Shown: one piece after another, positions 1 through 50,048 of the stretch
How positions within the stretch are numbered: the first letter of the stretch is position 1
Layout of the letters: every line of letters begins with the position of its first letter
Origin: Escherichia phage vB_EcoS_IME347
Direction: 5' to 3' (one strand)
Sequence record: MH051918
Length of the DNA stretch: 50,048 bases
Notes under the pieces: generated by a model
Told to the model about the DNA's origin: nothing
Databases searched by the model: none
What the model saw: the letters and a program-made list of their open reading frames with translations, nothing else
Made by a program: the position numbers and the translations under genes

Positions 1-18
1 CCTACCGACTTTTCCGTT

Positions 19-36
19 TTTAGCAAAAAGTGCTAT
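19..36 (-). promoter_or_regulatory. box copy without a canonical -10 partner inside the window
   Basis: The plus strand reads TTTAGCAAAAAGTGCTAT, identical to copy 49862-49879. The expected -10 position would fall left of base 1. Confidence 0.4.
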
Positions 37-37
37 C

Positions 38-139
38 GTGACAAGATTACATTGACTCGCTGTATATCACTGTCTACAATTTCCCGGATTTGTCGGCGTG
101 ACAAAATTACACCTCGCGCCCCTGAGAGTGAGATTACAT
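38..139 (+). repeat. three direct GTGACAARATTACAY repeats
   Basis: GTGACAAGATTACAT at 38-52, GTGACAAAATTACAC at 98-112, GTGAGATTACAT at 128-139. Start-to-start spacings are 60 and 30 nt. Confidence 0.6.
52..80 (+). promoter_or_regulatory. sigma70-like promoter TTGACT-17-TACAAT
   Basis: TTGACT at 52-57, a 17-nt spacer, TACAAT at 75-80. Flanked by GTGACAARATTACAY repeats. About 365 nt upstream of the first ORF. Confidence 0.55.
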
Positions 140-418
140 AACTCTATGATATATATAATAATAATAGTTAAATTTTATCTTTTATATACATAAAATATTG
201 TATTGTCATTGTGGCGTATAGGGTGTACACAATGTATATCTCAGATTTCGTGAAAATGATAATTCATGGACATTTATACAGTACTCTATTTGCATATGCT
301 TATATAGGGAAAACACAGTGACATTGTATACAGTGTGTACACCGCAAAAAAATGCGCCGCGAGCCATTGTAAACGCTGGATTCTTATGTCAACATAGCCA
401 CTTATTGACGCCCCGATA
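70..418. repeat. control region copy A (colinear with 31182-31529)
   Basis: Shared boxes are CTGTCTAC (70), GGCGTGACAAAATT (95), CTTTTATATA (179), a 48-nt box at 311-358, AAACGCT (371) and TGACGCCCCGATA (406). Confidence 0.7.
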
Positions 419-450
419 CGGGCATAGACACTGTAACTAAGGAGCACGTT

Positions 451-972
451 ATGAGCAATACCAATCAGCAACCACAAATCACCGACATGATTCGCCTTGC
501 CTGTCAAAATCACTACGCCGCAGGTGAAGCCATGTTCAGCTTCGACGCGCAACAAATGGCCTTCCACACCGTCAAGAAGTATGCGGAGCAATCCGGGATG
601 GATATCACCGACGAGCAGATCGACGAGGAAGCCGCTCGTTGGGTGGGGCAGAATACCGAGAACATTGCGAAGCGGTTCAAGCCGTCATTTGCGCAGCCGA
701 TCATTAAGCGATTCTTTGCTCACATCGGAAAGGCCGTCGTGGTGAATACCGGGCGCAACGATGCCAACGAACCGATGATTACCGTGACCATTACGGACGA
801 GGAAGTCGTGAAGCCGCAGCGCAAGAGCCGGGCGAAGAAAAAGCAATCCATCGGGGACATTCTGGATTCGTTCGTCGTGGACGTGTCGAAGCTCGGGGAT
901 TCGGAGTTGATGGTTCGCGATGTGAATGAAATCGTTCGGCAAATGAAGGAGCACATCCTGAAAGGTGAATAG
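451..972 (+). CDS. hypothetical early protein, 173 aa
   Basis: Track ORF. AAGGAG lies 6 nt before the ATG. First gene right of control region A. Its stop TAG is the TAG of box 969-986. No domain recognised. Confidence 0.8.
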   Translation: MSNTNQQPQITDMIRLACQNHYAAGEAMFSFDAQQMAFHTVKKYAEQSGMDITDEQIDEEAARWVGQNTENIAKRFKPSFAQPIIKRFFAHIGKAVVVNTGRNDANEPMITVTITDEEVVKPQRKSRAKKKQSIGDILDSFVVDVSKLGDSELMVRDVNEIVRQMKEHILKGE

Positions 973-1012
973 CACGAATTGCTAAAACAGGCGGAAGGGA
1001 ATCCGCTATTAT
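969..1012 (+). promoter_or_regulatory. box/-10 promoter cassette
   Basis: Box ATAGCACGAATTGCTAAA (969-986). Inverted repeat GCGGA/TCCGC (991-1006). 22 nt after TTGCTA comes TATTAT (1007-1012). Confidence 0.6.
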
Positions 1013-1048
1013 ACATCCATCGAAACGAAACACGGAAAGGGCAGCGAA

Positions 1049-1234
1049 ATGAAAATCATCAAAGTGGGTTATGACATCGTTAACGGCAAAAACTTTGCAT
1101 ACGGCGAAAACTTCCAGTTTGAAATCACCGAAGCGGATCGCATTAATTGGAACTTCGACCTGCTCAACGGCTTTGATCTTGAAATCACTCGTGAAGATTT
1201 CGACGCGCTGACTTGCGAGAAATACGAATACTAA
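1049..1234 (+). CDS. hypothetical small early protein, 61 aa
   Basis: Track ORF. Preceded by cassette 969-1012 and an A/C-rich leader. Its TAA overlaps the first base of the next box. Confidence 0.75.
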   Translation: MKIIKVGYDIVNGKNFAYGENFQFEITEADRINWNFDLLNGFDLEITREDFDALTCEKYEY

Positions 1235-1277
1235 TAGCACGAATTGCTAAAGCCCGGTCAATCGGATCGGGTATAGT
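1234..1277 (+). promoter_or_regulatory. box/-10 promoter cassette
   Basis: Box ATAGCACGAATTGCTAAA. Inverted repeat CCCG..CGGG in the spacer. 22 nt spacing to TATAGT (1272-1277). Confidence 0.6.
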
Positions 1278-1307
1278 AACCACATCGACAACAAAGAGGG
1301 TAGAGAA

Positions 1308-1556
1308 ATGAAAAAGGTCACGGTTAAGCTGTTAAATCACGGCGGGTATGACGGATTAAAGGGCGTTGAATTCCCGCAGGTAGTGGAAGGATTCGAACAT
1401 CCGACGCTGGATTACATTGACGTTCCGTTTGAGGAGTTGGAGCGCATCGGGTACGACAAGGCGAAAGGTCGCTGCTGTGGAAACCTGCCGGACTGCGCTG
1501 AAGGTAGCCCGTGCCTGACATTCTTCAAGTTTAGCGAAGCGGAGGTGATCGCATGA
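1308..1556 (+). CDS. hypothetical small early protein, 82 aa
   Basis: Track ORF with a GAGGG RBS, preceded by cassette 1234-1277. Confidence 0.8.
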   Translation: MKKVTVKLLNHGGYDGLKGVEFPQVVEGFEHPTLDYIDVPFEELERIGYDKAKGRCCGNLPDCAEGSPCLTFFKFSEAEVIA

Positions 1557-1753
1557 AAAAGGTTCCAATGTTCATCGCTGGCGGCATCGCCAAATATTAC
1601 GCCGTAATTGGCAATAAATTCTATTACTGGAGCGAATTCCAAAAGTGCTGGTGTGGCTCAGTTAACGATCCGGGGCAAAATGAGCGACGCCTCGAAAGGG
1701 CGATCCGTGAGGGTAAAGTTTTCCTAGCCACCATCAAGGGGGAAATCCTATGA
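1553..1753 (+). CDS. hypothetical small early protein, 66 aa
   Basis: Track ORF. ATGA start/stop overlap with the upstream gene. Confidence 0.75.
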   Translation: MKKVPMFIAGGIAKYYAVIGNKFYYWSEFQKCWCGSVNDPGQNERRLERAIREGKVFLATIKGEIL

Positions 1754-1860
1754 ATCCACTCGCTTTCGGCACGGCGATTTTCTTTCTGGCGACGGGGCAT
1801 TTTTGGCTGTTCATCGTCACCATGATCTTAATTGGCGCGGGAGCCTTTGACGATGATTAA
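1750..1860 (+). CDS. micro-ORF, 36 aa single-helix membrane peptide
   Basis: Hand-translated, below the track cutoff: MNPLAFGTAIFFLATGHFWLFIVTMILIGAGAFDDD. AAGGGGGA RBS 6 nt upstream. ATGA overlap with the upstream stop, and its end overlaps the next start. Confidence 0.6.
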   Translation: MNPLAFGTAIFFLATGHFWLFIVTMILIGAGAFDDD

Positions 1861-2053
1861 GATGAAATGTGTGCGGTCAACCTACGCGCTGTTTTCGGCT
1901 GGTGAGGTTTACGACTTCAAACGGGCTGGTGAGGCCGGGCGCTTCACGGTGTACGAGTACGAGCGCGAGGGCGCACTGTATCGCTTCGGTCTTGATGATG
2001 CCGGAGCTAACGAAACTGACGGTAATTTTATGCAATTCGAAGAGGTGAAATAA
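1853..2053 (+). CDS. hypothetical small protein, 66 aa (KxKC...G-x-Y family)
   Basis: Track ORF 1832..2053 (TTG start) trimmed to ATG 1853 (MIKMKCVRST...). GGAG lies about 10 nt upstream. Confidence 0.65.
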   Translation: MIKMKCVRSTYALFSAGEVYDFKRAGEAGRFTVYEYEREGALYRFGLDDAGANETDGNFMQFEEVK

Positions 2054-2250
2054 TGTACATTTTAACTGCTGTTCTGGTTCTGGTGATTCTGGTTCTGTAT
2101 GTGTGCGGCTGCTTCCTCATGCGGGCTTTCCTGCGGACGAATGACACAACCGATCAGGATAAGTGGAAGCCTGTCCTTACGTGGCCTGTCATCATGATTG
2201 ATGTTATTTGGGATTGTGCAATCAAAAACCACAAGAAATTTGAGTGGTAA
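2053..2250 (+). CDS. small membrane protein, 65 aa
   Basis: Track ORF with TAATG overlap. N-terminal hydrophobic helix ILTAVLVLVILVLYVCGCFL. Confidence 0.75.
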   Translation: MYILTAVLVLVILVLYVCGCFLMRAFLRTNDTTDQDKWKPVLTWPVIMIDVIWDCAIKNHKKFEW

Positions 2251-2294
2251 ATAGCACGAATAGCTAAACATGCCGGGCGGCAATCCGGCATAAT
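2251..2294 (+). promoter_or_regulatory. box/-10 promoter cassette
   Basis: Box ATAGCACGAATAGCTAAA. Inverted repeat GCCGG/CCGGC. 22 nt spacing to CATAAT (2289-2294). Confidence 0.6.
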
Positions 2295-2326
2295 GCAACC
2301 ACACCAAACGAAACGAGGAAAACGAA

Positions 2327-2584
2327 ATGACTCTCAACGAAGTGATCGAAATCATCTGTGGCTATGGCCTCCGCGCAAAACGCGAACTGCTGACTTGCGG
2401 CGCAACGCACGTAGCGATTGACGATAACGGCTCAATCTTCGCCTACAAAGGCGAGCCGCGCAACGACGACCCGGACGGTCAAGAGTGGTTGCCGGGACAC
2501 GGAGAGGGTGATCGCACTGTGATGTACTGCGGCGTGACCGAATATCCGGGCAACTGGAAAAGCTGCGTCTGGAAACTCCCGTAA
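2327..2584 (+). CDS. hypothetical small early protein, 85 aa
   Basis: Track ORF. Cassette 2251-2294 upstream, with a GAGGAAAA RBS. Confidence 0.8.
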   Translation: MTLNEVIEIICGYGLRAKRELLTCGATHVAIDDNGSIFAYKGEPRNDDPDGQEWLPGHGEGDRTVMYCGVTEYPGNWKSCVWKLP

Positions 2585-2628
2585 ATAGCACTTTTTGTTA
2601 AAACTGAATCTCGGGGCTGCGATATAGT
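2585..2628 (+). promoter_or_regulatory. box/-10 promoter cassette
   Basis: Box ATAGCACTTTTTGTTAAA. Inverted repeat GGGCT/AGCCC with TATAGT (2623-2628) in the loop. 22 nt spacing. Confidence 0.6.
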
Positions 2629-2658
2629 AGCCCTACACCAAACGAAGAGGGTAACACA

Positions 2659-2961
2659 ATGAAATTAGCACGTAGCGCAGTATTCGCAGTCGGCACGCAG
2701 GGCAATAAAAGCACTGCATTCCTGTACATTAACAGCAAGGGTGAAATCTCCCCGTTCTGGCGTAGCGAGTATCATGCGGACGGATGGAGCAAGCACGGCG
2801 AGCTTGACCTGATTTGCGGACAAAAGCCTATCAATCACGATCACTGGTACGGCATCGAACTTGACGGGGTGGAACGTGACATTACCATGATTCAATCGCA
2901 CGTTACCCGCGCTGAAGGTGTGGACTTTAAGCGAGCGCTGAAGTTCATCGGAAAGCACTAA
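2659..2961 (+). CDS. hypothetical early protein, 100 aa
   Basis: Track ORF. Cassette 2585-2628 upstream. The last codons (AAG CAC TAA) form part of box 2952-2969. Confidence 0.8.
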   Translation: MKLARSAVFAVGTQGNKSTAFLYINSKGEISPFWRSEYHADGWSKHGELDLICGQKPINHDHWYGIELDGVERDITMIQSHVTRAEGVDFKRALKFIGKH

Positions 2962-2996
2962 TTGTTAAAAGGGGGATTCATCCTGACTGGTATAAT
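2952..2996 (+). promoter_or_regulatory. box/-10 promoter cassette
   Basis: Box AAAGCACTAATTGTTAAA. Inverted repeat GGGGATT/AATCCCC. 23 nt spacing to TGgTATAAT (hexamer 2991-2996). Confidence 0.6.
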
Positions 2997-3027
2997 CCCC
3001 ACATCAACCAAGCGAGAGGAAAGCAGA

Positions 3028-3492
3028 ATGTTACGCAAAGAAGATATCACCTACCCAATCAGCTTCGTTAGCTTCGGAGTTGGCACCTTTACATTCACCA
3101 ACGAGAAAGGCGGCCACATGGTGTGCGCCAATGGCTACGAGCAACGCGAAATCGAATGCAGGGTGGGGGAATTTATAGAAAAAGCGAACAAGCACAACCC
3201 GGACAACGATCCTAAGCGTGACTACAACTACACGATGCCGGGCGCGGCGGCTGAGGTTAAGTCTGGTGAGTGCAGGGCTGAGTATATGCCAATCGGATCA
3301 ACTCTAACGGGCGTCCGCATGGATGATGGAGATTGGGCTGAACTGAGAATCACTCCTCGCCGGATTGAGGTTGATTCCGAGGTGATTACCTTCCTGCTGC
3401 ATGCGCACTACAGCACCAACACCAAGCAGTCACGTTTTGCCGGGGAAGTGAGCATGAAGCGCGATGCGATTGTTCGTTGGGAGAAGGCATAA
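3028..3492 (+). CDS. hypothetical early protein, 154 aa
   Basis: Track ORF 2962..3492 trimmed to ATG 3028, because 2952-2996 is a promoter cassette. GAGAGGAAAG RBS. Confidence 0.75.
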   Translation: MLRKEDITYPISFVSFGVGTFTFTNEKGGHMVCANGYEQREIECRVGEFIEKANKHNPDNDPKRDYNYTMPGAAAEVKSGECRAEYMPIGSTLTGVRMDDGDWAELRITPRRIEVDSEVITFLLHAHYSTNTKQSRFAGEVSMKRDAIVRWEKA

Positions 3493-3644
3493 TGGCAACT
3501 TGGTACTTAATCGCGATCACCTATTACGCCGGGGTTCAGCCGATCCCGTTCGACTCGCACAAGGCTTGCATTGATGCGCGAGAGGTAATCAAGAGAAACA
3601 ACCCGACAACCGCAAGCTTGCAGGTTGTATGCGTTAAGAAATAG
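3492..3644 (+). CDS. hypothetical small protein, 50 aa
   Basis: Hand-translated, below the track cutoff (MATWYLIAITYYAGVQPIPFDSHKAC...VCVKK). TAATG overlap. Its stop is the TAG of box 3641-3658. Confidence 0.6.
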   Translation: MATWYLIAITYYAGVQPIPFDSHKACIDAREVIKRNNPTTASLQVVCVKK

Positions 3645-3684
3645 CACGAATTGCTAAACCTTCCGCAAGGCCATTTGATATAGT
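3641..3684 (+). promoter_or_regulatory. box/-10 promoter cassette
   Basis: Box ATAGCACGAATTGCTAAA. Inverted repeat GGCCA/TGGCC (3669-3688). 22 nt spacing to TGaTATAGT (hexamer 3679-3684). Confidence 0.65.
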
Positions 3685-3724
3685 GGCCTTATTGAAGCAG
3701 AGCAACCAATCAGAGGCAATGACC

Positions 3725-3937
3725 ATGAAATTTTATCAAACGAGCCGTAACGCTGTTCTGAAATACTGGATTGAAAACGGCGTTGTGATGTGCAGCGGAA
3801 TGGCGGGCGAGCCGTTTAAGTCAGCAATGACCGTCGAAGATGTGGAATGGGCTGTCAGTCGCGGAATGATGGTTCCGGTTCAGAGCAACCCGTTCGACTA
3901 CTGGAATAAACTGAAGTCAGGGGATCTGTTTAAGTGA
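3725..3937 (+). CDS. hypothetical small early protein, 70 aa
   Basis: Track ORF 3683..3937 trimmed, because 3683-3718 is cassette and leader. ATG 3725 lies 8 nt after AGAGG. ATG 3719 is an alternative start. Confidence 0.7.
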   Translation: MKFYQTSRNAVLKYWIENGVVMCSGMAGEPFKSAMTVEDVEWAVSRGMMVPVQSNPFDYWNKLKSGDLFK

Positions 3938-4167
3938 TTATCGTCAACACCGAAACGGGCGAGGTCATGGATAACTGCATCGTTATCGACGACAAGCCCA
4001 AGCCGAAGAGCAAGGCAGGAACTTACGTTAGGACGGTCTGCAAGGCTCCCGGATGCGGGAATATTTACGAGGCGAAAGCCTCAGACCTGAAGCGCGGTTG
4101 GGGATTGACCTGCTGTAAGTCATGCGCAGCCGTGGTTCGCGAACTTAAAAAGAAAGGGCGTTGGTAA
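3934..4167 (+). CDS. small Cys-rich (putative Zn-binding) protein, 77 aa
   Basis: Track ORF. The GTG start overlaps the upstream TGA (GTGA). The motif CKAPGCG...CCKSC suggests a zinc ribbon. Confidence 0.6.
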   Translation: MIIVNTETGEVMDNCIVIDDKPKPKSKAGTYVRTVCKAPGCGNIYEAKASDLKRGWGLTCCKSCAAVVRELKKKGRW

Positions 4168-4355
4168 TGGAGCGTTTAAGCTACTGGCAGATACTGGATA
4201 AGGCCGGGCGACTGCGCGAGCAGCTTCGCGGGCTACCGGATAATGACCGAATGGAAATAATCGGTCGGGCGTTGCTGGATCTGGTTCACGGCGACGTGAC
4301 CTATCACTCATGCGGCAACGCACAATGGAACCTGACCTTTGAGGTGAAGAAATGA
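4167..4355 (+). CDS. hypothetical small protein, 62 aa
   Basis: Track ORF 4161.. trimmed to ATG 4167 (TAATG overlap with the upstream stop). Confidence 0.7.
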   Translation: MERLSYWQILDKAGRLREQLRGLPDNDRMEIIGRALLDLVHGDVTYHSCGNAQWNLTFEVKK

Positions 4356-4654
4356 ACAACTTGCACGAACTGAAGATTTTCCCGCGCCACTTCTACGGCG
4401 TGAAGATGGGGCAGAAGAAAGCAGAATTCAGGGTTGACGATCGCGGATTCAAAACTGGCGACACGCTCCGCCTTCGCGAATGGCACGAGGGCGACTTTAC
4501 CGGGCGGGAAATCAGCGTTGTGGTGACTGACGTAACCGACGTGACCGAGTTCATCAATCGGGCGAACGCCGAACTGTACAACGGGAACCGCTTCGTAATG
4601 CTGTCGTTCTTCGTGGTTCACGCGAGCCTTTGCGATATCCCGTACATCCGATAG
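4352..4654 (+). CDS. ASCH/DUF3850-like protein, 100 aa
   Basis: HELKIFPRHFYGVKMGQKKAEFRVDDRGFKTGDTLRLREW matches my memory of the DUF3850/ASCH N-terminal pattern. ATGA overlap. Its stop is the TAG of box 4651-4668. Confidence 0.65.
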   Translation: MNNLHELKIFPRHFYGVKMGQKKAEFRVDDRGFKTGDTLRLREWHEGDFTGREISVVVTDVTDVTEFINRANAELYNGNRFVMLSFFVVHASLCDIPYIR

Positions 4655-4694
4655 CACGAATTGCTAAAACAATAATCCGGGGCTATGCCATAAT
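4651..4694 (+). promoter_or_regulatory. box/-10 promoter cassette
   Basis: Box ATAGCACGAATTGCTAAA. Inverted repeat GGGGCTAT/ATAGCCCC. 22 nt spacing to TGcCATAAT (hexamer 4689-4694). Confidence 0.65.
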
Positions 4695-4725
4695 AGCCCC
4701 ACACCAAACGAAAGAGGAAGTAGAT

Positions 4726-5106
4726 ATGAAATTCAAATGCACAACCGACACAACGAAGAAATTCACTCCGGGCAAAGTCTACGAGACTTCGGCGAGCAAC
4801 GCACTTCACAACGTGGCTATCCGTGACGACTCCGGGCGGACTCGCGTATTTCGTGTAACTCATAACGGCGAAGGTATTCGCTGGAATGTCGGCGGCAATA
4901 AGTCTGCGGTTATGAAAAAGCTTCATCCTACCTTCCGCATCGACGAGTTGGGTACTGTCCATATCAGCGACGGCGAAGTAACCCGAGTCAAGATCGGCGG
5001 TTGGTGCGAGACTGCGGAATCTAAGCGCGAACGAATCACGAAAATCGCTATCGCGGCAACTCTGGTGCTGGTGAGTGTGGCTGTATTCGTGGCGAATCAC
5101 TTCTGA
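4726..5106 (+). CDS. hypothetical protein with C-terminal TM helix, 126 aa (KxKC family N-terminus)
   Basis: Track ORF 4630.. trimmed to ATG 4726, downstream of cassette 4651-4694. AGAGGAAG RBS. C-terminal helix IAIAATLVLVSVAVFV. Confidence 0.75.
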   Translation: MKFKCTTDTTKKFTPGKVYETSASNALHNVAIRDDSGRTRVFRVTHNGEGIRWNVGGNKSAVMKKLHPTFRIDELGTVHISDGEVTRVKIGGWCETAESKRERITKIAIAATLVLVSVAVFVANHF

Positions 5107-5154
5107 TTTAAAAGGGGAATCTCTCTGAGCGGTTCCCCATAACAAGGAATTCAA

Positions 5155-5280
5155 ATGGTAGACGTGAATCACTGGAATGAACCGCCAAAGCATGACGTTC
5201 TGTTTTGGTTTCTCGGGTTGCTGATAACGCTCGTTATCATCTTGAAAGGCGTGATGGTGGCGGAATGGATTCTGACCTGA
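5155..5280 (+). CDS. micro-ORF, 41 aa single-helix membrane peptide
   Basis: Hand-translated: MVDVNHWNEPPKHDVLFWFLGLLITLVIILKGVMVAEWILT. AAGGA RBS 6 nt upstream. Confidence 0.55.
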   Translation: MVDVNHWNEPPKHDVLFWFLGLLITLVIILKGVMVAEWILT

Positions 5281-5474
5281 TTAACTACGAAGATGCAGCG
5301 CGTGACGCTATCGATGGTATGCTGCCAAATTCGAAGCGTGTGGCTCACTATCGCGGTTTTAAGGGTTCACCTGTTAAACTGTATTGCGAGATTTTGAAGC
5401 TCTCAGAAGTCGATACAGCGCGTTTAGAGGCATACGATTTTAAGCGTTTTTCGATAACCATCGAAACCAAATAG
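5265..5474 (+). CDS. hypothetical small protein, 69 aa
   Basis: Track ORF 5205.. trimmed to ATG 5265 (MDSDLINYED...). Overlaps the end of the micro-ORF by 16 nt. Its stop is the TAG of box 5471-5488. Confidence 0.6.
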   Translation: MDSDLINYEDAARDAIDGMLPNSKRVAHYRGFKGSPVKLYCEILKLSEVDTARLEAYDFKRFSITIETK

Positions 5475-5514
5475 CACGAATTGCTAAAAACCTATCAGGG
5501 GAATGCGCTATGAT
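5471..5514 (+). promoter_or_regulatory. box/-10 promoter cassette
   Basis: Box ATAGCACGAATTGCTAAA. Inverted repeat GGGGAAT/ATTCCCC. 22 nt spacing to TATGAT (5509-5514). Confidence 0.6.
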
Positions 5515-5544
5515 TCCCCTACACCAACAAGCGAGGACGACAAA

Positions 5545-5976
5545 ATGAAACATCTGGTATGCATTGTAGAAGGTTGCGGCCTGGAAGGAATCGGCGGTGA
5601 ACTCGGTCACTACATGATCGCGAAGAATGACCAAGACCGAAGCGGCGACGTTGAGATAACCTCCCGCCACGCACTCCCTTACATCATGGAGACTCTCGGT
5701 GATGGAATGTATCAGGGTTATGGCTCCAGCGCTATTTACAAGCAATACCCGATCCGCAAGCGTCTGGTTCGCGCATTCTTTAAGTACGCGCATCACGATT
5801 GCAAGCTTTCACGCAATGCGGCGAAAAGTTGGGCGCGAGCTATGGCTGACGGATATTTCTTCCGTGATGGTCAGGCGATCAGCGAAATGATTCAGACAAT
5901 CATGATCGACTATGACGGCGATTTCGGTCAAGAGTCATTCGATAGCTACGTTGCCGACGAGATCTCTTACTGGTAA
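5545..5976 (+). CDS. hypothetical early protein, 143 aa
   Basis: Track ORF 5503.. trimmed to ATG 5545, downstream of cassette 5471-5514. Confidence 0.75.
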   Translation: MKHLVCIVEGCGLEGIGGELGHYMIAKNDQDRSGDVEITSRHALPYIMETLGDGMYQGYGSSAIYKQYPIRKRLVRAFFKYAHHDCKLSRNAAKSWARAMADGYFFRDGQAISEMIQTIMIDYDGDFGQESFDSYVADEISYW

Positions 5977-6020
5977 ATAGCACGAATTGCTAAAACTTGC
6001 TCAGGGGCATTTGTTATAGT
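5977..6020 (+). promoter_or_regulatory. box/-10 promoter cassette
   Basis: Box ATAGCACGAATTGCTAAA. Inverted repeat GGGGCA/TGTCCC (one G.T position). 22 nt spacing to TGtTATAGT (hexamer 6015-6020). Confidence 0.65.
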
Positions 6021-6059
6021 GTCCCTCGTTGAGTTAAGCAACCAATAAAGGAAAAAGCG

Positions 6060-6590
6060 ATGATTATCAACGCATACGGTAAAGAGTTTCACACAAACGC
6101 GCCTTCCGGCCTTGTCTGTATTTTCGACTACGACGGGACGCTTTCGGACGGTTCGCACCGACTTCACCTCCTGCCGAAGAAGGATTTACACCTCACTGAA
6201 AGCTGGAGCGAATTCAACCTTGCATCGGTGGACGACGCCCCGATCGAATCAACTATCAAGGTAATGAATGCGATGTATGCAGCCGGGCATTGTGTCATTA
6301 TTTTGACCGGACGCAGCGATGAAGTTGAAGCGGAATCCCGAGTTTGGTTAGATCGTCACGGCGCGAAGTATGACTTCATGATCATGCGTCGCCACGACGA
6401 CAACCGCAAAGACACGGTTATCAAAGAGGAAGTTCTCCGCGAGATCGGGTTGGAGCGAATCCTCGCGGCTTGGGACGATAGCCCTTCAGTTATTCCACAC
6501 TTTAGGAATATTGGAATAACTACATATGCCGTAACTGACTACGGCGACAACGTTCACGATCACCTTAAATCACACGGAGTAGAAAAATAA
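6060..6590 (+). CDS. HAD-superfamily phosphatase (nucleotidase / polynucleotide 3'-phosphatase-like), 176 aa
   Basis: HAD motif I in VCIFDYDGTLSD. ILTGR and a C-terminal WDD are consistent with motifs II-IV. Cassette 5977-6020 upstream. Confidence 0.65.
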   Translation: MIINAYGKEFHTNAPSGLVCIFDYDGTLSDGSHRLHLLPKKDLHLTESWSEFNLASVDDAPIESTIKVMNAMYAAGHCVIILTGRSDEVEAESRVWLDRHGAKYDFMIMRRHDDNRKDTVIKEEVLREIGLERILAAWDDSPSVIPHFRNIGITTYAVTDYGDNVHDHLKSHGVEK

Positions 6591-7174
6591 TGAGCAAAGT
6601 AATCATTCTCAACGCGCCGCCAGCATGTGGCAAAGACACGATAGGTTCAATCATCGCGGATATGAATCAGATTTATGGCGTTCGCATGTTGAGCTTCAAA
6701 GCGCCGATGTTCGAGATCGCCCGAGCTATCCTCGGTGATGCGAACTTTGATTATTTCATGTTCCTTTATAACGATCGGCTCCATAAGGAAAAGCCCGATT
6801 CCATTCTGAACGGTAAAAGCCCGCGCGAGTTCATGATCTGGATTAGCGAGGCAATCATTAAGCCAGAATTCGGCAATGATTATTTCGGGCGTCGAATGGT
6901 TGAGGCTGTCAAGTCAGGCACTGCCCCGGCGATTATCACGGACGGCGGATTCACTGAAGAGACAATCGCACTAATTGAAGCTGGTATTCAGGTTCACGTC
7001 TGCCGACTGCACCGCGACGGATTCACGTTTGAAGGCGACTCGCGAAACTATCTTCACCTGCCTGTGGGCTGGCAAGGCGTAAACGGCTACACCGAAGAAG
7101 ATTTCCAGTTACGTGACGGTGATCCTGATTACACTGCCAGCGTGATTACCGGGAAATACCTGCGTCACTTCTAA
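6590..7174 (+). CDS. P-loop kinase, dNMP-kinase-like, 194 aa
   Basis: Walker A in NAPPACGKDT. The overall pattern (GKDT...ITDGGFTEE...RDGD) recalls T4 gp1-type dNMP kinases. TAATG coupling to the HAD gene. Confidence 0.6.
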   Translation: MSKVIILNAPPACGKDTIGSIIADMNQIYGVRMLSFKAPMFEIARAILGDANFDYFMFLYNDRLHKEKPDSILNGKSPREFMIWISEAIIKPEFGNDYFGRRMVEAVKSGTAPAIITDGGFTEETIALIEAGIQVHVCRLHRDGFTFEGDSRNYLHLPVGWQGVNGYTEEDFQLRDGDPDYTASVITGKYLRHF

Positions 7175-7217
7175 TAGCACGAATTGCTAAAAACTCGGCG
7201 GGGTAAGCTGTTATAGT
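7174..7217 (+). promoter_or_regulatory. box/-10 promoter cassette
   Basis: Box ATAGCACGAATTGCTAAA. Inverted repeat GGGGTAA/TTACCCC. 22 nt spacing to TGtTATAGT (hexamer 7212-7217). Confidence 0.65.
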
Positions 7218-7253
7218 TACCCCATCGAAAACAACCAATCAGAGGAAACGCGA

Positions 7254-7439
7254 ATGATGCAAGTCACCAGCTACACCCAATCGACAGCCGAAGCAATCAG
7301 CGAACTTCGAAAGGTTGCCGACGCGCTGGAGAAAGGCGAGGCTATGCTTTATAGCGGATCAGTTACCAACACCAAGCGTTACGGCGAAGCCCGTGAATAC
7401 GCTATCGAAATCACAGTAGTCACCGATAAGGAGATGTAA
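7254..7439 (+). CDS. hypothetical small early protein, 61 aa
   Basis: Track ORF. Cassette 7174-7217 upstream, with the AACCAATCAGAGG leader. Confidence 0.75.
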   Translation: MMQVTSYTQSTAEAISELRKVADALEKGEAMLYSGSVTNTKRYGEAREYAIEITVVTDKEM

Positions 7440-7441
7440 AA

Positions 7442-7645
7442 ATGAGCAACACAATCAAACTTCGCACGACTCACGCCGATTGCCCTTGGATTACTCCGGG
7501 CAAGATTTACGAGGCCGAATTGGTTGCGAAAGATGGATTTGACGGACTGTATCGGCTGAAGAATCCAGACTTCGGAGAGGTGCTCACTGCAATTGAGAAC
7601 TCCTGTCATTTGGGCGGGGAAAGTTGGGAAGTAGTCACCGAATAG
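7442..7645 (+). CDS. hypothetical small protein, 67 aa (KxKC family-like)
   Basis: Track ORF with an AAGGAG RBS. Contains IKLRTTHADCPWITPGKIYEAE. Its stop is the TAG of box 7642-7659. Confidence 0.75.
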   Translation: MSNTIKLRTTHADCPWITPGKIYEAELVAKDGFDGLYRLKNPDFGEVLTAIENSCHLGGESWEVVTE

Positions 7646-7685
7646 CACGAATTGCTAAAAGTTCCGCAAGGGCATTTGATAGAAT
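7642..7685 (+). promoter_or_regulatory. box/-10 promoter cassette
   Basis: Box ATAGCACGAATTGCTAAA. Inverted repeat GGGCA/TGCCC. 22 nt spacing to TGaTAGAAT (hexamer 7680-7685). Confidence 0.65.
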
Positions 7686-7718
7686 GCCCTTATTGAAACG
7701 AAGCAAAGGAAAATAGAA

Positions 7719-7928
7719 ATGAAACCAGCAATTTTCGAAGCACGTCGCACTTATGGCGCAATCCTCTCCGGGATTCAGTACGAAGTAATGAGCAGTGAGG
7801 ATGGTTACTATATTCAGGTGGACGACGACGGCACTTGCTACGAGGTTATTTTCGACAAGTACGATCCCGATGTTTGCATGTTGAAACATGCGCAGTTAAT
7901 CCGATTCGATCGAGTGGAGGAAGCATAA
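7719..7928 (+). CDS. hypothetical small early protein, 69 aa
   Basis: Track ORF. Cassette 7642-7685 upstream. Confidence 0.75.
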   Translation: MKPAIFEARRTYGAILSGIQYEVMSSEDGYYIQVDDDGTCYEVIFDKYDPDVCMLKHAQLIRFDRVEEA

Positions 7929-8260
7929 TGTTACAGGTCAACCTTTCAGAGAAACAGGCTCGCGAGTTTTACGACTTCTGCTTGCGCGTCGCTGGTGTGC
8001 AGGACAATCCAGTAATCCGGGAAATGTTCAGCGTTATTGAACGCCAGATCCTGCCGGACTCAACCAACAAGGCGGAGTTCGCAGCGTGGAGGAGCAAGCG
8101 AATCACTCCGGCAATTGTCGAAGCGTGGAAGCGCAAGAACGGATCGCCTCGCATCGTGTTTGCGAACGGTGAACCTCGTCGAAATATGGGTTGCGTCGTT
8201 CTCGGTGAATATGCTGATCTGGCAACCGGGCGAATGGTAACGGTGATGCATCATGATTAA
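7928..8260 (+). CDS. hypothetical protein, 110 aa
   Basis: Track ORF 7835.. trimmed to ATG 7928 (TAATG overlap with the upstream stop). Confidence 0.7.
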   Translation: MLQVNLSEKQAREFYDFCLRVAGVQDNPVIREMFSVIERQILPDSTNKAEFAAWRSKRITPAIVEAWKRKNGSPRIVFANGEPRRNMGCVVLGEYADLATGRMVTVMHHD

Positions 8261-8408
8261 GTTTATCCACACTTTCAAAGTGTCGTCCGGCAAAGAGCGG
8301 AAAGAGATCGTGAAGGTTTACGGGAGTCCGGTTAAGGCAAAAGAGCAATTGCGTTTGCTTGGTGGTCGGATTGATGTTGTTAAACATGTTGAATTCTGGA
8401 GTAAGTAA
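8253..8408 (+). CDS. hypothetical small protein, 51 aa
   Basis: Hand-translated: MIKFIHTFKVSSGKERKEIVKVYGSPVKAKEQLRLLGGRIDVVKHVEFWSK. GGTGA RBS 6 nt upstream. Fills an otherwise unexplained gap. Confidence 0.55.
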   Translation: MIKFIHTFKVSSGKERKEIVKVYGSPVKAKEQLRLLGGRIDVVKHVEFWSK

Positions 8409-8409
8409 G

Positions 8410-8640
8410 ATGTTTGGTTTAAGTGAAGCGCATTACAATATTGTCAAACGTGCGGCGCGCGGTCTGAACGACGCAATCAGCGAACTACCGAAGGCCGATC
8501 GAAAGAAGGAGCAAATCGTCATTAAGGTGATCGATAAGCATTACGAACCAGTTGCGACACTGATTAACCGGATGCGCTTCGTTTGGGTGGCGGGCTATCT
8601 CGCCGGGCGCGTAGGAAACAAAAATGGGGACTACGAATAA
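8410..8640 (+). CDS. hypothetical small protein, 76 aa
   Basis: Track ORF 8359.. trimmed to ATG 8410. TGGAG lies 8 nt upstream. Confidence 0.7.
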   Translation: MFGLSEAHYNIVKRAARGLNDAISELPKADRKKEQIVIKVIDKHYEPVATLINRMRFVWVAGYLAGRVGNKNGDYE

Positions 8641-8834
8641 TGATCGGGAAAGTGGATTGGGTGAAGTGCGAACGGGCATATCACGAAAGCGGGTTCACGG
8701 CGGGTTGCGAATATCAGGTTCTGAAGTTCGATTCCCGGCTCGGAGTCATGACGATCCAGAATGAGCGCGGCGAGCGTTGCTTGGTGAGTCACCCTCACGA
8801 CATAAATTACGGAGAGTTTCGAATTATCGATTGA
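8640..8834 (+). CDS. hypothetical small protein, 64 aa (KxKC family-like)
   Basis: Track ORF 8583.. trimmed to ATG 8640 (TAATG overlap). Contains VDWVKCERAYHESGFTAGCEYQV. Confidence 0.7.
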   Translation: MIGKVDWVKCERAYHESGFTAGCEYQVLKFDSRLGVMTIQNERGERCLVSHPHDINYGEFRIID

Positions 8835-8860
8835 CTCGAATCTCTGAACGGTGATATCAT
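8831..8860 (+). promoter_or_regulatory. sigma70-like promoter TTGACT-18-TGaTATCAT
   Basis: TTGACT at 8831-8836, an 18-nt spacer, and an extended -10 with TATCAT at 8855-8860. Confidence 0.55.
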
Positions 8861-8990
8861 TCTTTCCGTAGACAAAAGAGGCGCTTAGGCGCAACGCGCA
8901 TCGCGATAGATGCATAACCTTTGTAGTATCGGGGCGTAGTGGTAAGCCCGCCGCAGACCCGTAAGCGGCTCAAATTCACAGGAGCTTTAC

Positions 8991-9152
8991 ATGAAGCAAG
9001 ATATCAAAATCGAAATCAAAGTAACCCGAAACGGCGAAATCACTCGCTACAAAAAATCACTCAAGCCGGGCGAGGCTGTAATCGGTCGAATCGCTGGTGT
9101 GATGCTGAAGGCGCAGGAAGATGAAGCGATTCACGGTAAAGCTAACGATTAA
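8991..9152 (+). CDS. hypothetical small protein, 53 aa
   Basis: Hand-translated (MKQDIKIEIKVTRNGEITRYKK...). AGGAG lies 7 nt upstream. First ORF after promoter 8831-8860. Confidence 0.55.
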   Translation: MKQDIKIEIKVTRNGEITRYKKSLKPGEAVIGRIAGVMLKAQEDEAIHGKAND

Positions 9153-9306
9153 GCGAATGGGGCGCAGGTGCTCAACCTGCCGCCAAAACTTCGAAACCGA
9201 AGTAAAAGCGAGTTCCGCAGAAGAAGCCGTAGCAAAGGCTAAACTCCAGTCAGGAGCCAATGCGGACACTCACCAGTTTTCAATCAACCTTGTAAGGGAA
9301 ATTTAA
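9121..9306 (+). CDS. hypothetical small protein, 61 aa (start uncertain)
   Basis: Track ORF. Overlaps the 8991 ORF by 32 nt. The alternative ATG 9157 would remove the overlap. Confidence 0.55.
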   Translation: MKRFTVKLTIKRMGRRCSTCRQNFETEVKASSAEEAVAKAKLQSGANADTHQFSINLVREI

Positions 9307-9308
9307 CC

Positions 9309-9533
9309 ATGACAACTTTTTTATTCATTCTCGCCTTTATCGCTGTTTTCGTGCTTGGTATCGCGTCTGCTCTTCTGCTTATCGCCTTTATCGTGAAGCA
9401 CGACGCCGAAACTGACGAAGGCGTGTGGCTGACGTACAATCGCAGTGAGGATGTTTGGAAGTGCTTCGGTGATTTGCCAGCAGTCTACGCGAAGGCTCAA
9501 ACTCACAAAAAGCCGATACAAAAAATCTGCTAA
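9309..9533 (+). CDS. small membrane protein, 74 aa
   Basis: Track ORF. N-terminal helix FLFILAFIAVFVLGIASALLLIAFIV. Followed by terminator 9538-9561. Confidence 0.75.
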   Translation: MTTFLFILAFIAVFVLGIASALLLIAFIVKHDAETDEGVWLTYNRSEDVWKCFGDLPAVYAKAQTHKKPIQKIC

Positions 9534-9537
9534 AACT

Positions 9538-9561
9538 AAACCCGCCTCGGCGGGTTTTTTT
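9538..9561 (+). terminator. intrinsic terminator (end of left-arm early block)
   Basis: Stem CCCGC-ctcg-GCGGG (9541-9554) followed by T7. Confidence 0.8.
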
Positions 9562-9580
9562 ACGTCTGGAGTATGATAAA

Positions 9581-9598
9581 ATAGCACGAAATGTTAAA
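9581..9598 (+). promoter_or_regulatory. box copy in the terS leader
   Basis: ATAGCACGAAATGTTAAA lies between TGaTAAAAT (9574-9582) and the GGAGGA RBS. No -10 lies 22 nt downstream. Confidence 0.45.
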
Positions 9599-9614
9599 CA
9601 TCGGAGGACGTTTT

Positions 9615-10139
9615 ATGGAACGGAAAGAGAAAGCGCCCGTAGTGCAGGGCGGTAATTTTAAGGAGCTATACCGAAAGAAATTCGGAACGATTATCGGAAA
9701 ATCAGCCAGCTTCACGCCTGAACAGGTTTTCGATCTGGCGGTGAAGTATTTCACGTGGGCGGAGGACAACGCAATTAAAGCCTCTGAGACAGCGAGTTTT
9801 CAGGGTGAAGTGGAGGAGTCACTCGTTCATAAACCGCGCGTGTTTACTCACAACGGCTTCCGCCTGTTCCTTGGGATCAGCGAGTCGGCGGTCACGAAGT
9901 GGCGGCGACAGGAAGATTTCGCAGAGGTGATGGAGTTCGTTGATACGGTAATCAGCGAGCAGAAATTCCAGCTTGCAGCTAACGGCGTGATTAATGCCTC
10001 GTTCATCGGGAAAGACTTGGGGATCGACAAGCCAGCGACAATCAACATCGACAACCAAGCGAACGCCACGGCGGGCGCGATCGCCTCCACTGAGTCCGCG
10101 ATGCGCGATGCGGTAGAGAGTATTCTGGATAACCTTTAA
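9615..10139 (+). CDS. terS: terminase small subunit (putative), 174 aa
   Basis: Track ORF 9591.. trimmed to ATG 9615 (GGAGGA 6 nt upstream). Sits immediately upstream of terL. Size and N-terminal region are typical of phage small terminases. Confidence 0.6.
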   Translation: MERKEKAPVVQGGNFKELYRKKFGTIIGKSASFTPEQVFDLAVKYFTWAEDNAIKASETASFQGEVEESLVHKPRVFTHNGFRLFLGISESAVTKWRRQEDFAEVMEFVDTVISEQKFQLAANGVINASFIGKDLGIDKPATINIDNQANATAGAIASTESAMRDAVESILDNL

Positions 10140-10144
10140 TCTTC

Positions 10145-10163
10145 GGGCGGTTCGCCGCCCTTT
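10145..10163 (+). other. GC hairpin between terS and terL (weak terminator/attenuator)
   Basis: GGGCGG-ttcg-CCGCCC followed by only TTT, then a GGAG RBS. Confidence 0.4.
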
Positions 10164-10172
10164 GGAGTTTTC

Positions 10173-11744
10173 ATGTTAGTGTGGGAAGAACTGGACGCAA
10201 CGCAAAAGCTTGCGATCAAGAAAATGAGCGAGGCAAGTTTCGAAAAGATGATTCGGATCTGGTTTCAGCTTATTCAGGCGCAGCAATTTAAACCTAACTG
10301 GCATCACCTTTACCTTTGTCACGAGGTGGAGGAAATCATCGCCGGGCGGCGCGGGAATACGATCTTCAACGTAACGCCGGGTTCCGGTAAAACCGAAGTG
10401 TTTTCGATTCACCTCCCTGTGTACGCGATGCTTCGCGTGAACAAGATCCGAAACCTGAACGTGTCGTTTGCCGATAGTCTCGTCAAGCGTAACAGCAAGC
10501 GAGTGCGAGAAATCATCGCATCGAAAGAGTTCCAAGAGTTATGGCCTTGCGGGTTCGCCACGTCCAAAGATGATGAAATTCAGGTTCTCAATCAGGCTGG
10601 CAAGGTGTGGTTCGAACTGATATCCAAGGCGGCTGGCGGACAAATTACGGGTTCTCGTGGTGGCTACATGAGCGACGGATTCTCCGGGATGGTGATGCTT
10701 GACGATATCGACAAGCCGGACGATATGTTTTCCAAGGTCAAGCGAGAGCGTACACACACGCTCCTGAAGAATACAATCCGAAGCCGAAGGATGCACAACG
10801 AAACGCCGATTATCGCCATACAGCAGCGCCTACACGCGCAGGATTCGACGTGGTTCATGATGTCGGGCGGAATGGGGATAGACTTCGAACAGATCTCAAT
10901 CCCGGCTCTCGTTACTGAGGAATACGGGCAATCGCTTCCTGAATGGTTACGCCCTCACTTCGAGAAGGATGTTCTCTCGTCCGAGTATGTGATGATAGAC
11001 GGAGTGAAGCATTACAGCTTCTGGCCTGACAAGGAATCTGTTCACGATCTGATTGCATTGCGAGAGGCAGACCAGTACACGTTCGACTCGCAGTACCAGC
11101 AGCGCCCGATCGCGCTTGGTGGCTCCGTGTTTAACTCGGAGTGGTGGACGTACTACGGAAACAGCCTTGAGGCTGACGAACCAGATCCCGGCAAGTTTGA
11201 CTATCGTTTCATTACGGCTGATACCGCTCAGAAAACAGGTGAGCTTAATGACTACACTGTATTCTGTCTTTGGGGTAAGAAAAACGATAAGGTGTACTTT
11301 ATCGACGGGGTTCGCGGAAAGTGGAAAGCGCCGGAAATGGAGACTCAGTTTAAATCATTCGTTAGCACGGCATGGCGTCACAATAAGTCGATGGGCGTAC
11401 TCAGAAAAATCTACGTGGAGGATAAAGCGAGCGGGACGGGCTTGATTCAGAATCTGGAGAAGAAAACTCCCGTCCCGATCACGCCATTGCAGCGAAATAA
11501 GGATAAGGTTACTCGCGCGATGGATGCGCAGCCAGTAATCAAGGCCGGGCGCGTTGTTCTGCCTGAATCGCATCCTATGCTTTCCGAAATCATCACGGAG
11601 CATAGCGCATTCACATACGACGACACGCACCCTCACGACGATATTGTCGATAACTTCATGGATGCGGCAAACATCGAACTTCTGACGATAGACGATCCTA
11701 TCGAACGAATGAAACGCCTTGCGGGAATGGCAAAGCGCAAGTAA
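10173..11744 (+). CDS. terL: terminase large subunit, 523 aa
   Basis: Walker A in VTPGSGKTE, Walker B-like MVMLDDID, and a C-terminal nuclease-type acidic region. Sits upstream of the portal gene. Confidence 0.9.
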   Translation: MLVWEELDATQKLAIKKMSEASFEKMIRIWFQLIQAQQFKPNWHHLYLCHEVEEIIAGRRGNTIFNVTPGSGKTEVFSIHLPVYAMLRVNKIRNLNVSFADSLVKRNSKRVREIIASKEFQELWPCGFATSKDDEIQVLNQAGKVWFELISKAAGGQITGSRGGYMSDGFSGMVMLDDIDKPDDMFSKVKRERTHTLLKNTIRSRRMHNETPIIAIQQRLHAQDSTWFMMSGGMGIDFEQISIPALVTEEYGQSLPEWLRPHFEKDVLSSEYVMIDGVKHYSFWPDKESVHDLIALREADQYTFDSQYQQRPIALGGSVFNSEWWTYYGNSLEADEPDPGKFDYRFITADTAQKTGELNDYTVFCLWGKKNDKVYFIDGVRGKWKAPEMETQFKSFVSTAWRHNKSMGVLRKIYVEDKASGTGLIQNLEKKTPVPITPLQRNKDKVTRAMDAQPVIKAGRVVLPESHPMLSEIITEHSAFTYDDTHPHDDIVDNFMDAANIELLTIDDPIERMKRLAGMAKRK

Positions 11745-11758
11745 ACGAGGTATAATCA

Positions 11759-11784
11759 GGGCTGGATTTTTCCAGCCCTTTTTT
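11759..11784 (+). terminator. intrinsic terminator after terL
   Basis: GGGCTGGA-tttt-TCCAGCCC followed by T6, then ATTGGAGGTA. Confidence 0.8.
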
Positions 11785-11797
11785 ATTGGAGGTAGTA

Positions 11798-13111
11798 ATG
11801 AAAATTGTTAAGCAAGATGGGTACAACGAGATCTTTAACGGCGGTGCTGAAGGCGCTCCAAAACCTTTCTACGTAAGCAATCCGCTTGCTTACGGGTTGG
11901 GTTATCTTTACGAGAATAACGGTCTTGCTCGTCGAATCATCGACGTTGTACCGGAAGAAATGGTAGCGCCCGGATTCAAGGTTTCTGGTGTGCAGGATGA
12001 AGCGGCCTTTCGCTCCTCGTGGGATGAACTGGAAATTGAAGGTCATATCGTTGATGCGCTTGCGTGGCGTCGCCTGTATGGTGGTTCAGCTATCGTGGCG
12101 ATCATCAATGACGGTCGGAAGCTAACCTCTCCGGCAAAACCCGAGGGTGTGCTGGAAGGCGTCCGAGTGTACGATCGGGATCAGGTTCAAGTGGAGAAGA
12201 AAGAAACCAACGCGCGAAACATTCGCTACGGCGAGCCTGTTTTGTACAAGATTTCCCCCGGCGACGGGCTGACCCCTTATCTTGTTCACCACACCCGAAT
12301 CAAGATTCTGGACGGCGAACGCCTTCCCCTTCAGCAGCGAAAGATGAATGACGGATGGGGCGCTTCAGTCCTGAATAAGTCTCTGATTGAAGCGATTTAC
12401 GATTACGAGTATTGCGAGGAGCTTGCGACTCAATTACTACGCCGTAAGCAGCAAGCAGTTTGGAAGGTTAAAGGGTTGGCGGAAATGTGTGACGACGACG
12501 AAGCGCAATTCGCTGCACGAATCCGATTGGCTCAGGTGGATGATAATTCCGGTGTCGGTAAGGCGGTTGGTATCGATGCGGAAACGGAGGAATACGAGAT
12601 CCTAAACTCCGACGTTAACGGTGTGTCTGAATTCCTTCAGGGCAAATTCGATCGCATCGTGTCGCTATCCGGGATTCACGAAATCATCCTGAAGAATAAG
12701 AACGTCGGCGGCGTAAGCGCAAGCCAGAATACGGCGCTTGAGACTTTCTATAAGTTGATTGACCGCCAGCGCGCGGAGCATTACCTCCCGATTCTGGAAT
12801 TTCTGCTCCCGTACATGCTGCACGAAAATGAATGGTCTGTGGAGTTCGAACCGCTCTCCATGCCTTCGGAAAAGGAAGCGTCGGAAACAACGAAGAATCA
12901 CGTTGAGGCTATTCGCGGTGCTCTGGAAGATCAGATGATTGACTTAGAAGAGGCTCGCGATACATTGCAATCCGTTGCGCCAATGTTTAAGCTGAAAGAC
13001 CTGAACCACAAAGAGCTTGAGAGCCGTATGCAGGAACAACAGCAGCAAGAGCAGGAACCGGGCGTTAGCGAAGTAATCAGCGAATCGGAGGGAGAAGAGG
13101 GTGAAGATTAA
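11798..13111 (+). CDS. portal protein, 437 aa
   Basis: Track ORF 11786 (TTG) trimmed to ATG 11798 after GGAGG. Follows terL, has the right size, and has an acidic C-terminus. The family looks DUF1073-like. Confidence 0.85.
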   Translation: MKIVKQDGYNEIFNGGAEGAPKPFYVSNPLAYGLGYLYENNGLARRIIDVVPEEMVAPGFKVSGVQDEAAFRSSWDELEIEGHIVDALAWRRLYGGSAIVAIINDGRKLTSPAKPEGVLEGVRVYDRDQVQVEKKETNARNIRYGEPVLYKISPGDGLTPYLVHHTRIKILDGERLPLQQRKMNDGWGASVLNKSLIEAIYDYEYCEELATQLLRRKQQAVWKVKGLAEMCDDDEAQFAARIRLAQVDDNSGVGKAVGIDAETEEYEILNSDVNGVSEFLQGKFDRIVSLSGIHEIILKNKNVGGVSASQNTALETFYKLIDRQRAEHYLPILEFLLPYMLHENEWSVEFEPLSMPSEKEASETTKNHVEAIRGALEDQMIDLEEARDTLQSVAPMFKLKDLNHKELESRMQEQQQQEQEPGVSEVISESEGEEGED

Positions 13112-13865
13112 CGGGATCGCTAAGAAATGGCGCTTTCCTGAATCCAGCGAGCGGCAACTGAGCCGCTCAATGGAGCAATTTACGGGCGCGATCGTCGCCC
13201 GTATGCAGGAGAGTTTTAAGCCGATGAAGTGGGATGCTGACGAAGAGCAGATCGATCAGACTGAACGTGACTTGCTGGATTATGCTGAAGAGCTAATCGC
13301 CGCTCTGTTCGTATCTCTCCCGGCGTTGGCGTACACCATCTACAAGTTCAACTCAAAGCAGTTTTTGAAGGTGGCGCGTAGTGCTGGAGGGGGAAAGAAC
13401 GAGTCCGTAATGTTGCTTGCTCTGATTGGTGCAAACGGCTCCGAGCCGTGGTATTCGCCTCAGTACAAACTGTGGGAGTCTCAGGCCAAAACATCGATCA
13501 GGAAGTTCGCTGCGAATGCGATTACTGACTTCACGGACAGGCTTCGCAATGCTGCGGCTAACGGGTACGATCGCGAACGTGCTTACGAGGAAACCAATCA
13601 GAGATATAAGGTTTATTCATCTTGGGCGCGTAACCGTGCATCAGGGATCGTGACCACTTGGAACAGCAGAATGATGCGCCAACGTCTGAAGGATGCTCAA
13701 GTTACGCATTACTTTTGGCGTGGAATGATGGATTTACGCGAACGCGAGAAACATGTAAGATGGGAGGGAAAACGCATCCCTATCGACAGTAATCACATAT
13801 TCCCCGGCGAGGAATACAACTGCCGTTGTTGGGCTGTCCCTGACTTCTCAAAAATTGGAGATTAA
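13101..13865 (+). CDS. head morphogenesis protein (Mu F / SPP1 gp7-like), 254 aa
   Basis: Track ORF with a GTG start overlapping the portal stop. Sits after the portal gene. C-terminal FPGEEYNCRCWAVP is typical of the Mu-F family. Confidence 0.75.
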   Translation: MKINGIAKKWRFPESSERQLSRSMEQFTGAIVARMQESFKPMKWDADEEQIDQTERDLLDYAEELIAALFVSLPALAYTIYKFNSKQFLKVARSAGGGKNESVMLLALIGANGSEPWYSPQYKLWESQAKTSIRKFAANAITDFTDRLRNAAANGYDRERAYEETNQRYKVYSSWARNRASGIVTTWNSRMMRQRLKDAQVTHYFWRGMMDLREREKHVRWEGKRIPIDSNHIFPGEEYNCRCWAVPDFSKIGD

Positions 13866-13868
13866 ATA

Positions 13869-14975
13869 ATGAAGGCAAAGCAAAGGTTCGACAGTGTAAA
13901 AATCAAGGCGCACTTTGATGAACATGGTTTCTTGGTTGACCGTCCGATCGTGGCGCGAATCGGCGCTCAAACGTACCGCACCCCGCATGGGGATCGAGTT
14001 GAGTTCCGCCCGGCCTCGGAGGTTTTCAAGGCTGAATCTCTGGAGACTTATGCGGGCAAGCCCGTAACTATCGGTCACGTAACCGTAAATCCAGACAATG
14101 CGGAAAGCGTGGTTGTGGGATCTTGCGCTGGCTCTGGAATCCCGTCCGGGATCGGGGTTGAGGTTCCAATGTCAATCTACAGCCAGCGAGCGATCGACAA
14201 AGCGAAGTCGAAGGCGGCGGCGGAAATCTCCGTGGGCTACACGTCCGAAGATATCGAAAAGCCGGGTTGGGGTTCCAATGAAACTGGCGAATACATCTTC
14301 GAAGAGGATATGAAGCAGGACGAAGCGCCCCCGGCTGGATGGGTTCACTTTGACGCCCTGCAAACGAACATCAAAGTTAATCACGTCGCGCTTGTGTTTA
14401 AAGGCCGTGCGGGAATCGCTAAATTGAACCTTGATAGCGAGCAGGAATTCCCGTATGATAACGACGTTGACACAAACAAAGAGGATAATGAAATGACTGT
14501 AAAAATTAAGATCGACTCCGCAGAAGTGGAAGTGACCAAGGATGTTGCCGCACACATCGAAAAGCTGAATGCTGAAATCGCAACTGTTCAGGGCAAGGCC
14601 GATGGTCTGGAAGCTGAACGCGATAACCTGAAAGAGAAGGTTGACGGCATCCCGGCGCAAATCGAAGCGGCTGTAGCTCAGGCGAAAGCTGACGCTGAAG
14701 CAATGACCGCGCTTATCGCTCTCGCCTCCGAAGCTGGCGTGAAGTGTGACGGTCTGGACGCTAAAGGAATCAAGGTAGCATTCATCAAAGAAACTACCGG
14801 GAAAGATGTTTCCACCAAATCAGACGCCTATATCGAAACAGCTTTCGACTTTGCGAAAGATTGTGATAACATGGCCTCACAGCGTCAAAGCATTAAAGGC
14901 GATGCCGCGAAAGAAAAAGAGGACGAAAAGCCGGAACTGACTCCGAACTCTCGCCTCGCTAAACTCAACAAGTAA
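13869..14975 (+). CDS. prohead scaffold/protease-like protein (DUF2213-like), 368 aa
   Basis: The N-terminus resembles the DUF2213 pattern (...ARIGAQTYRTPHGDRVEFRPASEVF...GKPVTIGHV). Ala/Glu-rich coiled-coil C-terminal half. Sits before the capsid genes. Confidence 0.6.
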   Translation: MKAKQRFDSVKIKAHFDEHGFLVDRPIVARIGAQTYRTPHGDRVEFRPASEVFKAESLETYAGKPVTIGHVTVNPDNAESVVVGSCAGSGIPSGIGVEVPMSIYSQRAIDKAKSKAAAEISVGYTSEDIEKPGWGSNETGEYIFEEDMKQDEAPPAGWVHFDALQTNIKVNHVALVFKGRAGIAKLNLDSEQEFPYDNDVDTNKEDNEMTVKIKIDSAEVEVTKDVAAHIEKLNAEIATVQGKADGLEAERDNLKEKVDGIPAQIEAAVAQAKADAEAMTALIALASEAGVKCDGLDAKGIKVAFIKETTGKDVSTKSDAYIETAFDFAKDCDNMASQRQSIKGDAAKEKEDEKPELTPNSRLAKLNK

Positions 14976-14987
14976 GGAGAAGAAATT

Positions 14988-15464
14988 ATGGCAATTGCAG
15001 CAAGCTATCAGAAAGATATGTCTATCGCCGTTCCGGGTATGGTGGCAGACACCTCCCGTTACAACATCGACGGCGCTTGCGTACTGAGCGGTGACGTTGA
15101 TATCCTCGTCGGCGTTGCGGTTCAGGTTGACAACGTTCAGGCCGTTGACGGTCACAAAGTCATGAAGCCTATGGCATCCGGCGGCAAGGCTTATGGTGTG
15201 GCGATTCGCTCCCACTTCCAGACTAAAGGCAAAGATGGTCAGATGTACTATGAAGCGGGCGGCGGCATTAACGTAATGACCTCCGGGCGCGTTTGGGTTA
15301 TCTCCAAAGATTCCACCGCTCCGGCGTTTGGTGAAACTGTCAACTTTGACGTTGACGGACAGCAGAAAGCAGACGGCGCGATCGAAACCGCATGGACTTA
15401 TGCGGGCGGCTTCACTACCTATCAGGATTTGAAGCTGGTTGAAATCCAATTGCATCAACTGTAA
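14988..15464 (+). CDS. head decoration/cement-like protein, paralog A, 158 aa
   Basis: Track ORF with an AAGGAG RBS. Shares YNIDGACV, GVAVQV, GRVWV, (A/S)PAFGE and AGGF with the next gene. Lies between the scaffold and capsid genes. Confidence 0.6.
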   Translation: MAIAASYQKDMSIAVPGMVADTSRYNIDGACVLSGDVDILVGVAVQVDNVQAVDGHKVMKPMASGGKAYGVAIRSHFQTKGKDGQMYYEAGGGINVMTSGRVWVISKDSTAPAFGETVNFDVDGQQKADGAIETAWTYAGGFTTYQDLKLVEIQLHQL

Positions 15465-15479
15465 TAAGTAGCTAATATA

Positions 15480-15507
15480 GGGATTACCTTTTGGTAGTCC
15501 CTTTTTT
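15480..15507 (+). terminator. intrinsic terminator after decoration paralog A
   Basis: GGGATTACC-tttt-GGTAGTCCC (one mismatch) followed by T6, then ATTGGAGGTA. Confidence 0.7.
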
Positions 15508-15522
15508 ATTGGAGGTAATAAA

Positions 15523-16017
15523 ATGTCTGATTATGGTAATTTGTCTTTGGGGGTTAGCTGTCCCGGCCTCCTGTCCGATACGTCGGACTATAATATCGAC
15601 GGCGCTTGTGTGGCTCGTGGGGAAATTCCTTTTGGTGTCGCTGTTCAGGTTGTCGAGATCGTGGATGGTGTCAAGGTTGTCTCCGCGCTGAGTGACGGCA
15701 AGCCGTATGGTGTGTCGATGCGATCGCAATACGAAAACTTGTCGGGCGTGGTTCAGGACGGCGAACCTGTGAGCGTTATCTCTCATGGTCGAGTTTGGGT
15801 TCGCACCTCTCTGGAGGATTCGCCCGCTTTCGGTGAGAAGTTATCCTTCGAATCTGGCGGAGAAGTATCTGAGGCCGGGGAGGCTGGCTGGCCTTTCGCT
15901 GGAGGTTTCGTTAAGTTTGGTGAGGGCTGGATTGTAGAGGTTCAGGTTTTGCAAAACCGATACTACATCCCACCTGAGCCGGAACCTGAACCAGAACAAG
16001 ACCCGGAAGAGCCGTAG
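15523..16017 (+). CDS. head decoration/cement-like protein, paralog B with acidic PE-rich tail, 164 aa
   Basis: Track ORF, paralog of 14988-15464. Its C-terminus PPEPEPEPEQDPEEP ends at TAG 16015-16017, and the same composition continues in frame to 16080. Confidence 0.65.
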   Translation: MSDYGNLSLGVSCPGLLSDTSDYNIDGACVARGEIPFGVAVQVVEIVDGVKVVSALSDGKPYGVSMRSQYENLSGVVQDGEPVSVISHGRVWVRTSLEDSPAFGEKLSFESGGEVSEAGEAGWPFAGGFVKFGEGWIVEVQVLQNRYYIPPEPEPEPEQDPEEP

Positions 16018-16080
16018 CCGGAAGATCCTGAACCGGAAGAGGGAGGCGAAACTGACCCGGAAGAAGGTTCAGAGGGTTAA
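16018..16080 (+). other. in-frame post-TAG extension (20 codons, PEDPEPEEGGETDPEEGSEG, then TAA)
   Basis: Direct translation in the frame of 15523-16017. CCGGAAGA units recur on both sides of the TAG. Confidence 0.6.
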
Positions 16081-16092
16081 CACAAAAACAGT

Positions 16093-16120
16093 TTGACGCT
16101 TTAACAAAAAGTGCTATCAT
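16093..16120 (+). promoter_or_regulatory. sigma70-like promoter TTGACG-16-TGcTATCAT (capsid gene)
   Basis: TTGACG at 16093-16098 and TATCAT at 16115-16120. The predicted +1 (~16127) lies inside the 5' arm of terminator 16121-16148. Confidence 0.55.
16100..16117 (-). promoter_or_regulatory. inverted box copy forming the spacer and TGn of the capsid promoter
   Basis: The plus strand reads TTTAACAAAAAGTGCTAT, embedded in TTGACG-16-TATCAT. Confidence 0.5.
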
Positions 16121-16148
16121 AAAGCCGTTATCACTTAACGGCTTTTTT
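16121..16148 (+). terminator. intrinsic terminator immediately upstream of the capsid gene
   Basis: AGCCGTTA-tcact-TAACGGCT followed by T6. Confidence 0.75.
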
Positions 16149-16167
16149 CACAAAAGAGGATGTAAAC

Positions 16168-17145
16168 ATGACTAAGAAATATGACGAATTCGAAGCAACC
16201 GTAGTTGGCTCCCACCTGAAGATGCGCGGTGAAAAAGCCGATGCTGATACTCTCGGTATCTGGACTGCTCAGGAGCTTCACAAGCTGAAAAATCAGTCTT
16301 ACGAAAAAGACTATCCGGCAGGTTCCGCTCTGCGAGTATTCCCGGTAACTAACGATCTGTCCCCGGTTGATAAGACCTTCGAATATCAGACCTTTGATAA
16401 GGTTGGTATCGCGCAGATTATCACCGACTACACCGATGATCTTCCTCTGGTTGATGCTATGTCGTCCAGCGAGTTTGGCAAAGTTTTCCGCCTCGGTAAC
16501 GCATACCTGATTTCAATTGACGAAATCAAAGCAGGTCAAGCAACTGGCAAGTCGCTGTCTAATCGCAAGGTTAACGCCGCGCAACTGGCACACGATCAGT
16601 TAGTCAACCGCCTGGTGTTTAAAGGTTCTGTTCCTCACAAAATTGTGAGCGTGTTTAATCACCCGAACATTACCAAGATCACCTCCAAAGGCTGGACGTC
16701 AACCGCTGGTAGCGTAGTAACCAAAAACCCGGAAACCGCAGAAGAAGAACTGACGGCGGCTATTGAGTCGATCCAGACTCTGACGATGGGCGCACACCGT
16801 GCAACGCACATCCTGATCCCGCCGTCAATGCGCAAGGTTCTGACTGTTCGTATGCCTGACTCCACTGAAAGCTATCTGGATTACTTCATGAAGCAGAACG
16901 GCGGAATCACCATCGAATCAATCGCGGAACTGGAGGATATCGACGGCGCTGGCACGAAGGGTGCTCTGGTTTACGAGTACGACCCGATGAATATGTCCAT
17001 CGAAATTCCTGAAGCGTTCAACATGCTTCCTGCGCAGCCGAAAGACCTGCACTTCAAAGTGCCTTGCACCTCTAAGTGTACTGGTCTTACGATTTACCGC
17101 CCACTAACGATTGTCCTGATTACAGGACTTGCAGTAAGCGAGTAA
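16168..17145 (+). CDS. major capsid protein, 325 aa
   Basis: Track ORF. Bracketed by terminators and has its own promoter. Size and position fit, and the sequence looks DUF2184-type. Confidence 0.8.
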   Translation: MTKKYDEFEATVVGSHLKMRGEKADADTLGIWTAQELHKLKNQSYEKDYPAGSALRVFPVTNDLSPVDKTFEYQTFDKVGIAQIITDYTDDLPLVDAMSSSEFGKVFRLGNAYLISIDEIKAGQATGKSLSNRKVNAAQLAHDQLVNRLVFKGSVPHKIVSVFNHPNITKITSKGWTSTAGSVVTKNPETAEEELTAAIESIQTLTMGAHRATHILIPPSMRKVLTVRMPDSTESYLDYFMKQNGGITIESIAELEDIDGAGTKGALVYEYDPMNMSIEIPEAFNMLPAQPKDLHFKVPCTSKCTGLTIYRPLTIVLITGLAVSE

Positions 17146-17158
17146 ATTGATTACTATA

Positions 17159-17186
17159 GGGACTCATTAATTTGAGTCCCTTTTTT
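17159..17186 (+). terminator. intrinsic terminator after the capsid gene
   Basis: GGGACTCA-ttaatt-TGAGTCCC followed by T6. Confidence 0.8.
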
Positions 17187-17205
17187 ATTATCTGGAGAAA
17201 CCAAA

Positions 17206-17499
17206 ATGGCTAAAGAACAAAAAACCAAAGCAACCGAAGAGCGCGTAGCGATTGTGAACGTCGGAACGGCGCTGATTTTCATCAACGGTGAAAAGCTGAT
17301 GCCGGATCAGGAAATTGAAATTGATGTGGCTCAACTGAAAACCTCCGGCGTTGAATACCTGTTCGGGCAGGGCGTGGTTATTGTCAAAGATAACTCCGCA
17401 TTAACCAATGAAGTGCGAGCACGAATTGAAGCGCGTCGCAAAGAAGATCCTACCGCTGGCAAGTCCCAAAAAGAACTTGAGGACGGCGGCGAGTTCTAA
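17206..17499 (+). CDS. hypothetical head-associated protein, 97 aa
   Basis: Track ORF with a CTGGAGAAA RBS after terminator 17159-17186. Confidence 0.7.
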   Translation: MAKEQKTKATEERVAIVNVGTALIFINGEKLMPDQEIEIDVAQLKTSGVEYLFGQGVVIVKDNSALTNEVRARIEARRKEDPTAGKSQKELEDGGEF

Positions 17500-17504
17500 A
17501 ACCG

Positions 17505-17521
17505 GGGCGCTATATGCGCCC
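17505..17521 (+). other. GC hairpin without a U-tract
   Basis: GGGCGC-tatat-GCGCCC followed by TTAATTG. Confidence 0.4.
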
Positions 17522-17546
17522 TTAATTGTATCTGGAGGAAAGCAAA

Positions 17547-17960
17547 ATGACTGAGCAGGAAACCCAAGAAACTTACAACATCCTCGTTGCACTGGCTCCG
17601 CCTATGCAGAATCTAAACCCCGAGCAGATTAAGATCTGGATTGATTTAGCTAGCGACTACGTTTGCAAGAAGAAGTTCAAAAGTAAATACCTGAAGGCGG
17701 TTGCTCTGTACGCTCTTCACCTGATGGTGCTTGATGGTGCAATGAAGCAATCAACGGAAAGTGTAGAGTCAATGGGGCGGCGTGTAACGTCATTCTCTCT
17801 GAGCGGTGAATTCTCTCAGACGTTCGGTGATGTGTCGAAAACAACCTCCGCTGACGTTTTGGAGCAAACACCTTGGGGCAAGATGTATCGCGCATTGCTT
17901 CGCAAGAGTGGCGGCGGGATGGGTTTATTAACTGGATATCGTGCGGGGTGCAGACGATGA
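17547..17960 (+). CDS. head-tail adaptor/connector protein (putative), 137 aa
   Basis: Track ORF 17526.. trimmed to ATG 17547 after GGAGGAAAG. Position and helical N-terminus are typical of gp6-like adaptors. Confidence 0.6.
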
Positions 17961-18334
17961 ATTACGATTCTGTGAGAAAGCTGGCAAAGGACGGGATTGA
18001 TTTCTTTGCCGATCCTATGCTGGGTGGTGGCGATTGTACGCTTATTCGCGGCGGCGGCGTGAAGATGGTTAACGGGGTTGAGGTTGTTCAGCCTCATGAA
18101 ACCTTCGTCATTCGCGGGGTTATTCGTGATGTAAATTCCCGTGACGTTAACGGCGACACTATCCGGGCTGAAGATAAGCGAGGGATTTTCACCTATCAGG
18201 TAGATATCGCCAAGGGGAACTGGATGCTTATCGAAGGCGTGAAATATGAAGTTGTCGATCCTCGCCCTATAAAACCTTGCGGTGCGGTTGTCGCCTATCG
18301 CCCAATCCTTCGGAGGGTTGCAGTCTATGGCTAA
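17957..18334 (+). CDS. head-tail joining protein (putative), 125 aa
   Basis: Track ORF 17873.. trimmed to ATG 17957 (ATGA overlap). Confidence 0.6.
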
Positions 18335-18767
18335 CTACGTGATCAGACAATTTCACGGTTCGATTGACGCATGGATAAAGGCCGCACAAAGCGGCCTAGA
18401 AGATGCTGTAGAAATGATGTTGATGGATGTACACAAGGCGTTAGTTATGGGCTCCCCGGTTGATACAGGGCGCTTCCGTGCCAACTGGCAGATAACATTT
18501 AACACCTACCCACTTCATTCACTCAATGCATATGACAAGCAGGGGCAGGACACAATCGCAGAAGGTCAGGCGAAAATCTCCGGGATGTTCCGGCGTGGTG
18601 GCGCTATAACTTCCGTCCACTTCTCCAACCTGTTAATATATGCCAATGCGCTGGAGTACGGGCATTCAAAACAGGCTCCGGCTGGCGTGGTTGGTATTGT
18701 GGCGGTTAGGTTGCGTTCCTTTATGGCTGACGCGATCAGGAAAGCGAGGGCTAAAAATGCACTATGA
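18327..18767 (+). CDS. HK97 gp10-like neck/tail-attachment protein, 146 aa
   Basis: Track ORF 18282.. trimmed to ATG 18327. The motif TGRFRANWQ and the ending ...ANALEYGHS are typical of the HK97 gp10 family. Confidence 0.65.
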   Translation: MANYVIRQFHGSIDAWIKAAQSGLEDAVEMMLMDVHKALVMGSPVDTGRFRANWQITFNTYPLHSLNAYDKQGQDTIAEGQAKISGMFRRGGAITSVHFSNLLIYANALEYGHSKQAPAGVVGIVAVRLRSFMADAIRKARAKNAL

Positions 18768-19170
18768 ATTATCAGTGGCGGCGCGAGCCGCCCTTGGGGA
18801 ATGGCTGGAGATCCCCGGAAACGAATATCCAGTGGCTTACGAGAGCGTTCCTTTTGAGCCTCCTTCGGACGGTTCCAGTTGGTTAAAATTCGACTACGTG
18901 GAGGCGGAAACCGTTCGAGTCGGACTGTCCCGCAAGTGCTCGTATTATGTGGGGATGGTTCAGGTTGGCATACACTTTGCGCCGGGGTTAGGTATGGACT
19001 CAACCCGGCTACTCGCGAAAAACCTTGCTGATTTTTTCGCAGATGGTAAAATGCTGATTAACGGTTGTTATATCGTGGAGGGTGGAGAGGTTCGCCCTGT
19101 TCAAAAATCTGTGGGCGGATGGTTCTATCCTGTTCGCTTTTATGTTCGTTATGACTCAAAGGGAGTATAA
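18757..19170 (+). CDS. tail completion/terminator protein (putative), 137 aa
   Basis: Track ORF 18640.. trimmed to ATG 18757 (GAGGG 7 nt upstream). Sits immediately before the tail tube gene. Confidence 0.55.
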   Translation: MHYELSVAARAALGEWLEIPGNEYPVAYESVPFEPPSDGSSWLKFDYVEAETVRVGLSRKCSYYVGMVQVGIHFAPGLGMDSTRLLAKNLADFFADGKMLINGCYIVEGGEVRPVQKSVGGWFYPVRFYVRYDSKGV

Positions 19171-19173
19171 ATT

Positions 19174-19836
19174 ATGCATTTACCTAACGGTTCTCAAATT
19201 TTCATCGGCTCCACCGTCGCTAATGCTGTAGATGTAACCAACGTTAGCAACGCTGTCGATCCGGTTTTCTCAATGGCTGACACCTCCGGCTTTTCCGAAA
19301 ATGACTACGTTATCGTAACGTCTGCCGCTTGGGGCAAACTTCAGGATCGAGTCCTGCGCGTTAAGTCCGTAGCTGAGGGCGTAAGCGTAACTCTGGAGGG
19401 TATCGATACAACCGATACTAACGTTTTCCCAACTGGCACCAACCCGGCGAAGATTGCGAAGATTACCGCATGGACTGAAATCCCTTGCGTTCAAGATCTT
19501 TCTCAGGACGGCGGCGAGCAGCAGTTTTACACGTATCAGTGTCTGTCCGACGATCAGGAGCAGCAGTTACCGACGTTTAAGTCTGCCGTGTCTCTGACTT
19601 ACACCTTTGCGCACGAATTTGATAACGCGATTTATCCGATCCTGCGCAAACTGGACGAGTCCGGCGACGTTACCCCGCTGCGAATGTTCATCCCTAAAGC
19701 GCGAGAAATGCGCCTGTGGGCTGGTATCTTGTCTTTCAACGAGATTCCGCAGACCAGCGTTAACGAAATGGAAACTGTTTCTTTGTCCGTTTCCCTGAAA
19801 GGTAAATTCACCTTCCTTTCTTCCGAAACTGAATAA
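19174..19836 (+). CDS. major tail (tube) protein, 220 aa
   Basis: Track ORF. Sits upstream of the chaperone pair and tape measure. Followed by strong terminator 19844-19867. Confidence 0.8.
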   Translation: MHLPNGSQIFIGSTVANAVDVTNVSNAVDPVFSMADTSGFSENDYVIVTSAAWGKLQDRVLRVKSVAEGVSVTLEGIDTTDTNVFPTGTNPAKIAKITAWTEIPCVQDLSQDGGEQQFYTYQCLSDDQEQQLPTFKSAVSLTYTFAHEFDNAIYPILRKLDESGDVTPLRMFIPKAREMRLWAGILSFNEIPQTSVNEMETVSLSVSLKGKFTFLSSETE

Positions 19837-19843
19837 TCCCAAT

Positions 19844-19867
19844 GGGGGCGCTTGCGCTCCCTTTTTT
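19844..19867 (+). terminator. intrinsic terminator after the tail tube gene
   Basis: GGGGGCG-cttg-CGCTCCC (one G.U pair) followed by T6. Confidence 0.8.
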
Positions 19868-19871
19868 GTTT

Positions 19872-19880
19872 CTGTAGAAT
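19872..19880 (+). promoter_or_regulatory. CTGTAGAAT -10-like nonamer after a terminator
   Basis: Lies 5 nt after the T-run of terminator 19844-19867. The motif recurs at 23924, 26057, 41647 and 37379 (minus strand). Confidence 0.4.
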
Positions 19881-19907
19881 CACTGTATCAAATCAATACG
19901 GCGCTGT

Positions 19908-19925
19908 TTTAACAAAAAGTGCTAT
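19908..19925 (-). promoter_or_regulatory. inverted box copy upstream of the tail chaperone gene
   Basis: The plus strand reads TTTAACAAAAAGTGCTAT followed by CAC, giving TGcTATCAC. Lies 24 nt before ATG 19949. Confidence 0.45.
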
Positions 19926-19948
19926 CACACCAATCAGGAGAAATGACA

Positions 19949-20263
19949 ATGGCTAAATTCAAGTTCACTCTGGGCGCACTGCCTGACTTCAAACTTCCAG
20001 TATCGTTCAACATGCCGAACGGCGAAGAAGGTCGAATCGTGTTTACCGTTAAGCACAAGACCGCCGCAGAGATTCAGGAGTTATTCCAGAAAGGTGCGGG
20101 CGATAAAGATTTCGTGATGGAATTGGCTGTGGGTTGGGATATCGCGGACGACGAGTTTAACGAAGAGAACGTAGAGCGACTGATCAACTATTACCCCGGC
20201 TCAATGCTCGCACTGACTCAGGCATACATGAAGGCTCTTGCAGGTCAGCGCGTAAAAAACTAA
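19949..20263 (+). CDS. tail assembly chaperone G-like, 104 aa
   Basis: Track ORF 19919.. trimmed to ATG 19949 (AGGAG 8 nt upstream). Ends just after the slippery A_AAA_AAC. Confidence 0.8.
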   Translation: MAKFKFTLGALPDFKLPVSFNMPNGEEGRIVFTVKHKTAAEIQELFQKGAGDKDFVMELAVGWDIADDEFNEENVERLINYYPGSMLALTQAYMKALAGQRVKN

Positions 20264-20580
20264 AACGGGCGGTTTATCTGATGTATCAGAAGCCGCCCAC
20301 GGATGAAGAATTACGATCGGCTGGCTTATCCAGATCTGACTATGAAGGCGAGGAGCCGGAAGAGGTTATCGGCTCCGAAGATATGCTGAAGTCATGGGAC
20401 GTGTTTTGCGCTATGCAAACACAGTGGAGAAGCGCGGGAGCCGGGGCTTATGGCCTTGATTACAATGTCTTGCCGATGCTGTTCAAAATCTATAAAATAG
20501 ACGATGAAGAGCTAACGTTAAATGACGTGCGAGTTATGGAACAGAAAGCATTAGAAATGATGCACCATAACGCAAAATAA
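19949..20580 (+). CDS. tail assembly chaperone GT-like fusion made by a -1 frameshift
   Basis: After a slip at 20254-20260, the -1 frame (CTA AAA CGG GCG GTT TAT CTG ATG...) is open and in phase with track ORF 20281..20580. Sits directly upstream of the tape measure gene. Confidence 0.75.
20254..20260 (+). promoter_or_regulatory. -1 programmed frameshift slippery heptamer A_AAA_AAC
   Basis: The zero frame reads GTA AAA AAC TAA. This is a canonical X_XXY_YYZ heptamer, 1 codon before the stop. Confidence 0.75.
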
Positions 20581-20582
20581 CA

Positions 20583-20605
20583 AGCCGCCTTCGGGCGGTT
20601 TTTTT
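20583..20605 (+). terminator. intrinsic terminator after the chaperone genes
   Basis: CCGCC-ttcg-GGCGG followed by T7. Confidence 0.75.
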
Positions 20606-20623
20606 GTATCTGGAGGAATAATT

Positions 20624-23533
20624 ATGGTCGATAAAGTAGCGGGCTTGTCGCTTGATGTTGACGTGTCGCAAGTCGATCGCGCGGTGAAGTCCCTGAATCA
20701 ATTCGCCACGGCGAACGATAAGGCTGCGGACGCAACCCACGAGTTTTTGAACCAGACCGAGATTGCGAAGCAGAAGGCGAAGGCACACGCAAGCGAGCTT
20801 GCGAAACAGTCTCGCGAGTATGCATCAATCCAAAAGGCGATTGACCCGACGATCAGCAAAATGAACCAGCTTCGTGATACAGCGAAGTCCCTTGATTCTC
20901 TGTGGCAAAAGGGATTCATCCCGGACGATGAATTTTTCCGGCTGAGTGCAATCCTTGAGCAGCAGGAAAACGCGCTGAATAAGAATAAGCTTGCACTGAC
21001 TGAAGAGGGCAGGGCGGCGATCGAAGAGGGGAAGGCTAAAGACCGTGCGGCGGCGGCTGGCGACAAGTTCATAAAACAGTTGCAGGAGCAGGCTGCGGCG
21101 GCTGGCAAAACCTCAACGGAAATGCTGGAGCTAAAAGCGGCTCAGTTGGGCGTGTCCCAACAAGCAGCGCCATTCATCGCGCAGCTTAACGCTCAGTCAA
21201 AAGGGATGAAGCTTGCCGGGTTGTCTGCGGGGCAATACTCGCAAGCGATGCGAATGCTTCCGGCTCAGATTACGGACGTGGTGACTTCCCTTGCATCCGG
21301 TATGCCTGTTTGGTTGGTTGCAATCCAGCAGGGCGGGCAGATTAAGGACTCATTCGGCGGGATCGGTAATACGTTCAAGGTTCTGACTTCGTACATTACA
21401 CCGATGCGAATTGCTCTTGCTGGCACGGTTGGAGTTCTGCTCGGACTCGGTAAAGCGGCGTGGGATTCCTACGAGGCGAACAAGGCTCTGTCCGATTCGC
21501 TTATCCTGACTGGTAATTACGCCGGGAAAACTACAGGGGAGATTCGGGAAATGTCTGAGGCGATCGCGGACGGCACTAGCGCTACCGTTTCAACCGTTCG
21601 ACAGATTGCAACCGATTTGGTTAAGTCCGGGAAGTACACTGGCGATCAGATTAAAATCATCACGGCGGCAACTGCTCAGTGGTCTACGGTTACGGGTGAA
21701 TCCGCTGAGGAAGTGACGGGCTATTTCAAGAAGATTGCAGATGATCCGGTTCAAGGTCTTGCGAAGCTTAACGAACAGTTTAACTTCCTTGAAAAAGGTC
21801 AGTTAACCTACATTTCCGGTCTTGAAAAGACTCAAGGGACGACGGCGGCTGTTACTGCGGCGACGAAGCTTTTCGCTGACACGATGGAAACTCGGTTACA
21901 GAAGATTGCGGACTCCGCAACGCCTCTTGAAAAGATGTGGGCGAACATCAAGAAGTGGGCTTCCGACGCTTGGGGTTGGGTTGGAGATCACACTCGTGGC
22001 GCGTTGAACTTGATCATTGACGTTGTAGCCGGGACGGTTGAGCAGGTTCAGCTAATCCTGAACAAAGGCGACATTGTAATCGGTCAATTCATCGTTAGCG
22101 CTACGAAGGCGATGCAGAAAATTCCGGGGATGGGTGATGTTGGCAACGACATTATCAAGAATCAGGAAAAAGTGATTAACGACGCGATCGCCAACAACAA
22201 GGAGCTTGAGAAGTCCATCATTGAGCGTGACAAGCGGATTCGTCAAGGCGAAATGGGTTACATCAACTCCGAAGGGAAGGAAAACTTAGGCAAGAAGTAC
22301 GCCGATGAAACCAAGGAAGCCGTAGAGAAAGAGGCCGAAGCGCTCAAGAAGAAAGGGAAGGCTCAGAAGGTCATTGTAGATCAGGGCGACAAGATCACGG
22401 AGCAGTACAACGCCGATATCATCGCGCTACAGTCTCAGTTGGAAGTCCTGAAAGAGCACAAGACGATTAACGACTCAATTAGCCAGCAGCGCAAGACGCT
22501 ATGGAACGAGCAAGCGAAAGTTAAGGTTCTGGAGGAGGCTGCAACTCAGCGTGTACTGACGAAGGAAGAGAAATCCTATCTCGCCAACAAGGATAAAATC
22601 CTCGCGCTGGCTGAACAGAAAGCAATTCTCGGTGATCAGATTGTTGCTCAGCAGAAGCTTAACGCCCTGCAAGACGAGTCAACAAAGTACGTACTGAAGA
22701 TGGAGGCGCAGTCGAAATCAATTCGCGAAACGTCCGGCCTCGGTGATATCGCTGCGAAGCGACAAAGGGAACTGGATGAACTGAAGGCGTCATGGCAGGG
22801 CAAAGGCGGAAGTGAAGATGATCCGGCATTGCAGAAGATGATTGAAGCCCGGCAGAAAGTCTACGCCGATGAAGATGCGCAGCGTCAAGATTGGCTGGCT
22901 GGAGCGGAGGCGGCGTTTAACAACTACGGCGAAGCGGCAACCAACATGTATGACAATGTTGGTCAGGTTGCAAGCGAGGCGTTAAACGGAATGTCCACGA
23001 TGATGGCAGATTTTCTCATGACCGGGAAGGCCAACTTCGGAGACTTCGCGAAGAGCATTATCAGCATGATCATTAACATGATCACGAAGATGGTTCTGTT
23101 TAACTCAATCGCTGGCCTGATGGGTGGAAATACGTGGAGTTTTGCAGGTGGCATGGGTGGATTCGCTAACGGCGGTTACACTGGCGACGGCGGGAAGTAC
23201 GAACCTAAAGGCGTTGTTCACGGCGGTGAATTCGTATTCACCAAAGAGGCGACGAGCCGGATCGGGGTTGGAAACCTGACTAAGCTGATGCGCGGCTACG
23301 CTAACGGCGGCTCGGTTGGTAATGCCTCTCGCGGCACGGGGTTAACCCTTTCATCTTCATCCGGTCAGGGAACCTACGTCGATGTTAGCGGGATGAAGGT
23401 TGACGTTAATAACGGAAATGACCCTCGCGGCATGGAGCATGGGATCCGAATGATTTTCAACGAAATGATTAACGACGCTTGCTCTCAGGGTGGTAAAGTG
23501 TACAACTATATCAATGAGAAAACGGGAGGTTAA
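20624..23533 (+). CDS. tail tape measure protein, 969 aa
   Basis: Longest helical, Ala/Lys/Gln-rich ORF after the chaperone pair. Hydrophobic segment near the C-terminus, and Gly-rich end. Confidence 0.9.
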   Translation: MVDKVAGLSLDVDVSQVDRAVKSLNQFATANDKAADATHEFLNQTEIAKQKAKAHASELAKQSREYASIQKAIDPTISKMNQLRDTAKSLDSLWQKGFIPDDEFFRLSAILEQQENALNKNKLALTEEGRAAIEEGKAKDRAAAAGDKFIKQLQEQAAAAGKTSTEMLELKAAQLGVSQQAAPFIAQLNAQSKGMKLAGLSAGQYSQAMRMLPAQITDVVTSLASGMPVWLVAIQQGGQIKDSFGGIGNTFKVLTSYITPMRIALAGTVGVLLGLGKAAWDSYEANKALSDSLILTGNYAGKTTGEIREMSEAIADGTSATVSTVRQIATDLVKSGKYTGDQIKIITAATAQWSTVTGESAEEVTGYFKKIADDPVQGLAKLNEQFNFLEKGQLTYISGLEKTQGTTAAVTAATKLFADTMETRLQKIADSATPLEKMWANIKKWASDAWGWVGDHTRGALNLIIDVVAGTVEQVQLILNKGDIVIGQFIVSATKAMQKIPGMGDVGNDIIKNQEKVINDAIANNKELEKSIIERDKRIRQGEMGYINSEGKENLGKKYADETKEAVEKEAEALKKKGKAQKVIVDQGDKITEQYNADIIALQSQLEVLKEHKTINDSISQQRKTLWNEQAKVKVLEEAATQRVLTKEEKSYLANKDKILALAEQKAILGDQIVAQQKLNALQDESTKYVLKMEAQSKSIRETSGLGDIAAKRQRELDELKASWQGKGGSEDDPALQKMIEARQKVYADEDAQRQDWLAGAEAAFNNYGEAATNMYDNVGQVASEALNGMSTMMADFLMTGKANFGDFAKSIISMIINMITKMVLFNSIAGLMGGNTWSFAGGMGGFANGGYTGDGGKYEPKGVVHGGEFVFTKEATSRIGVGNLTKLMRGYANGGSVGNASRGTGLTLSSSSGQGTYVDVSGMKVDVNNGNDPRGMEHGIRMIFNEMINDACSQGGKVYNYINEKTGG

Positions 23534-23536
23534 GTA

Positions 23537-23890
23537 ATGGCAATTGTCGATCGCTTTACGTGGTGTACTCAGGTACAAAGCAACGGCGGCGCAATGACGA
23601 CGGAGAATAACGATCGTGAAGTTGTATTCGGGAACGGCTACCGACAGGTAGCCTCTTCCGGGTTCAATACGGAGCGGAGAATTTTCACCATCGTGTACGT
23701 CGGGGAGGATTGGAAGGACGTGAAAGAGTTTTTGACCGGGCATCGCCTGAAGCCGTTTATCTGGCTCCCTCCAGATGGTGAACTAGGGTTGTTCCTCACT
23801 AAAACCAACACGGTTGCAACCAAGCCGATCGCGCCGGGAGTGCAGGAAGTCACCGCCACTATAACGGAGCAGTTTACATCAATGCAGTAA
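23537..23890 (+). CDS. minor tail protein M-like, 117 aa
   Basis: First gene after the tape measure. Size and sequence pattern match lambda gpM-type proteins. Confidence 0.75.
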   Translation: MAIVDRFTWCTQVQSNGGAMTTENNDREVVFGNGYRQVASSGFNTERRIFTIVYVGEDWKDVKEFLTGHRLKPFIWLPPDGELGLFLTKTNTVATKPIAPGVQEVTATITEQFTSMQ

Positions 23891-23895
23891 CCAAA

Positions 23896-23919
23896 AGCCC
23901 GCCTTGCGCGGGTTTTTTT
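23896..23919 (+). terminator. intrinsic terminator after the M-like gene
   Basis: CCCGC-cttgc-GCGGG followed by T7. The core CCCGCCTTGCGCGGGTTTTTTT is identical to the copy at 26031-26052. Confidence 0.8.
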
Positions 23920-23923
23920 ATAG

Positions 23924-23932
23924 CTGTAGAAT
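23924..23932 (+). promoter_or_regulatory. CTGTAGAAT -10-like nonamer after a terminator
   Basis: Lies 5 nt after the T-run of terminator 23896-23919, upstream of the L-like gene. Confidence 0.4.
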
Positions 23933-23962
23933 AGATGAACATTTATAGAGGAGGTCAGGAAA

Positions 23963-24715
23963 ATGGCTACAGGAAAAGAGAAGTTTGATAACTGTCTGCA
24001 ATCGCTTTATCCCGGCGAGATTATCACGCTGGTAGAAATTGACGGAACGAAATTCGGGGCGCAGGTCTACCGATTCCATGCGGAGAATATCGCATACTCC
24101 CCGGCTGAATTGCTTCAGGCTGCGGAAACTGGAGTTCTCCCTCCGAAGGAAATCACGTTTCAGGGTGAACAGTACGGCGCTCGCCCGTTCGGGATTTCCG
24201 GGATCTCGTTCACCAGTAACGGCAAGGCCGGGAAACCAAAACTCAGCCTGTCTAACCTTGATTCTCAGGTTTCCGCGCTAATCCGATCCTACAACGGCAT
24301 GATGCAAGCGAAGGTTACAATTTGGGTTGCACCAAAAGACCTGATGGACGACGACGGCAATATTGAGGACGGAGCGTTTCGCAAGCTGGTATACTACATC
24401 GAAAGGCCGGACTATGCAGATCGTAACGTCGCCCGATTCGACTTGACCTCTCCATATGATATGGATGGGTTGATGATTCCGCCGCGCACTTCTCAGAGTG
24501 TTTGCTATTGGGCGCAACGTGGTTGGTATCGTTCCGGCAAGGGTTGCTCGTACAACGGGAGTAACTATTTCGATAAGGACAATAACCCGGTTTCCGATCC
24601 GTCATTGGACGTTTGCGCAGGTACTGTCACGGCCTGTAAACTTCGATTCGGACCCGATGCCCCGCTTGATTTTGGTGGCTGCGCGGTTGCTTCACTACAG
24701 AGGAAATATCAATGA
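23963..24715 (+). CDS. minor tail protein L-like, 250 aa
   Basis: Lambda gpL-like N-terminus (LYPGEIITLVEIDG). C-terminal Cys cluster (CYW...C..C.....C) resembles the gpL Fe-S motif. Confidence 0.8.
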   Translation: MATGKEKFDNCLQSLYPGEIITLVEIDGTKFGAQVYRFHAENIAYSPAELLQAAETGVLPPKEITFQGEQYGARPFGISGISFTSNGKAGKPKLSLSNLDSQVSALIRSYNGMMQAKVTIWVAPKDLMDDDGNIEDGAFRKLVYYIERPDYADRNVARFDLTSPYDMDGLMIPPRTSQSVCYWAQRGWYRSGKGCSYNGSNYFDKDNNPVSDPSLDVCAGTVTACKLRFGPDAPLDFGGCAVASLQRKYQ

Positions 24716-25425
24716 TTCAGGCAAAGATTAAGATCGAAATCATGAGACACGCGCGGGATGTTTATCCCGCTGAATGCTGCGGCATTGTCACGCAAAAGAG
24801 CCGGGTTCAGCGTTATCACCGGATCGATAACGTCCACAAGGAGCCGGAGAAGCATTTCGAAATGGATGCACAACAATATGCCGATGCTCTGGAGGCTGGC
24901 GAACTGGTGAGTGTGGTTCACTCCCATACGGGCGATGGAGCTACTACTCTTCCTTCGGCGCATGATACTTGTGTCTGTAACGAAATGGGCGTGATGTGGA
25001 CAATCGTTAGTTTGCCGGAGGGTGATATGAGATTCGTTGAGCCGTCGCAGCTTCCTCTGATTGGTCGCCCTTGGTCGCTCGGTTCGTTCGATTGTTGGGG
25101 GCTTGTCATGTCGTGGCATAAGGAGCATGGGATCGAGCTTAACGATTTCCGCAAGCCTTACGAGTGGTGGAAGCCGGAATTCGGGGAGAATCTTTATCAG
25201 GAAAACTATCTGATCGAGGGATTCGTTCCAACCAATCAGGAGCCGAAGCCGGGAGACATGATTATCATGCAATTGCAGTCTCCAGTTTGGAACCACGCCG
25301 GAATCTACGTCGGAGACAATCAAATTCTACATCACGCATTCGGCAAGTTATCGCGCAACGATATCTATTCTGGATGGTATCGGGATCATACCGTAATGGT
25401 GTGCAGACATAAGGAGCTTAAATAA
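24712..25425 (+). CDS. tail tip protein K-like (MPN/JAB + NlpC/P60), 237 aa
   Basis: AECCGIV...HSH MPN-like N-terminal half and FDCWGLV...H NlpC/P60-like C-terminal half. ATGA overlap with the L-like gene. Confidence 0.8.
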   Translation: MIQAKIKIEIMRHARDVYPAECCGIVTQKSRVQRYHRIDNVHKEPEKHFEMDAQQYADALEAGELVSVVHSHTGDGATTLPSAHDTCVCNEMGVMWTIVSLPEGDMRFVEPSQLPLIGRPWSLGSFDCWGLVMSWHKEHGIELNDFRKPYEWWKPEFGENLYQENYLIEGFVPTNQEPKPGDMIIMQLQSPVWNHAGIYVGDNQILHHAFGKLSRNDIYSGWYRDHTVMVCRHKELK

Positions 25426-26024
25426 TGAGCGAGTTAAAAAAAATCAAGCTGTCCGGCTCTCTCGGGAAACGCTTCGGCGTTTTCCATTACCTTGCGGTTG
25501 ACAGTTACCCGGAAGCTATCCGGGCGCTGTCCTCGCAGGTGGAGGGGTTTAAGGACTACATGCAAAGCGAGGTTGGCTCGCGAATGAAGTACGCTGTATT
25601 TGTGGACGGGAAGAACATTGGACACAATAATGAGAAGGCTTTCCAGTGTGCGGACGAGGTTCGAATCCTCCCGATCCCAACTGGCTCAAAATCTGGTGGG
25701 TTGTTTCAGGTTGTCCTCGGTGCAGCAATTATGGCTACTGCATTCTTTACGGGCGGTGCTTCTCTCGCTGCAATGGGCGCTCTCGCATCCTCCGCTTTTA
25801 TGATGGGCGGCGCGATGGTTCTCGGTGGAGTAATGCAGATGATTTCACCGCAGCAGGGCGGGCAAAACTTCGAGGTTCAGTCGAGCAAAAATAAACCGTC
25901 GTATGCTTTCGGCGGCGCAGTGAATACCACGGCGGCAGGATATCCGATCCCGCTCCCGTATGGTGAAAGAACGTGCGGCGGAGCGACATTCTCCGCAGGT
26001 TCCTACGCTGAAGATATGGCATAA
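25425..26024 (+). CDS. tail assembly protein I-like, 199 aa
   Basis: Lambda gpI-type protein with a Gly/Ala-rich hydrophobic middle. TAATG overlap. Sits before the J-like gene. Confidence 0.75.
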   Translation: MSELKKIKLSGSLGKRFGVFHYLAVDSYPEAIRALSSQVEGFKDYMQSEVGSRMKYAVFVDGKNIGHNNEKAFQCADEVRILPIPTGSKSGGLFQVVLGAAIMATAFFTGGASLAAMGALASSAFMMGGAMVLGGVMQMISPQQGGQNFEVQSSKNKPSYAFGGAVNTTAAGYPIPLPYGERTCGGATFSAGSYAEDMA

Positions 26025-26028
26025 ATAA

Positions 26029-26053
26029 GACCCGCCTTGCGCGGGTTTTTTTT
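26029..26053 (+). terminator. intrinsic terminator after the I-like gene
   Basis: CCCGC-cttgc-GCGGG followed by T8. Confidence 0.8.
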
Positions 26054-26056
26054 CGC

Positions 26057-26065
26057 CTGTATAAT
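26057..26065 (+). promoter_or_regulatory. CTGTATAAT -10-like nonamer after a terminator
   Basis: Lies 4 nt after the T-run of terminator 26029-26053, upstream of the J-like gene. Confidence 0.4.
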
Positions 26066-26079
26066 GGCATCACCGATAA

Positions 26080-26097
26080 ATAGCACAAAAGGTTAAA
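26080..26097 (+). promoter_or_regulatory. box copy in the J-like gene leader
   Basis: ATAGCACAAAAGGTTAAA lies 14 nt after CTGTATAAT (26057-26065) and 4 nt before ATG 26102. Confidence 0.45.
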
Positions 26098-26101
26098 CAT
26101 C

Positions 26102-29100
26102 ATGAATCAAAAAGTGATAAGCGGCTCAAAGGGTGGCGGCGGAAGTCCGCACAAGCCCGTTGAAATGGAAGATAACCTGATCTCCATCAACAAAATCAGA
26201 GTTCTACTCGCTGTGTCTGACGGTGAAGTAGATCCCGATTTCGATATGTCCATGTTGTACTTGGACAACGTTCCAGTGATGAACAAAGACGGAACTTACA
26301 ACTACGAAGGAATCAAGGCGGAGTTCCGCCCCGGCACTCAGACGCAGGATTACATTCAGGGGTTCACCGACAGCGCAAGCGAAGTCACTATGAACCGGGT
26401 AATCAAAACTGACACCCCGTTTAGCATCAACGTTACGAACCGGAACCTTTCGGCAATCCGAATCAAGATGTTCATGGCTCGCGGCGTAAAGGTTGAGAGC
26501 AACGGCGACAAGAACGGCGTTCGCGTTGAATACAAGGTTGAAATGGCTGTGGATGGTGGAGCTTTCGAACCTGCACTCACTGACGTGATTGACGGAAAAA
26601 CAATGTCAGGATATGACCGTAGCCGCCGCATTAATCTGCCCTCGTTCAACTCTCAGGTGATCTTGCGAGTGTCTCGCGTAACGCCGGACTCCGACGATTC
26701 CAACCTGATTGACGAGATCCAGTTGCGCAGCTATGCGGAGGTTATTGACGCGAAGTTTCGTTATCCGCTGACCGGGCTACTGTTCGTTGAGTTCGATTCG
26801 CAGATGTTCCCGAACCAGATCCCGAACATTTCAATCAAAAAGAAATGGAAGGTTGTCAATGTACCGACGAACTACAACCCGGTAACTCGTGATTACTCTG
26901 GCACTTGGGACGGAACGTTTAAAAAGGCGTGGACGAACAACCCGGCTTGGGTTCTGTACGACATTATCACCAACCAACGTTACGGGCTTGACCAACGCGA
27001 GCTTGGGATTGATGTTGATAAGTGGTCGCTTTACGACGCCGGGCGCTATTGTGATCAGATGGTTCCAGACGGAAAGGGCGGAACCGAGCCGCGATATCTA
27101 TGCGACGTGGTTATTCAATCGCAGGTTGAGGCGTTTAAACTGGTGCGCGATATCTGCTCAATCTTCCGGGGTATGAGCTTTTGGAACGGCGAAAGCCTGT
27201 CTATTGTGATCGACAAGCCGCGCGAGCCGTCTTACATCTTCACGAACGAGAACGTTGTGAACGGTAATTTCTCATACGCTTTCGCGAGTGAGAAAAGCAT
27301 GTATACGGTGTGCAATGTCCAGTTTGATGATGAAGAGAACCTTTATCAACAGGACGTGGAGCCTGTTTTCGATACTGATGCGGCTCGCAGATTCGGCAAC
27401 AACCCGACGAGCATTACAGCGATCGGATGTACCCGGCGCAGTGAGGCTAATCGCCGGGGGCGCTGGATTCTCAGAACCAATTTACGAAGCACTACGATCA
27501 GTTTTGCTACCGGATTGGAAGGAATGATTCCGCAGATTGGCGATGTTATCGCGGTGGCGGATAACTCATTCTCAAGCAACCTCACGCTTAACCTTTCTGG
27601 TCGCGTGATGGAAGTTTCGGGATTGCAGGTTTTCACCGCCTTTAAGGTTGACGCTCGCGCAGGTGATTTTATTGTCGTAAATAAGCCGGATGGGAAGCCC
27701 GAGAAGAGGACTATCGCATCGGTATCGCCTGACGGCAAGACTATACAGTTAAACGTCGCATTCAGCTTCTCTGTGGCTCCTAACACTATCTTTGCAATTG
27801 ACCGCACGGACGTAGCGTTACAGCAATTCGTTGTTACGGATATTTCCAAGGGCGACAATGAAGAAGAGTTTGTGTTTAGCATTACTGCGGTTGAGTATGA
27901 CCCGAACAAGTACGACGCGATCGACTACGGAGTAAACGTTGACGAAAGGCCTACAAGCATTGTCGATCCTGACAAGCTTCCTCAGCCGCAAAACGTGCAG
28001 ATTGAGTCCTTCTCTCGTGTGGTTCAGGGCGTAAGCGTTGAAACGATGGTTATCAGTTGGGATAAGGTTCAGTATGCGGCTCAGTACGAAATCCAATGGC
28101 GAAAGGGTAATGGCAACTGGATTAACACGACACCAACGGCGAACAATGAAACGTTTATCGAAGGCATTTACGCCGGGCAATACTTCGTTCGGGTTCGCGC
28201 TGTATCGTCGGCGGGCAATGCTTCAATGTGGTCTGAAGTTGTCAGCGCATCACTGACGGGTAAAGTCGGAGAGCCGGGTTCGCCAATTAACTTCACGGCG
28301 TCCGATGATGTTGTTTTTGGCATTCGCCTGAAATGGGGCATGCCGGAAGGGACTGAAGATACCGCATATATTGAGGTTCAGCAGTCACCAAACAACAGCA
28401 TTGAAAATGCATCACTGCTAACGCTCGTTCCATACCCTCAACATGAGTATTTCCATACTCCACTTGAGGCCGGGAAGATGATCTTCTACCGCATTCGTGC
28501 GATAGACAGGATCGGAAATGTGTCCGGGTGGACTGACCTGATTCCGGGGATTGCCTCAACTGACGTTGAGAGCATTATCGGGGAAATCAAGGTTGATATC
28601 GAAAACTCCGAGGGGTTCAAGTGGTTGCAGGAAAATGCGGTAGATGCAAACTCGAAGATTCACGGGGCGGCTGAAGCGATAATCGAAACCACGCTGGCTA
28701 ACGATCGTGATGTTCGTATTCAGCGCAAGCGGAACGGGAAGTTCACTGCTCAGTTTAAGCAGTCATTCCAGTTAATCGCAGATGAAACGCAAGCAAGAGT
28801 TGAGCAGTATCAGGAGTTACAGGCCGACTTTGACGGAAAGATAACCGCAACTTCAACTCAGCTTAACCAGGCGATCGCTAACGAAAGGGAGGCGAGAACA
28901 ACTCAGGTAAACCAGATTAGCGCAACGTTCGGCGGAAACCTTGACGATCTTAGCGATAGGGTTGATGGTGATATCGGGGATCTTAATGGAAGGGTTGATG
29001 GTGAGGTTCGGGCTCGTCAAGCTGCGATCTCAAACGTAAACCAAGCCATTGCGAACGAAACCGAGGCGCGAGTTCAGGCTATCAATGATTTGAAAGCGCA

Positions 29101-29683
29101 GGTTGGCAGCGACATTCAAGGCCAGCTAACGCAGTTGAATCAGGCGATCGCCAATGAGACTTCGGCGCGAGTTTCGGCTGATACGGCTCTTAGCACAAGG
29201 ATCGGGAATAACACTGCGGCTCTGAACCAGAAACTTGATTCATGGGCTAACGCAACATCGGTTGGCGCTATGTACGGCGTCAAGCTTGGGTTGAGGTATA
29301 ACGGGGTTGACTACTCCGCAGGGTTGGCAATGTCTCTGGTTGGATCTGGTAATACTGTCAAGTCTCAGCTTTTGCTACAGGCCGACAGGTTCGCAGTTTT
29401 CAACGGGGCAAACAACCAATACCGATATCCGTTCGTTGTTGAGGGCGGGCAGGTTATACTCAGCAGCACGGTTATTAAGGACGGTTTCATTACGAACGCG
29501 ATGATCGGGAACGAGATCAAGTCAAACAACTATGTTGCAGGTCAGACAGGATGGAGGATTGATAAGAACGGTAACTTTGAGATTAACGGCAAGACGGGAA
29601 CCGGAAGGTTGACCATCAACAATAACACTGTGAGCGTTTACGACGCGAACAACCGCCTACGCGTTCGCATGGGCTTGTGGTAA
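26102..29683 (+). CDS. tail tip / host-specificity protein J-like, 1193 aa
   Basis: The N-terminus GSKGGGGSPHKPVE...DNL is typical of lambda J. FN3-like middle. C-terminal coiled repeats LNQAIANE-EAR occur three times. Confidence 0.9.
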   Translation: MNQKVISGSKGGGGSPHKPVEMEDNLISINKIRVLLAVSDGEVDPDFDMSMLYLDNVPVMNKDGTYNYEGIKAEFRPGTQTQDYIQGFTDSASEVTMNRVIKTDTPFSINVTNRNLSAIRIKMFMARGVKVESNGDKNGVRVEYKVEMAVDGGAFEPALTDVIDGKTMSGYDRSRRINLPSFNSQVILRVSRVTPDSDDSNLIDEIQLRSYAEVIDAKFRYPLTGLLFVEFDSQMFPNQIPNISIKKKWKVVNVPTNYNPVTRDYSGTWDGTFKKAWTNNPAWVLYDIITNQRYGLDQRELGIDVDKWSLYDAGRYCDQMVPDGKGGTEPRYLCDVVIQSQVEAFKLVRDICSIFRGMSFWNGESLSIVIDKPREPSYIFTNENVVNGNFSYAFASEKSMYTVCNVQFDDEENLYQQDVEPVFDTDAARRFGNNPTSITAIGCTRRSEANRRGRWILRTNLRSTTISFATGLEGMIPQIGDVIAVADNSFSSNLTLNLSGRVMEVSGLQVFTAFKVDARAGDFIVVNKPDGKPEKRTIASVSPDGKTIQLNVAFSFSVAPNTIFAIDRTDVALQQFVVTDISKGDNEEEFVFSITAVEYDPNKYDAIDYGVNVDERPTSIVDPDKLPQPQNVQIESFSRVVQGVSVETMVISWDKVQYAAQYEIQWRKGNGNWINTTPTANNETFIEGIYAGQYFVRVRAVSSAGNASMWSEVVSASLTGKVGEPGSPINFTASDDVVFGIRLKWGMPEGTEDTAYIEVQQSPNNSIENASLLTLVPYPQHEYFHTPLEAGKMIFYRIRAIDRIGNVSGWTDLIPGIASTDVESIIGEIKVDIENSEGFKWLQENAVDANSKIHGAAEAIIETTLANDRDVRIQRKRNGKFTAQFKQSFQLIADETQARVEQYQELQADFDGKITATSTQLNQAIANEREARTTQVNQISATFGGNLDDLSDRVDGDIGDLNGRVDGEVRARQAAISNVNQAIANETEARVQAINDLKAQVGSDIQGQLTQLNQAIANETSARVSADTALSTRIGNNTAALNQKLDSWANATSVGAMYGVKLGLRYNGVDYSAGLAMSLVGSGNTVKSQLLLQADRFAVFNGANNQYRYPFVVEGGQVILSSTVIKDGFITNAMIGNEIKSNNYVAGQTGWRIDKNGNFEINGKTGTGRLTINNNTVSVYDANNRLRVRMGLW
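28862..29170 (+). repeat. three LNQAIANE(R/T)(E/S)AR heptad-like repeats in the J-like C-terminal region
   Basis: DNA copies start near 28862, 29036 and 29135. Two carry the GCGATCGC palindrome. Confidence 0.7.
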
Positions 29684-29684
29684 T

Positions 29685-29712
29685 AAAAAAGGCTCCTTAT
29701 TGGAGCCTTTTC
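29685..29712. terminator. bidirectional terminator between the J-like gene and the leftward genes
   Basis: A6, then GGCTCC-ttatt-GGAGCC, then T4. Confidence 0.75.
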
Positions 29713-29714
29713 TT

Positions 29715-30053
29715 TTACATGATGGTTACTTTGTTGTCGTCTTTCATTTTTCGTGAAGTCTGTGTAGCGATCAGGTCGTCATATCCCATCTTTCCTTTGT
29801 TCCAGTGAAAGACGGTATTGTAGACGCCGGAATCTTTATAGCACATTACATGTACGTTCTTACGCAGGTGCTTGTCGAAAATCACGTTGTCTGATTGGTT
29901 GATCGTCACGGTCTTTTCGGCGCAGTTGATTGTAGCATGAGTCGAACCGTTCAGAGAGAGGCGGCTGGCGTCAACCGGATATCCGATATTTGCATTGAAT
30001 GCCATAGCGTTAAAAGAAGCTGTGAACATGATAGCGGCGATGATTTTTTTCAT
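29715..30053 (-). CDS. secreted/periplasmic protein with signal peptide, 112 aa
   Basis: MKKIIAAIMFTASFNAMA|FN is a type I signal peptide with no lipobox Cys. Has its own early-type cassette 30085-30128. Convergent with the J-like gene. Confidence 0.75.
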   Translation of the reverse strand: MKKIIAAIMFTASFNAMAFNANIGYPVDASRLSLNGSTHATINCAEKTVTINQSDNVIFDKHLRKNVHVMCYKDSGVYNTVFHWNKGKMGYDDLIATQTSRKMKDDNKVTIM

Positions 30054-30084
30054 TGGTGTTTCCTCGTTTCGTTTTGATGAATGC

Positions 30085-30128
30085 AGTATAGCCCCGTTTC
30101 CGGGGCTTGTTTTAGCAATTCGTGCTGT
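30085..30128 (-). promoter_or_regulatory. box/-10 promoter cassette
   Basis: Read on the minus strand: ACAGCACGAATTGCTAAA. Inverted repeat GCCCCG/CGGGGC. 22 nt spacing to TATACT. Drives the secreted-protein gene. Confidence 0.6.
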
Positions 30129-30778
30129 CAGTTGTAACCTTGGAATCTGGCATAAGGAATCTTGAGCCGTCCACGGCCTGAGAATATCTCAGCGAAAGAC
30201 TTCTGGTTATTCCTTATCCATGTTGTTTGCAACTGCGATCCCGTCCATCTCATTAGGTTCCCCGAGTAGCCAACGGCGAAACCGTCGTCACTCCACTGCC
30301 CGAAGCAGTTATTCCATAGGAAAAACGGGTTGAATCCCGGCGTCACCGACACGACCCGACCCTCAAGGTTTACGTTTCCGGCAACGTCAAGGAATCCCAT
30401 AATTCGAGGCATTGTCGCAGCGCTCGCGGCAGACCAGACAAGATTCCCGCTGGCGTCGAAAACGTCCAAGTAGCCCGACACGTTGGGCTTGTTTCTTGAC
30501 GTCCTAATTACCCTGATCGAGTTCGGAACGAACAGGTTCGCGCCGGGATATCCCCAACCGTTATTGGCGGTGAACTGAATCCAGTATAGATAACCATCCT
30601 CCCGCTTGAAATTGTAGTTCAGATAAGCGAGGGAGCTTACATTTCCAAATGGAGTTGACACGTTGTAATCGCCTGTATTCAACATTCCGGGCGTAACGAT
30701 GGAATCGAAAATCGTGTGTTTCTGATCGGAGTTGATCAGGACTACCCCGGCGTCATTCAAAACCTCAAAACCTGACAT
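30128..30778 (-). CDS. putative tail fibre / receptor-binding accessory protein, 216 aa
   Basis: Track ORF with an AAGGGGGA RBS. The N-terminal motif GFEVLNDAGVVLINSD recurs inside the protein (DVFDASGNLVWSA) and in the next gene. Confidence 0.55.
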   Translation of the reverse strand: MSGFEVLNDAGVVLINSDQKHTIFDSIVTPGMLNTGDYNVSTPFGNVSSLAYLNYNFKREDGYLYWIQFTANNGWGYPGANLFVPNSIRVIRTSRNKPNVSGYLDVFDASGNLVWSAASAATMPRIMGFLDVAGNVNLEGRVVSVTPGFNPFFLWNNCFGQWSDDGFAVGYSGNLMRWTGSQLQTTWIRNNQKSFAEIFSGRGRLKIPYARFQGYN

Positions 30779-30787
30779 AATTCCCCC

Positions 30788-31096
30788 TTAGTTGAACATG
30801 TAGACTTCTACGTATAGCGTGAGATCCACCGATGGATTTCTCCCCGGAACGTAGATGATATCAATGCCTCCCGATCTGCACACGGGGGCGTAATCGGTAA
30901 CGTATGTCGCTCCGAGGTTCGCACCCATCACGGAGGCGAACGAATTCGAATCCGTCACTCCCGCGATATTTAGCTGAACCCTGTCAACCGATCGCGGAAA
31001 GCTGACATTATACCGCCCGACAAATCGGGTGCTGTAATCACCGAGATCGACAACGAGATTTCCCGAAGCGTCCCAACATTGCAAGCCAGCCGCCAT
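30788..31096 (-). CDS. putative tail fibre accessory protein, 102 aa
   Basis: Track ORF with a GGGAGGAAAA RBS. N-terminus GLQCWDASGNLVVDLGD is paralogous to the 30128-30778 product. Sigma70-like promoter 31128-31156 upstream. Confidence 0.55.
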   Translation of the reverse strand: MAAGLQCWDASGNLVVDLGDYSTRFVGRYNVSFPRSVDRVQLNIAGVTDSNSFASVMGANLGATYVTDYAPVCRSGGIDIIYVPGRNPSVDLTLYVEVYMFN

Positions 31097-31127
31097 AGCA
31101 TTTTCCTCCCAAAATTAATGAATACAC

Positions 31128-31156
31128 ATATTAGCTTTTTGCCCTCGGGGAGTCAA
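31128..31156 (-). promoter_or_regulatory. sigma70-like promoter TTGACT-17-TAATAT (leftward fibre-accessory operon)
   Basis: Read on the minus strand: TTGACT (31156-31151), a 17-nt spacer, TAATAT (31133-31128). About 30 nt before ATG 31096. Confidence 0.6.
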
Positions 31157-31344
31157 AGTTACAGATTTTGCGGTGTAACATCTGTCTACTTTTGTAACCA
31201 AAATGAGGCGTGACAAAATTCGCTCATTTTTTAATCAGCATGACGCACCTTAAGATATAGAAAACTCCTTATAATATATATAGATAGATATAAATTGTTA
31301 TTTTACCTTTTATATATAAATTAGAGGTGTAACCGTTGTATATA

Positions 31345-31368
31345 TTGTCACGGTGTATTTTGTGATGC
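31345..31368. repeat. 24-nt box ATTGTCACGG-N3-ATTTTGTGAYG, copy 1
   Basis: Inverted half-sites GTCAC-N10-GTGAT (31347-31366). Confidence 0.55.
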
Positions 31369-31497
31369 GCTCAATTTTCTACATCATAATCATGTGAATT
31401 CTGTATTGCGGTATTTTTCTATAAACACAGTTACATTGTATACAGTGGTTACGCCGCAATAAAACACGCCTCAAACGCTTGATATTTATGGACTCGC

Positions 31498-31522
31498 ATT
31501 GTCACGGGTAATTTTGTGACGC
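31498..31522. repeat. 24-nt box, copy 2 (perfect GTCAC-N10-GTGAC)
   Basis: GTCAC at 31501-31505 and GTGAC at 31516-31520. About 30 nt upstream of the -35 of promoter 31552-31579. Confidence 0.55.
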
Positions 31523-31551
31523 CCGAATACACTCATTGACATCGTTACAGG

Positions 31552-31579
31552 TTGACTAAATGCCGGGAATGGTTATACT
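31552..31579 (+). promoter_or_regulatory. sigma70-like promoter TTGACT-16-TATACT (exo-erf-ssb)
   Basis: TTGACT at 31552-31557 and TATACT at 31574-31579. About 30 nt before ATG 31610. Confidence 0.6.
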
Positions 31580-31609
31580 GTCCACATCATCAACGAAGGA
31601 GATAAACGA

Positions 31610-32686
31610 ATGTTCAAGGTATTCACGAATGACCAGCTTTCTAACGACGCATATCACGATCCTGAAGGTTGGGCGGCGGAGTACGTAAGCGGCTCAAGCC
31701 TCGCAGAAATCTTCAATACCTGCCCTGCGAACTGGCGGTTCAAGAAGAACGAGATCACAAAGGCTCTTGAGTTCGGTACTCAGTCACATACGAACTTCGA
31801 AAGCAAGGCTCTGTTTGAGGCGTCATATAAGCGCTGCCCTCACCCGAAAGAGTTTAAGGATCTGATTACGTCACAGTCGGCTCTCGCTGCGAAATTAAAA
31901 TCATTCGGCCTGAAAGGTACGAGCGGCAAGCAATATCCCGATCTGATTCGCATGATGGTTGATTGCGGTGAAATGCTCAACGTGCAATGGCTAATTGAAA
32001 TGATCGCGGAAGCGGAAGCGCGAGCGGAAGGAAAGAAACTTGTGGACGCCGAAGCATACGACGCTTGCGTAACAATGCGCCAAGTTCTGGAGAACATCCC
32101 CGAGCACAACGCTTGCATTAACAGCCCAACGGCGATGCATGAGGTTTCAATCTTCGGGGTGATTTCAGGAGTCAAAGTCAAGGTTCGCTTAGACCATCTG
32201 GATTTCGCGGAGAACGTTCAGGCGCGTGTCCTGACTGGTTTCAACAACGAAGGCGAACCAGAATACGAAGATGTGATTTACCCTGAAGCTCTCGTGATTA
32301 CCGATTTCAAGACAACCCAAAGCGCTAACCCGATGGAGTTCCCGAGGCTCGCGTTCAACCACGGCTACTACCTGAAAATGTCACTACAACATGACCTGCT
32401 CAAGCGAGCGATTCAGGCCGGAGCGTTCGAAGGGGTGAGCAAGGACATTCCTATTATCGTTCGCCTACTCGCTCAGGAGAAGAAAGAGCCTTATCTGCCT
32501 CTTGCGTACCGCATGACGATGGAGCAGATCAGGATCGGGCGTCAACAATATATCAGCGTTGTCCACACGTTTAAAGAGTGCTTGGAGTCAGACGTTTGGC
32601 CTTCATACGCTAACGGAGCGGCAGAGGTTGAACTGGAAACTCCGAAGTTCGTTCGCTACCAGTATGATTCACGTTGCAGCATGTAA
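31610..32686 (+). CDS. PD-(D/E)XK recombination exonuclease (RecE/Cas4-like), 358 aa
   Basis: The D...(D/E)xK pattern appears in VRLDHLD...VITDFKTTQS. Sits upstream of erf and ssb. Confidence 0.7.
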   Translation: MFKVFTNDQLSNDAYHDPEGWAAEYVSGSSLAEIFNTCPANWRFKKNEITKALEFGTQSHTNFESKALFEASYKRCPHPKEFKDLITSQSALAAKLKSFGLKGTSGKQYPDLIRMMVDCGEMLNVQWLIEMIAEAEARAEGKKLVDAEAYDACVTMRQVLENIPEHNACINSPTAMHEVSIFGVISGVKVKVRLDHLDFAENVQARVLTGFNNEGEPEYEDVIYPEALVITDFKTTQSANPMEFPRLAFNHGYYLKMSLQHDLLKRAIQAGAFEGVSKDIPIIVRLLAQEKKEPYLPLAYRMTMEQIRIGRQQYISVVHTFKECLESDVWPSYANGAAEVELETPKFVRYQYDSRCSM

Positions 32687-32729
32687 ACAGCACAAATAGC
32701 TAAACATGTAATTCTCGGGGTGTTATAAT
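32687..32729 (+). promoter_or_regulatory. box/-10 promoter cassette
   Basis: Box ACAGCACAAATAGCTAAA. Inverted repeat GGGGTG/CACCCC with TGtTATAAT in the loop. 21 nt spacing. Sits upstream of erf. Confidence 0.6.
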
Positions 32730-32767
32730 GCACCCCGTAGACAAGAAACCAATCAGGAGATAACGAA

Positions 32768-33421
32768 ATGATTCTTTCCCCACAGTCTGACCAAATCCTC
32801 CCGGCTCTGTTCAAGGCTCGCGGTAAATTCGTGAAGGCGAAGAAAGACCGACAAAACACCCACCTGAAAAACAAGTATGCAACGCTTGATTCCATGATGG
32901 ACGCCGTTACCCCGGCACTTACGGAAAACGGTATTATGATCATGCAATCCATGCTCGACACGAGCACGGACACAACCTTCCATCTGGAAACGATGCTGAT
33001 TCATGCGGAGAGCGGACAGTTTGCCCGGTTCTTTATGTCAATGCCGATCGCGAAGCGTGACCCTCAAGGCGTAGGCTCCGCAATGACTTATGCACGGCGA
33101 TACGGGTTGGCGGCGGCTCTCGGTATCAGTCAGGCGGACGACGACGCGCAGCTTGCCGTTAAGTCAGCGTCGGACTGGAAAAAGGATCTCGACGATTGCG
33201 AAACGTTCGACGAACTGAAAGACGTTTGGGCGAATGCCTTCCGCCAGTGTGACGCAGCGAACAGAACCATCGTTCAAGATCACTACAACCAACTGAAGGC
33301 GAAATTCGAAGTCGGCAAGGCTCGTCCGTTCGCCCCGGCGCAAAAGCCGAAGGTTGAAAAACAGGTTGAACCTGAGCAGCGCAAGCCTGTACAATCTCAA
33401 TCAATCGAAGGTTTCGAATAA
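32768..33421 (+). CDS. erf: Erf-family single-strand annealing protein, 217 aa
   Basis: KNKYATLDSMMDAVTPALTENGI and MTYARRYGL are typical ERF-family motifs. Confidence 0.8.
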   Translation: MILSPQSDQILPALFKARGKFVKAKKDRQNTHLKNKYATLDSMMDAVTPALTENGIMIMQSMLDTSTDTTFHLETMLIHAESGQFARFFMSMPIAKRDPQGVGSAMTYARRYGLAAALGISQADDDAQLAVKSASDWKKDLDDCETFDELKDVWANAFRQCDAANRTIVQDHYNQLKAKFEVGKARPFAPAQKPKVEKQVEPEQRKPVQSQSIEGFE

Positions 33422-33468
33422 TATCAACCGGGCGGGTAACACCGCCCTTTATCATGAGGTGAAAAAAT

Positions 33469-33885
33469 ATGCACGTTATCACAGGCGAGATCCGAAAAGC
33501 TCCATTCGTAAAGCAGCAACCAAACGGAAATCTGTATATCATCGAACTGTCCGAGCGATACAAGCCGGGACGCGATGCGGCTGCGGAGTACACGAACTAT
33601 AAGTTCTTCTTCAATGACGGCGGCAGACAAGCGATCGCAGATTGGTACGCCGAAGCATTCCAGCAGGGCAAGGTTATTTCAGTGTCGTGTGAAGTCCTGA
33701 AAGCCGAAGTTCGCGATCACGAAGGCAAGACCTACGTTACCCTTATGCCGGGCGACTTCCCGAAATTGCTCTTCAGTCAGCGAGGCGGTAGCGCTCCGCA
33801 GCAATCACAACAACGCCAGCAGTCGCAGCCTCAGCAACGACAGCCGCAGCAACAACAAAACTTCGACGACGATATCCCGTTCTAA
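33469..33885 (+). CDS. ssb: single-stranded DNA-binding protein, 138 aa
   Basis: OB-fold-sized N-terminal part, a Gln/Pro-rich linker, and the canonical acidic tip DDDIPF at the C-terminus. Confidence 0.85.
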   Translation: MHVITGEIRKAPFVKQQPNGNLYIIELSERYKPGRDAAAEYTNYKFFFNDGGRQAIADWYAEAFQQGKVISVSCEVLKAEVRDHEGKTYVTLMPGDFPKLLFSQRGGSAPQQSQQRQQSQPQQRQPQQQQNFDDDIPF

Positions 33886-33911
33886 TAAAAAAGCCCCCAA
33901 TCGGGGGCTTT
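33886..33911. terminator. bidirectional terminator between ssb and the tail fibre gene
   Basis: A6, then GCCCCC-aatc-GGGGGC, then TTT. Confidence 0.75.
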
Positions 33912-33914
33912 CTG

Positions 33915-35780
33915 CTATCTCGCCTTCAGTAAGTCAGCGACAAGTGTTTTAAGATCCTCAACCTCACTTTCAAGCTTGCTGATTCTCTCCTTGTTTTCAA
34001 CGTCACGCGCACGAAGCGCCTTGATTGCAGCCATGCTATCAGTTACTAACGGGTTGAGATCTAAGCACATCATCCCAGGCGTGTTACCGTTAATGTGAAC
34101 ATATTCTTTATCGATCTTCATTACCTGCTGTGCGATAACACCTCTACGGGCAGACCTTTCAGGCGAATCAAAGGTGTATTTGAACAGCTTGAAATCCATG
34201 CGATTGATATTGTCAAGCGCCGACTCAATGTTCATACTGCCTTTGATATCCTTGACTCGCTCGTCAGAAGTTCCCGCTATCTGAAGCTGATTCCAAGGAA
34301 CTTGTGATTTTGGGGTTTGCGGGTTTCCAGTTTGCAGCCAACGACAATATGCGTTCCCCGATGGGTTTACCATAAATTGCGCCAATCTTGCAGGATCATA
34401 ACATGCTTGAAATCCAGCACCATTTGACGCAGCCCACAAAGTCCCGCCGTCATTCTCGGAAAAGAAGGAGTTTGCTGAAACGGTCGGCCTCGCGGCGTAC
34501 TGATATCCAACTCCATAATCCCCCTCAATTACCGATTTATTCCAATTACCCCACCCTAAACTAGGCGTGTAGAATCTAGCAACCCACCTGCCGTTATCGT
34601 CAAGCTGAGCCTGATAAACATCATTAACTCGCCTCATTACAATTCCGGGAGCATACGGCCTTGCATAGTTAACTCCGGGTATGCCAGCACCAGCGAAAAA
34701 TCCGTTTCTTTGAAGGTCGTTTGCGTTGTTTGGCGCGATCACTCCAGTGGTATTCAATCCGAATTCGTCTAATTTGTTGCTGATTCGATTGTCGACTTGA
34801 TTTGATGATTCAAATTTAACCCACGAAGTCCAGTTTACAGTAGAGCCTGACGGCATGCCTCGCCGCTTGTAAAATTCATCGGCGTTGTACGGGTGATAAA
34901 TTTGCGTCGCCTCATTCGCCCCGTTCGCGCCACTATAAAGCACAACGAGAACACCAGCCGCTTGCACTGGATAGTTATTCGCTGGAGTGGCGTTAGCCGT
35001 TGCCGCATTCAAGTGAAACCCTACGTTAGCATAACCAACTTTTGTGTTTAGATTTTCGCTTGCCGTCAGACTTTCGCGCGGCACGAATGGCACTTCAAGG
35101 TTATACCTTGCCGTAACCTTATTTAGCAGATCTGCAAGGTTCTGATCCTTCTTCATGAACGTGTTTGGCTGAAGTGAGTCAGCGTAACCTTTCGCGCGAT
35201 TGGCCTCGTTAGTTGCAGCCGTCGCCTTCTGGCTCGCCGTTGTCGCACTTCCAGATGCAGCCTGCGCTGATGATGCTGCGGCTTGCTGTGCAGATTGAGC
35301 CTGATTCCTTGCTGTTTCCGCACCTGTCTTTGCGTTGTTCGCTGCCGTTGCGCTTGATGCGGCGTTGTTCTTAAAGCCTTCCGCATCGTTTCGGAATTTC
35401 TGAGTCTGATTTTTCAGATCGATTAATTGCTGAAGATCGAAGTTTTCAAAGAATTCCAAAGCCTCTTCGATCTGTGTTTCTTTGCCCTGATAGTAACGCA
35501 AGGTTTCCGCAACGTCCTGCGCCATTCCGTCAACCGTCAGCGAATCACTGAGCAGGATCACATAATTCCCGTTCGGAACCGCCGAGCCGTCAGTTGAAAT
35601 AGCCGTCATTGAAGTGTCGCTTACGATCGTGTTAATCACCGCCAGCTTAATTGGACTCGTAAGGAATACGATCGTTGCACCAGTGCGAATCAAGGAAAGA
35701 GGCTCTTTCCACTTCGTCCCGGTGCCTGTAATGTTGCCTTGAGCGTCCATCGACGCCGTTCCATTTCTGTATAAAGCCAT
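33915..35780 (-). CDS. tail fibre with C-terminal intramolecular chaperone (peptidase S74-like), 621 aa
   Basis: Ala/Gln-rich coiled region. C-terminal ...[12 protein letters not shown]...[12 protein letters not shown]...GVIAQQV... and a terminal coiled coil are typical of self-cleaving S74 chaperone domains. Confidence 0.8.
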
Positions 35781-35798
35781 GGTAAATCCTCCAAGTAA

Positions 35799-35816
35799 AT
35801 AGCACTAATTGCTAAG
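35799..35816 (+). promoter_or_regulatory. box copy between two leftward genes, abutting the tail fibre RBS
   Basis: ATAGCACTAATTGCTAAG on the plus strand. Read leftward, it is CTTAGCAATTAGTGCTAT followed by TTACTTGGAGG and the ATG. Confidence 0.4.
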
Positions 35817-35879
35817 CACCGATTTTATCATTGTGGTATGCGCCCGGCAATAGGGCAATAAAAAACCCGCCGAAGCGGG

Positions 35880-36824
35880 TTAGATTAAATCCGATGCCTG
35901 ATAAAGCTTGCGTTCCATTCCTGACCGGAAACCTCCCGGATTCGGGATTATCACCTTCAACTCCCGATCGTCCGCCATATACAGAGCTTCCTTATCATCC
36001 GGCGAACATGCAACGCGCAACTCCCTTCCTCCTCTGTACCTGTATGCAACCATTTCCAGATTGGCAGGGGTGAAGCACGTCCACACCTCCTGCCCCGTCG
36101 CAAGGTGTACTCGCTGCGAGTCAATCCAATCAACGCAAAGGTAAATCGCCTTCTCAGTAGAACCTGTCACGGCAACCGATCCGGCAGTGTGCTTCCTTGC
36201 ATAGAACGACTGCTCCCCCTCCTCATTAATGAATAGGATATTGCAAAACTCGTCGTCCAATTCATCTTCATGAACAAGGTGGCATGGAATGGCATGAATT
36301 ACCGATTCTCCGCCATTCTCCAGCGACTTCACGCCTACGGAGTACATCTTATCATCTGGTAGGAAGATCCCCTCATACGTGCTCAGTGGCGTCGTAGGGC
36401 GTAGTTCTGTCCTTTCCATTACAGCCGCGCAAGCCTCATGCTCTGCGATCGCAGCATTCACTACGGCAACCGGAGTGCGGCGAGCCTTTTTATTCGCCTT
36501 GACAATATACTCCTGCGGAACTTTACCCAAGAATCTCCCGGCAATATTGATTGCTTCGCTGTAGTCAGACCCGGAGAGTTTCATTAGCCAGCCGATACCC
36601 GTGTCGTTACCGCACGAGTTGCACACCGCGCCGCCGTCGCCCGGCTCATTTAGTTTATCAGTCCAGCGAAATCGATCTTTACCTCCGCAGTTTGGGCAAG
36701 GCTGGTGTTTCTTGTTAAAAACGTCGTTAGGTAGTCCGCAAACACTCTGCAAGATCTCACGCCACAGCCCTTTCATGTACGGAAGAACATCTTCTTTCTG
36801 GTACTGCATAAAGTTCTCGTTCAC
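35880..36824 (-). CDS. DNA primase (zinc-ribbon + Toprim-like), 314 aa
   Basis: HQPCPNCGGKDRFRW...CNSCG is a P4-alpha-type primase zinc ribbon. GTG start after GGAGA. Cassette 36857-36900 upstream. Confidence 0.75.
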   Translation of the reverse strand: MNENFMQYQKEDVLPYMKGLWREILQSVCGLPNDVFNKKHQPCPNCGGKDRFRWTDKLNEPGDGGAVCNSCGNDTGIGWLMKLSGSDYSEAINIAGRFLGKVPQEYIVKANKKARRTPVAVVNAAIAEHEACAAVMERTELRPTTPLSTYEGIFLPDDKMYSVGVKSLENGGESVIHAIPCHLVHEDELDDEFCNILFINEEGEQSFYARKHTAGSVAVTGSTEKAIYLCVDWIDSQRVHLATGQEVWTCFTPANLEMVAYRYRGGRELRVACSPDDKEALYMADDRELKVIIPNPGGFRSGMERKLYQASDLI

Positions 36825-36839
36825 TGAATTATCTCCAAT

Positions 36840-36873
36840 AAAAAACGCGTAACAGGAGTTTACCCGCTACGCG
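36840..36873 (-). terminator. terminator-like hairpin enclosing the primase -10
   Basis: Read on the minus strand: CGCGTA, a 16-nt loop, TACGCG, then T6 and ATTGGAG. Confidence 0.45.
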
Positions 36874-36900
36874 CTTTTGTGTTTTAGCTATTTGTGCTCT
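36857..36900 (-). promoter_or_regulatory. box/-10 promoter cassette (primase)
   Basis: Read on the minus strand: AGAGCACAAATAGCTAAA. 22 nt spacing to TAAACT. The hexamer lies in the loop of CGCGTA/TACGCG, which is followed by T6. Confidence 0.55.
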
Positions 36901-37327
36901 CGACTTCATCCTTTCGAACTACGCGCATGAACTTGCGGTTCTTGCATCGTTTTTCAAGGCACTTTCCGTTAGAGTCGAACTTGAGATCGAATCGCAGCCA
37001 GCTTGCGCGATACCCGGTACAACCCTGACGACGATACGCGCGATGCGCCGCCTCCGCTCCCTGCCAAGAAATCATGCCGCGAACTTTCCATTCGTTCACA
37101 TTCTGATTTGTTACCTTCAGGGCTTTCGCCGTGGCGGAGGGGGAGCCGTAGAATTCGATCAGGGCGTCAAGTCTGGCGCGTAGTCCGGCGCGAACCTCAT
37201 CTTTCAGGATGTAGAATCCGCATCGCTTGCGAGGCTTTACATCTTTGCCCCGTCGTGTACCATTGTTCCCGTTCAGGTGACGACGATCGATTTCCCCGGT
37301 TGATTCTGCAATACGCTTGATTGTCAT
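36884..37327 (-). CDS. HTH DNA-binding protein (YdaS/Cro-like) with basic Cys-containing C-terminus, 147 aa
   Basis: SATAKALKVTNQNVNEWKVRGMISWQGAEAAH resembles the YdaS/Cro-type HTH. Its last codons (AGC ACA AAT AGC TAA) form box 36883-36900. Confidence 0.55.
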   Translation of the reverse strand: MTIKRIAESTGEIDRRHLNGNNGTRRGKDVKPRKRCGFYILKDEVRAGLRARLDALIEFYGSPSATAKALKVTNQNVNEWKVRGMISWQGAEAAHRAYRRQGCTGYRASWLRFDLKFDSNGKCLEKRCKNRKFMRVVRKDEVESTNS

Positions 37328-37340
37328 AATAAATTCCTCA

Positions 37341-37383
37341 ATAGCACTTTTTGTTAAAACTAACTAATCGATGCGTGTATTAT
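37341..37383 (+). promoter_or_regulatory. box/-10 promoter cassette (helicase)
   Basis: Box ATAGCACTTTTTGTTAAA. 21 nt spacing to TATTAT (37378-37383). Inverted repeat GCGTG/CGCAC. Confidence 0.55.
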
Positions 37384-37387
37384 ACAG
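37379..37387 (-). promoter_or_regulatory. CTGTATAAT -10-like nonamer (leftward, HTH gene)
   Basis: Reverse complement of ATTATACAG. Overlaps the rightward TATTAT of the helicase cassette. Confidence 0.4.
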
Positions 37388-37420
37388 TCAACGCACGAGT
37401 AACGCAAAGGATTAAGAACA

Positions 37421-39472
37421 GTGAAAATCACCCAAGAGACACGAGAGTATTTCCGCACTCAAAACATTAAAAAACAGATCGCAATGCTCGGGGAGGATTA
37501 CATCCGACGCACTCAGGAGCGCTTCCGGGTTGGCGATATCACCCCTTACGAATATCAGGTTGCGGCATACTTTGAGATCGCGAAGCGACTCGGGAAAGAG
37601 TACGAACATCCATTTTACGTAAAAGCCTCAGTATCTGCGGGCAAGACGATTATCTTCGCGATGGTGGCGAAACAATGTCAGGCGATGGGGCTGAAAATGC
37701 TCGTTCTCGCTCGTCAAGGTGAGATTGTGGATCAGGACAGTGAGGAGATTGACAACTTCGGAGTTCCGAATTCCATCTTCTCCGCATCGCTCGGAATCAA
37801 GTCCTGCCACTTCCCGATCGTGGTTGGCTCCGAAGGTACTGTAGGCAATGGCCTGTTCAATGAGTTATCCGATTTTGTCCCGCACGTAATCGGGATCGAT
37901 GAATGTCACCAAGTCGATTGGGAGGACGTGGCGAAGGCGATCGAAGGCAAAGAGTCCTATGCGCAAATGACCACGGATAAGGGATCTATCGTAATGGACG
38001 GCGATATTCCTCTGATTGGTGATGATGGATTGCCAGTTACCGGAACGAAGCGTTCTCAGTACACCGTAATCATCGTCGAAATGATGCGCCGTTGCCGGGA
38101 GAGATACGGGCATGAGTTGCGCGTGTTTGGCATGACGGGATCGGAGTATCGCGGCGTCGTTCCAATTCTCGTTGAGAACAAAAAGCTCGTTGGCTTCTGG
38201 CGTGAGCAGGTGACGAACATTGACACGAACTACCTGATTGAGTTCGGCTCAGTTGTCCCAACCGTGTTTGGCTCAACCGAGGGGGTTCATTACGATCTCG
38301 ACAAGTTCAAGGCGAGCGCCGAAGATGGTGTGTCGGACTTCTCAGAGAAAGAAATGAAGGCGATGGAGGCCGAAATCGTCAAGGATAAATCCTTGACCGA
38401 GAAGATTATGAAGATGGTTGCGAAGGAGGCGGAGAAGCGCAACGCCGTGCTTATCACCTGCGCCGGGCAGCGCCATTGCAAAGAAGCTGCGGCGGCATTG
38501 CCGCCGGGAAGCACTTACGCGATCATTACGGACAAGACAAGCCCGAAAGCACGACAGAAGATTTTGGACGACGTTCGCGCCGGGAAAATCAAGTACACCT
38601 TTCAGGTAATGGCGTTAACGACGGGCGTAAACGTTCCGAATTGGGACTTCTCCGTTATCCTACGCAAGATCGGCTCGCTGACATTGCTGATTCAGCTTTT
38701 AGGGCGCGGAATGCGACTGCTGAAGAAATGGCAAATTGAGCAGGGAATGGTTAAGACTGACCATCTTGTATGGGACTTCGCCGGAACTATGGACGAGTTG
38801 GGGCAGCTTTATTTCGATCCAATTTTGGAACAAGCTCAATATCAGCGCCGTTTCGAAAACGGGAAAGACCCGAAGAAATGCGAATTATGCGGTCACGAAA
38901 ACAGCTTCTATGCGCGTCGTTGCGTGAACGTTATCAACGGCCAGCGCTGTGAGCACTTCTGGACATATCAGACCTGTGAAGATCAGGTAGACGAGAAAAC
39001 AAACAAGGTTCTCGTTAAGGGCTGCGGGGCGAAAAACGACGTGGTAGCGCGTGTTTGCCGTTGCTGTGACGTATCGCTTGTCGATCCTAACCTGAAGTTA
39101 TCCGGCAAGGCGTACACGAAAAACGATTGGTACGACGTGAAACACTTCGAAGTTAAGTTGACGAAAAACCAAAAGGGGATAATATTCCATTACGTCCTTG
39201 ATAATGGCGAGGGTGAATTTAATGCATACGAAAAATTCTTCCCGGAGTCCGATGCGAAAGTGTGCGGGACGCTGTGGAAAACGAAAGGTGTATTGCCGCA
39301 CGTATTCGATCCGAAGATGCGCAAATACTTCATTGGGATGAAGAAAGCAATCAAGATCCTGCAATACGCACACCACATTAAAGCGCCTGTTAGAGTCACT
39401 CACCGCCGCAACGCGAAGAAAGAGGACTTAATCAGCCGCAAAGATTTCGGAATGGAGGAAATTCCAGAATGA
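37421..39472 (+). CDS. SF2 DNA helicase with C-terminal zinc ribbons, 683 aa
   Basis: Walker A in SVSAGKT and DEAH-like motif II in GIDECH. Motif VI region LLGRGMR. C-terminal CELCG...C..C and CRCC clusters. GTG start. Confidence 0.85.
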   Translation: MKITQETREYFRTQNIKKQIAMLGEDYIRRTQERFRVGDITPYEYQVAAYFEIAKRLGKEYEHPFYVKASVSAGKTIIFAMVAKQCQAMGLKMLVLARQGEIVDQDSEEIDNFGVPNSIFSASLGIKSCHFPIVVGSEGTVGNGLFNELSDFVPHVIGIDECHQVDWEDVAKAIEGKESYAQMTTDKGSIVMDGDIPLIGDDGLPVTGTKRSQYTVIIVEMMRRCRERYGHELRVFGMTGSEYRGVVPILVENKKLVGFWREQVTNIDTNYLIEFGSVVPTVFGSTEGVHYDLDKFKASAEDGVSDFSEKEMKAMEAEIVKDKSLTEKIMKMVAKEAEKRNAVLITCAGQRHCKEAAAALPPGSTYAIITDKTSPKARQKILDDVRAGKIKYTFQVMALTTGVNVPNWDFSVILRKIGSLTLLIQLLGRGMRLLKKWQIEQGMVKTDHLVWDFAGTMDELGQLYFDPILEQAQYQRRFENGKDPKKCELCGHENSFYARRCVNVINGQRCEHFWTYQTCEDQVDEKTNKVLVKGCGAKNDVVARVCRCCDVSLVDPNLKLSGKAYTKNDWYDVKHFEVKLTKNQKGIIFHYVLDNGEGEFNAYEKFFPESDAKVCGTLWKTKGVLPHVFDPKMRKYFIGMKKAIKILQYAHHIKAPVRVTHRRNAKKEDLISRKDFGMEEIPE

Positions 39473-39894
39473 TTACAGATAAGGGCGATTATTTAGAGTT
39501 TTACGAGCGCGACCCGAGCGACACGAGAAAGGAGGTAGTTCACCAAATTGAGAGCACTTCCTTTTTGAAAGTTCGACACCCTGACTTGCTGTTTTGGCAT
39601 AGTGTCAACGAGAACGAGAAGAGCAAGGCGACCGCAATGATTGATCAGCAATCCGGCTTATTGAAGGGAGTTAGTGACTTCGTTTTCCTGATTGGTTTCA
39701 ATCACCGATACCCGTTCGCCGCAATCGAACTTAAGCGCGTGAATAAGTCCGGCAAAGGCAAGGCGTCACCCGTAAGCGATGAACAGAAAGCCTTCTTGCG
39801 GAAGGTCAGGGAGCGAGGCGGGTTCGCCGCAGTAGCCTACGGGGTGGAGCAGTTAAAACTCGCAGTAGCTGAAATGCTCAAACAGCACGAATAG
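39469..39894 (+). CDS. VRR-NUC domain nuclease, 141 aa
   Basis: GVSDFVFL...AAIELKR gives the G-x-(S/P)-D...E-x-K pattern of VRR-NUC. ATGA overlap with the helicase gene. Confidence 0.7.
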   Translation: MITDKGDYLEFYERDPSDTRKEVVHQIESTSFLKVRHPDLLFWHSVNENEKSKATAMIDQQSGLLKGVSDFVFLIGFNHRYPFAAIELKRVNKSGKGKASPVSDEQKAFLRKVRERGGFAAVAYGVEQLKLAVAEMLKQHE

Positions 39895-39925
39895 CTAAAA
39901 CAGCCGGAAAGGAATCCGGCATAAT
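39882..39925 (+). promoter_or_regulatory. box/-10 promoter cassette (dam)
   Basis: Box ACAGCACGAATAGCTAAA, which overlaps the VRR-NUC stop. Inverted repeat GCCGGA/TCCGGC. 22 nt spacing to CATAAT. Confidence 0.6.
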
Positions 39926-39954
39926 CACCACATCGAAACAACGGAGAGAAACAA

Positions 39955-40668
39955 ATGAAAGATATCGAAGATATTTCAACGATCGACTTTGCGGAAACTG
40001 GATGTTCATTTACTCGCGAAGCGCTGGCGGTTTCCGGGTATTATTCAGCGGTTAAAACTCCAACCTGCAAAGAAATCTCAGGCCGCAGATACAAGGGAAC
40101 CAATACGCCGGACGCCGTTCGCGATCTGTGGAGCACTTCTCGCGAGGTCATTGCGTACATGGAAGGCAGATATGGGAAATATGATCTTGACGCTGCGGCG
40201 AGCGAAGATAATAAGGTCTGTGAGAAATTCTACTCACAGGAAACTAACTGCCTAAAAAGATGGTGGGGCAAGAACAAGCACGTTTGGCTGAATCCGCCAT
40301 ACAGCCGCCCGGACGCCTTCGTTAAAAAGGCTATTGAGCAAATGGAGCACGGAAACCAAATTGACATGCTTCTGCCCGCCGATAATTCTACGGCATGGTT
40401 TACTGAGGCTCGCCGTAACGCTGCGGAAATCATCTGGATTGAAGGCGATCTTTATCAGGATCTTGACGGTACGGAATACTCCCGTTCAGGACGTTTGGCC
40501 TTCATTTCTGGTGAAACCGGAAAGCCAGTTGACGGCAACAATAAAGGCTCTGTTATCTTTATCATGCGCCAACTCGCGGAAGGTGAGAAGCAGAAAACCC
40601 ACTATGTCAGCATTGCGGATATTTGCCCGTCCGTTAAAAACAAACGCGCAAGAGCGAGGAATATCTAA
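39955..40668 (+). CDS. dam: DNA N6-adenine methyltransferase (phage Dam family), 237 aa
   Basis: The catalytic NPPY motif appears in VWLNPPYSRP. The family pattern is that of phage Dam methylases. Confidence 0.8.
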   Translation: MKDIEDISTIDFAETGCSFTREALAVSGYYSAVKTPTCKEISGRRYKGTNTPDAVRDLWSTSREVIAYMEGRYGKYDLDAAASEDNKVCEKFYSQETNCLKRWWGKNKHVWLNPPYSRPDAFVKKAIEQMEHGNQIDMLLPADNSTAWFTEARRNAAEIIWIEGDLYQDLDGTEYSRSGRLAFISGETGKPVDGNNKGSVIFIMRQLAEGEKQKTHYVSIADICPSVKNKRARARNI

Positions 40669-40910
40669 TGAATGAGAAAACTGTTTGCCTGAATGAATTT
40701 GGTCAATGGATGCTGTTCCGTGGGCTGGCGTGTTATGCGCTGGAGCGTCACGGCTTGACGGAAAAGGAATTGGGTTGCTCCCTTTGGGAATTCACGGAGT
40801 CGCTTGATATGTCATTCGAGGAAATTCGAAGTCTTGATTTGGCTCAGTGGGCTACAAAAGTAATGGCGGACGCCGAAGAGCTTAGAAACGAGATCGTGAA
40901 AAAGCACTAA
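40668..40910 (+). CDS. hypothetical small protein, 80 aa
   Basis: Track ORF with TAATG overlap with dam. Its last codons (AAG CAC TAA) form box 40901-40918. Confidence 0.7.
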   Translation: MNEKTVCLNEFGQWMLFRGLACYALERHGLTEKELGCSLWEFTESLDMSFEEIRSLDLAQWATKVMADAEELRNEIVKKH

Positions 40911-40944
40911 TTGCTAAACGTACCCGGCGCAAGTCGGGTATTAT
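40901..40944 (+). promoter_or_regulatory. box/-10 promoter cassette
   Basis: Box AAAGCACTAATTGCTAAA. Inverted repeat CCCG/CGGG. 22 nt spacing to TATTAT (40939-40944). Confidence 0.6.
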
Positions 40945-40975
40945 TGTTTTATTGAAACGAAACGGAGAATCACAA

Positions 40976-41173
40976 ATGACTCGCATCAATGAAGCTTTCT
41001 TTAAAATGGCTCAGTCCTCCGCTAAGACGGCGACGGAATTAACCTCGTATCACGCCGGGCAATTTGATTGGGCTATCGCAATGGACTTCCTGAAAATGGC
41101 TTACTACCGTTGCACCGTTGAGGATATGGAAGGTTTCATTCGTGACGTTGAGAAGGTACTGAATAGTGATTAA
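40976..41173 (+). CDS. hypothetical small protein, 65 aa
   Basis: Track ORF 40952.. trimmed to ATG 40976 (GGAGA 8 nt upstream), after cassette 40901-40944. Confidence 0.7.
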   Translation: MTRINEAFFKMAQSSAKTATELTSYHAGQFDWAIAMDFLKMAYYRCTVEDMEGFIRDVEKVLNSD

Positions 41174-41438
41174 AGAATCTGGAAGGCAAGCCGTTTGGAG
41201 TCACGCAAAAGAAACGGGGCTGGCGGACGGGATCGCACTAATTGCTAAATACTTCGATATAAAAGACGTTAGTATTATCGGCAACGGGAAGATAACCTTC
41301 ATCGAAGAGCTTCCCCGGAAGTGCCACCGAGTCCCGGCAACTCCCGGACTTGAGTTTTACCGGGAGGAGGGTAAGCGAATCATGCAAGAATTTAAGGCGA
41401 GCAAAAATGACAAGAGAACTTCCCGGCTTAAACGGTAA
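41166..41438 (+). CDS. hypothetical small protein, 90 aa
   Basis: Track ORF with a GTG start that overlaps the upstream end by 8 nt. Contains an internal box/-10 cassette at 41232-41275. Confidence 0.55.
   Translation: MIKESGRQAVWSHAKETGLADGIALIAKYFDIKDVSIIGNGKITFIEELPRKCHRVPATPGLEFYREEGKRIMQEFKASKNDKRTSRLKR
41232..41275 (+). promoter_or_regulatory. box/-10 cassette located inside an ORF
   Basis: Box ATCGCACTAATTGCTAAA, encoded as GIALIAKY. 22 nt spacing to TAGTAT (41270-41275). No obvious inverted repeat. Confidence 0.4.
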
Positions 41439-41652
41439 CTTTGACGGCTACCCGATCGTTGAGTTCGAAGGGGAGAAATATCGGGAGATTCCATTCTCTG
41501 ATTGGTTGCCTTCGGATTTCGAAACAGTTCCATGCAGCAGGGGGGGCGGTCTTATCCCGATGTGGTATAGCCCGGCTCGAAACCTTATGGTGTTTGATAA
41601 CGGCTGCGGAATGAAACCCTCCGATCTCAAAGTCTGGTTGAGGAAACTGTAG
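41407..41652 (+). CDS. hypothetical small protein, 81 aa
   Basis: Track ORF 41350.. trimmed to ATG 41407 (MTRELPGLNG...). Overlaps the upstream ORF by 32 nt. Confidence 0.6.
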   Translation: MTRELPGLNGNFDGYPIVEFEGEKYREIPFSDWLPSDFETVPCSRGGGLIPMWYSPARNLMVFDNGCGMKPSDLKVWLRKL

Positions 41653-41655
41653 AAT
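41647..41655 (+). promoter_or_regulatory. CTGTAGAAT -10-like nonamer
   Basis: Overlaps stop 41650-41652. Upstream of the HTH-phosphoesterase gene. Confidence 0.35.
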
Positions 41656-41725
41656 GTTCGGTTACTTTGGTGTAGTATTCACCCCCGTAATAGCTTTCAC
41701 TCTCATTTATTTAATTGTAATGTAA
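41654..41725 (+). CDS. micro-ORF, 23 aa hydrophobic peptide
   Basis: Hand-translated: MFGYFGVVFTPVIAFTLIYLIVM. GAGGAA lies 8 nt upstream. Confidence 0.4.
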   Translation: MFGYFGVVFTPVIAFTLIYLIVM

Positions 41726-41737
41726 GGAATTAGAAAT

Positions 41738-42877
41738 ATGTCAATGTCAAAAATCACAACCGAACAGCTTATCGAAGAGCGCGAAAACGGCCTGACCCTT
41801 CGCGAGATCGCGGAGAAGTACGGGATGCATATCCGCACGGTTGAGGCTCGACACGCGAAGCTTGCAAAGGAAGGTCACTTCCACGGCAACAAGCACGTAG
41901 CCGCCAACGTTCCGACCGGGTTCGCCGTAAAAGGTACGTCCGTCATGATTGACGCCGAAGGCAACGAAAAGGTTCGCTGGGTTAAGACCGATCAGGACAA
42001 AGAGAAGATTTACCAACTCATGCAAGCGGCGCAGGTTGCATTTTGCGAAGAGTTGCCGCGCGAAGCCCCAACCCCGATCGAAATAAACAAGCGATTCGAC
42101 GAGGATTCGCTGGCGCTTTACCCGGTATTCGATCTTCATATCGGCGCACTGGCGCACAAGCACGAGTCCGGCGAGAACTACTCCACCGATATCGCGGAAG
42201 ATGTTCTGAACAAGTATTTCGGCTATGCAGTCGGCAAGGCTCCTAACGCACAAAAAGCCGTCCTGTTAATCGGCGGTGACTTCCTGCACTCTGACGGCCT
42301 TGACGCTGTTACCCCGGCAAGCGGTCATGTTCTGGATCAGGACTCGCGTTATGCCAAACTGGTTTACGTCGCAATCCGCGCTACTCGCCGGGCGATCGCT
42401 AAGATGCTGGAGAAACATGCTGAGGTTGAGGTTCAGATTATCGAAGGCAACCACGATCAGGCAGGTATGATTTGGCTACGCGCTGCAATGGCGGCATACT
42501 ACGAGGACGAGCCGCGCGTGAACGTTGACGTTAGCCCGATGATTCTGCACAAAACCCGTTGGGGCAAAACGCTGTTAGGCTACACTCACGGTCACACGAT
42601 GAAGAAAGCGGACACTCGCCTTGCAGCAATGGCGGCAGACTTCCGCGATGATTTCGGCGCGAGCAAGTACGTTTACACTCACAGCGGTCATTGGCATCAC
42701 CAGACGATCACCGAGCATACGTTGGGTATCGACGAGGTTCACGGTCAACTCGGGGCGAAGGATGCTTATGCGGCTCGCGGCGGCTGGCGAGCGTACCGTC
42801 AAGCGGCTGTTATCGTGTACTCAAAAGAGTTTGGCGAGATCGGGCGCTTTATCTACCGTCCAGAAATGACGGCGTAA
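41738..42877 (+). CDS. HTH + calcineurin-like metallophosphoesterase fusion, 379 aa
   Basis: N-terminal LTLREIAEKYGMHIRTVEARHAKL looks like an HTH. Phosphoesterase motifs DLHIG, GGDFLH, EGNHD, YTHGH and HSGHWHH follow. Confidence 0.7.
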   Translation: MSMSKITTEQLIEERENGLTLREIAEKYGMHIRTVEARHAKLAKEGHFHGNKHVAANVPTGFAVKGTSVMIDAEGNEKVRWVKTDQDKEKIYQLMQAAQVAFCEELPREAPTPIEINKRFDEDSLALYPVFDLHIGALAHKHESGENYSTDIAEDVLNKYFGYAVGKAPNAQKAVLLIGGDFLHSDGLDAVTPASGHVLDQDSRYAKLVYVAIRATRRAIAKMLEKHAEVEVQIIEGNHDQAGMIWLRAAMAAYYEDEPRVNVDVSPMILHKTRWGKTLLGYTHGHTMKKADTRLAAMAADFRDDFGASKYVYTHSGHWHHQTITEHTLGIDEVHGQLGAKDAYAARGGWRAYRQAAVIVYSKEFGEIGRFIYRPEMTA

Positions 42878-42922
42878 ATAGCACAAATAGCTAAAGACAA
42901 ATCAGGGGTAACGAGTTATAGT
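42878..42922 (+). promoter_or_regulatory. box/-10 promoter cassette
   Basis: Box ATAGCACAAATAGCTAAA. Inverted repeat GGGGTAA/TTACCCC (the same arms as the copy at 7201-7224). 23 nt spacing to TATAGT. Confidence 0.6.
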
Positions 42923-42951
42923 TACCCCACACAAACAAAGGAGATTTAGCA

Positions 42952-43059
42952 ATGAAAGAGTTCATCTTGAAAACTGTAATCCCATTCGTTGCCGGAGCAG
43001 CAGTAACGGGCTTCTTTATTTGGGTTTTGTCTTTGGCTGGAGACTTCAACGGTTTCTGA
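42952..43059 (+). CDS. micro-ORF, 35 aa single-helix membrane peptide
   Basis: Hand-translated: MKEFILKTVIPFVAGAAVTGFFIWVLSLAGDFNGF. AAGGAGA RBS. First ORF after cassette 42878-42922. Confidence 0.6.
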   Translation: MKEFILKTVIPFVAGAAVTGFFIWVLSLAGDFNGF

Positions 43060-43069
43060 GGAAAAATAA

Positions 43070-43246
43070 ATGACTCGTGTAAAGTGCATTCGCAATGATT
43101 CCAAATCGCTCCCGTTCCAAGTGAACCAGATCTACTCTGTGGGCTACCATCACGGCGGCGGGATTTACGAGATCTACGACGGGCAAGGCTCTGCAATCCA
43201 AGCGCCTCTGAACGGATTCTATCTCGAATTCATTGCCGTAAAATAA
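43070..43246 (+). CDS. hypothetical small protein, 58 aa (KxKC family)
   Basis: Hand-translated: MTRVKCIRNDSKSLPFQVNQIYSVGYHHGGGIYEIYDGQG... GAGGA lies 7 nt upstream. Followed by terminator 43272-43297. Confidence 0.6.
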   Translation: MTRVKCIRNDSKSLPFQVNQIYSVGYHHGGGIYEIYDGQGSAIQAPLNGFYLEFIAVK

Positions 43247-43271
43247 ACCATGCAAATCAATCAAATAACCT

Positions 43272-43297
43272 AAAGGGGGCTTTATGCCTCCTTTTTG
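43272..43297 (+). terminator. intrinsic terminator before the lysis cassette
   Basis: GGGGGC-tttat-GCCTCC (one G.U pair) followed by T5. Confidence 0.65.
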
Positions 43298-43367
43298 TGC
43301 TGTTCCTTTTCTGACCCCCTTCCTATATTATATCCCCACTACATTTTTTAACTTTGGGGAATAATCC

Positions 43368-43583
43368 ATGAAAGACTTTATTAACGCTGCAATGTCCGGC
43401 ACGGGCGGAGCAACCCTCACGAGTGCGGCAACCGGGCAGTTGATGATCGCCGCGCTGACCTTCGTTTTCTTTATGTCCTTTGGTGTTTGGGGCGCTTACT
43501 GGAAGTACCGAGACAGCAAAGCGATCCGGGAAGCTATCGACGCCGGGGATCTGAAAACAGCAATCTCAATCAGGAATAAATAA
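43368..43583 (+). CDS. holin (putative), 71 aa
   Basis: Small protein with the hydrophobic core [21 protein letters not shown] and a charged C-terminus. Sits immediately upstream of the endolysin gene. Confidence 0.7.
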
Positions 43584-43585
43584 TT

Positions 43586-44083
43586 ATGGGCGCAATCAAA
43601 AATACATTGGTTGCGGCTGGCGTTTCTTCTGCGCTTGTCCTCATGCCGCAACTGATCGAGAAGTACGAGGATGTGAAGTTTGAAGTCTACTACGATATCG
43701 CGGGCGTCCCAACTGTATGCGCTGGCATTACCGGGAAAGACGTGATTATCGGCAAGAAGTACACGAAGCGGGAGTGTGACGCTCTGCTCATTAAGCATAT
43801 CAATTATGCTGCGTCGCAGGTTGATAAAGCCGTCACCTATCCGATCCCGGTAACGATGCGGGCGGCGATGTACAGCTTCGCCTACAATGCCGGAACCGGA
43901 GCGTTTCGCAAATCAACCATGCTCAAACTGATTAATAAGGGTGAGCTTAAAGCGGCCTGTAACGAGCTATGGAAGTGGACTTACTTCTATAACCCCAAGA
44001 CAGGCAAGAAAGAGAAATCGCGCGGCCTGAAGAACCGCAGGGCTTCAGAATTTGAATATTGCATGAAGGAGTTGCCGAAATGA
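43586..44083 (+). CDS. endolysin, GH24 lysozyme-like with N-terminal SAR-type signal-anchor, 165 aa
   Basis: The weakly hydrophobic Gly/Ala/Ser-rich N-terminus [18 protein letters not shown] is followed by E...D...T lysozyme motif context ([24 protein letters not shown]). Confidence 0.8.
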
Positions 44084-44463
44084 AAAGAACAATCTTAGCT
44101 TGCTGCATTGCATTCGCTATCAGCACAATGACGGGCTGCGCTTTAAATCCGCTGGATGCGCTGACAGGTAAACCCGAAGTATCTGCGCAGGTTGGCGCGG
44201 AGAACGTAAAGCAGGGGATCGGCGTCACAGCAAAGAACGAGCAGAAGAGCGAAACCAACGTGAAGGATTCGCAGATCGGGAAGGTTGACTCCTCCACCAA
44301 GAAAACGGAGAGCATTAAGGCGGGAACCATTCAGGCCGAACGCATCGAAGTAAACAATGGTGGCGGTTGGGACTATTTCGGATTCGGCTTTATCGTGGCG
44401 TGGGTACTGGCGGCGCTGTTAGTGTGGGCTGTGGAATACCGGAAAAAACACAAGGAGGCTTAG
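44080..44463 (+). CDS. unimolecular spanin (lipoprotein with C-terminal TM anchor), 127 aa
   Basis: Track ORF 44059.. trimmed to ATG 44080 (AAGGAG 8 nt upstream, ATGA overlap). Lipobox STMTG|C. C-terminal TM helix [19 protein letters not shown]. This is the architecture of T1 gp11-type u-spanins. Confidence 0.8.
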
Positions 44464-44477
44464 GCCTCCTTTTTTTA
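44452..44477 (+). terminator. intrinsic terminator after the spanin gene
   Basis: AGGAGGC-ttag-GCCTCCT followed by T7. The stop TAG lies in the loop. Confidence 0.8.
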
Positions 44478-44675
44478 TTCGTACCGGGTAGCGCTCAGAA
44501 TGCAAATTCCGTCGTCGTCTGCGAGGTTGTGACACTTCGCGCCTGATGCCCGCATAGACGACAGGAGGAGCGAAAGTATCGCTGTATTAAACTCCTCCTC
44601 ACTGAGCTTGTGCCTTGCGCACAATTCTACGTTCGAATCTATCAACATTTCTATTCTTGCCGAAGAGTTCTTCAT
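44475..44675 (-). CDS. hypothetical small protein, 66 aa
   Basis: Track ORF with ATG 44675 lying 7 nt after GAGGAA. Overlaps the 3' end of the upstream gene by 77 nt in another frame. Confidence 0.5.
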   Translation of the reverse strand: MKNSSARIEMLIDSNVELCARHKLSEEEFNTAILSLLLSSMRASGAKCHNLADDDGICILSATRYE

Positions 44676-44991
44676 CACTCAATTCCTCAATATGCATCAT
44701 TTCCCACGTATAGCGATTGCGATATCCCTCAAGGCAAGCGAATTGCATCATCACCGGGCGCTTACGCTTCCCTTTGCAGAAGTATTCCTGACCAACCCGA
44801 TCCAGATACCCCTCAGTCATGCAGCGAGCGCAAAACTCCTTTGACAACGCACTCGTGAAAGTGCGCTTATCAAGATCTGCATTTCGTGCCATACGCTCAG
44901 TTTCTGGATGCCCGTAAATGAACCGGGCAATATGCTGACGTGTGTACTTGTCGTAACCCTCACAGAATTTGAACAGGTCAAGCAGAATCAT
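44599..44991 (-). CDS. hypothetical Cys-containing protein, 130 aa
   Basis: Track ORF. ATG 44991 is preferred over GTG 44994, with AAGGTG upstream. Follows the DUF3987-like gene. Confidence 0.65.
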   Translation of the reverse strand: MILLDLFKFCEGYDKYTRQHIARFIYGHPETERMARNADLDKRTFTSALSKEFCARCMTEGYLDRVGQEYFCKGKRKRPVMMQFACLEGYRNRYTWEMMHIEELSDEELFGKNRNVDRFERRIVRKAQAQ

Positions 44992-45003
44992 CACTTCATC
45001 ACC

Positions 45004-46566
45004 TTACATTAAGCGCGGATTGATATAAATGTTGTCGTCCACACGGCAAACGTAATTCATGCTTTCCAGCGTTTCCAGCAACGTTTCGATACGCTCCGCA
45101 ACCTTTTGCTGCCCGTTAAACGGAGTGACGTTCCGGCACTTCGCGATCACGCTCTGAATCTGCGCCCGGCCTTTGTTCTTTTTGGCGATCTCACTAACCA
45201 CGTCGATAAGCTTGCGTGATTCAGCTTCATCACCTGCGAAACCTGCGGCGTTTGCAGACGAGAGATAAGTTTTTGACAACTCGTTAAACGTCATGATCGC
45301 TTCCTGCATTGTGTCCAAGTCGATCTCACGATTCGCCCGGTTCGGCTTCTCACCAGCCCAATTCTTGATCGTGTGAATCACGGACGCGATACGAATTACG
45401 TGTTTATCGAATTTCCCCAAGTGACCGCGCAACATGGAGTGTGAGTATTTCCCGCCCGCCGCGAAGCTGGCTTCCATATCCTGACGAGCAAGGTTCAGCG
45501 CTCGGGTTGCGTGAAGGCTCAGGCTGAAAACTACCTTCTCTTCGTTCATGACGTTATGAACGAGGCGGTAATATTTGCTCACGAGCGCCTTGTCAACTGG
45601 CTTGTAAACTGCGTCGCCGTTCTCGTCACACAATACGCGAGTACCCAAACGAGGCTCTTCGCGAACCAGTAAGAAACGCTCGGAAACACCGATACCGCGC
45701 TGACCTGCATCCATGATGCCCTTGATTGTTTCGTCCTGCGCGATTACGCAAATTGCACCAACCGGACGTAAAGAAAGGTTGTTGTCCTGATTGGATCGAG
45801 CTACTTCCATATGGTTCATATCCCAAGCCTTCAGGATTAGCTCGCTGTTCGACTTCTTATCAGTCCCGCCATACGTCAAACCGAGAAGTGTATTGATTGC
45901 CGTCGCTTCGTCCGAGATAACGGAGAAGTTACCCTGAATCGCCGCAACCTTAGCCAAACCCTCTGGAGTAGGATCGGAAACCGCAAACACAACGTTAGCA
46001 GCCTTTTTGAGCTTCTCTTCGATTTTCTCCTTCTCTTCGTACAGGGCAACCATTGAGTTTCCTTTTACGTCGTTCTTGATCTCCTTTTCGATCTTGCGGA
46101 GTTCCCCGGCGAGGCGTGAACGTTCGGCCTTACGCTTCTCGTTGATGCGGTCAATCTCTGCTCGCATCGGGTTAATGGCTGCGGAGTTGATCGCAGATTT
46201 ACCCGTTGACGGCGGCTGGCTGATTACCATGTAAAGTGCGGTTGGCTGCTCTTCACCGTGATAGTCAACCCAAAAGCGACCGAGCATCGCGGCGGACATA
46301 CATCCGATAAAGTGAGCGTATGCGGACGAAACCGGGAATTGCACTGATTCAGCTTTAGCCTTTGCGTATTCGTAAACGAGGTTATCGCCACCGAGGGAAA
46401 TCAACGGAAAACGATCGTTGCCGCTGTTAATCTCTTCGGGCTTATCCCAAAAAGCAAATGAATCCGAGAAGCCGTTTTCGCGAATAGCGATCGCCACCGG
46501 ATTTACTCCAGTAGCTGCGGCGATTTCTTGGATCTGATTGATGGAAAGTTTATTTTGGAAGAACAT
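45004..46566 (-). CDS. DUF3987-like P-loop protein (putative replicative helicase/primase-associated), 520 aa
   Basis: Walker A-like ISQPPSTGKS, preceded by a long N-terminal domain. AAGGAG RBS. Cassette 46595-46638 upstream. The family assignment is from memory of the DUF3987 pattern. Confidence 0.55.
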   Translation of the reverse strand: MFFQNKLSINQIQEIAAATGVNPVAIAIRENGFSDSFAFWDKPEEINSGNDRFPLISLGGDNLVYEYAKAKAESVQFPVSSAYAHFIGCMSAAMLGRFWVDYHGEEQPTALYMVISQPPSTGKSAINSAAINPMRAEIDRINEKRKAERSRLAGELRKIEKEIKNDVKGNSMVALYEEKEKIEEKLKKAANVVFAVSDPTPEGLAKVAAIQGNFSVISDEATAINTLLGLTYGGTDKKSNSELILKAWDMNHMEVARSNQDNNLSLRPVGAICVIAQDETIKGIMDAGQRGIGVSERFLLVREEPRLGTRVLCDENGDAVYKPVDKALVSKYYRLVHNVMNEEKVVFSLSLHATRALNLARQDMEASFAAGGKYSHSMLRGHLGKFDKHVIRIASVIHTIKNWAGEKPNRANREIDLDTMQEAIMTFNELSKTYLSSANAAGFAGDEAESRKLIDVVSEIAKKNKGRAQIQSVIAKCRNVTPFNGQQKVAERIETLLETLESMNYVCRVDDNIYINPRLM

Positions 46567-46594
46567 CGTTTTAACTCCTTATTGGACGGGGTAA

Positions 46595-46638
46595 ATTATA
46601 CCCCGCCCATACTACACGCTTTTAGCTATTTGTGCCAT
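46595..46638 (-). promoter_or_regulatory. box/-10 promoter cassette
   Basis: Read on the minus strand: ATGGCACAAATAGCTAAA. Inverted repeat GGGGTA/TACCCC with TATAAT across the loop. 22 nt spacing. Drives the DUF3987-like gene. Confidence 0.6.
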
Positions 46639-46641
46639 TCG

Positions 46642-47058
46642 TTACAAGTATTTCGCTTCGAACGTTGTCCCGTCCGCGATGGAGAATCCCACCTCTTCGC
46701 GGAACAGAGTCCAGCGACATCCTTCGCTATCGAAGATGTACCCGGCGACGCCACCGAGCGCCCGACCACTTTCAACCTGATAGCGCTTGCCTACTTTGAA
46801 GGACTTCTTCATCGGATTCTTGTGATCAAGCCCGGTACACTTCAGGGTTTTCGTTTTCAACTCGGTGAACTTCGCAAAGTGTATTTCATCGACGTTGTGG
46901 ATCTGGAATTCGTCATGCTTTCCGAGCGGGTAAAACTTTCCGTCAGGGTGCTTTACTTCTCGCGTACCGTCGTCATGCTCGCGGCCTTTATACAGGTTGT
47001 TTGTTGTGAATCCGGTAACTGATTCCGCTGAAGTGCATTTCAGTTTGATAGTTTTCAT
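46642..47058 (-). CDS. hypothetical protein with two KxKC family repeats, 138 aa
   Basis: Track ORF. Contains IKLKCTSAE... and TLKCTGLD...KVGKRYQV. Cassette 47097-47140 upstream. Confidence 0.75.
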   Translation of the reverse strand: MKTIKLKCTSAESVTGFTTNNLYKGREHDDGTREVKHPDGKFYPLGKHDEFQIHNVDEIHFAKFTELKTKTLKCTGLDHKNPMKKSFKVGKRYQVESGRALGGVAGYIFDSEGCRWTLFREEVGFSIADGTTFEAKYL

Positions 47059-47096
47059 CGATTCATTCCTTCTGATTGGTTATCTTGAATAAGGCC

Positions 47097-47140
47097 ACTA
47101 TATCAAATGGCCTTACGGCAATATTAACAAATCGTGCTAT
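47097..47140 (-). promoter_or_regulatory. box/-10 promoter cassette
   Basis: Read on the minus strand: ATAGCACGATTTGTTAAT. GGCCAtttgatatagTGGCC is identical to the hairpin at 3669-3688. 22 nt spacing to TGaTATAGT. Confidence 0.65.
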
Positions 47141-47371
47141 TTACCAAGGAATATAATCCTTTCCCGGCTCCGAATCATCTTCGGCGGTCATAACGAAATT
47201 TGGATCGAATTCGCTTTCTGCATCCATATCCATTTCACCAAGAGCCTGTTCCAAGGTTAAATCCTGATACGCAACTTTGATACAATATTCGCGATTCAGT
47301 CCGGCATCCTGCGCAGTTAAAAAACGATGCCAGAAGTTATCATCATTATTTTTGCAAGGTGCATTGGTCAT
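47141..47371 (-). CDS. hypothetical acidic small protein, 76 aa
   Basis: Track ORF (GTG 47386) trimmed to ATG 47371, which lies 9 nt after GGAG. Confidence 0.65.
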   Translation of the reverse strand: MTNAPCKNNDDNFWHRFLTAQDAGLNREYCIKVAYQDLTLEQALGEMDMDAESEFDPNFVMTAEDDSEPGKDYIPW

Positions 47372-47376
47372 TTCGA

Positions 47377-47601
47377 TTAACTCCACGCATTGATGTAGAT
47401 TGAGTTTTCGACAAGCATCGCGCGGATATCCGGCATTGATGCATTTACCAGCTTTCCGCCCGGAATGGTCCCGACGATGTTATTTCCACGGGAACCTTTC
47501 GTTACGGTAATAACATTAAAGCCTGAAGCGCGATCCAGTTTGATGGTCACTTTGCCTTTTGCTTCGTAGTGCTTGATAATGCTATTTGCTTTAGAGTTCA
47601 T
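47377..47601 (-). CDS. hypothetical small protein, 74 aa
   Basis: Track ORF with an AAGGAAATAAAG RBS. Cassette 47641-47684 upstream. Confidence 0.75.
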   Translation of the reverse strand: MNSKANSIIKHYEAKGKVTIKLDRASGFNVITVTKGSRGNNIVGTIPGGKLVNASMPDIRAMLVENSIYINAWS

Positions 47602-47640
47602 CTTTATTTCCTTGTTTTGTCGTTTCGTTTCGATGGGGTG

Positions 47641-47684
47641 ATAATATCAAATCACCCCGAGGTTGTTTTAGCAATTCGTGCTAT
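47641..47684 (-). promoter_or_regulatory. box/-10 promoter cassette
   Basis: Read on the minus strand: ATAGCACGAATTGCTAAA. Inverted repeat GGGGTGA/TCACCCC. 22 nt spacing to TGaTATTAT. Confidence 0.65.
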
Positions 47685-47827
47685 TTTGAAATGCGATATT
47701 GCATTCCGCTCAAGTCCTCAGGCGACACCGAATAACACGGCTCCCAAGTTCCGTTGACCTTATTGTATTTGCGCACACCTCCAGCGATGCGATACATGCC
47801 GCCGTTATTGTCGTAATAAGTAATCAT
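47681..47827 (-). CDS. hypothetical small protein, 48 aa
   Basis: Hand-translated: MITYYDNNGGMYRIAGGVRKYNKVNGTWEPCYSVSPEDLSGMQYRISK. ATGA overlap with the upstream stop. Its own stop is the TAG of box 47667-47684. Confidence 0.6.
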   Translation of the reverse strand: MITYYDNNGGMYRIAGGVRKYNKVNGTWEPCYSVSPEDLSGMQYRISK

Positions 47828-48147
47828 TGCTTTCCGTCCCACGTCGTGTACATGGTGGACAATCGAACCTTATTCCGTTTCTTCATGTCCTCGTAGCCGT
47901 TGCTCTGCATTTCACGGAATCGAATGATTTCCTCTTTCGTTTCACGATCCGCAATTACGCGAGAGCTTGCACCATTCAGGAAAGCAACCCGGCTTAAATA
48001 GTCGGATCCGTACTTACGAACGCAAGCGGCAACGGTTCTCTCCATGATGTGGACTTGCAGATCCTTCGCGGCCTTCTCTACAGTATCCCCGATACTGCCG
48101 CCCCAGTGAACATCATGATTGACGCGCAACTCATAAACCTTGCTCAT
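47824..48147 (-). CDS. hypothetical protein, 107 aa
   Basis: Track ORF with ATGA overlap with the upstream gene and a GAGG RBS. Confidence 0.75.
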   Translation of the reverse strand: MSKVYELRVNHDVHWGGSIGDTVEKAAKDLQVHIMERTVAACVRKYGSDYLSRVAFLNGASSRVIADRETKEEIIRFREMQSNGYEDMKKRNKVRLSTMYTTWDGKQ

Positions 48148-48368
48148 AATTTAACCTCATTGAATTCGATGAAATCTTGGACATAGGCGCATTCTTTCGC
48201 GTCCTCTTGCCCGGTTAACACTTCACACCCGCCATTGAAGAGCAAGCAACCCGAGCACAAATTGCCGGGGAAATGCTCCTCAACAATCGCAATCCCGGTA
48301 CAACGTCCGCCGCCGAAACGGTGCGGGAAGTCATACGCGCGACAATTGCAGGTTACTTGCTTTCGCAT
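48144..48368 (-). CDS. Cys-rich small protein, 74 aa
   Basis: Track ORF. Contains CNCRAYDFPHRFGGGRC...CSGC...C. TAATG overlap. Confidence 0.7.
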   Translation of the reverse strand: MRKQVTCNCRAYDFPHRFGGGRCTGIAIVEEHFPGNLCSGCLLFNGGCEVLTGQEDAKECAYVQDFIEFNEVKL

Positions 48369-48556
48369 TATTCCGCCTCAGACACAATCACAGGCTCCAG
48401 CTTTTCAAGGCGAACCCGAAAGCTTTCCATGAAAGACTTGCGCTTGATTAAATCTTCGAAAGTCTCAACGGCGATTGATGCGCGATCTCCGCAATAACAG
48501 ACATTCTCTTTCCCGCTTTCTTTGCTGCGGGCAACTACCCGGTAAATTTTGCTCAC
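48368..48556 (-). CDS. hypothetical small protein, 62 aa
   Basis: Track ORF 48368..48604 trimmed to GTG 48556, which overlaps the upstream TGA (GTGA). GGGGAG lies 6 nt upstream. Confidence 0.6.
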   Translation of the reverse strand: MSKIYRVVARSKESGKENVCYCGDRASIAVETFEDLIKRKSFMESFRVRLEKLEPVIVSEAE

Positions 48557-48798
48557 TGCACTGGCTCCCCGTCTAACAAGATGAATACCGCTTCGATGAT
48601 GCATTGCGCTTTGGTCAGTGGCTGAACATCACGCCCGGCAATCTGCCACTTTTTGCCAGCGACGTGATTCACGGTTAAGCTTTTCCCGCCCCTGCACACG
48701 ATGAAATACTTCTGCTCCATCATGCCTTTGGTGTTTACCTCACCGACGACAACGCCATTATCCGTTGCGAAGTCGATCGCGTCAGTTACCTTGTTCAT
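48553..48798 (-). CDS. hypothetical small protein, 81 aa
   Basis: Track ORF with a GGAGATTAAGG RBS. Cassette 48833-48876 upstream. Confidence 0.75.
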   Translation of the reverse strand: MNKVTDAIDFATDNGVVVGEVNTKGMMEQKYFIVCRGGKSLTVNHVAGKKWQIAGRDVQPLTKAQCIIEAVFILLDGEPVQ

Positions 48799-48832
48799 TG
48801 CCTTAATCTCCGTGATTCGTTTCGATGGGGTA

Positions 48833-48876
48833 ATTATGCCAAACTACCCCGATCGCGTTTTAACAAAAAGTGCTAT
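48833..48876 (-). promoter_or_regulatory. box/-10 promoter cassette
   Basis: Read on the minus strand: ATAGCACTTTTTGTTAAA. Inverted repeat GGGGTA/TACCCC. 22 nt spacing to TGgCATAAT. Confidence 0.65.
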
Positions 48877-49194
48877 TTAGAGCGACTCTTCCAGAATTTG
48901 ACGGATGCGGTTGATTGCCTGTAACTTCATGAGATCCCACGAGTGAGATCCGGCGTTCGGTAATTCGTCAAACAGGTTGCTCACCATATCCGTGACCTGC
49001 TCAATACCGGCCTCTTTTGCAGCCTGTTCCAGTGTCGGCTCGGTGACGTCAATCCAGATACCGTCCTTAATGAATTTCGCGACAGGCGGACGATAGGCCA
49101 GTTCCATTTCGATCCCGTCCGCGCCCATAAGGAAGAAAGTCCCGTTGCGTTCGATGAAGTACATTTTCAGTTTGGTGTGGAAATACTTTTTCAT
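48877..49194 (-). CDS. hypothetical protein, 105 aa
   Basis: Track ORF. Its TAA abuts box 48859-48876. Confidence 0.75.
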   Translation of the reverse strand: MKKYFHTKLKMYFIERNGTFFLMGADGIEMELAYRPPVAKFIKDGIWIDVTEPTLEQAAKEAGIEQVTDMVSNLFDELPNAGSHSWDLMKLQAINRIRQILEESL

Positions 49195-49206
49195 GGTTAT
49201 TATTCC

Positions 49207-49437
49207 TTATGCAATGATGAATTTGAAAAGGTCTGCGCCGTAAGCCGTGCGAACAACACAACTCCACGCTGCGCGGCCTTCATGTCCGGAGTCAAGATTA
49301 ACCTGAATCTTAAAGCCAATGCGATCGGTCACGAATACTTTTCCGTCCTCGCGGGTTGCGGTGTACTGATTGCCGGAAACGAAAGCGGCATCACCGAGGG
49401 AGTTAGAAGCAAACACACAAATCATTTTCTTGGTCAT
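49207..49437 (-). CDS. hypothetical small protein, 76 aa
   Basis: Track ORF. Cassette 49472-49515 upstream, with the AACCAATCAGAGAG leader. Confidence 0.75.
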   Translation of the reverse strand: MTKKMICVFASNSLGDAAFVSGNQYTATREDGKVFVTDRIGFKIQVNLDSGHEGRAAWSCVVRTAYGADLFKFIIA

Positions 49438-49471
49438 TTTTGGGAAATCTCTCTGATTGGTTGATGTGTTA

Positions 49472-49515
49472 AGTATGCCCCGAATCCGATCAGGGCGTTT
49501 AGCAATTCGTGCGGT
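49472..49515 (-). promoter_or_regulatory. box/-10 promoter cassette
   Basis: Read on the minus strand: ACCGCACGAATTGCTAAA. Imperfect inverted repeat GCCCTG/CGGGGC. 22 nt spacing to CATACT. Confidence 0.55.
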
Positions 49516-49794
49516 TTAGATAGATTTCTTCGCAACCTTGTATGCTTCCTTGAAAGCCGGAACATCTTCGATTTCAATCCAGAAGCCGGAGCCATAACCA
49601 TCCTCATAGCAAGGGCACTGATCGCAATAGTCGCCCCAAGTTTTCTCAACGCCACCGATAGAAAACCCTGTGGACATTTCGCAAAGCGCTTCCTCTACAG
49701 CTTCGATCTTGTCGGCGTCGTTGTCCATGATTACAAAGTTCCACTTGCCGTTGTATTCAGTACCGAGTTTGATAGATTCGCGCTTGAGTTTCAT
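49516..49794 (-). CDS. hypothetical acidic small protein, 92 aa
   Basis: Track ORF with a GGAG RBS. Cassette 49836-49879 upstream. Its TAA abuts box 49498-49515. Confidence 0.75.
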   Translation of the reverse strand: MKLKRESIKLGTEYNGKWNFVIMDNDADKIEAVEEALCEMSTGFSIGGVEKTWGDYCDQCPCYEDGYGSGFWIEIEDVPAFKEAYKVAKKSI

Positions 49795-49835
49795 GAGTTG
49801 CTCCGTTGTTTTGTGTGCTTCGTTTCGATGAGTGT

Positions 49836-49879
49836 ATTATGCCAAACCAAGCCGATCGATGTTTAGCAAAAAGTGCTAT
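49836..49879 (-). promoter_or_regulatory. box/-10 promoter cassette
   Basis: Read on the minus strand: ATAGCACTTTTTGCTAAA. 22 nt spacing to TGgCATAAT. No clear inverted repeat. First leftward promoter of the right arm. Confidence 0.6.
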
Positions 49880-49894
49880 TCCTGAAATTGTCGA

Positions 49895-49925
49895 TTATTC
49901 CACCGATTCTGGAATAACTGGAATA
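49895..49925. repeat. inverted repeat TTATTCC-N9-GGAATAA plus direct CTGGAATA x2
   Basis: TTATTCC at 49895-49901 and GGAATAA at 49911-49917. A second GGAATA lies at 49920-49925. Confidence 0.5.
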
Positions 49926-49927
49926 CT

Positions 49928-50012
49928 TGATGATTACTCATGATTGCAAATGACAAGTTGTGATTATTGCGTGATGTGGAATGATTGCTGTGATTGTTGC
50001 TTGTAATGCAAT
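49928..50012 (+). repeat. phased TGAT(T/G) repeats
   Basis: TGATT or TGATG occurs near 49931, 49941, 49961, 49971, 49982 and 49991, mostly in steps of 10-11 nt. Followed by TGTAATGCAATGAATG. Confidence 0.5.
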
Positions 50013-50048
50013 GAATGTGGAGGGGAGATTATTATGATGCGCTCCTCG

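Follow-up and report, generated by a model that had tools for sequence, protein, structure and literature searches.

Marbox-like elements in early promoters and late-gene leaders of a T1-like phage suggest a dual role for host MarA, SoxS or Rob

Results

Box copies in the leaders of J and terS

We analysed a 50,048-nucleotide stretch of Escherichia phage vB_EcoS_IME347 (record MH051918), referred to below as the window, in which copies of a repeated box lie directly in front of the J-like gene (J) and terS. The features of the two leaders are as follows.

26030–26054, plus strand: intrinsic terminator at the end of the upstream tail operon (hairpin 26030–26046 plus T-run)
26060–26065, plus strand: −10 element TATAAT of the J promoter
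26080–26099, plus strand: J-leader marbox (18-nt box ATAGCACAAAAGGTTAAA at 26080–26097 plus 2 nt)
26089–26092, plus strand: AAGG inside the J marbox, candidate Shine-Dalgarno sequence
9574–9582, plus strand: extended −10 element TGaTAAAAT (TGATAAAAT) of terS, overlapping the box
9581–9600, plus strand: terS-leader marbox (18-nt box ATAGCACGAAATGTTAAA at 9581–9598 plus 2 nt)

At J, the terminator hairpin and its T-run are followed by TATAAT, 14 nt, the box, CATC and the ATG at 26102. Judged from the −10 element, transcription is predicted to start near 26072, with the box at +9 to +28 of the transcript (centre about +18). The loop of the terminator contains a −35-like hexamer (TTGCGC, 26037–26042) 17 nt from the TATAAT. 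To compare relatives, J and terS loci were gathered by protein homology and not by the box; L066, which has no box at J, and L065, which carries an insertion, were left out of the J alignment. All 44 distinct J leaders aligned keep this layout, with the −10 as TATAAT or TACAAT. Across these 44 leaders the only non-coding blocks conserved to at least 90% are the terminator/−35 loop (TTGCGcGG), the TATAAT and AGCACAAA..G.tAAA. The AAGG (or AAAGG) within the box is conserved except in the L047 subgroup, where TTG takes its place and a separate GGAGG is present. Since it is replaced solely in the subgroup that carries this separate GGAGG, AAGG is probably the Shine-Dalgarno sequence of J, and its conservation may be partly translational. 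A preliminary description of this DNA had located the J box and −10 correctly, with the box downstream of the −10 and directly before the start codon; its remark that J has almost no ribosome-binding site does not hold, as the conserved AAGG within the box likely serves. A pause element of the lambda Q type was ruled out for the J leader: no conserved TAnnnT lies between the start and the box, where the bases vary (ATAAAT, ACAAAC, TCAAAT and others).

At terS, a terminator (9541–9554) with its T-run precedes the −10, the box, CATC, GGAGGA (9603–9608) and the ATG at 9615. Here the box would span about −8 to +12, covering both the −10 and the predicted start. The overlap of the terS box with TGaTAAAAT had also been placed correctly, and the layout is present in 15 of 16 loci, L017 lacking the terS box. 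Among the 15 relatives only the n of TGnTAAAAT varies (A, C or G), the pattern expected of a real extended −10. The sequence GTTAAACATC, described earlier as common to both leaders, is indeed shared by them within the window, but its CATC is not conserved in relatives.

The box has the sequence of an E. coli marbox

A scan of the window for the repeated box gave 28 matches with at most 3 mismatches, against 0.36 expected by chance. In 54 promoter-type boxes GCAC, G13, T15 and AAA are invariant and Y2, W10 and Y14 degenerate, which is the pattern of the marbox, whose two recognition elements GCAC (A site) and YAAA (B site) flank an A/T-rich spacer. Of these 54 boxes 53 carry T11, while the terS and J copies differ at this position. 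The marbox is a 20-bp asymmetric DNA site for monomers of the AraC-family proteins MarA, SoxS and Rob; RamA is their counterpart in Klebsiella and Salmonella. The position-by-position match uses the full marbox consensus string, the core of which is confirmed from the literature. The published MarA ChIP-seq consensus from E. coli, gcactaattgctaaa, is matched at 15 of 15 positions at 40904 and 41235 of the window and at 14 of 15 at 35802. The terS copy of T1, GCACTAAATGTTAAA, is identical (15/15) to the MarA-bound pheP site of E. coli.

We also scored the DNA with a matrix made from 30 E. coli MarA ChIP sites only, and hence independent of the phage. At a threshold of at least 14 bits it finds 30 sites in the window, compared with 0.55 in shuffled sequence, 25 in T1 and 27 in BrunoManser; it gave no hits in 110 kb of control phage loci. 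The J box scores 13.8 bits (median of genuine sites, 13.4) and its variants in relatives 9.1–18.2, while the terS box scores 17.8 bits and 17.8–19 across relatives. Overall the leader copies range from 9 to 19 bits, the quartiles of the E. coli sites being 10.4, 13.5 and 15.9. The host factors Lrp, DeoR, SlyA, Fis, DnaA and IHF fit less well than the marbox proteins.

Searches of the phage for a MarA-like reading frame with tblastn and phmmer gave only noise, and Pfam scans of 20 phage ORFs contained no AraC/HTH_18 domain. No publication linking the marbox to T1-like phages was found, the T1 genome paper (PMID 14972552) being one that might comment on it; literature searches on T1 transcriptomics and classical T1 gene expression likewise returned nothing relevant.

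Class II and class I promoter architecture

Most copies stand at a fixed distance from a −10 element, as in the following two promoters.

7642–7685, plus strand: representative class II marbox promoter (ATAGCACGAATTGCTAAA, N20, TAGAAT at 7680–7685)
17–80, plus strand: left-end sigma-70 promoter (marbox 17–36 on the minus strand, 15-bp spacer, TTGACT, N17, TACAAT)

A −10 at N19–21 follows 17 of the 22 exact-core boxes in the window, in 15 cases at exactly N20. The exceptions are the terS, J, capsid-gene and tail-fibre copies and one copy cut by the window edge. The earlier observation that the box lies at about −42 in many early and middle promoters is thus borne out, with a strict 20 nt to the −10. 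The window holds about 17 such class II marbox promoters, in which a forward box centred at about −41 overlaps a poor −35; this applies to the early and middle copies and not to terS or J. In a direct alignment their register is identical to that of authentic micF (ACAGCACTGAATGTCAAA, N20, TAGAAT, N7, +1), where the soxbox is centred at −41.5, and in ChIP data forward marbox sites peak at −41. G4 and A6 of the phage box fall at −47 and −45, the positions of the −47G and −45A bases contacted by Rob. A TGn extended −10 occurs in 10 of the 17, and such promoters may have no need of an activator.

The left-end promoter has the class I geometry of mar and fpr. In both T1 and the window a reversed box is followed by 15 nt, TTGACT or TTGATT, N17 and a −10, and in fpr the spacer between reversed box and −35 is likewise 15 bp, sites of this type having spacers of about 15–16 bp; the marRAB promoter is similarly arranged (reference sequence verified at 74/74). 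Reading TTGCTA of the forward box as an ordinary −35 leaves a spacer of 22 nt, which is too long, and shortening of that spacer by a cruciform was dismissed on geometry. In sequence, degeneracy pattern and spacing rules, then, the box is indistinguishable from the E. coli marbox.

Further copies inside or near late and regulator promoters

The preliminary description had singled out terS and J as atypical. Both do lie outside the N20 rule that the exact-core boxes follow, but reverse copies are found at four more genes, giving a class of six boxes that lie within a sigma-70 promoter or a short way downstream of it (terS, major capsid, tape-measure chaperone, J, tail fibre and the HTH regulator gene).

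16098–16117, minus strand: capsid-gene marbox, inside the spacer of the major-capsid-gene promoter (centre about −19.5)
19906–19925, minus strand: tape-measure-chaperone leader marbox, at about +20 to +39 as reckoned from the −10 TAGAAT (19875–19880)
35799–35818, plus strand: tail-fibre marbox, reversed relative to the minus-strand lateral tail-fibre gene
37341–37360, plus strand: helicase/regulator marbox, class II box of the plus-strand helicase promoter (−10 TATTAT, 37378–37383)
36884–37327, minus strand: gene of a Cro-like HTH regulator (T1 gp23 family), a rival candidate for binding the box

The major-capsid promoter (TTGACG 16093–16098, N16, TGcTATCAT 16112–16120) was called by a generic promoter scan (10/12 match with TG), which did not call those of J and terS, whose −35 matches are weak. 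The capsid-gene box is conserved in T1 and BrunoManser and has the geometry of the pbpG marbox, which lies in the promoter spacer and through which MarA, SoxS and Rob repress. The tail-fibre box (GCACTAATTGCTAAG, 14/15 against the consensus marbox) spans about −3 to +17 of a TGaTAAAAT promoter (35830–35822), 6 nt ahead of GGAGGA. The helicase/regulator box also falls at about +13 to +32 of the predicted minus-strand regulator transcript (−10 TATAAT, 37384–37379) and adjoins the Shine-Dalgarno sequence of the regulator gene; this arrangement recurs in all regulator loci examined (79 loci, 64–69 distinct upstream regions). At these four late or regulator promoters the leader or core copies occupy orthologous positions in T1 and BrunoManser. 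Taken with the conserved footprint in J, the matrix scores and the recurrence at every regulator locus examined, this marks the leader copies as genuine sites maintained by selection.

With transcription starts taken as 7 nt after the −10, the predicted box centres are about −19.5 (capsid), +2 (terS), +7 (fibre), +18 (J), +22 (regulator) and +29 (chaperone). Sites centred between −35 and +25, in either orientation, are treated as core-promoter sites for repression by the MarA family; on these inferred starts all but the one at +29 fall within that range.

Discussion

A proposed host regulator acting by position

We consider it probable that the box is a marbox for host MarA, SoxS or Rob, at which early promoters would be activated and the leader copies would repress. 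That a host rather than a phage protein is involved is suggested by the marbox match, by the spacing and orientation rules and by our finding no AraC-type gene in the phage. The box also stays constant while the phage regulator diverges to 48% identity among the homologues compared, as would follow from a constraint set by a host protein. A dual regulator had been proposed before; the position-dependent geometry and the marbox identity agree with that proposal, for which they suggest host MarA, SoxS or Rob as the named candidate, but the protein had been presumed to be phage-encoded and a host protein is now indicated. It is conceivable that a phage protein with a different fold imitates the specificity for the marbox.

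Proteins of the MarA family are known to activate from −41, and repression by them is documented where the site overlaps the core promoter. At the roughly 17 early and middle promoters, the host protein on a forward box (centre about −41, with no −35) would recruit sigma-70 RNA polymerase. At terS, J and the four other members of the second class, the box would lie in or near an activator-independent sigma-70 promoter that follows a terminator, and protein bound there would overlap the polymerase footprint or the first transcribed nucleotides and so hinder initiation or early elongation. While free MarA, SoxS or Rob is plentiful per marbox, early genes would be boosted and these late units damped. 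Replication of the phage DNA, at about 30 sites per genome, together with failing host expression would then empty the sites and flip the balance, the weaker J site emptying first. Binding of the host protein during infection, leader repression, the start sites and a timer set by titration or decay are all features that we infer. Late promoters that are repressed first must have a relief mechanism if they are to fire later, and the one given here is hypothesised.

The documented cases of MarA-family repression have their site within the core promoter, and we found no documented precedent in the family for sites downstream of the start at +18 to +29, where a monomeric protein is a weak roadblock. 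Unstressed cells contain little MarA or SoxS, and most of their Rob is aggregated. T1-like phages grow fast although unstressed hosts offer so little of these proteins, an observation that weighs against activator dependence.

A more far-reaching form of this reading, which is possible but which we hold to be doubtful, is that nearly the whole transcription programme of the T1-like phages (Drexlerviridae) is wired to host MarA, SoxS, Rob or RamA. About 20 class II marboxes per genome would then drive the early and middle genes, late genes would be held back by marboxes within the promoters of terS and of the capsid, tape-measure-chaperone, J and tail-fibre genes, and the switch would come through titration or decay. 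Infection would in this way sense salicylate, bile, oxidants and antibiotic exposure, and the phage DNA would act as a marbox sponge that collapses the mar response.

Alternative explanations

Alternatively, the Cro-like HTH protein encoded by the phage could use the box as its operator; binding as a dimer to TAGCA-N5-TGCTA, it would activate from −42, repress at the leader copies and autoregulate. These genomes have no other annotated regulator, the core of the protein adopts the all-alpha fold of Cro (TM 0.70–0.72 to the Xfaso-1 and N15 Cro proteins), the box contains a 5+5 inverted repeat, and in every regulator locus examined the box adjoins the regulator's Shine-Dalgarno sequence, as expected of an autoregulatory layout in a bidirectional promoter. 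The box is functionally asymmetric, however: ATAGCAC is invariant and T11 nearly so, the pairs A1/A17 and C7/T11 are not symmetric, and G-to-A changes are tolerated in only one half. Its specified and degenerate positions all fit the monomeric marbox instead, its spacing rules are those of micF and fpr, and it does not change over regulators of 48–93% identity. Early promoters would moreover have to wait on a regulator encoded mid-genome. We therefore regard this explanation as unlikely. Co-variation of regulator and box could not be used to decide the matter, since the box is unchanged in HCF1 and even with the homologue of 48% identity.

Another explanation, quite unlikely in our estimate, is that the leader copies work mainly by promoter interference and not by simple occlusion. 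The activator would load polymerase at a class II promoter or pseudopromoter that overlaps, opposes or lies in tandem with the late promoter, and this polymerase would keep others off the late promoter. The chaperone copy does have a proper N20 element of its own on the minus strand (TGaTACAGT, 19882–19887; TGaTAAGAT in T1 and TGaTACGAT in BrunoManser), placing a class II promoter back-to-back with the late promoter and beside its −10. The regulator and helicase promoters have one −10 region in common, TGnTAYnnG stands at N20 from the tail-fibre copy in three phages, and J has gTGaTAAGCG at exactly N20, also in the L047 subgroup, where the ATG forms part of it. Against this, no such element stands at N20 in terS, the critical −7 T is missing from the hexamers of J and the fibre gene, and that of J falls within conserved coding sequence (V/M-I-S-G), which by itself could account for its conservation. 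Promoter interference, too, needs an activator that binds the marbox.

We think it very unlikely that the boxes at terS and J have no regulatory role and are what is left of promoter cassettes, retained for some other purpose such as an A-rich translation leader or, in J, the Shine-Dalgarno sequence. The leaders are unstructured and A-rich, the AAGG in the J box probably has the latter function, and HCF1/L066 lives without the J copy and L017 without that of terS, so that leader copies appear dispensable in some lineages. HCF1 is of no use as a natural control lacking the box, as it misses the J-leader copy alone and has the other boxes and the regulator. Yet the half with GCAC plays no part in translation and is still conserved to the same degree as the −10, amid leader bases that vary, terS keeps a top-scoring marbox in addition to its separate GGAGGA, and the boxes of the four further promoters are orthologous in T1 and BrunoManser.

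An RNA operator, raised in the preliminary description and conceived either as a UAGCA-N5-UGCUA fold or as a linear motif for a translational repressor, is extremely improbable: boxes do lie 0–10 nt from the ribosome-binding site at the terS, J, tail-fibre and regulator genes, and the GCTA-to-GTTA variant retains a G.U pair, but the stem does not covary (pairing in 74.1% of cells compared with 72.6% after shuffling, a level reached by 130 of 500 shuffles), it is broken in T1-type J leaders and has an A.C mismatch as transcribed in 40 of 64 reverse-orientation leader copies, its folding energies are only −0.1 and −1.2 kcal/mol with the J leader less structured than shuffles (z = +1.19), the two box orientations give different RNAs, a transcript from the predicted terS start, which falls within the box, would lack the ATAGCAC half, and the strict 20-nt spacing to the −10 is a property of the DNA.

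Relation to known systems

The phage sites resemble those of the mar/sox/rob regulon in the exact 15-bp core, the degeneracy pattern, the micF register, the fpr-type reversed box with its 15-bp spacer and the pbpG-type spacer site. They differ in density, with about 30 high-scoring sites in a 50-kb virulent phage against a few dozen ChIP peaks in the whole E. coli genome, and in that, unlike the regulon, they would organise a viral early and late programme.

Like the stoperators of mycobacteriophage L5, the boxes are many copies of an asymmetric site spread over the genome, some of them transcribed; the stoperators, however, have a single orientation relative to transcription and serve the repressor of a temperate phage, whereas here leader copies occur in both orientations, most copies are of the activator type at a fixed −41 and the phage is virulent. 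Lambda CI is a single regulator that activates or represses according to the position of its site. Protein p4 of phi29 is described in PMC3100819 as activating or repressing in a position-dependent manner in an early/late promoter switch. Both are phage-encoded dimers, whereas the best candidate here is a monomeric host protein of which we found no phage homologue.

A 21-nt direct repeat has been reported in phage TLS, and also in T1, Rtp and Rogue1 (German, Kropinski et al. 2024, PMC11447400). That repeat and the present box are one element (aaATAGCACnnnTTGnTAAAA), with TLS DR8 corresponding to the J-leader copy and DR7 to the capsid-gene copy. The study places every copy in a single class, some 76 nt ahead of start codons, and suggests roles as a stoperator, an enhancer site or an UP-like element; it neither makes the link to the marbox nor sets the leader copies apart. 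The terS and J copies share the traits of the TLS repeat in being intergenic and co-directional with ATAGCAC and TAAA intact, the TTG of the aaATAGCACnnnTTGnTAAAA family being changed to ATG in terS and AGG in J. Their boxes end only 16 nt (terS) and 4 nt (J) before the ATG and not about 76 nt upstream, which is what sets them apart.

Implications

Papers on T1-like genomes report only 3–10 sigma-70 promoters. The marbox reading explains the ‘missing’ ones as class II promoters without a −35, and it explains both the invariance of the element across a phage family with mostly enteric hosts and the few copies in ‘wrong’ places. It bears on the timing of gene expression in T1-like phages, a question that has stood since T1 was sequenced. 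If the reading is true, the development of these phages is tied to the regulators behind clinical multidrug resistance. Isolates that overproduce MarA or RamA might then be better or differently timed hosts, and salicylate or bile could tune infection, with a bearing on phage therapy and on the control of T1 contamination.

Box copies in the terS and J leaders

The window comes from a T1-like siphophage (Drexlerviridae), shows the gene order of T1 and has at most about 81% identity to deposited genomes, SRT8, BrunoManser and IME-JL8 among them. Its repeated 18-nt box occurs in 28 copies at three or fewer mismatches compared to 0.36 expected, far above chance. In the usual module the box is followed by exactly 20 nt, a −10 element (often TGn-extended), a CATCGAAACGAA-type leader and a ribosome-binding site. 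A −10 lies at N19–21 in 17 of the 22 exact-core boxes; the others are the terS, J, capsid-gene and tail-fibre copies and one cut by the window edge, so the terS and J copies are a real positional minority. Both were re-read exactly where the preliminary description had placed them:

26030–26046, J terminator, followed by a T-run
26060–26065, J −10, TATAAT, 14 nt before the box
26080–26097, J box, ATAGCACAAAAGGTTAAA, followed by CATC
26102, ATG of J
9541–9554, terS terminator
9574–9582, terS −10, TGATAAAAT, overlapping the box
9581–9598, terS box, ATAGCACGAAATGTTAAA
9603–9608, GGAGGA of terS
9615, ATG of terS

Loci of relatives were gathered by J or TerS protein homology, and the box was not used as a query. 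The J alignment left out L066 (the HCF1 J locus, box absent) and L065 (insertion); all 44 distinct leaders aligned share the terminator, TATAAT, 13–16 variable nt, A[T/C]AGCACAAAAGGTTAAA and ATG. Only three non-coding blocks are conserved at ≥90%: the −10, the terminator loop (with a −35-like TTGCGC at a distance of 17 nt from the −10) and AGCACAAA..G.tAAA. AAGG within the box is probably the Shine-Dalgarno sequence of J, and the single subgroup with TTG in its place has a separate GGAGG. CATC follows the box in both window leaders but proved lineage-specific among relatives. In terS, the terminator, TG[A/C/G]TAAAAT overlapping the box and the Shine-Dalgarno sequence recur in 15/16 loci, variation of the −10 being confined to the 'n' of TGn, as for a true extended −10.

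In one J subgroup (L047–L049, L064 and L067) the ORF starts at an ATG homologous to the window GTG at 26117 (ATGATAAGCGGC), with GGAGG upstream, and the distance from the box to xTGATAAGC is constant across all J groups. The codon annotated as the J start (26102 versus 26117) may differ between lineages.

The box resembles the host marbox

The matrix of 54 promoter-type copies (A1 Y2 A3 G4 C5 A6 C7 n W W T11 W G13 Y14 T15 A A A) resembles the marbox, AYnGCACnnWnnRYYAAAYn, the binding site of the host AraC-family proteins MarA, SoxS and Rob. Because of this resemblance, the marbox idea was put to the test. A ChIP-seq consensus marbox, gcactaattgctaaa, has been published together with MarA-bound sites (Sharma et al. 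2017). This 15-mer occurs exactly at 40904 and 41235, and the T1 terS copy equals the listed pheP site at 15/15 positions. A matrix built solely from 30 E. coli sites given in that paper, which lists at least 30, scored 30 window sites at ≥14 bits compared to 0.55 in shuffles, and all 30 are boxes. Genuine E. coli sites in this set have a median of 13.4 bits; terS scores 17.8 and J 13.8. Applied to other phages, this matrix gave 25 matches in T1, 27 in BrunoManser and 10 in HCF1; in control phage loci totalling 110 kb it gave none.

Spacing points the same way. Class II marboxes are oriented forward, overlap a poor −35 and centre near −41. The authentic E. coli micF promoter reads ACAGCACTGAATGTCAAA, N20, TAGAAT, N7, +1, a register shared by the phage box promoters that places G4 and A6 at −47G and −45A, the bases contacted by Rob. 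Promoters of the fpr type have a reversed box and a 15-bp spacer to the −35; in the left-end promoters of the window (17–80) and of T1 alike, a reversed box is followed by 15 nt, TTGACT or TTGATT, N17 and a −10, the window σ70 promoter being TTGACT-N17-TACAAT. This promoter, conserved in T1, is close to E. coli marRAB (comparison sequence checked at 74/74) and fpr in geometry and sequence. No AraC-type protein encoded in the window was found by tblastn, phmmer or Pfam scans of 20 ORFs. From the exact consensus, the matrix, both spacing rules and the lack of a phage AraC-type gene, the most likely binder is a host MarA/SoxS/Rob protein, a family whose motifs are mutually indistinguishable and whose members are common to enteric bacteria. 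Against this, in unstressed cells most Rob is aggregated and there is little MarA or SoxS, and many class II promoters, having an extended −10, may fire unaided.

The TLS repeat was published as aaATAGCACnnnTTGnTAAAA in 21 copies, is also carried by T1, Rtp and Rogue1, and was left open in function (stoperator, enhancer site or UP-like element); its table enters the J-leader and capsid copies as plain members (PMC11447400). For the repeat of T1 and TLS, a marbox identity is apparently unreported in the searchable literature.

Alternatively, a phage Cro-like protein could bind the 5+5 inverted repeat of the box: its gene has an autoregulatory layout and its predicted structure (pLDDT 85.7) matched Cro folds at TM 0.70–0.72. 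However, the box is asymmetric, matches marbox degeneracy at each position, obeys the micF and fpr spacing rules and is unchanged while the regulator diverges. Neither the N-terminal arm of this regulator, which is basic and invariant (IDKRxxNGNNGTRRGKDKKPRKR), nor its C-terminal module, which is conserved (RASFCRPDLKFDSNGK..RC), matched anything in Pfam or the PDB; in all relatives examined, the regulator gene appears to be under marbox control. An RNA-level operator, raised earlier as an alternative, was rejected: covariation is absent (paired cells 74.1% versus 72.6% in shuffles, 130/500 shuffles equal or better), the stem is broken in T1-type J leaders and carries an A.C mismatch as transcribed in 40/64 reverse leader copies, stems reach just −0.1 and −1.2 kcal/mol (J leader z = +1.19), and the predicted terS start falls within the box.

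Other promoter and leader features

Within ORF 41166–41438 lies a marbox of consensus sequence, ATCGCACTAATTGCTAAA, followed at N20 by TAGTAT (41232–41275); T1 (40308) and BrunoManser (31597) have it at the corresponding position, which suggests a putative internal promoter. Directly 5′ of many start codons stands AACCAATCAGAGG or CCAATCAGGAG, including the Shine-Dalgarno sequence (3700–3712, 7228–7240, 19927–19940; 9 copies in HCF1), and CATCGAAACGAA is repeated at predicted transcript 5′ ends; these motifs may be translation or stability signals.

Many early modules hold the −10 hexamer in the loop of a 6–8 bp inverted repeat, such as GGGGCT-atgcCATAAT-AGCCCC (4679–4700; others at 2605–2632, 3659–3684, 5480–5504, 7182–7205 and 7660–7685). 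The stems vary between modules yet remain complementary, a paralogous covariation; another subset has a hairpin between box and −10. The repeats could be read-through RNA structure or a GC-rich discriminator.

At several junctions (11751–11779, 15473–15502, 17152–17181 and, on the minus strand, 36830–36880) a −10 (TATAAT, TAATAT, TACTAT or TAAACT) either directly precedes an intrinsic-terminator hairpin or forms part of it. RNA initiated from such a −10 would be missing the 5′ arm and so would not be terminated, and upstream transcripts would stop; the arrangement would give T1 'transcriptons' a terminator and a restart in one compact element. At 19875–19887 a late −10 (TAGAAT) and an opposite-strand class II marbox −10 (TACAGT) are 1 nt apart; since each predicted start lies within the other's −10, these divergent promoters should be mutually exclusive. 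The predicted minus-strand product is a short RNA entering the terminator hairpin at 19844–19861.

Leader boxes as candidate repression sites

Four more genes carry a reverse-orientation box in the core promoter or leader, and T1 and BrunoManser have these boxes at the orthologous positions:

major capsid gene, box in the spacer of TTGACG-N16-TGcTATCAT, which a promoter scan gave as the strongest σ70 match of the late region
tape-measure-chaperone gene, box ~27 nt downstream of TAGAAT
lateral tail-fibre gene, box 5 nt downstream of TGaTAAAAT
Cro-like regulator gene (36884–37327, minus strand), box adjoining the Shine-Dalgarno sequence, 20–21 nt after TATAAT

The regulator arrangement holds in all loci examined (79 loci, 64–69 distinct upstream regions, protein identity 50–82%), and its TATAAT coincides in position with the opposite-strand −10 of the box-dependent helicase promoter.

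With starts taken 7 nt after each −10, by the micF example, the 20-bp sites would centre at ~−19.5 (capsid), ~+2 (terS), ~+7 (tail fibre), ~+18 (J), ~+22 (regulator) and ~+29 (chaperone). Sites centred from −35 to +25, in either orientation, count as core-promoter sites, where overlap leads to repression by MarA-family proteins; at pbpG, with a marbox in the promoter spacer, MarA, SoxS and Rob each repress. No documented MarA-family precedent at +18 to +29 was found in the literature. HCF1 (25560–25631, reading TATACT..AAAGGAGGTAAACACATG) lacks the J-leader marbox and the metagenomic relative L017 (1090–1200, cTGTTATAAT then leader) that of terS, a caveat on the role of these copies. Both retain the terminator-promoter design, and are thus useful comparison phages.

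The dual DNA-level regulator proposed earlier is supported, and now has a specific candidate in the host MarA/SoxS/Rob family. Since such proteins repress from core-promoter sites, the same host protein that would activate ~17 early and middle promoters should, when bound at leader boxes, damp the σ70 late promoters that carry them. The J site scores below every promoter-type copy, and T11 of TTG, kept in 53/54 of these, is lost in both forward leader copies (terS and J); this would fit sites that bind but do not recruit, and also an occupancy that is lost early once the sites increase in number. Titration or decay of the host factor might then, as a hypothesis, act as a timer.

Follow-up and report, generated by a model that had tools for sequence, protein, structure and literature searches.

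A TonB C-terminal-domain-like exported protein beside the predicted receptor-binding genes of Escherichia phage vB_EcoS_IME347 as a candidate superinfection-exclusion factor

Introduction

What a small secreted protein does among the genes with which a siphophage recognises its host is the question raised by a 112-aa open reading frame of Escherichia phage vB_EcoS_IME347, whose 50,048-nt sequence (MH051918) was analysed here as a single window. An initial annotation, made from the sequence alone, had proposed that the product excludes superinfecting phages or masks the receptor. The locus concerned, downstream of gpJ, is hypervariable and has been tied to terminal-receptor specificity and to exclusion factors (BASEL papers; 2026 preprint), and the 2026 preprint loosely mentions a YncD-associated "RBP" family at this locus, with the gene left unspecified.

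The receptor of IME347, a T1-like phage, was identified as YncD by deletion, complementation and adsorption, and infection was found to be TonB-independent (PMC6499177); the phage IsaakIselin also targets YncD (PMC8594841). YncD is a TonB-dependent transporter, renamed PqqU, that imports PQQ with high affinity (PMC7193533, PMC12124388). In a tonB deletion the PQQ dose needed to block IsaakIselin was 1000-fold lower, and PQQ-bound, loop-closed PqqU was argued to be unable to bind the phage (PMC12124388). In the same study (Sci Adv 2025), AF2-multimer was used to model PqqU together with three proteins of IsaakIselin: RBP-1 (QXV80560) and RBP-2 (QXV80561) were predicted to form a dimer at the extracellular face, and SIP-1 (QXV80559), which has a SignalP-6.0 signal peptide and a Foldseek match to the TonB C-terminus, was predicted to dock on the periplasmic side and was put forward as a putative superinfection-blocking protein (PMC12124388).

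Cor (of T1, phi80, N15 and HK022) and Llp (of T5) are outer-membrane lipoproteins that exclude FhuA-dependent phages. To our knowledge, all exclusion factors proven so far at this locus (Cor, Llp and Rtp45) are tiny lipoproteins. In the Llp/Cor mode, the factor binds the periplasmic face of the TonB-dependent transporter and renders it refractory to the receptor-binding protein (PMC9586334), and the exclusion lipoproteins Rtp45 and SE_Oeko act on the periplasmic side of LptD (bioRxiv 10.1101/2025.07.07.663478).

The gp53 gene and its exported product

The gene comprises the following features (coordinates are those of the window):

29715..30053, minus strand, coding sequence of the 112-aa exported TonB-C-terminal-domain-like protein, gp53 (open reading frame and translation, ATG start)
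30000..30053, minus strand, Sec type I signal peptide MKKIIAAIMFTASFNAMA, codons 1-18, predicted cleavage AMA|FN (sequence, hydropathy, homologues)
30061..30065, minus strand, Shine-Dalgarno sequence GAGGA, 7 nt 5' of the ATG

The protein is HOT14_gp53 of vB_EcoS_IME347 (100% identity), and its gene is also carried, with unchanged neighbours, on 50-kb metagenome contigs. The N-terminus consists of a positive n-region (MKK), a hydrophobic core of 11 residues (IIAAIMFTASF; Kyte-Doolittle 2.3) and NAMA|FN, with A-x-A at -3/-1, and cleavage at this site would leave a mature protein of 94 aa, ~10.6 kDa and pI ~9. Inspection of the sequence revealed no lipobox, because the first Cys is residue 44. 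The initial annotation had called both the type I signal and the missing lipobox, and both calls were confirmed; the cleavage site is conserved in the Drexlerviridae homologues as AMA|(F/L)N.

The GC content of the gene is 44%, compared with 49.7% for the genome (the window) and 50-53% for the neighbouring genes. This deviant base composition, together with a predicted promoter and a terminator of its own, marks gp53 as a moron at the level of sequence. No match was returned when gp53 and its two neighbours were scanned against Pfam, NCBIfam and PADLOC, and the sole family match of gp53 was phrog_25729, listed as "unknown function" (E = 9e-37). A megablast search of the locus against the phage collection gave only a 118-nt match, in the 3' end of J. 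The claim that the product resembles nothing recognisable thus holds for Pfam, NCBIfam and PADLOC, and is superseded by the homology to the TonB C-terminal domain (CTD) described below.

Homologues and forms of export

Using tblastn, homologues of gp53 were found in 42 phage records from Escherichia and Klebsiella; the family also has members in many metagenome clusters. Among them is SIP-1 of IsaakIselin (QXV80559, which is bas10_0024), with 54% identity to gp53 over 109 aa (residues 1-109; E = 3e-32). The two proteins are alike in signal type, promoter cassette and predicted TonB-CTD-like fold, and both genes lie downstream of the RBP-1 and RBP-2 genes and converge on J; gp53 differs in being 2 aa longer, with a diverged C-terminal tail, and IsaakIselin belongs to Tempevirinae/Henuseptimavirus. 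Homology, export signal, RBP neighbours and the shared receptor YncD/PqqU, known from the literature, indicate that gp53 is a member of the SIP-1 family (phrog_25729). In the literature, we found an in-silico statement on this family only, and no experimental test of SIP-1 or any other member.

Across 24 aligned members, P26, A29, R31, C44, C71 and Y72 are invariant, and Y25, S33, L34, G36, F59 and R101 are nearly so. The invariant pair C44/C71 is consistent with an intramolecular disulfide formed in the periplasm, which may parallel the intramolecular disulfide of Cor and Llp.

Two forms of export were observed in the family. The homologues of the lambdoid phage HK639, the 45-kb phage Eeyore and six Enterobacteriaceae prophages do not have the type I site of the Drexlerviridae members and begin with MK(R/L)LFAA..LL(L/A/V)(A/V)GC|(T/A/S), that is, with a lipobox (LLAGC); as the +2 residue is not Asp, these temperate and prophage members are predicted to be outer-membrane lipoproteins, in which the conserved domain follows a linker of ~10 residues. 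Every aligned member carries either a cleavable Sec signal or a lipobox, except one whose recorded N-terminus is seemingly truncated. In addition, four metagenome representatives (P0024, P0025, P0026 and P0028; 196-271 aa) have a long N-terminal extension with an internal hydrophobic segment before the TonB-like domain, and may be membrane-anchored, more TonB-like variants or products of mis-called starts.

A predicted TonB C-terminal domain fold

An AlphaFold2 monomer model of gp53 was built from the family alignment, with a mean pLDDT of 75, values of 84-93 in the core blocks and values below 50 for residues 89-98. The modelled topology, helix-strand-strand-helix-strand, follows the order of the TonB CTD. 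The top Foldseek matches of the model were TonB and FusB structures, including 2GSK_B and 2GRX_C, with probabilities up to 0.99 and E values of 0.02-1, and TonB CTDs ranked above TolA by a clear margin. Structures of Llp, Cor and Rtp45 (Llp fold, PDB 8A60) were absent from the fold matches of gp53, and a fold search of BFVD with the model returned only three proteins, all from its own family.

Sequence comparison pointed in the same direction at low significance. When the family profile was compared with PDB sequences, TonB accounted for four of the five best matches (E 0.7-1.5), and the alignment paired nigYPvdAaRlsLsGevev...F...Y of the family with qpqYParAqalriEGqVkV...F...Y of TonB. Using hhalign, P was 0.0013 when the E. 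coli TonB CTD was taken by itself and 6e-4 when a small alignment of TonBs was used, in an unchanged register, with an hhalign probability of only 18-29%; the TonB alignment was shallow, since the search of a large protein database gave only close enterobacterial TonBs. In this register, Y25-P26, A29, G36, F59 and Y72 of gp53 fall, with weak statistics, on the YP...A...G...F...Y positions of TonB. Pfam TonB_C (PF03544) matched none of the 24 family members at E <= 10, which suggests that gp53 is a remote, stand-alone TonB-CTD-like domain rather than a TonB.

Compared with the TonB CTDs of known structure (E. coli TonB 150-239, PDB 2GRX and 2GSK; FusB, 7ZC8), gp53 shares the predicted fold and the YP motif. 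Unlike TonB, it lacks the N-terminal membrane anchor and the Pro-rich spacer, and would therefore not couple to ExbB/ExbD. The gp53 family further differs from TonB in being phage-encoded, in its export by a cleavable signal or lipobox, and in its extra invariant Cys pair.

A promoter cassette of the non-structural class and a shared terminator

The control elements of gp53 are as follows:

30085..30128, minus strand, promoter cassette of gp53 (box, 20-nt spacer, -10 TATACT)
30128..30111, minus strand, box ACAGCACGAATTGCTAAA of the cassette, containing the half-palindrome AGCAC-N5-TGCTA
30107..30090, minus strand, hairpin AGCCCCGGAAACGGGGCT in the spacer of the cassette
30090..30085, minus strand, -10 TATACT of the cassette
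29687..29711, bidirectional intrinsic terminator common to the J-like gene (plus strand) and gp53 (minus strand) (folding energies, U-runs)

The gp53 cassette, whose box starts 75 nt before the start codon, aligns in register with 16 other cassettes of the window, and the positions invariant in this alignment fall in the box (A.AGCAC...T.G.TAA) and within the -10. A census of the window gave 30 matches to the box, of which ~27 are followed by a -10-like hexamer at a spacing of 19-23 nt (mostly 20); in nearly all of these ~27, a start codon lies 72-85 nt from the box start. The genes behind the cassettes encode an Erf-like annealing protein, a primase, two helicases, a DNA methyltransferase, a polynucleotide kinase (PNK) and many small ORFs, and the window census found no box/-10 cassette within the structural block (~9.6 to 29.7 kb). 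These results bear out the proposal that gp53 has a box/-10 cassette of its own, of the non-structural type. An equivalent cassette precedes the orthologues in IsaakIselin (Bas10), JohannLBurckhardt (Bas11) and NBD2. In Klebsiella phage KL3 (L006, 4490-4501), the SIP-1-like gene lies only 10 nt behind the RBP-1-like gene, without a cassette, and to judge from this arrangement is probably co-transcribed with the receptor-binding genes; separate early expression is thus not universal in the family. For gp53 itself, early timing would follow from the promoter class only.

At the other end of the gene, the terminator forms a 10-12 bp stem that separates the stop codons of gp53 and the J-like gene, and a U-run follows it on both strands. 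The plus strand folds at -19.0 kcal/mol (z -7.0) and the minus strand at -19.5 kcal/mol (z -7.4), so the bidirectional terminator that had been proposed to close gp53 is well founded.

Several further observations were made on the cassettes of the window. Examples of their positions, and of the junctions in the structural block, are:

969, 1234, 2251, 3641, 4651, 5471, 5977, 7174, 7642, 32687, 37341, 39882, 40901, plus strand, cassette sites
30128, 36900, 46638, 47140, 47684, 48876, 49515, 49879, minus strand, cassette sites
4672-4700, 7195-7220, 47650-47675 (minus strand), 30090-30107, cassette dyads
9540-9602, 19846-19880, 20584-20618, 23898-23932, 26031-26101, structural-block junctions

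The consensus of the cassette is a box A(T/C)AGCAC-N5-TG(C/T)TAAA, a spacer of ~20 nt and a TATAAT-like hexamer. The palindrome of the box, TAGCA-N5-TGCTA, is centred near -42 of the inferred start, as it would be in a class II activator site. In many cassettes a GC-rich dyad lies within the spacer or extends across the -10, for example GGGGCTAT..ATAGCCCC, and that of gp53 lies just upstream of the -10; such dyads may be combined terminator/promoter junctions. The junctions of the structural block differ, with a GC hairpin and T-run followed by TGTA(G/T)AAT. At 9577 and 26076 a box-like sequence stands downstream of the -10, directly before a start codon (that of the J gene at 26076), hence on the opposite side of the -10 from its place in the non-structural cassettes.

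Three other readings of these elements were rejected. A repeated promoter of the type "hairpin plus TATACT" was dismissed, as this combination is unique and the recurring element is the box. The cassette hairpin was also considered as a minus-strand terminator for the upstream RBP genes, and no U-run follows it on that strand; on the plus strand the hairpin is terminator-like and is followed by TGTTTT. TTGCTA does not qualify as a -35 element, since 22 nt separate it from the -10.

A putative receptor-specificity cassette beside the J-like gene

The neighbours of gp53 are as follows:

30128..30778, minus strand, 216-aa protein, orthologue of predicted RBP-1 (QXV80560), 74% identity to bas10_0025; phrog_4524, DUF8377
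30788..31096, minus strand, 102-aa protein, orthologue of predicted RBP-2 (QXV80561), 64% identity to bas10_0026; phrog_7961
26102..29683, plus strand, J-like central tail fibre / tail tip protein of 1193 aa, which the cassette abuts

The gp53 gene is convergent with the J-like gene, whose product has the Pfam domains FNIII-A_GpJ, Phage-tail_3 and Phage_Tail_Tip. The two genes upstream of gp53 had been read as fibre genes; instead, they are orthologues of the predicted receptor-binding pair RBP-1/RBP-2.

A homologue of gp53 and orthologues of both RBPs were found beside a J-like gene in 13 of the 13 related loci examined, which comprise five Drexlerviridae, Eeyore, HK639 and the six Enterobacteriaceae prophages. 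In the Drexlerviridae loci, the whole trio runs antisense to J. The arrangement differs in HK639, Eeyore and the prophages, where the RBP pair comes after J in the same direction and the gene of the exported protein lies on the opposite strand, so that the gp53 homologue of the temperate relatives is antisense to the tail operon. BrunoManser, the closest overall relative of the window (J 78% identical), lacks all three cassette genes and carries in the same place phrog_557, phrog_425 and Cor (phrog_1119), a trio known as the FhuA-linked cor cassette (PMC13164509). The assignment of gp53 to the position at which other phages carry cor is therefore borne out. Strict linkage of the three genes, and their replacement as a whole by the cor trio, argue that gp53 is a receptor-matched partner of the RBP pair, and we consider it fairly likely that RBP-2, RBP-1 and gp53 constitute a horizontally mobile receptor-specificity cassette, as part of the explanation developed below.

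Two sets of repeats were also noted. A 59-nt direct repeat (80% identity) at 311-369 and 31423-31481 contains ACAGTGACATTGTATACAGTG, and its second copy falls in the intergenic region from which the RBP-2 gene (31096, minus strand) and an exonuclease VIII gene (31610, plus strand) diverge. Three imperfect 43-nt repeats at 28855-29170 of the window encode an N-Q-A-I-A-N-E-type, heptad-like motif in the distal part of the J-like protein, and match coiled-coil-type Pfam noise (SF-assemblin, Apolipoprotein) over residues 870-1050.

Discussion

From the gene, export signal, promoter cassette, terminator, cassette linkage, and TonB-CTD fold and motif observed here, and from the receptor identity and the SIP-1 docking model in the literature, we infer early synthesis, receptor binding and exclusion; that is, gp53 is probably a receptor-matched mimic of the TonB CTD that would block YncD/PqqU from the periplasm and thereby exclude superinfecting phages. 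The protein would be transcribed after infection from its own non-structural-class promoter, or from the prophage in temperate relatives, and be secreted to the periplasm by the Sec pathway; in its mature form it would be a copy of the TonB C-terminal domain that stands on its own and is stabilised by a disulfide. It would then bind YncD/PqqU from the periplasm, at either the TonB box or the plug, taking the place of TonB, and the receptor so bound would no longer accept the RBP-1/RBP-2 pair of a phage outside. As a result, superinfecting phages would be excluded and progeny would be spared adsorption to debris. The cassette as a whole would allow both T1-like and lambdoid siphophages to use YncD/PqqU as terminal receptor.

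The proposal of exclusion or receptor masking in the initial annotation thus gains support from sequence comparison and modelling, in particular from the swap at the cor position, the invariable linkage to the RBP pair, the lipobox-bearing homologues, the combination of a TonB-CTD fold with a TonB-dependent receptor, and the reported docking prediction for SIP-1 (PMC12124388). Several points weigh against it: gp53 lacks the lipid anchor present in all proven exclusion factors at the locus, the similarity to TonB_C in sequence is weak, with a model of moderate overall quality, and the KL3 gene has no promoter of its own.

The outcome proposed for gp53 is reached by Cor and Llp at FhuA and by Rtp45 at LptD, with a different fold. 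Cor and gp53 are both small, exported and encoded beside the receptor-specificity genes downstream of J; however, they belong to unrelated sequence families (phrog_1119 for Cor and phrog_25729 for gp53) and their receptors differ, and gp53 is not a lipoprotein as Cor and Llp are, although its homologues in HK639, Eeyore and the six prophages do have a lipobox. Rtp45, too, is encoded next to an RBP gene, in the hypervariable region that follows J in Drexlerviridae; it targets the receptor of its own phage from the periplasmic side and has a disulfide. It differs from gp53 in being a lipoprotein of ~6 kDa, in acting on a transporter that is not TonB-dependent and in having no TonB-like fold.

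Two sub-mechanisms may be envisaged for the block. One is a reverse allostery like that of Llp (PMC9586334); in the other, competition with TonB would leave PqqU trapped in the PQQ-bound, loop-closed and phage-refractory state. A more specific version of the second is doubtful: gp53 would be a receptor-matched TonB decoy on the TonB box of PqqU that prevents the reset by TonB, so that exclusion would depend on the ligand PQQ, and not an allosteric jammer in the style of Llp; the family would have alternated between a soluble and a lipid-anchored state while its cassette was exchanged between T1-like phages on one side and other siphophages or prophages on the other, and would represent the first viral capture of a TonB domain.

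The TonB-like fold also admits a broader target. TonB CTDs bind many transporters, by strand addition at the TonB box, and gp53, which shares their predicted fold, could be a general TonB antagonist, a decoy for many transporters with no specificity for YncD/PqqU. Uptake that depends on TonB would then cease, and TonB-dependent competitors such as T1, phi80 and group B colicins would be excluded; such a block would be harmless to IME347 itself, because infection by this phage is TonB-independent. By the same token, a broad TonB block would not stop superinfection by the phage's own kind. The linkage of the cassette also argues against a general antagonist: gp53 homologues are strictly co-inherited with the YncD/PqqU-specific RBP pair in all 13 loci, the whole trio is exchanged for the cor trio in BrunoManser in spite of a J that is 78% identical, and AF2-multimer docking of the orthologue was reported on PqqU. 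We therefore regard this alternative as unlikely.

Other roles have still less in their favour. A protein that always adjoins the RBP pair, and that is apparently co-transcribed with it in KL3, could be a virion or assembly component, for instance a third subunit of the tail tip, with a receptor-binding or chaperone role, acting with the 216-aa and 102-aa proteins. This is hardly to be expected of gp53, as the Sec signal or lipobox and the invariant Cys pair direct the family to the periplasm, whereas tails assemble in the cytoplasm; moreover, the gene has its own non-structural-class promoter, runs opposite to the tail genes in temperate phages, and encodes a predicted fold that is that of a periplasmic TonB domain. 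Slightly less improbable, though still quite unlikely, is another role in the periplasm, in which gp53 would engage Tol-Pal, another partner bearing a "box", or peptidoglycan, and serve envelope integrity or lysis. TonB CTDs clearly outrank TolA in the fold search, and the gene is linked to receptor-specificity genes and lies outside the lysis module. A receptor-matched block of YncD/PqqU thus remains the preferred explanation of gp53.

The idea of exclusion is already in print, in silico, for the IsaakIselin orthologue (PMC12124388), so that the present analysis is of value mainly as confirmation, in the very phage that established YncD as a receptor. Beyond that study, it describes predicted lipoprotein variants carried by temperate phages and prophages, two Cys residues conserved in every aligned member, the correspondence of the YP motif to that of TonB, a separate promoter of non-structural type (none in KL3), and the linkage in 13 of 13 loci with flipped orientation. 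If the proposed function is correct, a domain of the host's energy transducer would have been reused to silence a TonB-dependent transporter, and there would be a second, mechanistically distinct periplasmic route to receptor inactivation. In that case gp53 would also provide a high-affinity binder of natural origin for the periplasmic face of a single transporter, and its family a marker gene for predicting the use of YncD/PqqU from phage genomes.

Follow-up and report, generated by a model that had tools for sequence, protein, structure and literature searches.

A recurrent box and hairpin cassette ahead of non-virion genes in a T1-like phage, a candidate portable promoter and insulator module

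Cassettes along the genome

The window, by which we mean the whole stretch of 50,048 nucleotides analysed here, from Escherichia phage vB_EcoS_IME347 (MH051918), is a complete T1-like phage genome (Drexlerviridae), and its gene order agrees with that of T1-like relatives. With 14 kb of it (30000-44000) as query, the best nucleotide match was Escherichia phage BrunoManser, at 79% identity over 70% of the query; T1 showed 75% identity to the same query. Ahead of about 25 non-virion genes recurs a module of about 75 bases, made up of a conserved box, a fixed 22-base gap, a -10 element, a hairpin and a leader.

A preliminary description had listed seven of these cassettes, and every one of them lies where it had been placed. 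On the minus strand, the primase cassette (36825-36899) has its box at 36883-36899 (GAGCACAAATAGCTAAA), a spacer of 22 nt and the -10 hexamer TAAACT at 36857-36862, with a predicted start near 36850; on the plus strand, the helicase cassette (37342-37420), syntenic in four of four reference phages, combines a T-type box (37342-37358), 21 nt and the hexamer TATTAT (37378-37383), with a predicted start near 37390. The VRR-NUC gene ends ...KQHE* within the box (39883-39899) of the dam cassette (39883-39954, plus strand), whose hexamer is CATAAT (39920-39925; predicted start 39932) and whose spacer holds the hairpin GCCGGA/TCCGGC. The plus-strand cassette of a 65-aa gene (40976-41173) occupies 40902-40975, with the KKH* end of the upstream gene in its box, which begins at 40902 (predicted start 40951), and that of a 35-aa gene (42952-43059) occupies 42879-42951, with a box at 42879, a 23-nt spacer and TATAGT at 42917-42922 (predicted start 42929). 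Upstream of erf, the cassette at 32688-32767 on the plus strand (box CAGCACAAATAGCTAAA, 21 nt, TGtTATAAT at 32724-32729, predicted start 32736) carries its -10 in a hairpin loop. The last of the seven, at 30054-30127 on the minus strand (box 30111-30127, TATACT at 30085-30090, predicted start 30078), precedes a minus-strand signal-peptide protein gene (29715-30053) whose product begins MKKIIAAIMFTASFNAMA.

Both arms carry runs of the same module. Eleven sense cassettes stand on the plus strand of the left arm (970-7718), mostly with G-type boxes (TAGCACGAATTGCTAAA) that start at 970, 1235, 2252, 2586, 2953, 3642, 4652, 5472, 5978, 7175 and 7643, the one at 5978 ahead of the polynucleotide kinase gene. 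Six more stand on the minus strand of the right arm (46567-49878; box starts 46637, 47139, 47683, 48875, 49514 and 49878), where the cassette at 46637 precedes the helicase gene at 45004-46566. Two further boxes stand apart: an intragenic one at 41233-41249 on the plus strand (TCGCACTAATTGCTAAA), without a hairpin and kept in T1 (40309) and BrunoManser (31598), and a T-type box at the left end of the window (19-35, minus strand), cut off from any downstream -10, with a counterpart in T1 (119, minus strand).

A published repeat within a regular layout

By its sequence, the box is the 21-nt direct repeat of T1-like phages already published from TLS and stated also for T1, Rtp and Rogue1 (German, Kropinski et al. 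2024, Phage 5:173, PMC11447400). The published repeat has the consensus aaATAGCACnnnTTGnTAAAA, G, T and A subtypes, and about 20 copies per genome, co-oriented with transcription and about 76 nt ahead of start codons; consensus, copy number, orientation, start-codon distance and T1-like host genome all recur in the window, and TLS repeats DR7, DR8, DR10 and DR11 correspond to the window copies at the capsid, J, primase and helicase genes (PMC11447400). The TLS paper, which reports just three promoters for the whole genome, treats the repeat alone and makes no connection between it and the hairpin, the start site or the -10 hexamer that follows at 22 nt (PMC11447400). A literature search for transcript 5' ends, kinetics or binding data found none for any T1-like phage.

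Sense-oriented copies of TAGCAC-N3-WTGYTAAA followed by 22(±1) nt and TAnnnT number 24 in the window, with 71-84 nt between the T of the box and the start codon. Box matches with at most 3 mismatches number 16, against 0.00 expected from 100 shuffles; looser matches number about 31, and 25 have a TAnnnT hexamer at 21-23 nt. Of 411 distinct cassettes from 80 Drexlerviridae loci, 277 have a 22-nt spacer, 77 a 21-nt spacer and 28 a 23-nt spacer. The logos of 22 window copies and of 91 copies from five genomes both read aATAGCAC-N3-TTGcTAAAa, and the five-genome logo adds a G at -14, TAnnnT and cA at the 7th base past the hexamer.

No -35 hexamer was found at the normal distance (16-18 nt): TTGCTA sits 22 nt from the -10, and the hexamer 17-19 nt from it is cTAAAA. 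TGn together with a good -10, the extended -10 arrangement, occurs in 12 of the 25 window copies, and the other 13 lack both TGn and a -35. If transcription starts at the conserved A 7 nt past the hexamer (A in 22/25 window copies), the box dyad TAGCA-N5-TGCTA would be centred at -42, a position conditional on that predicted start. Its half-sites, TAGCA and TGCTA, lie 10 bp apart centre to centre, the distance expected for a dimeric helix-turn-helix protein, as in Cro-type operators. The right half-site is degenerate (TGYTA or AGCTA), and outside the 15-bp dyad the box is asymmetric, with an invariant C at position 6 and a TAAAA tail.

The box also supplies stop codons in all three frames, and in 23 of the 25 cassettes the stop of the upstream ORF falls within -7 to +15 of the box start. 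The gene ends that had been read into boxes beforehand, KQHE* (39883), KKH* (40902), GKH* (2953) and STNS* (36899), are all correct, and because upstream stop codons sit in or beside the box, the earlier suggestion that coding sequence and regulatory site are co-constrained holds up across the set.

Stem-loops are present in 22 of 25 window copies; in 7 of these the stem-loop lies within the spacer, and in 15 its loop encloses the -10. The mean folding z-score is -3.5 for the window, and for four relatives it ranges from -2.2 to -3.5. Comparison of orthologues indicates that these hairpins covary: at the primase cassette, 38 of 40 distinct orthologous sequences fold at -14.7 kcal/mol or below; the stems are unrelated in sequence, the loop contains the -10, and a T-run comes after the stem. 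Since the primase hairpin is followed by TTTTTT, it is predicted to terminate the regulator gene upstream; its orthologue is annotated as a terminator in the T1 RefSeq record and listed as T57 in the TLS paper (PMC11447400). Hairpin plus U-tract, the hallmarks of intrinsic terminators, are found in the primase cassette and the large majority of its roughly 40 distinct orthologues. Among the cassettes of the window only the primase copy joins a hairpin to a T-run, and most of the other cassette hairpins have no U-tract and so depart from the canonical form of an intrinsic terminator.

Synteny extends to T1, BrunoManser, TLS and Rtp, phages of three subfamilies, for the cassettes of erf, primase and helicase and for the one that follows the VRR-NUC gene, in this genome ahead of dam. 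A megablast search with the left arm matched 325 phage records, and nearly all matches listed cover 3-13% of the query, mainly cassettes, at about 90% identity.

Virion genes, late promoters and a neighbouring regulator gene

Which genes carry the module? Counting junctions between co-directional genes with a gap of at least 55 nt, we found a sense cassette at 0 of 10 in the virion block and at 22 of 29 elsewhere, and none of the 24 sense cassettes heads a virion gene. The motif thus sets a class of genes apart from the virion genes, as the preliminary description had proposed. Its stronger statement, that the 9.6-29.7 kb block holds no canonical copy, stands for sense cassettes heading virion genes but not for the block as a whole: a full cassette lies there on the minus strand (19875-19924), with a T-type box (19908-19924), 22 nt and TGaTACAGT (19882-19887). 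It runs antisense into the terminator of the major tail protein gene, has no credible ORF, and is kept in T1 (18849, minus strand) and BrunoManser (10587, minus strand). Rtp does have full sense cassettes within its virion block, where they precede inserted HNH and accessory genes; rtp20 and rtp40, two HNH genes inserted in the late block, are headed in this way.

Nor are boxes themselves absent from late genes. Five boxes, each reversed or without the rest of the cassette, occupy late promoters or leaders (those of terS, major capsid, tail chaperone, J and tail fibre), three of these boxes lying in the block at 9582 (plus strand), 16116 (minus) and 26081 (plus). All five are kept in T1 and BrunoManser, and reversed or lone boxes recur at the same late promoters in T1, BrunoManser, TLS and Rtp. 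These boxes overlap the -10, lie downstream of it, or are reversed. At terS, a lone forward box (9582-9598, plus strand) overlaps the -10 (TGaTAAAAT|AGCAC...), with the RBS about 17 nt further on. The promoter-like site of the major capsid gene (16093-16150, plus strand) reads TTGACG-16-TGcTATCAT, its spacer and -10 being the reverse complement of a T-type box (16100-16116), and directly 3' of it follow a hairpin and TTTTTT; the TLS paper lists this box as DR7 and the hairpin as T35 (PMC11447400). In the leader of tail gene J, a lone forward box (26081-26097, plus strand) lies downstream of a terminator and CCTGTATAAT, and AAAGG of the box serves as RBS, 5 nt ahead of the ATG at 26102. The tail-fibre gene, on the minus strand and outside the 9.6-29.7 kb block, has a promoter-like site (35800-35850, minus strand) reading TTGCCG-17-TGaTAAAAT (35850-35822), and just upstream of the gene a reversed box (35800-35816, plus strand) at about +5 to +22, followed by the RBS; this layout recurs in most of about 30 distinct Drexlerviridae loci. 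Late genes differ from the cassettes in having a strong terminator, a T-run and TGnTAnAAT or (C)TGTAnAAT.

Between primase and helicase, on the minus strand, lies a T1 gp23-type regulator gene (36884-37327; 147 aa) with a Cro/YdaS-like helix-turn-helix at residues ~53-88. Its product matches phrog_2856 'transcriptional regulator' (E 6e-73) and, weakly, P22_Cro, YdaS, P22 Cro 1rzs and the Cro-like 5w8y and 3bd1. The gene has a sigma-70-type promoter (37379-37407, minus strand; TTGCGT-17-TATAAT), published in TLS as P57 (PMC11447400), whose -10 is the reverse complement of the helicase-cassette -10, so that the two stand back to back and the helicase box would fall at about +14 to +31 of the predicted regulator transcript. 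The shared -10 and the box in the regulator leader recur in about 54 distinct Drexlerviridae sequences. Across subfamilies the recognition helix is moderately conserved (TNQNVNEW, SNQTVQGW, NLKTVWGW, TPQAVEEW), while the box is nearly invariant. We regard this Cro-like protein as the best candidate for binding the box, and possibly the one that does. The second regulator suggested beforehand (41738-42877) is not a plausible one, its product being a DNA repair exonuclease (phrog_704, E 2e-154).

How the cassette might work

On balance we lean towards reading the cassette as the usual intergenic expression unit of Drexlerviridae, a portable promoter and insulator module for early and middle genes, with a box bound by a dimeric factor, possibly the regulator encoded at 36884-37327. 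With the box at -49 to -33 and no -35, the cassettes would be -35-less promoters for host RNA polymerase, and the box an upstream protein-binding site in the position of a class II activator. In such a module, a 19-nt box (aATAGCAC-N3-TTGYTAAAa) carrying or adjoining the stop codon of the upstream gene would be followed by the fixed 22-nt spacer, a sigma-70 -10 hexamer with extended-10 TG in roughly half of the window copies, a start at the conserved C/A 7 nt past the hexamer, and an A/C-rich leader of 25-35 nt with RBS and start codon. The GC-rich hairpin, filling the spacer or holding the -10 in its loop, would form only in read-through RNA from the upstream gene, and would most likely attenuate or terminate that read-through. 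The module stands ahead of accessory genes of both arms, replication and recombination genes, and inserted genes, but not ahead of core virion genes. It is plausible that the class so marked is a temporal one, early or middle, as first proposed.

Class II activator-dependent promoters include lambda PRM with CI at -42, CRP-dependent promoters with CRP at -41.5, and the Mor- and C-dependent promoters of phage Mu. The cassette resembles them in its good -10, the lack of a -35 and a dyad at about -42 over the place of the -35, and in both cases one protein could activate from -42 and be a repressor wherever its site and a promoter overlap; the cassette differs in that the -42 position is a predicted one, the activator a candidate, and the box asymmetric outside the dyad. 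The candidate regulator might accordingly activate from -42 and act as a repressor at boxes that overlap a promoter or lie downstream of it, as at its own gene, terS, major capsid, tail chaperone, J and tail fibre. Conservation of the site in both orientations at late promoters, as for a protein site, counts for this reading. Several observations count against it. The arm genes are presumably expressed first, so a phage-made activator cannot be required for them; the 12 of 25 copies with TGn and a good -10 could fire unaided; the recognition helix varies more than the box does; the right half-site is degenerate and the box asymmetric beyond the dyad; most hairpins have no U-tract; and a factor that is both early activator and late repressor needs a further step to release the late genes.

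Could host polymerase read the box by itself? An UP-element-like contact of the alpha C-terminal domain, or a displaced -35, would yield strong constitutive early promoters, as early genes must fire before any phage protein is made, and the A-tract (TAAAA) at the box end, at about -35 to -31, the extended -10 of those 12 copies and the conserved G at -14 of the five-genome logo fit this idea. UP elements are also among the suggestions of the TLS authors (PMC11447400). We nevertheless consider factor-free promoters unlikely. The invariant core AGCAC...TGC contains G/C and is unlike an A/T-rich UP element (a tract at -40 to -60), an identification we therefore rejected for the box; TTGCTA at 22 nt lies outside the functional range of -35 spacing; and an upstream polymerase contact makes no sense for the conserved reversed or lone boxes in or downstream of late promoters and in the regulator leader.

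The box might instead be purely an operator, on which a phage repressor would later shut off or block early and middle transcription from constitutive promoters. Stoperators of the mycobacteriophage L5 type are the first suggestion of the TLS authors, ahead of an enhancer (PMC11447400), and like them the boxes repeat one short site many times over, in narrow intergenic gaps and co-oriented with transcription; the candidate protein is Cro-like, and boxes occupy operator positions at its own promoter and at late promoters. L5 stoperators, however, lie downstream of promoters and block elongation in a lysogen, whereas these boxes mostly stand at a fixed distance upstream of a -10, and the phages are virulent, with no lysogenic repressor. 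The fixed 22 nt ahead of a -35-less promoter in 24 cassettes is needless for a roadblock and typical of activation, and the 13 window copies without TGn and -35 should be weak unaided. We hold this account to be quite unlikely.

Recombination offers a different kind of explanation, in which cassettes are portable homology patches for gene swap, insertion or loss, comparable to the shuffling associated with PeSL, the promoter-early stem-loop of T4-like phages, and any promoter role is secondary. The cassettes are about 90% identical over hundreds of phages with unrelated flanking genes, different genes follow the VRR-NUC-downstream cassette in different phages, the HNH insertion of T1 adjoins a box, and three-frame stop codons would suit such a role. 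Homology breakpoints fall in cassettes in 11 of 66 cases against 5.0 expected (p = 0.01; no compared relative more than 90% identical), an enrichment that is modest and confounded with gene boundaries. Exact 22-nt spacing, a conserved start site and stems that covary instead of being conserved are left unexplained, so that we judge this very unlikely as the primary function, although it is compatible with a promoter and insulator module and does not exclude one. That the box acts in read-through RNA, as a processing, stability or protein-binding site, seems hardly credible: polycistronic read-through RNA would contain it, it can form a small AGCA/UGCU hairpin beside the larger one, and its commonest variant (GCTA to GTTA) retains pairing as G-U, but it lies upstream of the predicted start and would thus be absent from the cassette's own mRNA, its two conserved orientations would give different RNAs, its spacing to the -10 is fixed, and a comparison with Rfam gave no matching family.

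Other known elements resemble the box in part. T4 middle promoters have a MotA box centred at -30, 11-13 bp from the -10; there, too, a phage-specific TGCT-containing box replaces the -35 ahead of a normal -10 and defines a temporal class, as may be true of the cassette, whose TGCT lies 22 bp from the -10. No MotA or AsiA homologue was found. Sigma-54 promoters (TGGCAC-N5-TTGCW) have GG at -24 and GC at -12 with exactly 10 nt between, and were rejected: the box has AG (GG solely in copy 46637) and 8 nt to the GC. The Lrp consensus (yAGhAwATTwTdCTr) matches G-type boxes at 11 of 15 positions and T-type boxes at 13 of 15, agreement in the flanks that could easily be chance; its central A-T-T is mismatched in G-type boxes, and C6 and the TAAAA tail lie outside it.

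For the promoter and insulator module, the closest parallel is PeSL (Arbiol et al. 2010, PMC2839356; Comeau et al. 2014, PMC4122927), whose stem-loop either lies between -35 and -10 or overlaps the -10, and was shown by lacZ tests to terminate transcription (PMC2839356). Both pair a host-type promoter with a G/C-rich stem-loop in that position, both are concentrated beside small accessory genes, and both are conserved above their flanking genes. Of the PeSL features the cassette has the -10 and the stem-loop in the spacer or around the -10 and lacks the consensus -35 at 16-18 nt; PeSL has that -35 and an A/T-rich upstream region, whereas in the cassette the -35 is replaced by the box, 5 bp further upstream. 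The phage families are unrelated, a siphovirus in one case and myoviruses in the other, and terminator activity, promoter activity and minicircle formation are measured properties of PeSL; for the cassette the first two are predictions.

To the published repeat our analysis adds a -10 at a fixed distance, frequently accompanied by an extended TG, and a predicted C/A start that together would place the box at -49 to -33 of promoters with no -35, covarying hairpins around or adjoining the -10, and a layout that parallels the PeSL cassettes of T4-like phages. If the hairpin does limit read-through, each small gene of these T1-like phages would, as in PeSL cassettes, be its own transcription unit.

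Cassettes ahead of non-virion genes

The cassette, a module of about 75 nt in which a conserved box (TAGCAC-N3-WTGYTAAA) precedes a spacer of about 22 nt, a -10 hexamer (TAnnnT), a hairpin and a leader, is a highly non-random feature of this genome. A pattern taken from the dam copy has 16 matches at up to three mismatches, with 0.00 expected from shuffles, and a looser pattern finds about 31 boxes in the window, 25 of them followed at 21-23 nt by TAnnnT, with a spacing of 22 nt in 20. The first T of the box lies 71-84 nt from the start codon in 24 of the 25 cassettes, and the strand is always that of the downstream gene. The upstream ORF ends within -7 to +15 of the box in 23/25, at a TAA just 5' of ATAGCAC, the TAG in TAGCAC, a TAA or TAG in the variable centre or the TAA in GCTAAA; taken together, the box region has stop codons in all three frames. 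The preliminary description, which had read several boxes as built partly from the last codons of the upstream gene, was right about all four endings (KQHE*, KKH*, GKH* and STNS*), and every cassette it listed lies where it had been placed.

The 50,048 bases make up the complete genome of a T1-like phage (Drexlerviridae, Tunavirinae). Escherichia phage BrunoManser is closest to the 14 kb at 30000-44000 (79% identity over 70% of the query), T1 matches this region at about 75% identity, and the gene order agrees with both. A left arm of small genes (0.4-9.5 kb, plus strand) leads to the virion block (9.6-29.7 kb, plus), a short gene group (29.7-31.1 kb, minus), recE, erf and ssb (31.6-33.9 kb, plus), the tail fibre, primase and regulator genes (33.9-37.3 kb, minus), the helicase, VRR-NUC, dam, exonuclease and lysis genes (37.4-44.5 kb, plus) and a right arm of small genes with a second helicase (44.6-50 kb, minus).

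Sense cassettes occupy none of the 10 virion-block junctions and 22 of the 29 elsewhere, counting co-directional gene pairs with a gap of at least 55 nt and placing the fibre/primase junction in the virion set. This distribution and the synteny support the earlier proposal that the cassette marks a non-late gene class. The accompanying claim that no canonical copy lies at 9.6-29.7 kb holds for sense copies at virion genes, but the block does contain a full minus-strand cassette (box 19908-19924, a 22-nt spacing and TGaTACAGT, 19882-19887), kept in T1 and BrunoManser, as well as lone or reversed boxes at 9582, 16116 and 26081; another such box, at 35800, lies just upstream of the tail-fibre gene. 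Save for the minus-strand copy and the lone boxes, the description was accurate.

Box subtypes group by region. GAA/TTGC boxes prevail in the left arm, AAA or GAA boxes with TAGC stand before erf, primase, dam, the gene at 42952 and the second helicase, and TTT-type boxes are found at the helicase/regulator, capsid and chaperone sites and in parts of the right arm, a pattern that could reflect local spread or regulatory subclasses. One box, at 41233-41249, lies inside the ORF 41166-41438 and has no hairpin; it is kept in T1 (40309) and BrunoManser (31598), and may reflect a constraint on the coding sequence or a promoter within the ORF.

Two non-coding regions of about 200 bp (140-340 and 31240-31440) have a G+C content of 27-28%, against 50% for the genome, and could be origins or immediate-early control regions. 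They have in common a 42-nt stretch (311-352 and 31423-31464, 88% identity), and beside each is a canonical promoter with no box: TTGACT-17-TACAAT at 52-80, and TTGACT-16-TATACT immediately 5' of the recE start (31610). The recE site (31547-31609) lacks a box yet has a CAcATCAaCAACGAAGGAG-type leader like those of the cassettes, so the leader motif is independent of the box.

Proposed promoter geometry and the cassette hairpin

What kind of promoter would the cassette carry? An alignment of 91 copies with 22-nt spacing, drawn from the window, BrunoManser, T1, TLS and Rtp, gives the information profile aATAGCAC-N3-TTGcTAAAa, 14 unconserved bases, t..G.TAtaaT, ...c.cA and an A-rich leader. The conserved G corresponds to position -14 of an extended -10, where 12 of the 25 window copies carry TG. 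The seventh base after the hexamer is a conserved A, which in 22/25 window copies is an A preceded by C or T, the usual context of a transcription start; we infer that this A is +1. The box would then span -49 to -33 and its TTGCTA -40 to -35, which is 5 bp too far upstream to be usable as a -35, and the hexamer at the normal -35 distance is cTAAAA. The 15-bp core TAGCA-N5-TGCTA forms a dyad centred at -42 from this putative start, with half-sites one helical turn apart; across its five pairs, complementarity is 62-98% over 143 boxes, the left half being nearly invariant and the right half degenerate. The spacing recurs in 80 further Drexlerviridae loci (IMG/VR contigs of 13-53 kb, all box-rich, retrieved via the regulator and all carrying it), where 277 of 411 distinct cassettes have 22 nt, 77 have 21 nt and 28 have 23 nt.

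Two familiar promoter classes were considered and rejected. The box resembles the sigma-54 element TGGCAC-N5-TTGC, yet its spacing falls short by 2 nt and AG replaces GG; an ordinary -35 is ruled out, with TTGCTA 22 nt from the -10 and nothing better at 16-18 nt. An Rfam search of the entire window returned no match.

The segment from box to start folds far more stably than shuffled controls (mean z-score -3.5 in the window, where 85% of copies score under -1.5), with similar values in four relatives. Because the stems lie in different registers between copies, we relied on per-copy folding z-scores and on orthologue comparison in place of a single consensus structure. Seven window copies have a hairpin that takes up the spacer as far as the -10; in 15 others the hairpin encloses the -10 in its loop, its 5' arm drawn from the spacer and its 3' arm from the bases at -6 to +2. 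The stems themselves are wholly different from copy to copy. The orthologues of the primase cassette repeat this at a single locus: 38 of 40 distinct versions fold at -14.7 to -22.6 kcal/mol, through many unrelated stems (GCGTAG.., GCGTGTGTGG.., CCCAGC.., GCCTGGCATG.., GGTTGTGC.., GGGCGCG..), and in most the -10 is in the loop and a T-run follows the stem. The stop codon of the regulator gene falls within the primase-cassette box, and the T1 RefSeq record and the TLS paper annotate a rho-independent terminator at this copy and some others. We take this hairpin to be the true terminator of the regulator gene, with the putative primase promoter nested within it. Most non-primase copies have no U-tract. 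The putative start coincides with the end of the 3' arm, so only RNA coming from upstream can fold into the hairpin.

Boxes at late genes and a candidate factor

The boxes outside cassettes are not scattered at random: each is at a late gene and keeps its position in relatives. At terS (plus strand), a strong predicted terminator is followed by TGaTAAAAT, which ends as the AT of ATAGCAC, placing the box at about -7 to +10; at the tail gene J (plus), the terminator is followed by CCTGTATAAT and a box at about +13 to +30 whose AAAGG is the RBS. At the tail-fibre gene (minus), a terminator precedes TTGCCG-17-TGaTAAAAT, after which come a reversed box (about +5 to +22) and the RBS; most of about 30 distinct loci, drawn from several subfamilies, repeat this order. 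In the stretch 16093-16150, upstream of the major capsid gene, the near-consensus TTGACG-16-TGcTATCAT is made from the reverse complement of a T-type box, and GCCGTTA..TAACGGC with TTTTTT directly after it, then the RBS, are found likewise in T1, BrunoManser and TLS. Here the promoter precedes the terminator, the reverse of the usual order, and the layout looks like attenuation or antitermination. The reversed box beside the RBS of the tail chaperone is the box of the minus-strand cassette at 19908-19924.

The regulator gene (36884-37327, minus) has a sigma-70-type promoter, TTGCGT-17-TATAAT; the TLS counterpart (TTGACT-17-TATCAT) is the published P57. The regulator -10 and the helicase-cassette -10 are reverse complements made of the same palindromic bases (37378-37384, TATTATA / TATAATA), so the two divergent promoters should not be occupied simultaneously, and the helicase box takes up about +14 to +31 in the regulator transcript, beside the regulator RBS. 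This shared layout is kept in about 54 distinct Drexlerviridae sequences. The box is retained in either orientation, and it precedes some promoters and overlies or follows others, which makes it look like a protein operator; boxes so placed do not look like an RNA-polymerase upstream contact or an RNA motif.

Other features of the late regions are recorded here as observations. Late genes share a promoter-like layout that differs from the cassette, in which TGnTAnAAT or (C)TGTA(G/T)AAT stands about 5-25 nt beyond a strong terminator with a T-run and a good -35 is absent. It occurs at 9558-9590, 19862-19880, 23915-23932, 26050-26066 and, on the minus strand, 35822-35850; at terS, J and the fibre gene it is kept in T1, BrunoManser, TLS and Rtp. 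The minus-strand cassette -10 (TACAGT, 19882-19887) faces a plus-strand TAGAAT (19875-19880) after the major-tail terminator, which could give a short antisense RNA or promoter competition; the equivalent gap of Rtp has a sense cassette ahead of rtp34. Three late gaps (11748-11795, 15473-15520 and 17153-17200) share a repeat of a TATAAT-like hexamer, GGG-stem-loop-CCC, TTTTTT, ATTGGAGG and the start codon, and two of them read TA(A/C)TATAGGGA, whose likeness to the T7 promoter core is probably chance.

Which protein might bind the box? The 147-aa product of 36884-37327 matches phrog_2856 'transcriptional regulator' (E 6e-73). Pfam matches to P22_Cro and YdaS, both below threshold, and similarity to P22 Cro 1rzs and Cro-like 5w8y and 3bd1 (E 0.005-0.04) give a weak but consistent indication of a Cro-type helix-turn-helix, and the recognition helix is just moderately conserved, which calls for caution about this candidate. 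The other protein put forward as a helix-turn-helix regulator, encoded at 41738-42877, is instead a DNA repair exonuclease (phrog_704, E 2e-154), its sole trace of such a domain being a marginal HTH_23 match at residues 13-36. A host factor might read the box in place of a phage protein. The box flanks match 11-13 of the 15 positions of the Lrp consensus yAGhAwATTwTdCTr, a weak lead that may be chance, and that consensus leaves out the invariant C6 and TAAAA of the box. The exact 19-mer box occurs six times in 596 Gb of bacterial and archaeal genomes, never in an enterobacterial one, with about four estimated by chance, and thus gives no sign of a host regulon or prophage copies.

In the mechanism we propose as most likely, the cassette gives non-virion genes a complete expression unit of their own. 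It would close the upstream ORF, damp read-through with its hairpin, restart transcription at a -35-less, often extended -10 promoter of the host polymerase, and provide an unstructured A/C-rich leader and RBS, while the box at -42 would recruit or be bound by a dimeric factor. Copies with TGn and a good -10 may fire at once, unaided; the factor is probably required by the copies that lack TGn (primase, dam, 40902, 30127 and several in the arms), and its effect would be negative at promoters that the box overlaps or follows. Extended to the whole temporal programme, the proposal becomes a long shot: one palindromic box and one dimeric protein, the Cro-like regulator or a scarce host factor, would switch on about 25 -35-less early or middle promoters from -42 and hold off terS, major capsid, tail chaperone, J, tail fibre and the regulator's own promoter until released by titration or inactivation, with terminator hairpins that carry the next -10 in their loop insulating the units. 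Our literature search found no transcript maps or time courses of T1-like phages.

A portable, family-wide element

The box is the same element as the 21-nt direct repeat aaATAGCACnnnTTGnTAAAA of the TLS re-annotation (2024; PMC11447400), which occupies 21 places, is oriented with transcription, lies about 76 nt ahead of start codons, comes in G, T and A subtypes, and was seen in T1, Rtp and Rogue1 too. The cassette thus belongs to a published family-wide repeat and is not new in kind. Three sigma-70 promoters were all that the TLS authors recognised, and their suggestions for the repeat were stoperators, enhancer sites or UP elements; their paper does not link the repeat to a -10 22 nt downstream, a start site or a hairpin (PMC11447400). 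In overall architecture the cassettes are strikingly like the PeSL cassettes of T4-like phages, repeated modules that run from stop codon to start codon. Each pairs an early promoter with a G/C-rich stem-loop set either between its -35 and its -10 or across the -10, and this stem-loop ended transcription in reporter tests (PMC2839356). PeSLs have a consensus -35, whereas T1-like cassettes do not. Recombination between PeSLs reshuffles accessory genes.

Several observations point to a portable cassette. The left arm matched 325 phage records by megablast (Escherichia, Klebsiella, Shigella, Salmonella and others), nearly all of the matches listed covering 3-13% of the query; matches of 3-4% consist of three or four pieces of about 90% identity at cassettes, with unrelated genes between them. 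The gene behind the cassette that follows VRR-NUC differs between phages: dam in this genome and T1, one additional small gene in BrunoManser, other genes in Rtp. The virion block of Rtp has full sense cassettes at 6317, 8426, 16304 and 21394, which precede the inserted HNH endonuclease genes rtp20 and rtp40 as well as rtp22 and rtp34, and an HNH gene of T1 directly abuts a box; inserted genes seem to bring, or to land behind, their own cassette. Homology breakpoints over all regions of four genomes gave no clear signal at cassettes (9 against 5.3 expected); in non-virion regions only, 11 of 66 fall in cassettes against 5.0 expected (p = 0.01), weak evidence because breakpoints favour gene boundaries anyway.

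For genome scanning, the cassette chiefly adds a well-supported case of an element already known throughout the family. The fixed-geometry promoter model, the promoter-in-terminator-loop arrangement and the box at both early and late promoters are possibly worth a bench test, and the cassette could serve as a part in synthetic biology. Although T1 belongs to the seven classic T phages, its transcription programme was never worked out; if true, the fixed-geometry, -35-less reading would supply about 25 missing promoters per genome, with exact predicted starts and a named regulator. In this module, stop codons, insulator hairpin, promoter, leader and RBS all fit into about 75 bp, and such compactness and portability would explain the swapping of small accessory genes among hundreds of Drexlerviridae.

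Follow-up and report, generated by a model that had tools for sequence, protein, structure and literature searches.

Organization of the regulator/helicase spacer

The window analyzed here, the whole stretch of 50,048 nucleotides, is the genome of a T1-like siphovirus (Drexlerviridae, Tunavirinae). Its closest relatives are the Sertoctavirus phages BrunoManser, SRT8, and IME-JL8, at ~78 to 82% nucleotide identity; T1 is ~75% identical to it. We focused on a 93-bp, AT-rich spacer (37328-37420; 33% GC) that separates two divergent genes, 36884..37327 on the minus strand and 37421..39472 on the plus strand. The features on which the analysis turns are as follows.

36883..36900, minus strand: the next marbox-type cassette, overlapping the stop codon of the HTH gene
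36884..37327, minus strand: open reading frame for a Cro-like HTH regulator of 147 aa, the first gene of the leftward unit
37334..37339, minus strand: Shine-Dalgarno sequence GAGGAA of the HTH gene, read from the sequence, separated from the ATG by 6 nt and from the box by 1 nt
37341..37360, plus strand: the box, ATAGCACTTTTTGTTAAA, a marbox-type repeat (18-mer at 37341-37358; with AC, to 37360)
37372, minus strand: predicted leftward start, placed from the hexamer position, 18 bp from the rightward start
37378..37383, plus strand: putative rightward -10 element TATTAT of the helicase gene, 19 nt past the 18-mer box
37379..37384, minus strand: putative leftward -10 element TATAAT (6/6) of the HTH gene, offset by 1 bp from the rightward hexamer
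37390, plus strand: predicted rightward start, 7 nt past the hexamer, an A preceded by C
37402..37407, minus strand: candidate leftward -35 element TTGCGT with a 17-nt spacer, overlapping the helicase Shine-Dalgarno region
37406..37411, plus strand: helicase Shine-Dalgarno sequence AAAGGA, separated from the GTG by 9 nt, with AAGG kept in relatives
37421..39472, plus strand: open reading frame for an SF2 helicase of 683 aa with a GTG start (Pfam Helicase_C and ResIII; phrog_16)

The leftward gene, whose ATG is the complement of 37325-37327, encodes a protein that matched phrog_2856, "transcriptional regulator" (5.9e-73), and, weakly, Pfam P22_Cro. The top PDB matches of its AlphaFold model (pLDDT 84.5) were all-alpha Cro proteins, namely, 3bd1 (Xfaso-1 Cro) and 6on0/2hin (N15 Cro), and the protein is thus modeled as a single-HTH Cro fold, not an AraC-like one. 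Beyond the cassette at the end of this gene lie a strong hairpin with a T-run (-23.4 kcal/mol; z = -6.8) and then the primase gene. Because the hairpin stands ahead of the primase gene, the HTH gene looks monocistronic; the T1 record has a terminator annotated at the equivalent place. The helicase gene is the first of a rightward replication/recombination unit, a block that includes a VRR-NUC-type nuclease and a Dam methylase. No Rfam match was obtained in 36800-37700 at an E value of 1 or less, and a repeat finder run on the spacer returned short repeats only. GC skew gave no origin signal at the spacer, the change there being that expected from gene orientation.

A search with the single HTH protein yielded one locus, and an alignment query was needed to go further: with 31 homologues of this protein aligned, 80 related loci were retrieved, of which 79 were usable. 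From these we took 21 lineage representatives that are less than 80% identical to one another past the box. Across lineages, identity of the HTH protein falls to ~50%, the sequence between and around the box and the heptamer TATTATA is wholly different, and the spacers are otherwise unalignable. The box nevertheless adjoins the HTH ribosome binding site (RBS) in 79 of the 79 usable loci, and a TATTATA-type heptamer follows 19 to 21 nt past it in all 79, with a few one-base or shifted variants. Re-reading of the sequence bore out all coordinates of the segment, hexamers, box, and genes in an earlier sequence-only reading of this DNA, and the box orientation that it described, forward for the helicase gene and inverted and RBS-adjacent for the HTH gene, is the same in every lineage examined.

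The box resembles a class II marbox

Relative to the predicted start of the helicase transcript, the box lies in forward orientation at about -50 to -30; in the predicted HTH transcript, its 18-mer core lies inverted at about +15 to +32. The 18-mer has nine matches with three or fewer mismatches in the window versus 0.02 expected, and a degenerate 18-mer, AYNGCACNNWNNRYYAAA, recovers 31 sites (26 perfect and 5 with one mismatch) versus 1.65 expected. When ATAGCACTTTTTGTTAAAAC was set against the marbox/soxbox consensus, AYNGCACNNWNNRYYAAAYN (PMC2064960, PMC3709825), 13 of the 14 specified positions agreed; the sole miss is position 19, which has A instead of Y, and micF also has an A there. 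Every position that is invariant among the 31 copies (A1, G4, C5, A6, C7, G13, T15, and A16-17) is specified in the marbox, and the consensus has N at positions 3, 8, 9, 11, and 12, which vary. Variation at positions 10 and 14 stays within W and Y, respectively, and at position 2 it likewise stays within the consensus in 28 of the 31 copies. A GAATT subtype of the box lacks the T-tract and keeps all marbox positions. In several lineages, the spacer box reads GCAT instead of GCAC, while the other boxes in those genomes stay GCAC.

Phage TLS carries a 21-nt direct repeat with the consensus aaATAGCACnnnTTGnTAAAA, noted also in T1, Rtp, and Rogue1; the TLS repeat is intergenic, runs along the direction of transcription, and stands ~76 nt before the start codon (PMC11447400). 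The sequence at 37339-37359, caATAGCACTTTTTGTTAAAA, fits the description of the TLS direct repeat and precedes the helicase GTG by 80 nt. In the TLS re-annotation, the function of the repeat was left open, with a stoperator, an enhancer, or an UP element named (PMC11447400). By sequence, the box is a class II marbox and, at the same time, a copy of the Drexlerviridae repeat. In the literature searched, that outside subscription journals, we found no link between T1-like phages and mar/sox/rob, and neither the identity of the repeat as a marbox nor the sharing of the -10 element described below appears to have been reported.

The geometry of the cassettes points the same way as the consensus. 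Class II marbox promoters have a forward site that overlaps the -35 region and is centered near -41, and they have a normal -10 element but hardly any -35 element; the micF soxbox is centered at -41.5. Relative to its predicted start, the spacer box is forward, overlaps -35, and is centered near -41, with the GCAC end distal. Genome-wide, a good -10 hexamer was found 19 to 21 nt past the 18-mer in 25 of 30 evaluable cassettes, and exactly 20 nt past it in 22; in the spacer cassette, the gap between box and -10 element is 19 nt. The same scan run on E. coli MG1655 placed the micF site, ACAGCACTGAATGTCAAAAC, 20 nt from TAGAAT, the fumC site at 19 nt, and the inaA site at 20 nt. In the 20-nt phage cassettes, nothing resembling a -35 element lies 16 to 18 nt from the -10 element. 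TTGTTA within the box was rejected as a -35 element, since at 21 to 22 nt from the -10 element it is too far for sigma-70. We also rejected a sigma-54 reading (TGGCAC-N5-TTGC): on inspection, the distance between the GC dinucleotides is 2 bp too short, GT is present in the window copy, and the conserved -10 element 20 nt downstream is not accounted for.

These observations bear on the identity of the protein that binds the box. It could be a phage protein, chiefly the Cro-like HTH protein, which would activate or silence the 31 cassettes and regulate its own synthesis via the inverted copy in its leader. Such a role would suit the finding that regulator gene and box are co-conserved and adjacent in 79 of 79 loci, as well as the standing of the HTH protein as the best-annotated regulator in the genome; divergent regulator-target layouts are common, and stoperator or enhancer roles were suggested in the TLS re-annotation (PMC11447400). 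We regard this explanation as unlikely on several grounds. The Cro fold is of the palindrome-binding dimer type, but the box is bipartite and lacks symmetry. If the box served an unrelated protein, the 13/14 marbox match combined with marbox-like variation would be a coincidence on the order of 1 in 10^5 to 10^6. The fixed 20-nt gap equals that of micF and fits an activator positioned on polymerase, not a stoperator. Finally, box and HTH protein do not covary, since GCAT is restricted to the spacer copy and the other copies have GCAC. An L5-type stoperator in particular was set aside, as the distance from box to -10 element is fixed (19 to 21 nt in 25 of 30 cassettes) and the phage family is virulent. 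A search of all open reading frames in the window with phmmer returned no MarA/SoxS homologue.

Another reading dispenses with a box-binding activator altogether: RNA polymerase itself would read the box, either as an UP-like element contacted by alpha-CTD or as an odd -35 element, and the resemblance to the marbox would go unused. The box is rich in T and A (TTTTT..AAAA), a likeness to UP elements was noted by the TLS authors (PMC11447400), and TGn-extended -10 elements occur in 51 of 125 cassettes. In the spacer cassette, the box end TTAAAA stands 18 nt from TATTAT; it matches the -35 consensus at 4/6 positions, and TTAAAA-18-TATTAT scores 9/12 as a plain promoter. T1 also grows well without stress induction. 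Against this, UP elements, the A/T-rich sites contacted by alpha-CTD, lie at about -59 to -38, ahead of the -35 hexamer, and the box, at about -50 to -30 (-50 to -33 for the 18-mer), takes the place of the -35 element and has an invariant GCAC and G13 that are foreign to UP elements. In the 20-nt cassettes, the distances to the -10 element (22 nt from TTGYTA and 19 nt from TTAAAA) exceed what sigma region 4 could span, and the GAATT subtype gives up the T-tract while preserving the marbox positions. We therefore doubt that the marbox resemblance goes unused. The cassettes may still work without an activator, because in unstressed cells MarA and SoxS are scarce and Rob is largely inactive, because T1 grows fast in ordinary cultures, and because many of the cassettes have strong or TG-extended -10 elements.

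One segment read as a -10 element in both directions

The segment at 37378-37387 is TATTATACAG, and its reverse complement is CTGTATAATA. The heptamer TATTATA within it (37378-37384) gives TATTAT rightward and a perfect TATAAT leftward, with an offset of 1 bp. As in symmetric promoters, position 2 of one -10 hexamer pairs with position 6 of the other, that is, A(-11) of one hexamer with T(-7) of the other. C-A is enriched at the columns of the predicted rightward start among the 21 lineages. Judged by their predicted starts, at 37390 (+) and 37372 (-), the two promoters would be back-to-back with overlapping -10 elements. The sequence-only reading had called them face-to-face, a description that we abandon since the predicted transcripts do not overlap. 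Nor is CTGTATAAT a canonical extended -10 element, because the TG abuts the hexamer rather than occupying -15/-14.

The two strands of the 50 kb together have 13 exact copies of TATAAT, or ~0.012 per strand per 93 bp, and an A after the hexamer is seen in ~1/5 of the other cassettes as well. From the window alone, the evidence that the overlap goes beyond chance is modest; with the relatives, it is decisive. In the alignment of the 21 lineages, the seven heptamer columns carry 1.45 to 2.0 bits each, compared with ~0 to 0.8 bits for the flanks. The A at 37384, which is outside the rightward hexamer, is kept in 20 of 21 lineages, and in 20 of 21 the fourth base of the heptamer is T, which departs from the consensus rightward and agrees with it leftward. 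The heptamer is TATTATA in 16 lineages, differs from it by one base in the other 5, and is TATAATA in none. It is thus the leftward reading that is the 6/6 one, as the element is nearly always TATTATA and never TATAATA. The same bases are far less common in other cassettes: an A at -6, after the hexamer, is present in 17 of 19 lineages here versus 15 of 80 other cassettes (Fisher p = 1.2e-8), and a T at -9 is present in 18 of 19 versus 19 of 80 (p = 1.0e-8). Bases needed solely for the leftward hexamer are therefore conserved at the spacer cassette and are not enriched in the other cassettes of the same genomes. These comparisons support the proposal, already made in the sequence-only reading, that a single AT-rich segment serves as the -10 element in both directions, and they indicate that both readings are under selection in the relatives.

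The candidate -35 element of the leftward promoter has 3/6 consensus matches in the window. A -35 element starting with TT is found 16 to 18 nt from the leftward -10 element in 20 of 21 lineages (TTGCGT in the window, TTGAAT in T1, and TTGTCA in another group), with a mean of 3.76/6 matches compared with 2.57 for a null of random sequence of the same composition. The two A's at 37406-37407, which give the TT of the -35 element, are kept in 21/21 and 20/21 lineages, with their distance to the heptamer fixed. Their conservation exceeds that of the GG in the Shine-Dalgarno sequence of the helicase gene, and they are retained where that sequence has moved; part of the conservation of the -35 element could nonetheless reflect helicase translation signals. 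In the T1 GenBank record (AY216660.1), a predicted minus-strand promoter, TTGAAT-17-TATAAT, is annotated at the homologous position, so a leftward promoter is already on record for T1, as a computational prediction only.

One could argue that the rightward promoter alone is real; the leftward TATAAT would then simply follow from -10 symmetry, and transcription of the HTH gene would start at another site or be very weak. Wherever an A follows a TAnnnT hexamer, the other strand reads as a -10 element, ~19% of E. coli start sites are bidirectional by such symmetry (10.1101/2020.01.31.928960), and the -35 element in the window matches at only half of its positions. We find this improbable, because the A at -6 and the T at -9 are conserved at the spacer cassette only (p about 1e-8) and the TT-initial -35 element keeps its spacing in 20 of 21 lineages. 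Moreover, the 93-bp spacer is the sole upstream space of the HTH gene, and a promoter scan of 36500-38000 revealed no other promoter-like site on the minus strand. Taken together, the data suggest that the spacer contains a single bidirectional sigma-70 promoter conserved throughout the T1-like phages.

The Cro-like protein's own DNA target could be in the spacer region. A specific version of this idea, compatible with the bidirectional promoter, is that the heptamer lies within an operator, the near-palindrome TGTATTATACA, at which the Cro-like protein shuts both promoters; Cro-type proteins commonly autoregulate at sites overlapping the -10 element, and TG precedes the heptamer in 14 of 21 lineages and CA follows it in about 9 to 10 of 21, but we give this little credence, as only ~6 bp separates the half-site centers, less than an HTH dimer would need, the flanking TG/CA is far less conserved than the heptamer, and the palindrome has 5 matches in the window versus 1.8 expected, 2 of them the site itself, which is not above chance.

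A model of polymerase competition

We consider it probable that the spacer is a bidirectional sigma-70 promoter in which the helicase arm is a host-activated class II marbox promoter, the HTH arm is conventional, and the two arms compete for polymerase. The leftward arm, TTGCGT-17-TATAAT, would serve the Cro-like regulator gene as a conventional promoter that needs no activator. The rightward arm would be one of ~31 standard cassettes, each with an 18- to 20-bp forward box over the -35 region and a -10 element 19 to 20 nt later. From the consensus and spacing matches, we infer that the box most likely recruits RNA polymerase via a host activator of the MarA/SoxS/Rob type (RamA in some other hosts). 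The shared -10 element would be occupied by one polymerase at a time. Strong activation in the helicase direction would then depress transcription of the regulator gene through polymerase competition, and the reverse would apply when the activator is scarce.

The sequence-only reading had suggested that occupancy by either polymerase or a box-binding factor would make the two genes mutually exclusive or co-regulated. Where polymerase is concerned, this suggestion is supported. The predicted RNA polymerase footprints extend from about 37335 to 37410 rightward and from about 37352 to 37427 leftward, overlapping at about 37352 to 37410; because the overlap is almost complete, mutual exclusion is physically expected, and it has been demonstrated at the analogous E. 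coli PacrA/acrR promoter. A factor bound at the box is unlikely to act as a roadblock: in E. coli, bound SoxS did not block elongation, and a box next to the HTH RBS is on this precedent unlikely to do so. The tight apposition of box and RBS probably reflects compaction. Among the bidirectional promoters studied in E. coli, basal activity was too low for competition, which was seen only upon strong activation. A search of the literature outside subscription-only papers turned up no start-site, footprint, or expression data for T1-like phages. It is a matter of speculation whether the arrangement amounts to a compact switch at the head of the replication module.

The model can be extended, more tentatively, to the whole genome. 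It is possible, although we stop short of calling it probable, that T1-like phages wire nearly all of their early and replication units to host MarA/SoxS/Rob (RamA) via ~30 near-perfect class II marboxes per genome. In this reading, the copies that face backward are placed inside or just downstream of ordinary sigma-70 promoters. Three such backward copies are as follows.

Spacer 37328-37420: backward copy at the Cro-like regulator gene
16093-16120: backward copy at the major capsid gene
Near 35799-35850: backward copy at the tail-fiber gene

If this holds, phage transcription would read the stress, bile, or antibiotic state of the host, and either competition at shared promoters or titration of a scarce activator by replicating phage DNA could balance marbox-driven against conventional genes. 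Phage yield could then depend on exposure to antibiotics or bile if host stress regulators drive the promoters, a dependence that would matter for phage therapy and for the control of T1-type contaminations. T1 is a classic T phage whose transcription program is essentially unmapped, and in the 2024 re-annotation of TLS, three ordinary promoters only were listed and the 21-nt repeat was unexplained (PMC11447400). Reading the repeat as a class II marbox offers a concrete and cheaply testable idea of how transcription in Drexlerviridae is organized.

Comparison with known systems

Two repeated phage elements resemble the box in layout. In T4 middle promoters, a phage-wide asymmetric box replaces or accompanies the -35 element, as in the cassettes described here. 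The MotA box is centered near -30 and requires phage MotA together with AsiA; we rejected it as a model because its position relative to the -10 element is wrong. The stoperators of mycobacteriophage L5 are, like the phage box, repeated and asymmetric and oriented with transcription. Stoperators have no fixed distance to the -10 element and are bound by the repressor of a temperate phage. The cassette spacing fits neither system. The TLS repeat is the same element as the box, but its description (PMC11447400) includes neither the marbox match nor the fixed spacing to a -10 element nor a -10 element shared with a divergent regulator.

The micF, fumC, and inaA promoters are closer: they share with the phage cassettes the consensus, the forward orientation, a distance of 19 to 20 nt from core to -10 element, and a good -10 element. 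They have hardly any -35 element, as is also the case for the 20-nt phage cassettes. The micF site, ACAGCACTGAATGTCAAAAC, is itself close to a phage variant, ACAGCACGAATTGCTAAAAC. The difference lies in their use, the E. coli sites being degenerate single copies in a stress regulon, whereas the phage has ~31 near-perfect copies that head most of its transcription units.

The closest counterpart of the spacer as a whole is E. coli PacrA/acrR, where SoxS bound at a marbox activates acrA and thereby represses acrR, solely because polymerases compete for a -10 element that both directions use (Warman et al., NAR 2026, PMC12825309). In both cases, a divergent regulator and target share part of one -10 element, and one direction has a marbox-type site, through which SoxS/MarA activates it in E. 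coli. Bound activator in PacrA/acrR lies in the path of the regulator transcript without blocking it, and the phage box likewise lies in the HTH leader. The two differ in that the PacrA/acrR marbox is upstream, in class I position, whereas the phage box would be class II, over the -35 region. In addition, the regulator encoded at PacrA/acrR is of the TetR type and represses that promoter, whereas the phage regulator is Cro-like, belongs to a virulent phage, and is known here from sequence. At the regulator/helicase spacer alone, a cassette and a conventional divergent promoter have one -10 element in common, and for this reason the spacer would be a natural phage example of the competition logic of PacrA/acrR.

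In the survey of Warman et al., symmetric bidirectional promoters were the commonest class, with hexamers offset by 1 bp and starts 18 bp apart; across bidirectional promoters, starts were 7 to 25 bp apart, with 18 bp as the modal value (bioRxiv 10.1101/2020.01.31.928960). The starts in that set were mapped and both transcripts were mRNAs, whereas the phage starts, with the same 1-bp offset and 18-bp separation, are predicted. What the phage spacer adds is its deep conservation, which shows selection on both readings and not incidental symmetry. By its sequence and that of its relatives, the spacer thus appears to be a deeply conserved phage case of a symmetric bidirectional promoter with a marbox-type site.

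Box-headed cassettes across the window

Marbox-type repeats, 18-bp matches to the MarA/SoxS/Rob consensus, are spread over the whole window (n = 31) and fall into the subtypes TTTTT, GAATT and AAATA.

Box starts, + strand: 969, 1234, 2251, 2585, 2952, 3641, 4651, 5471, 5977, 7174, 7642, 9581, 26080, 32687, 35799, 37341, 39882, 40901, 41232, 42878
Box starts, - strand: 19, 16100, 19908, 30111, 36883, 46621, 47123, 47667, 48859, 49498, 49862

Most copies are oriented toward a downstream gene, most are followed by a -10 hexamer exactly 20 nt past the box, and such a repeat stands at the head of almost all transcription units for early genes and replication. Binding and promoter activity are here predictions from sequence. 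Past the -10 element, an initial transcribed motif, CAYCGAAACGAA, recurs in many cassettes, for example at 48816-48832 (-); in the helicase leader (37390-37406), 37390-37395 and 37401-37406 both read AACGCA, a direct repeat related to this motif.

For the leftmost box, 19-36 (-), the -10 element and start site lie beyond the window edge; the start of the window thus cuts a cassette.

Hairpins within cassettes

We examined the 42 nt past each forward box (e.g., 2603-2644, 4669-4710 and 48817-48858 [-]) and found a GC-rich hairpin between box and start site in 21 of 26 cassettes (mean z = -3.5 relative to shuffles); the loop often contains the -10 hexamer. No such hairpin occurs in the helicase cassette (z = -1.6), which is also the only cassette that has no co-oriented upstream gene, and the cassette hairpins may therefore act on read-through RNA. 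At 36840-36900 (-), a box overlapping the stop codon of the HTH gene is followed by a hairpin of -23.4 kcal/mol and a T-run, and the hairpin encloses a -10-like hexamer, TAAACT. By its sequence, this one structure would both terminate HTH transcription and serve the primase gene as promoter cassette.

The helicase promoter and its box

The gap between box and -10 element in the helicase cassette is 19 nt rather than 20 nt, so that TTAAAA, the 3' end of the box, lies 18 nt from TATTAT. Taken as an ordinary sigma-70 promoter (37354-37383, +), the pair reaches 9/12, and on this score the helicase promoter may have basal activity that is independent of an activator.

Among related phage loci with a homologous spacer, the box between the HTH and helicase genes reads GCAT, not GCAC, in several independent lineages.

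GCAT spacer box: L003 2488-2505 (BrunoManser), L026, L028, L057, L062, L065, L074

The other boxes of the same loci retain GCAC, and the change may have weakened the helicase-side site in this copy alone.

Backward boxes at other predicted promoters

The layout of the HTH gene, with a backward box in its leader, recurs at the tail-fibre gene.

35881..35864, -, terminator after the primase gene
35850..35822, -, promoter-like site before the tail-fibre gene
35799-35816, +, backward box directly downstream of that site

The box at 19908-19925 (-) is directed away from the + strand structural genes, and 10 nt from its 5' edge lies the Shine-Dalgarno sequence of a + strand gene starting at ~19943, an arrangement that mirrors the HTH gene layout. 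Unlike in the helicase cassette, its -10 element, TACAGT, lacks a good reading on the opposite strand.

Before the major capsid gene (16168) lies what is by sequence a strong ordinary promoter, TTGACG-16-TGcTATCAT (16093-16120, +; 10/12), whose spacer is formed by a backward box, 16100-16117 (-). The homologous promoter is annotated at 15062-15089 in the T1 record (AY216660.1). The E. coli rob promoter, which is repressed by MarA, likewise has a backward marbox between its -35 and -10 elements.
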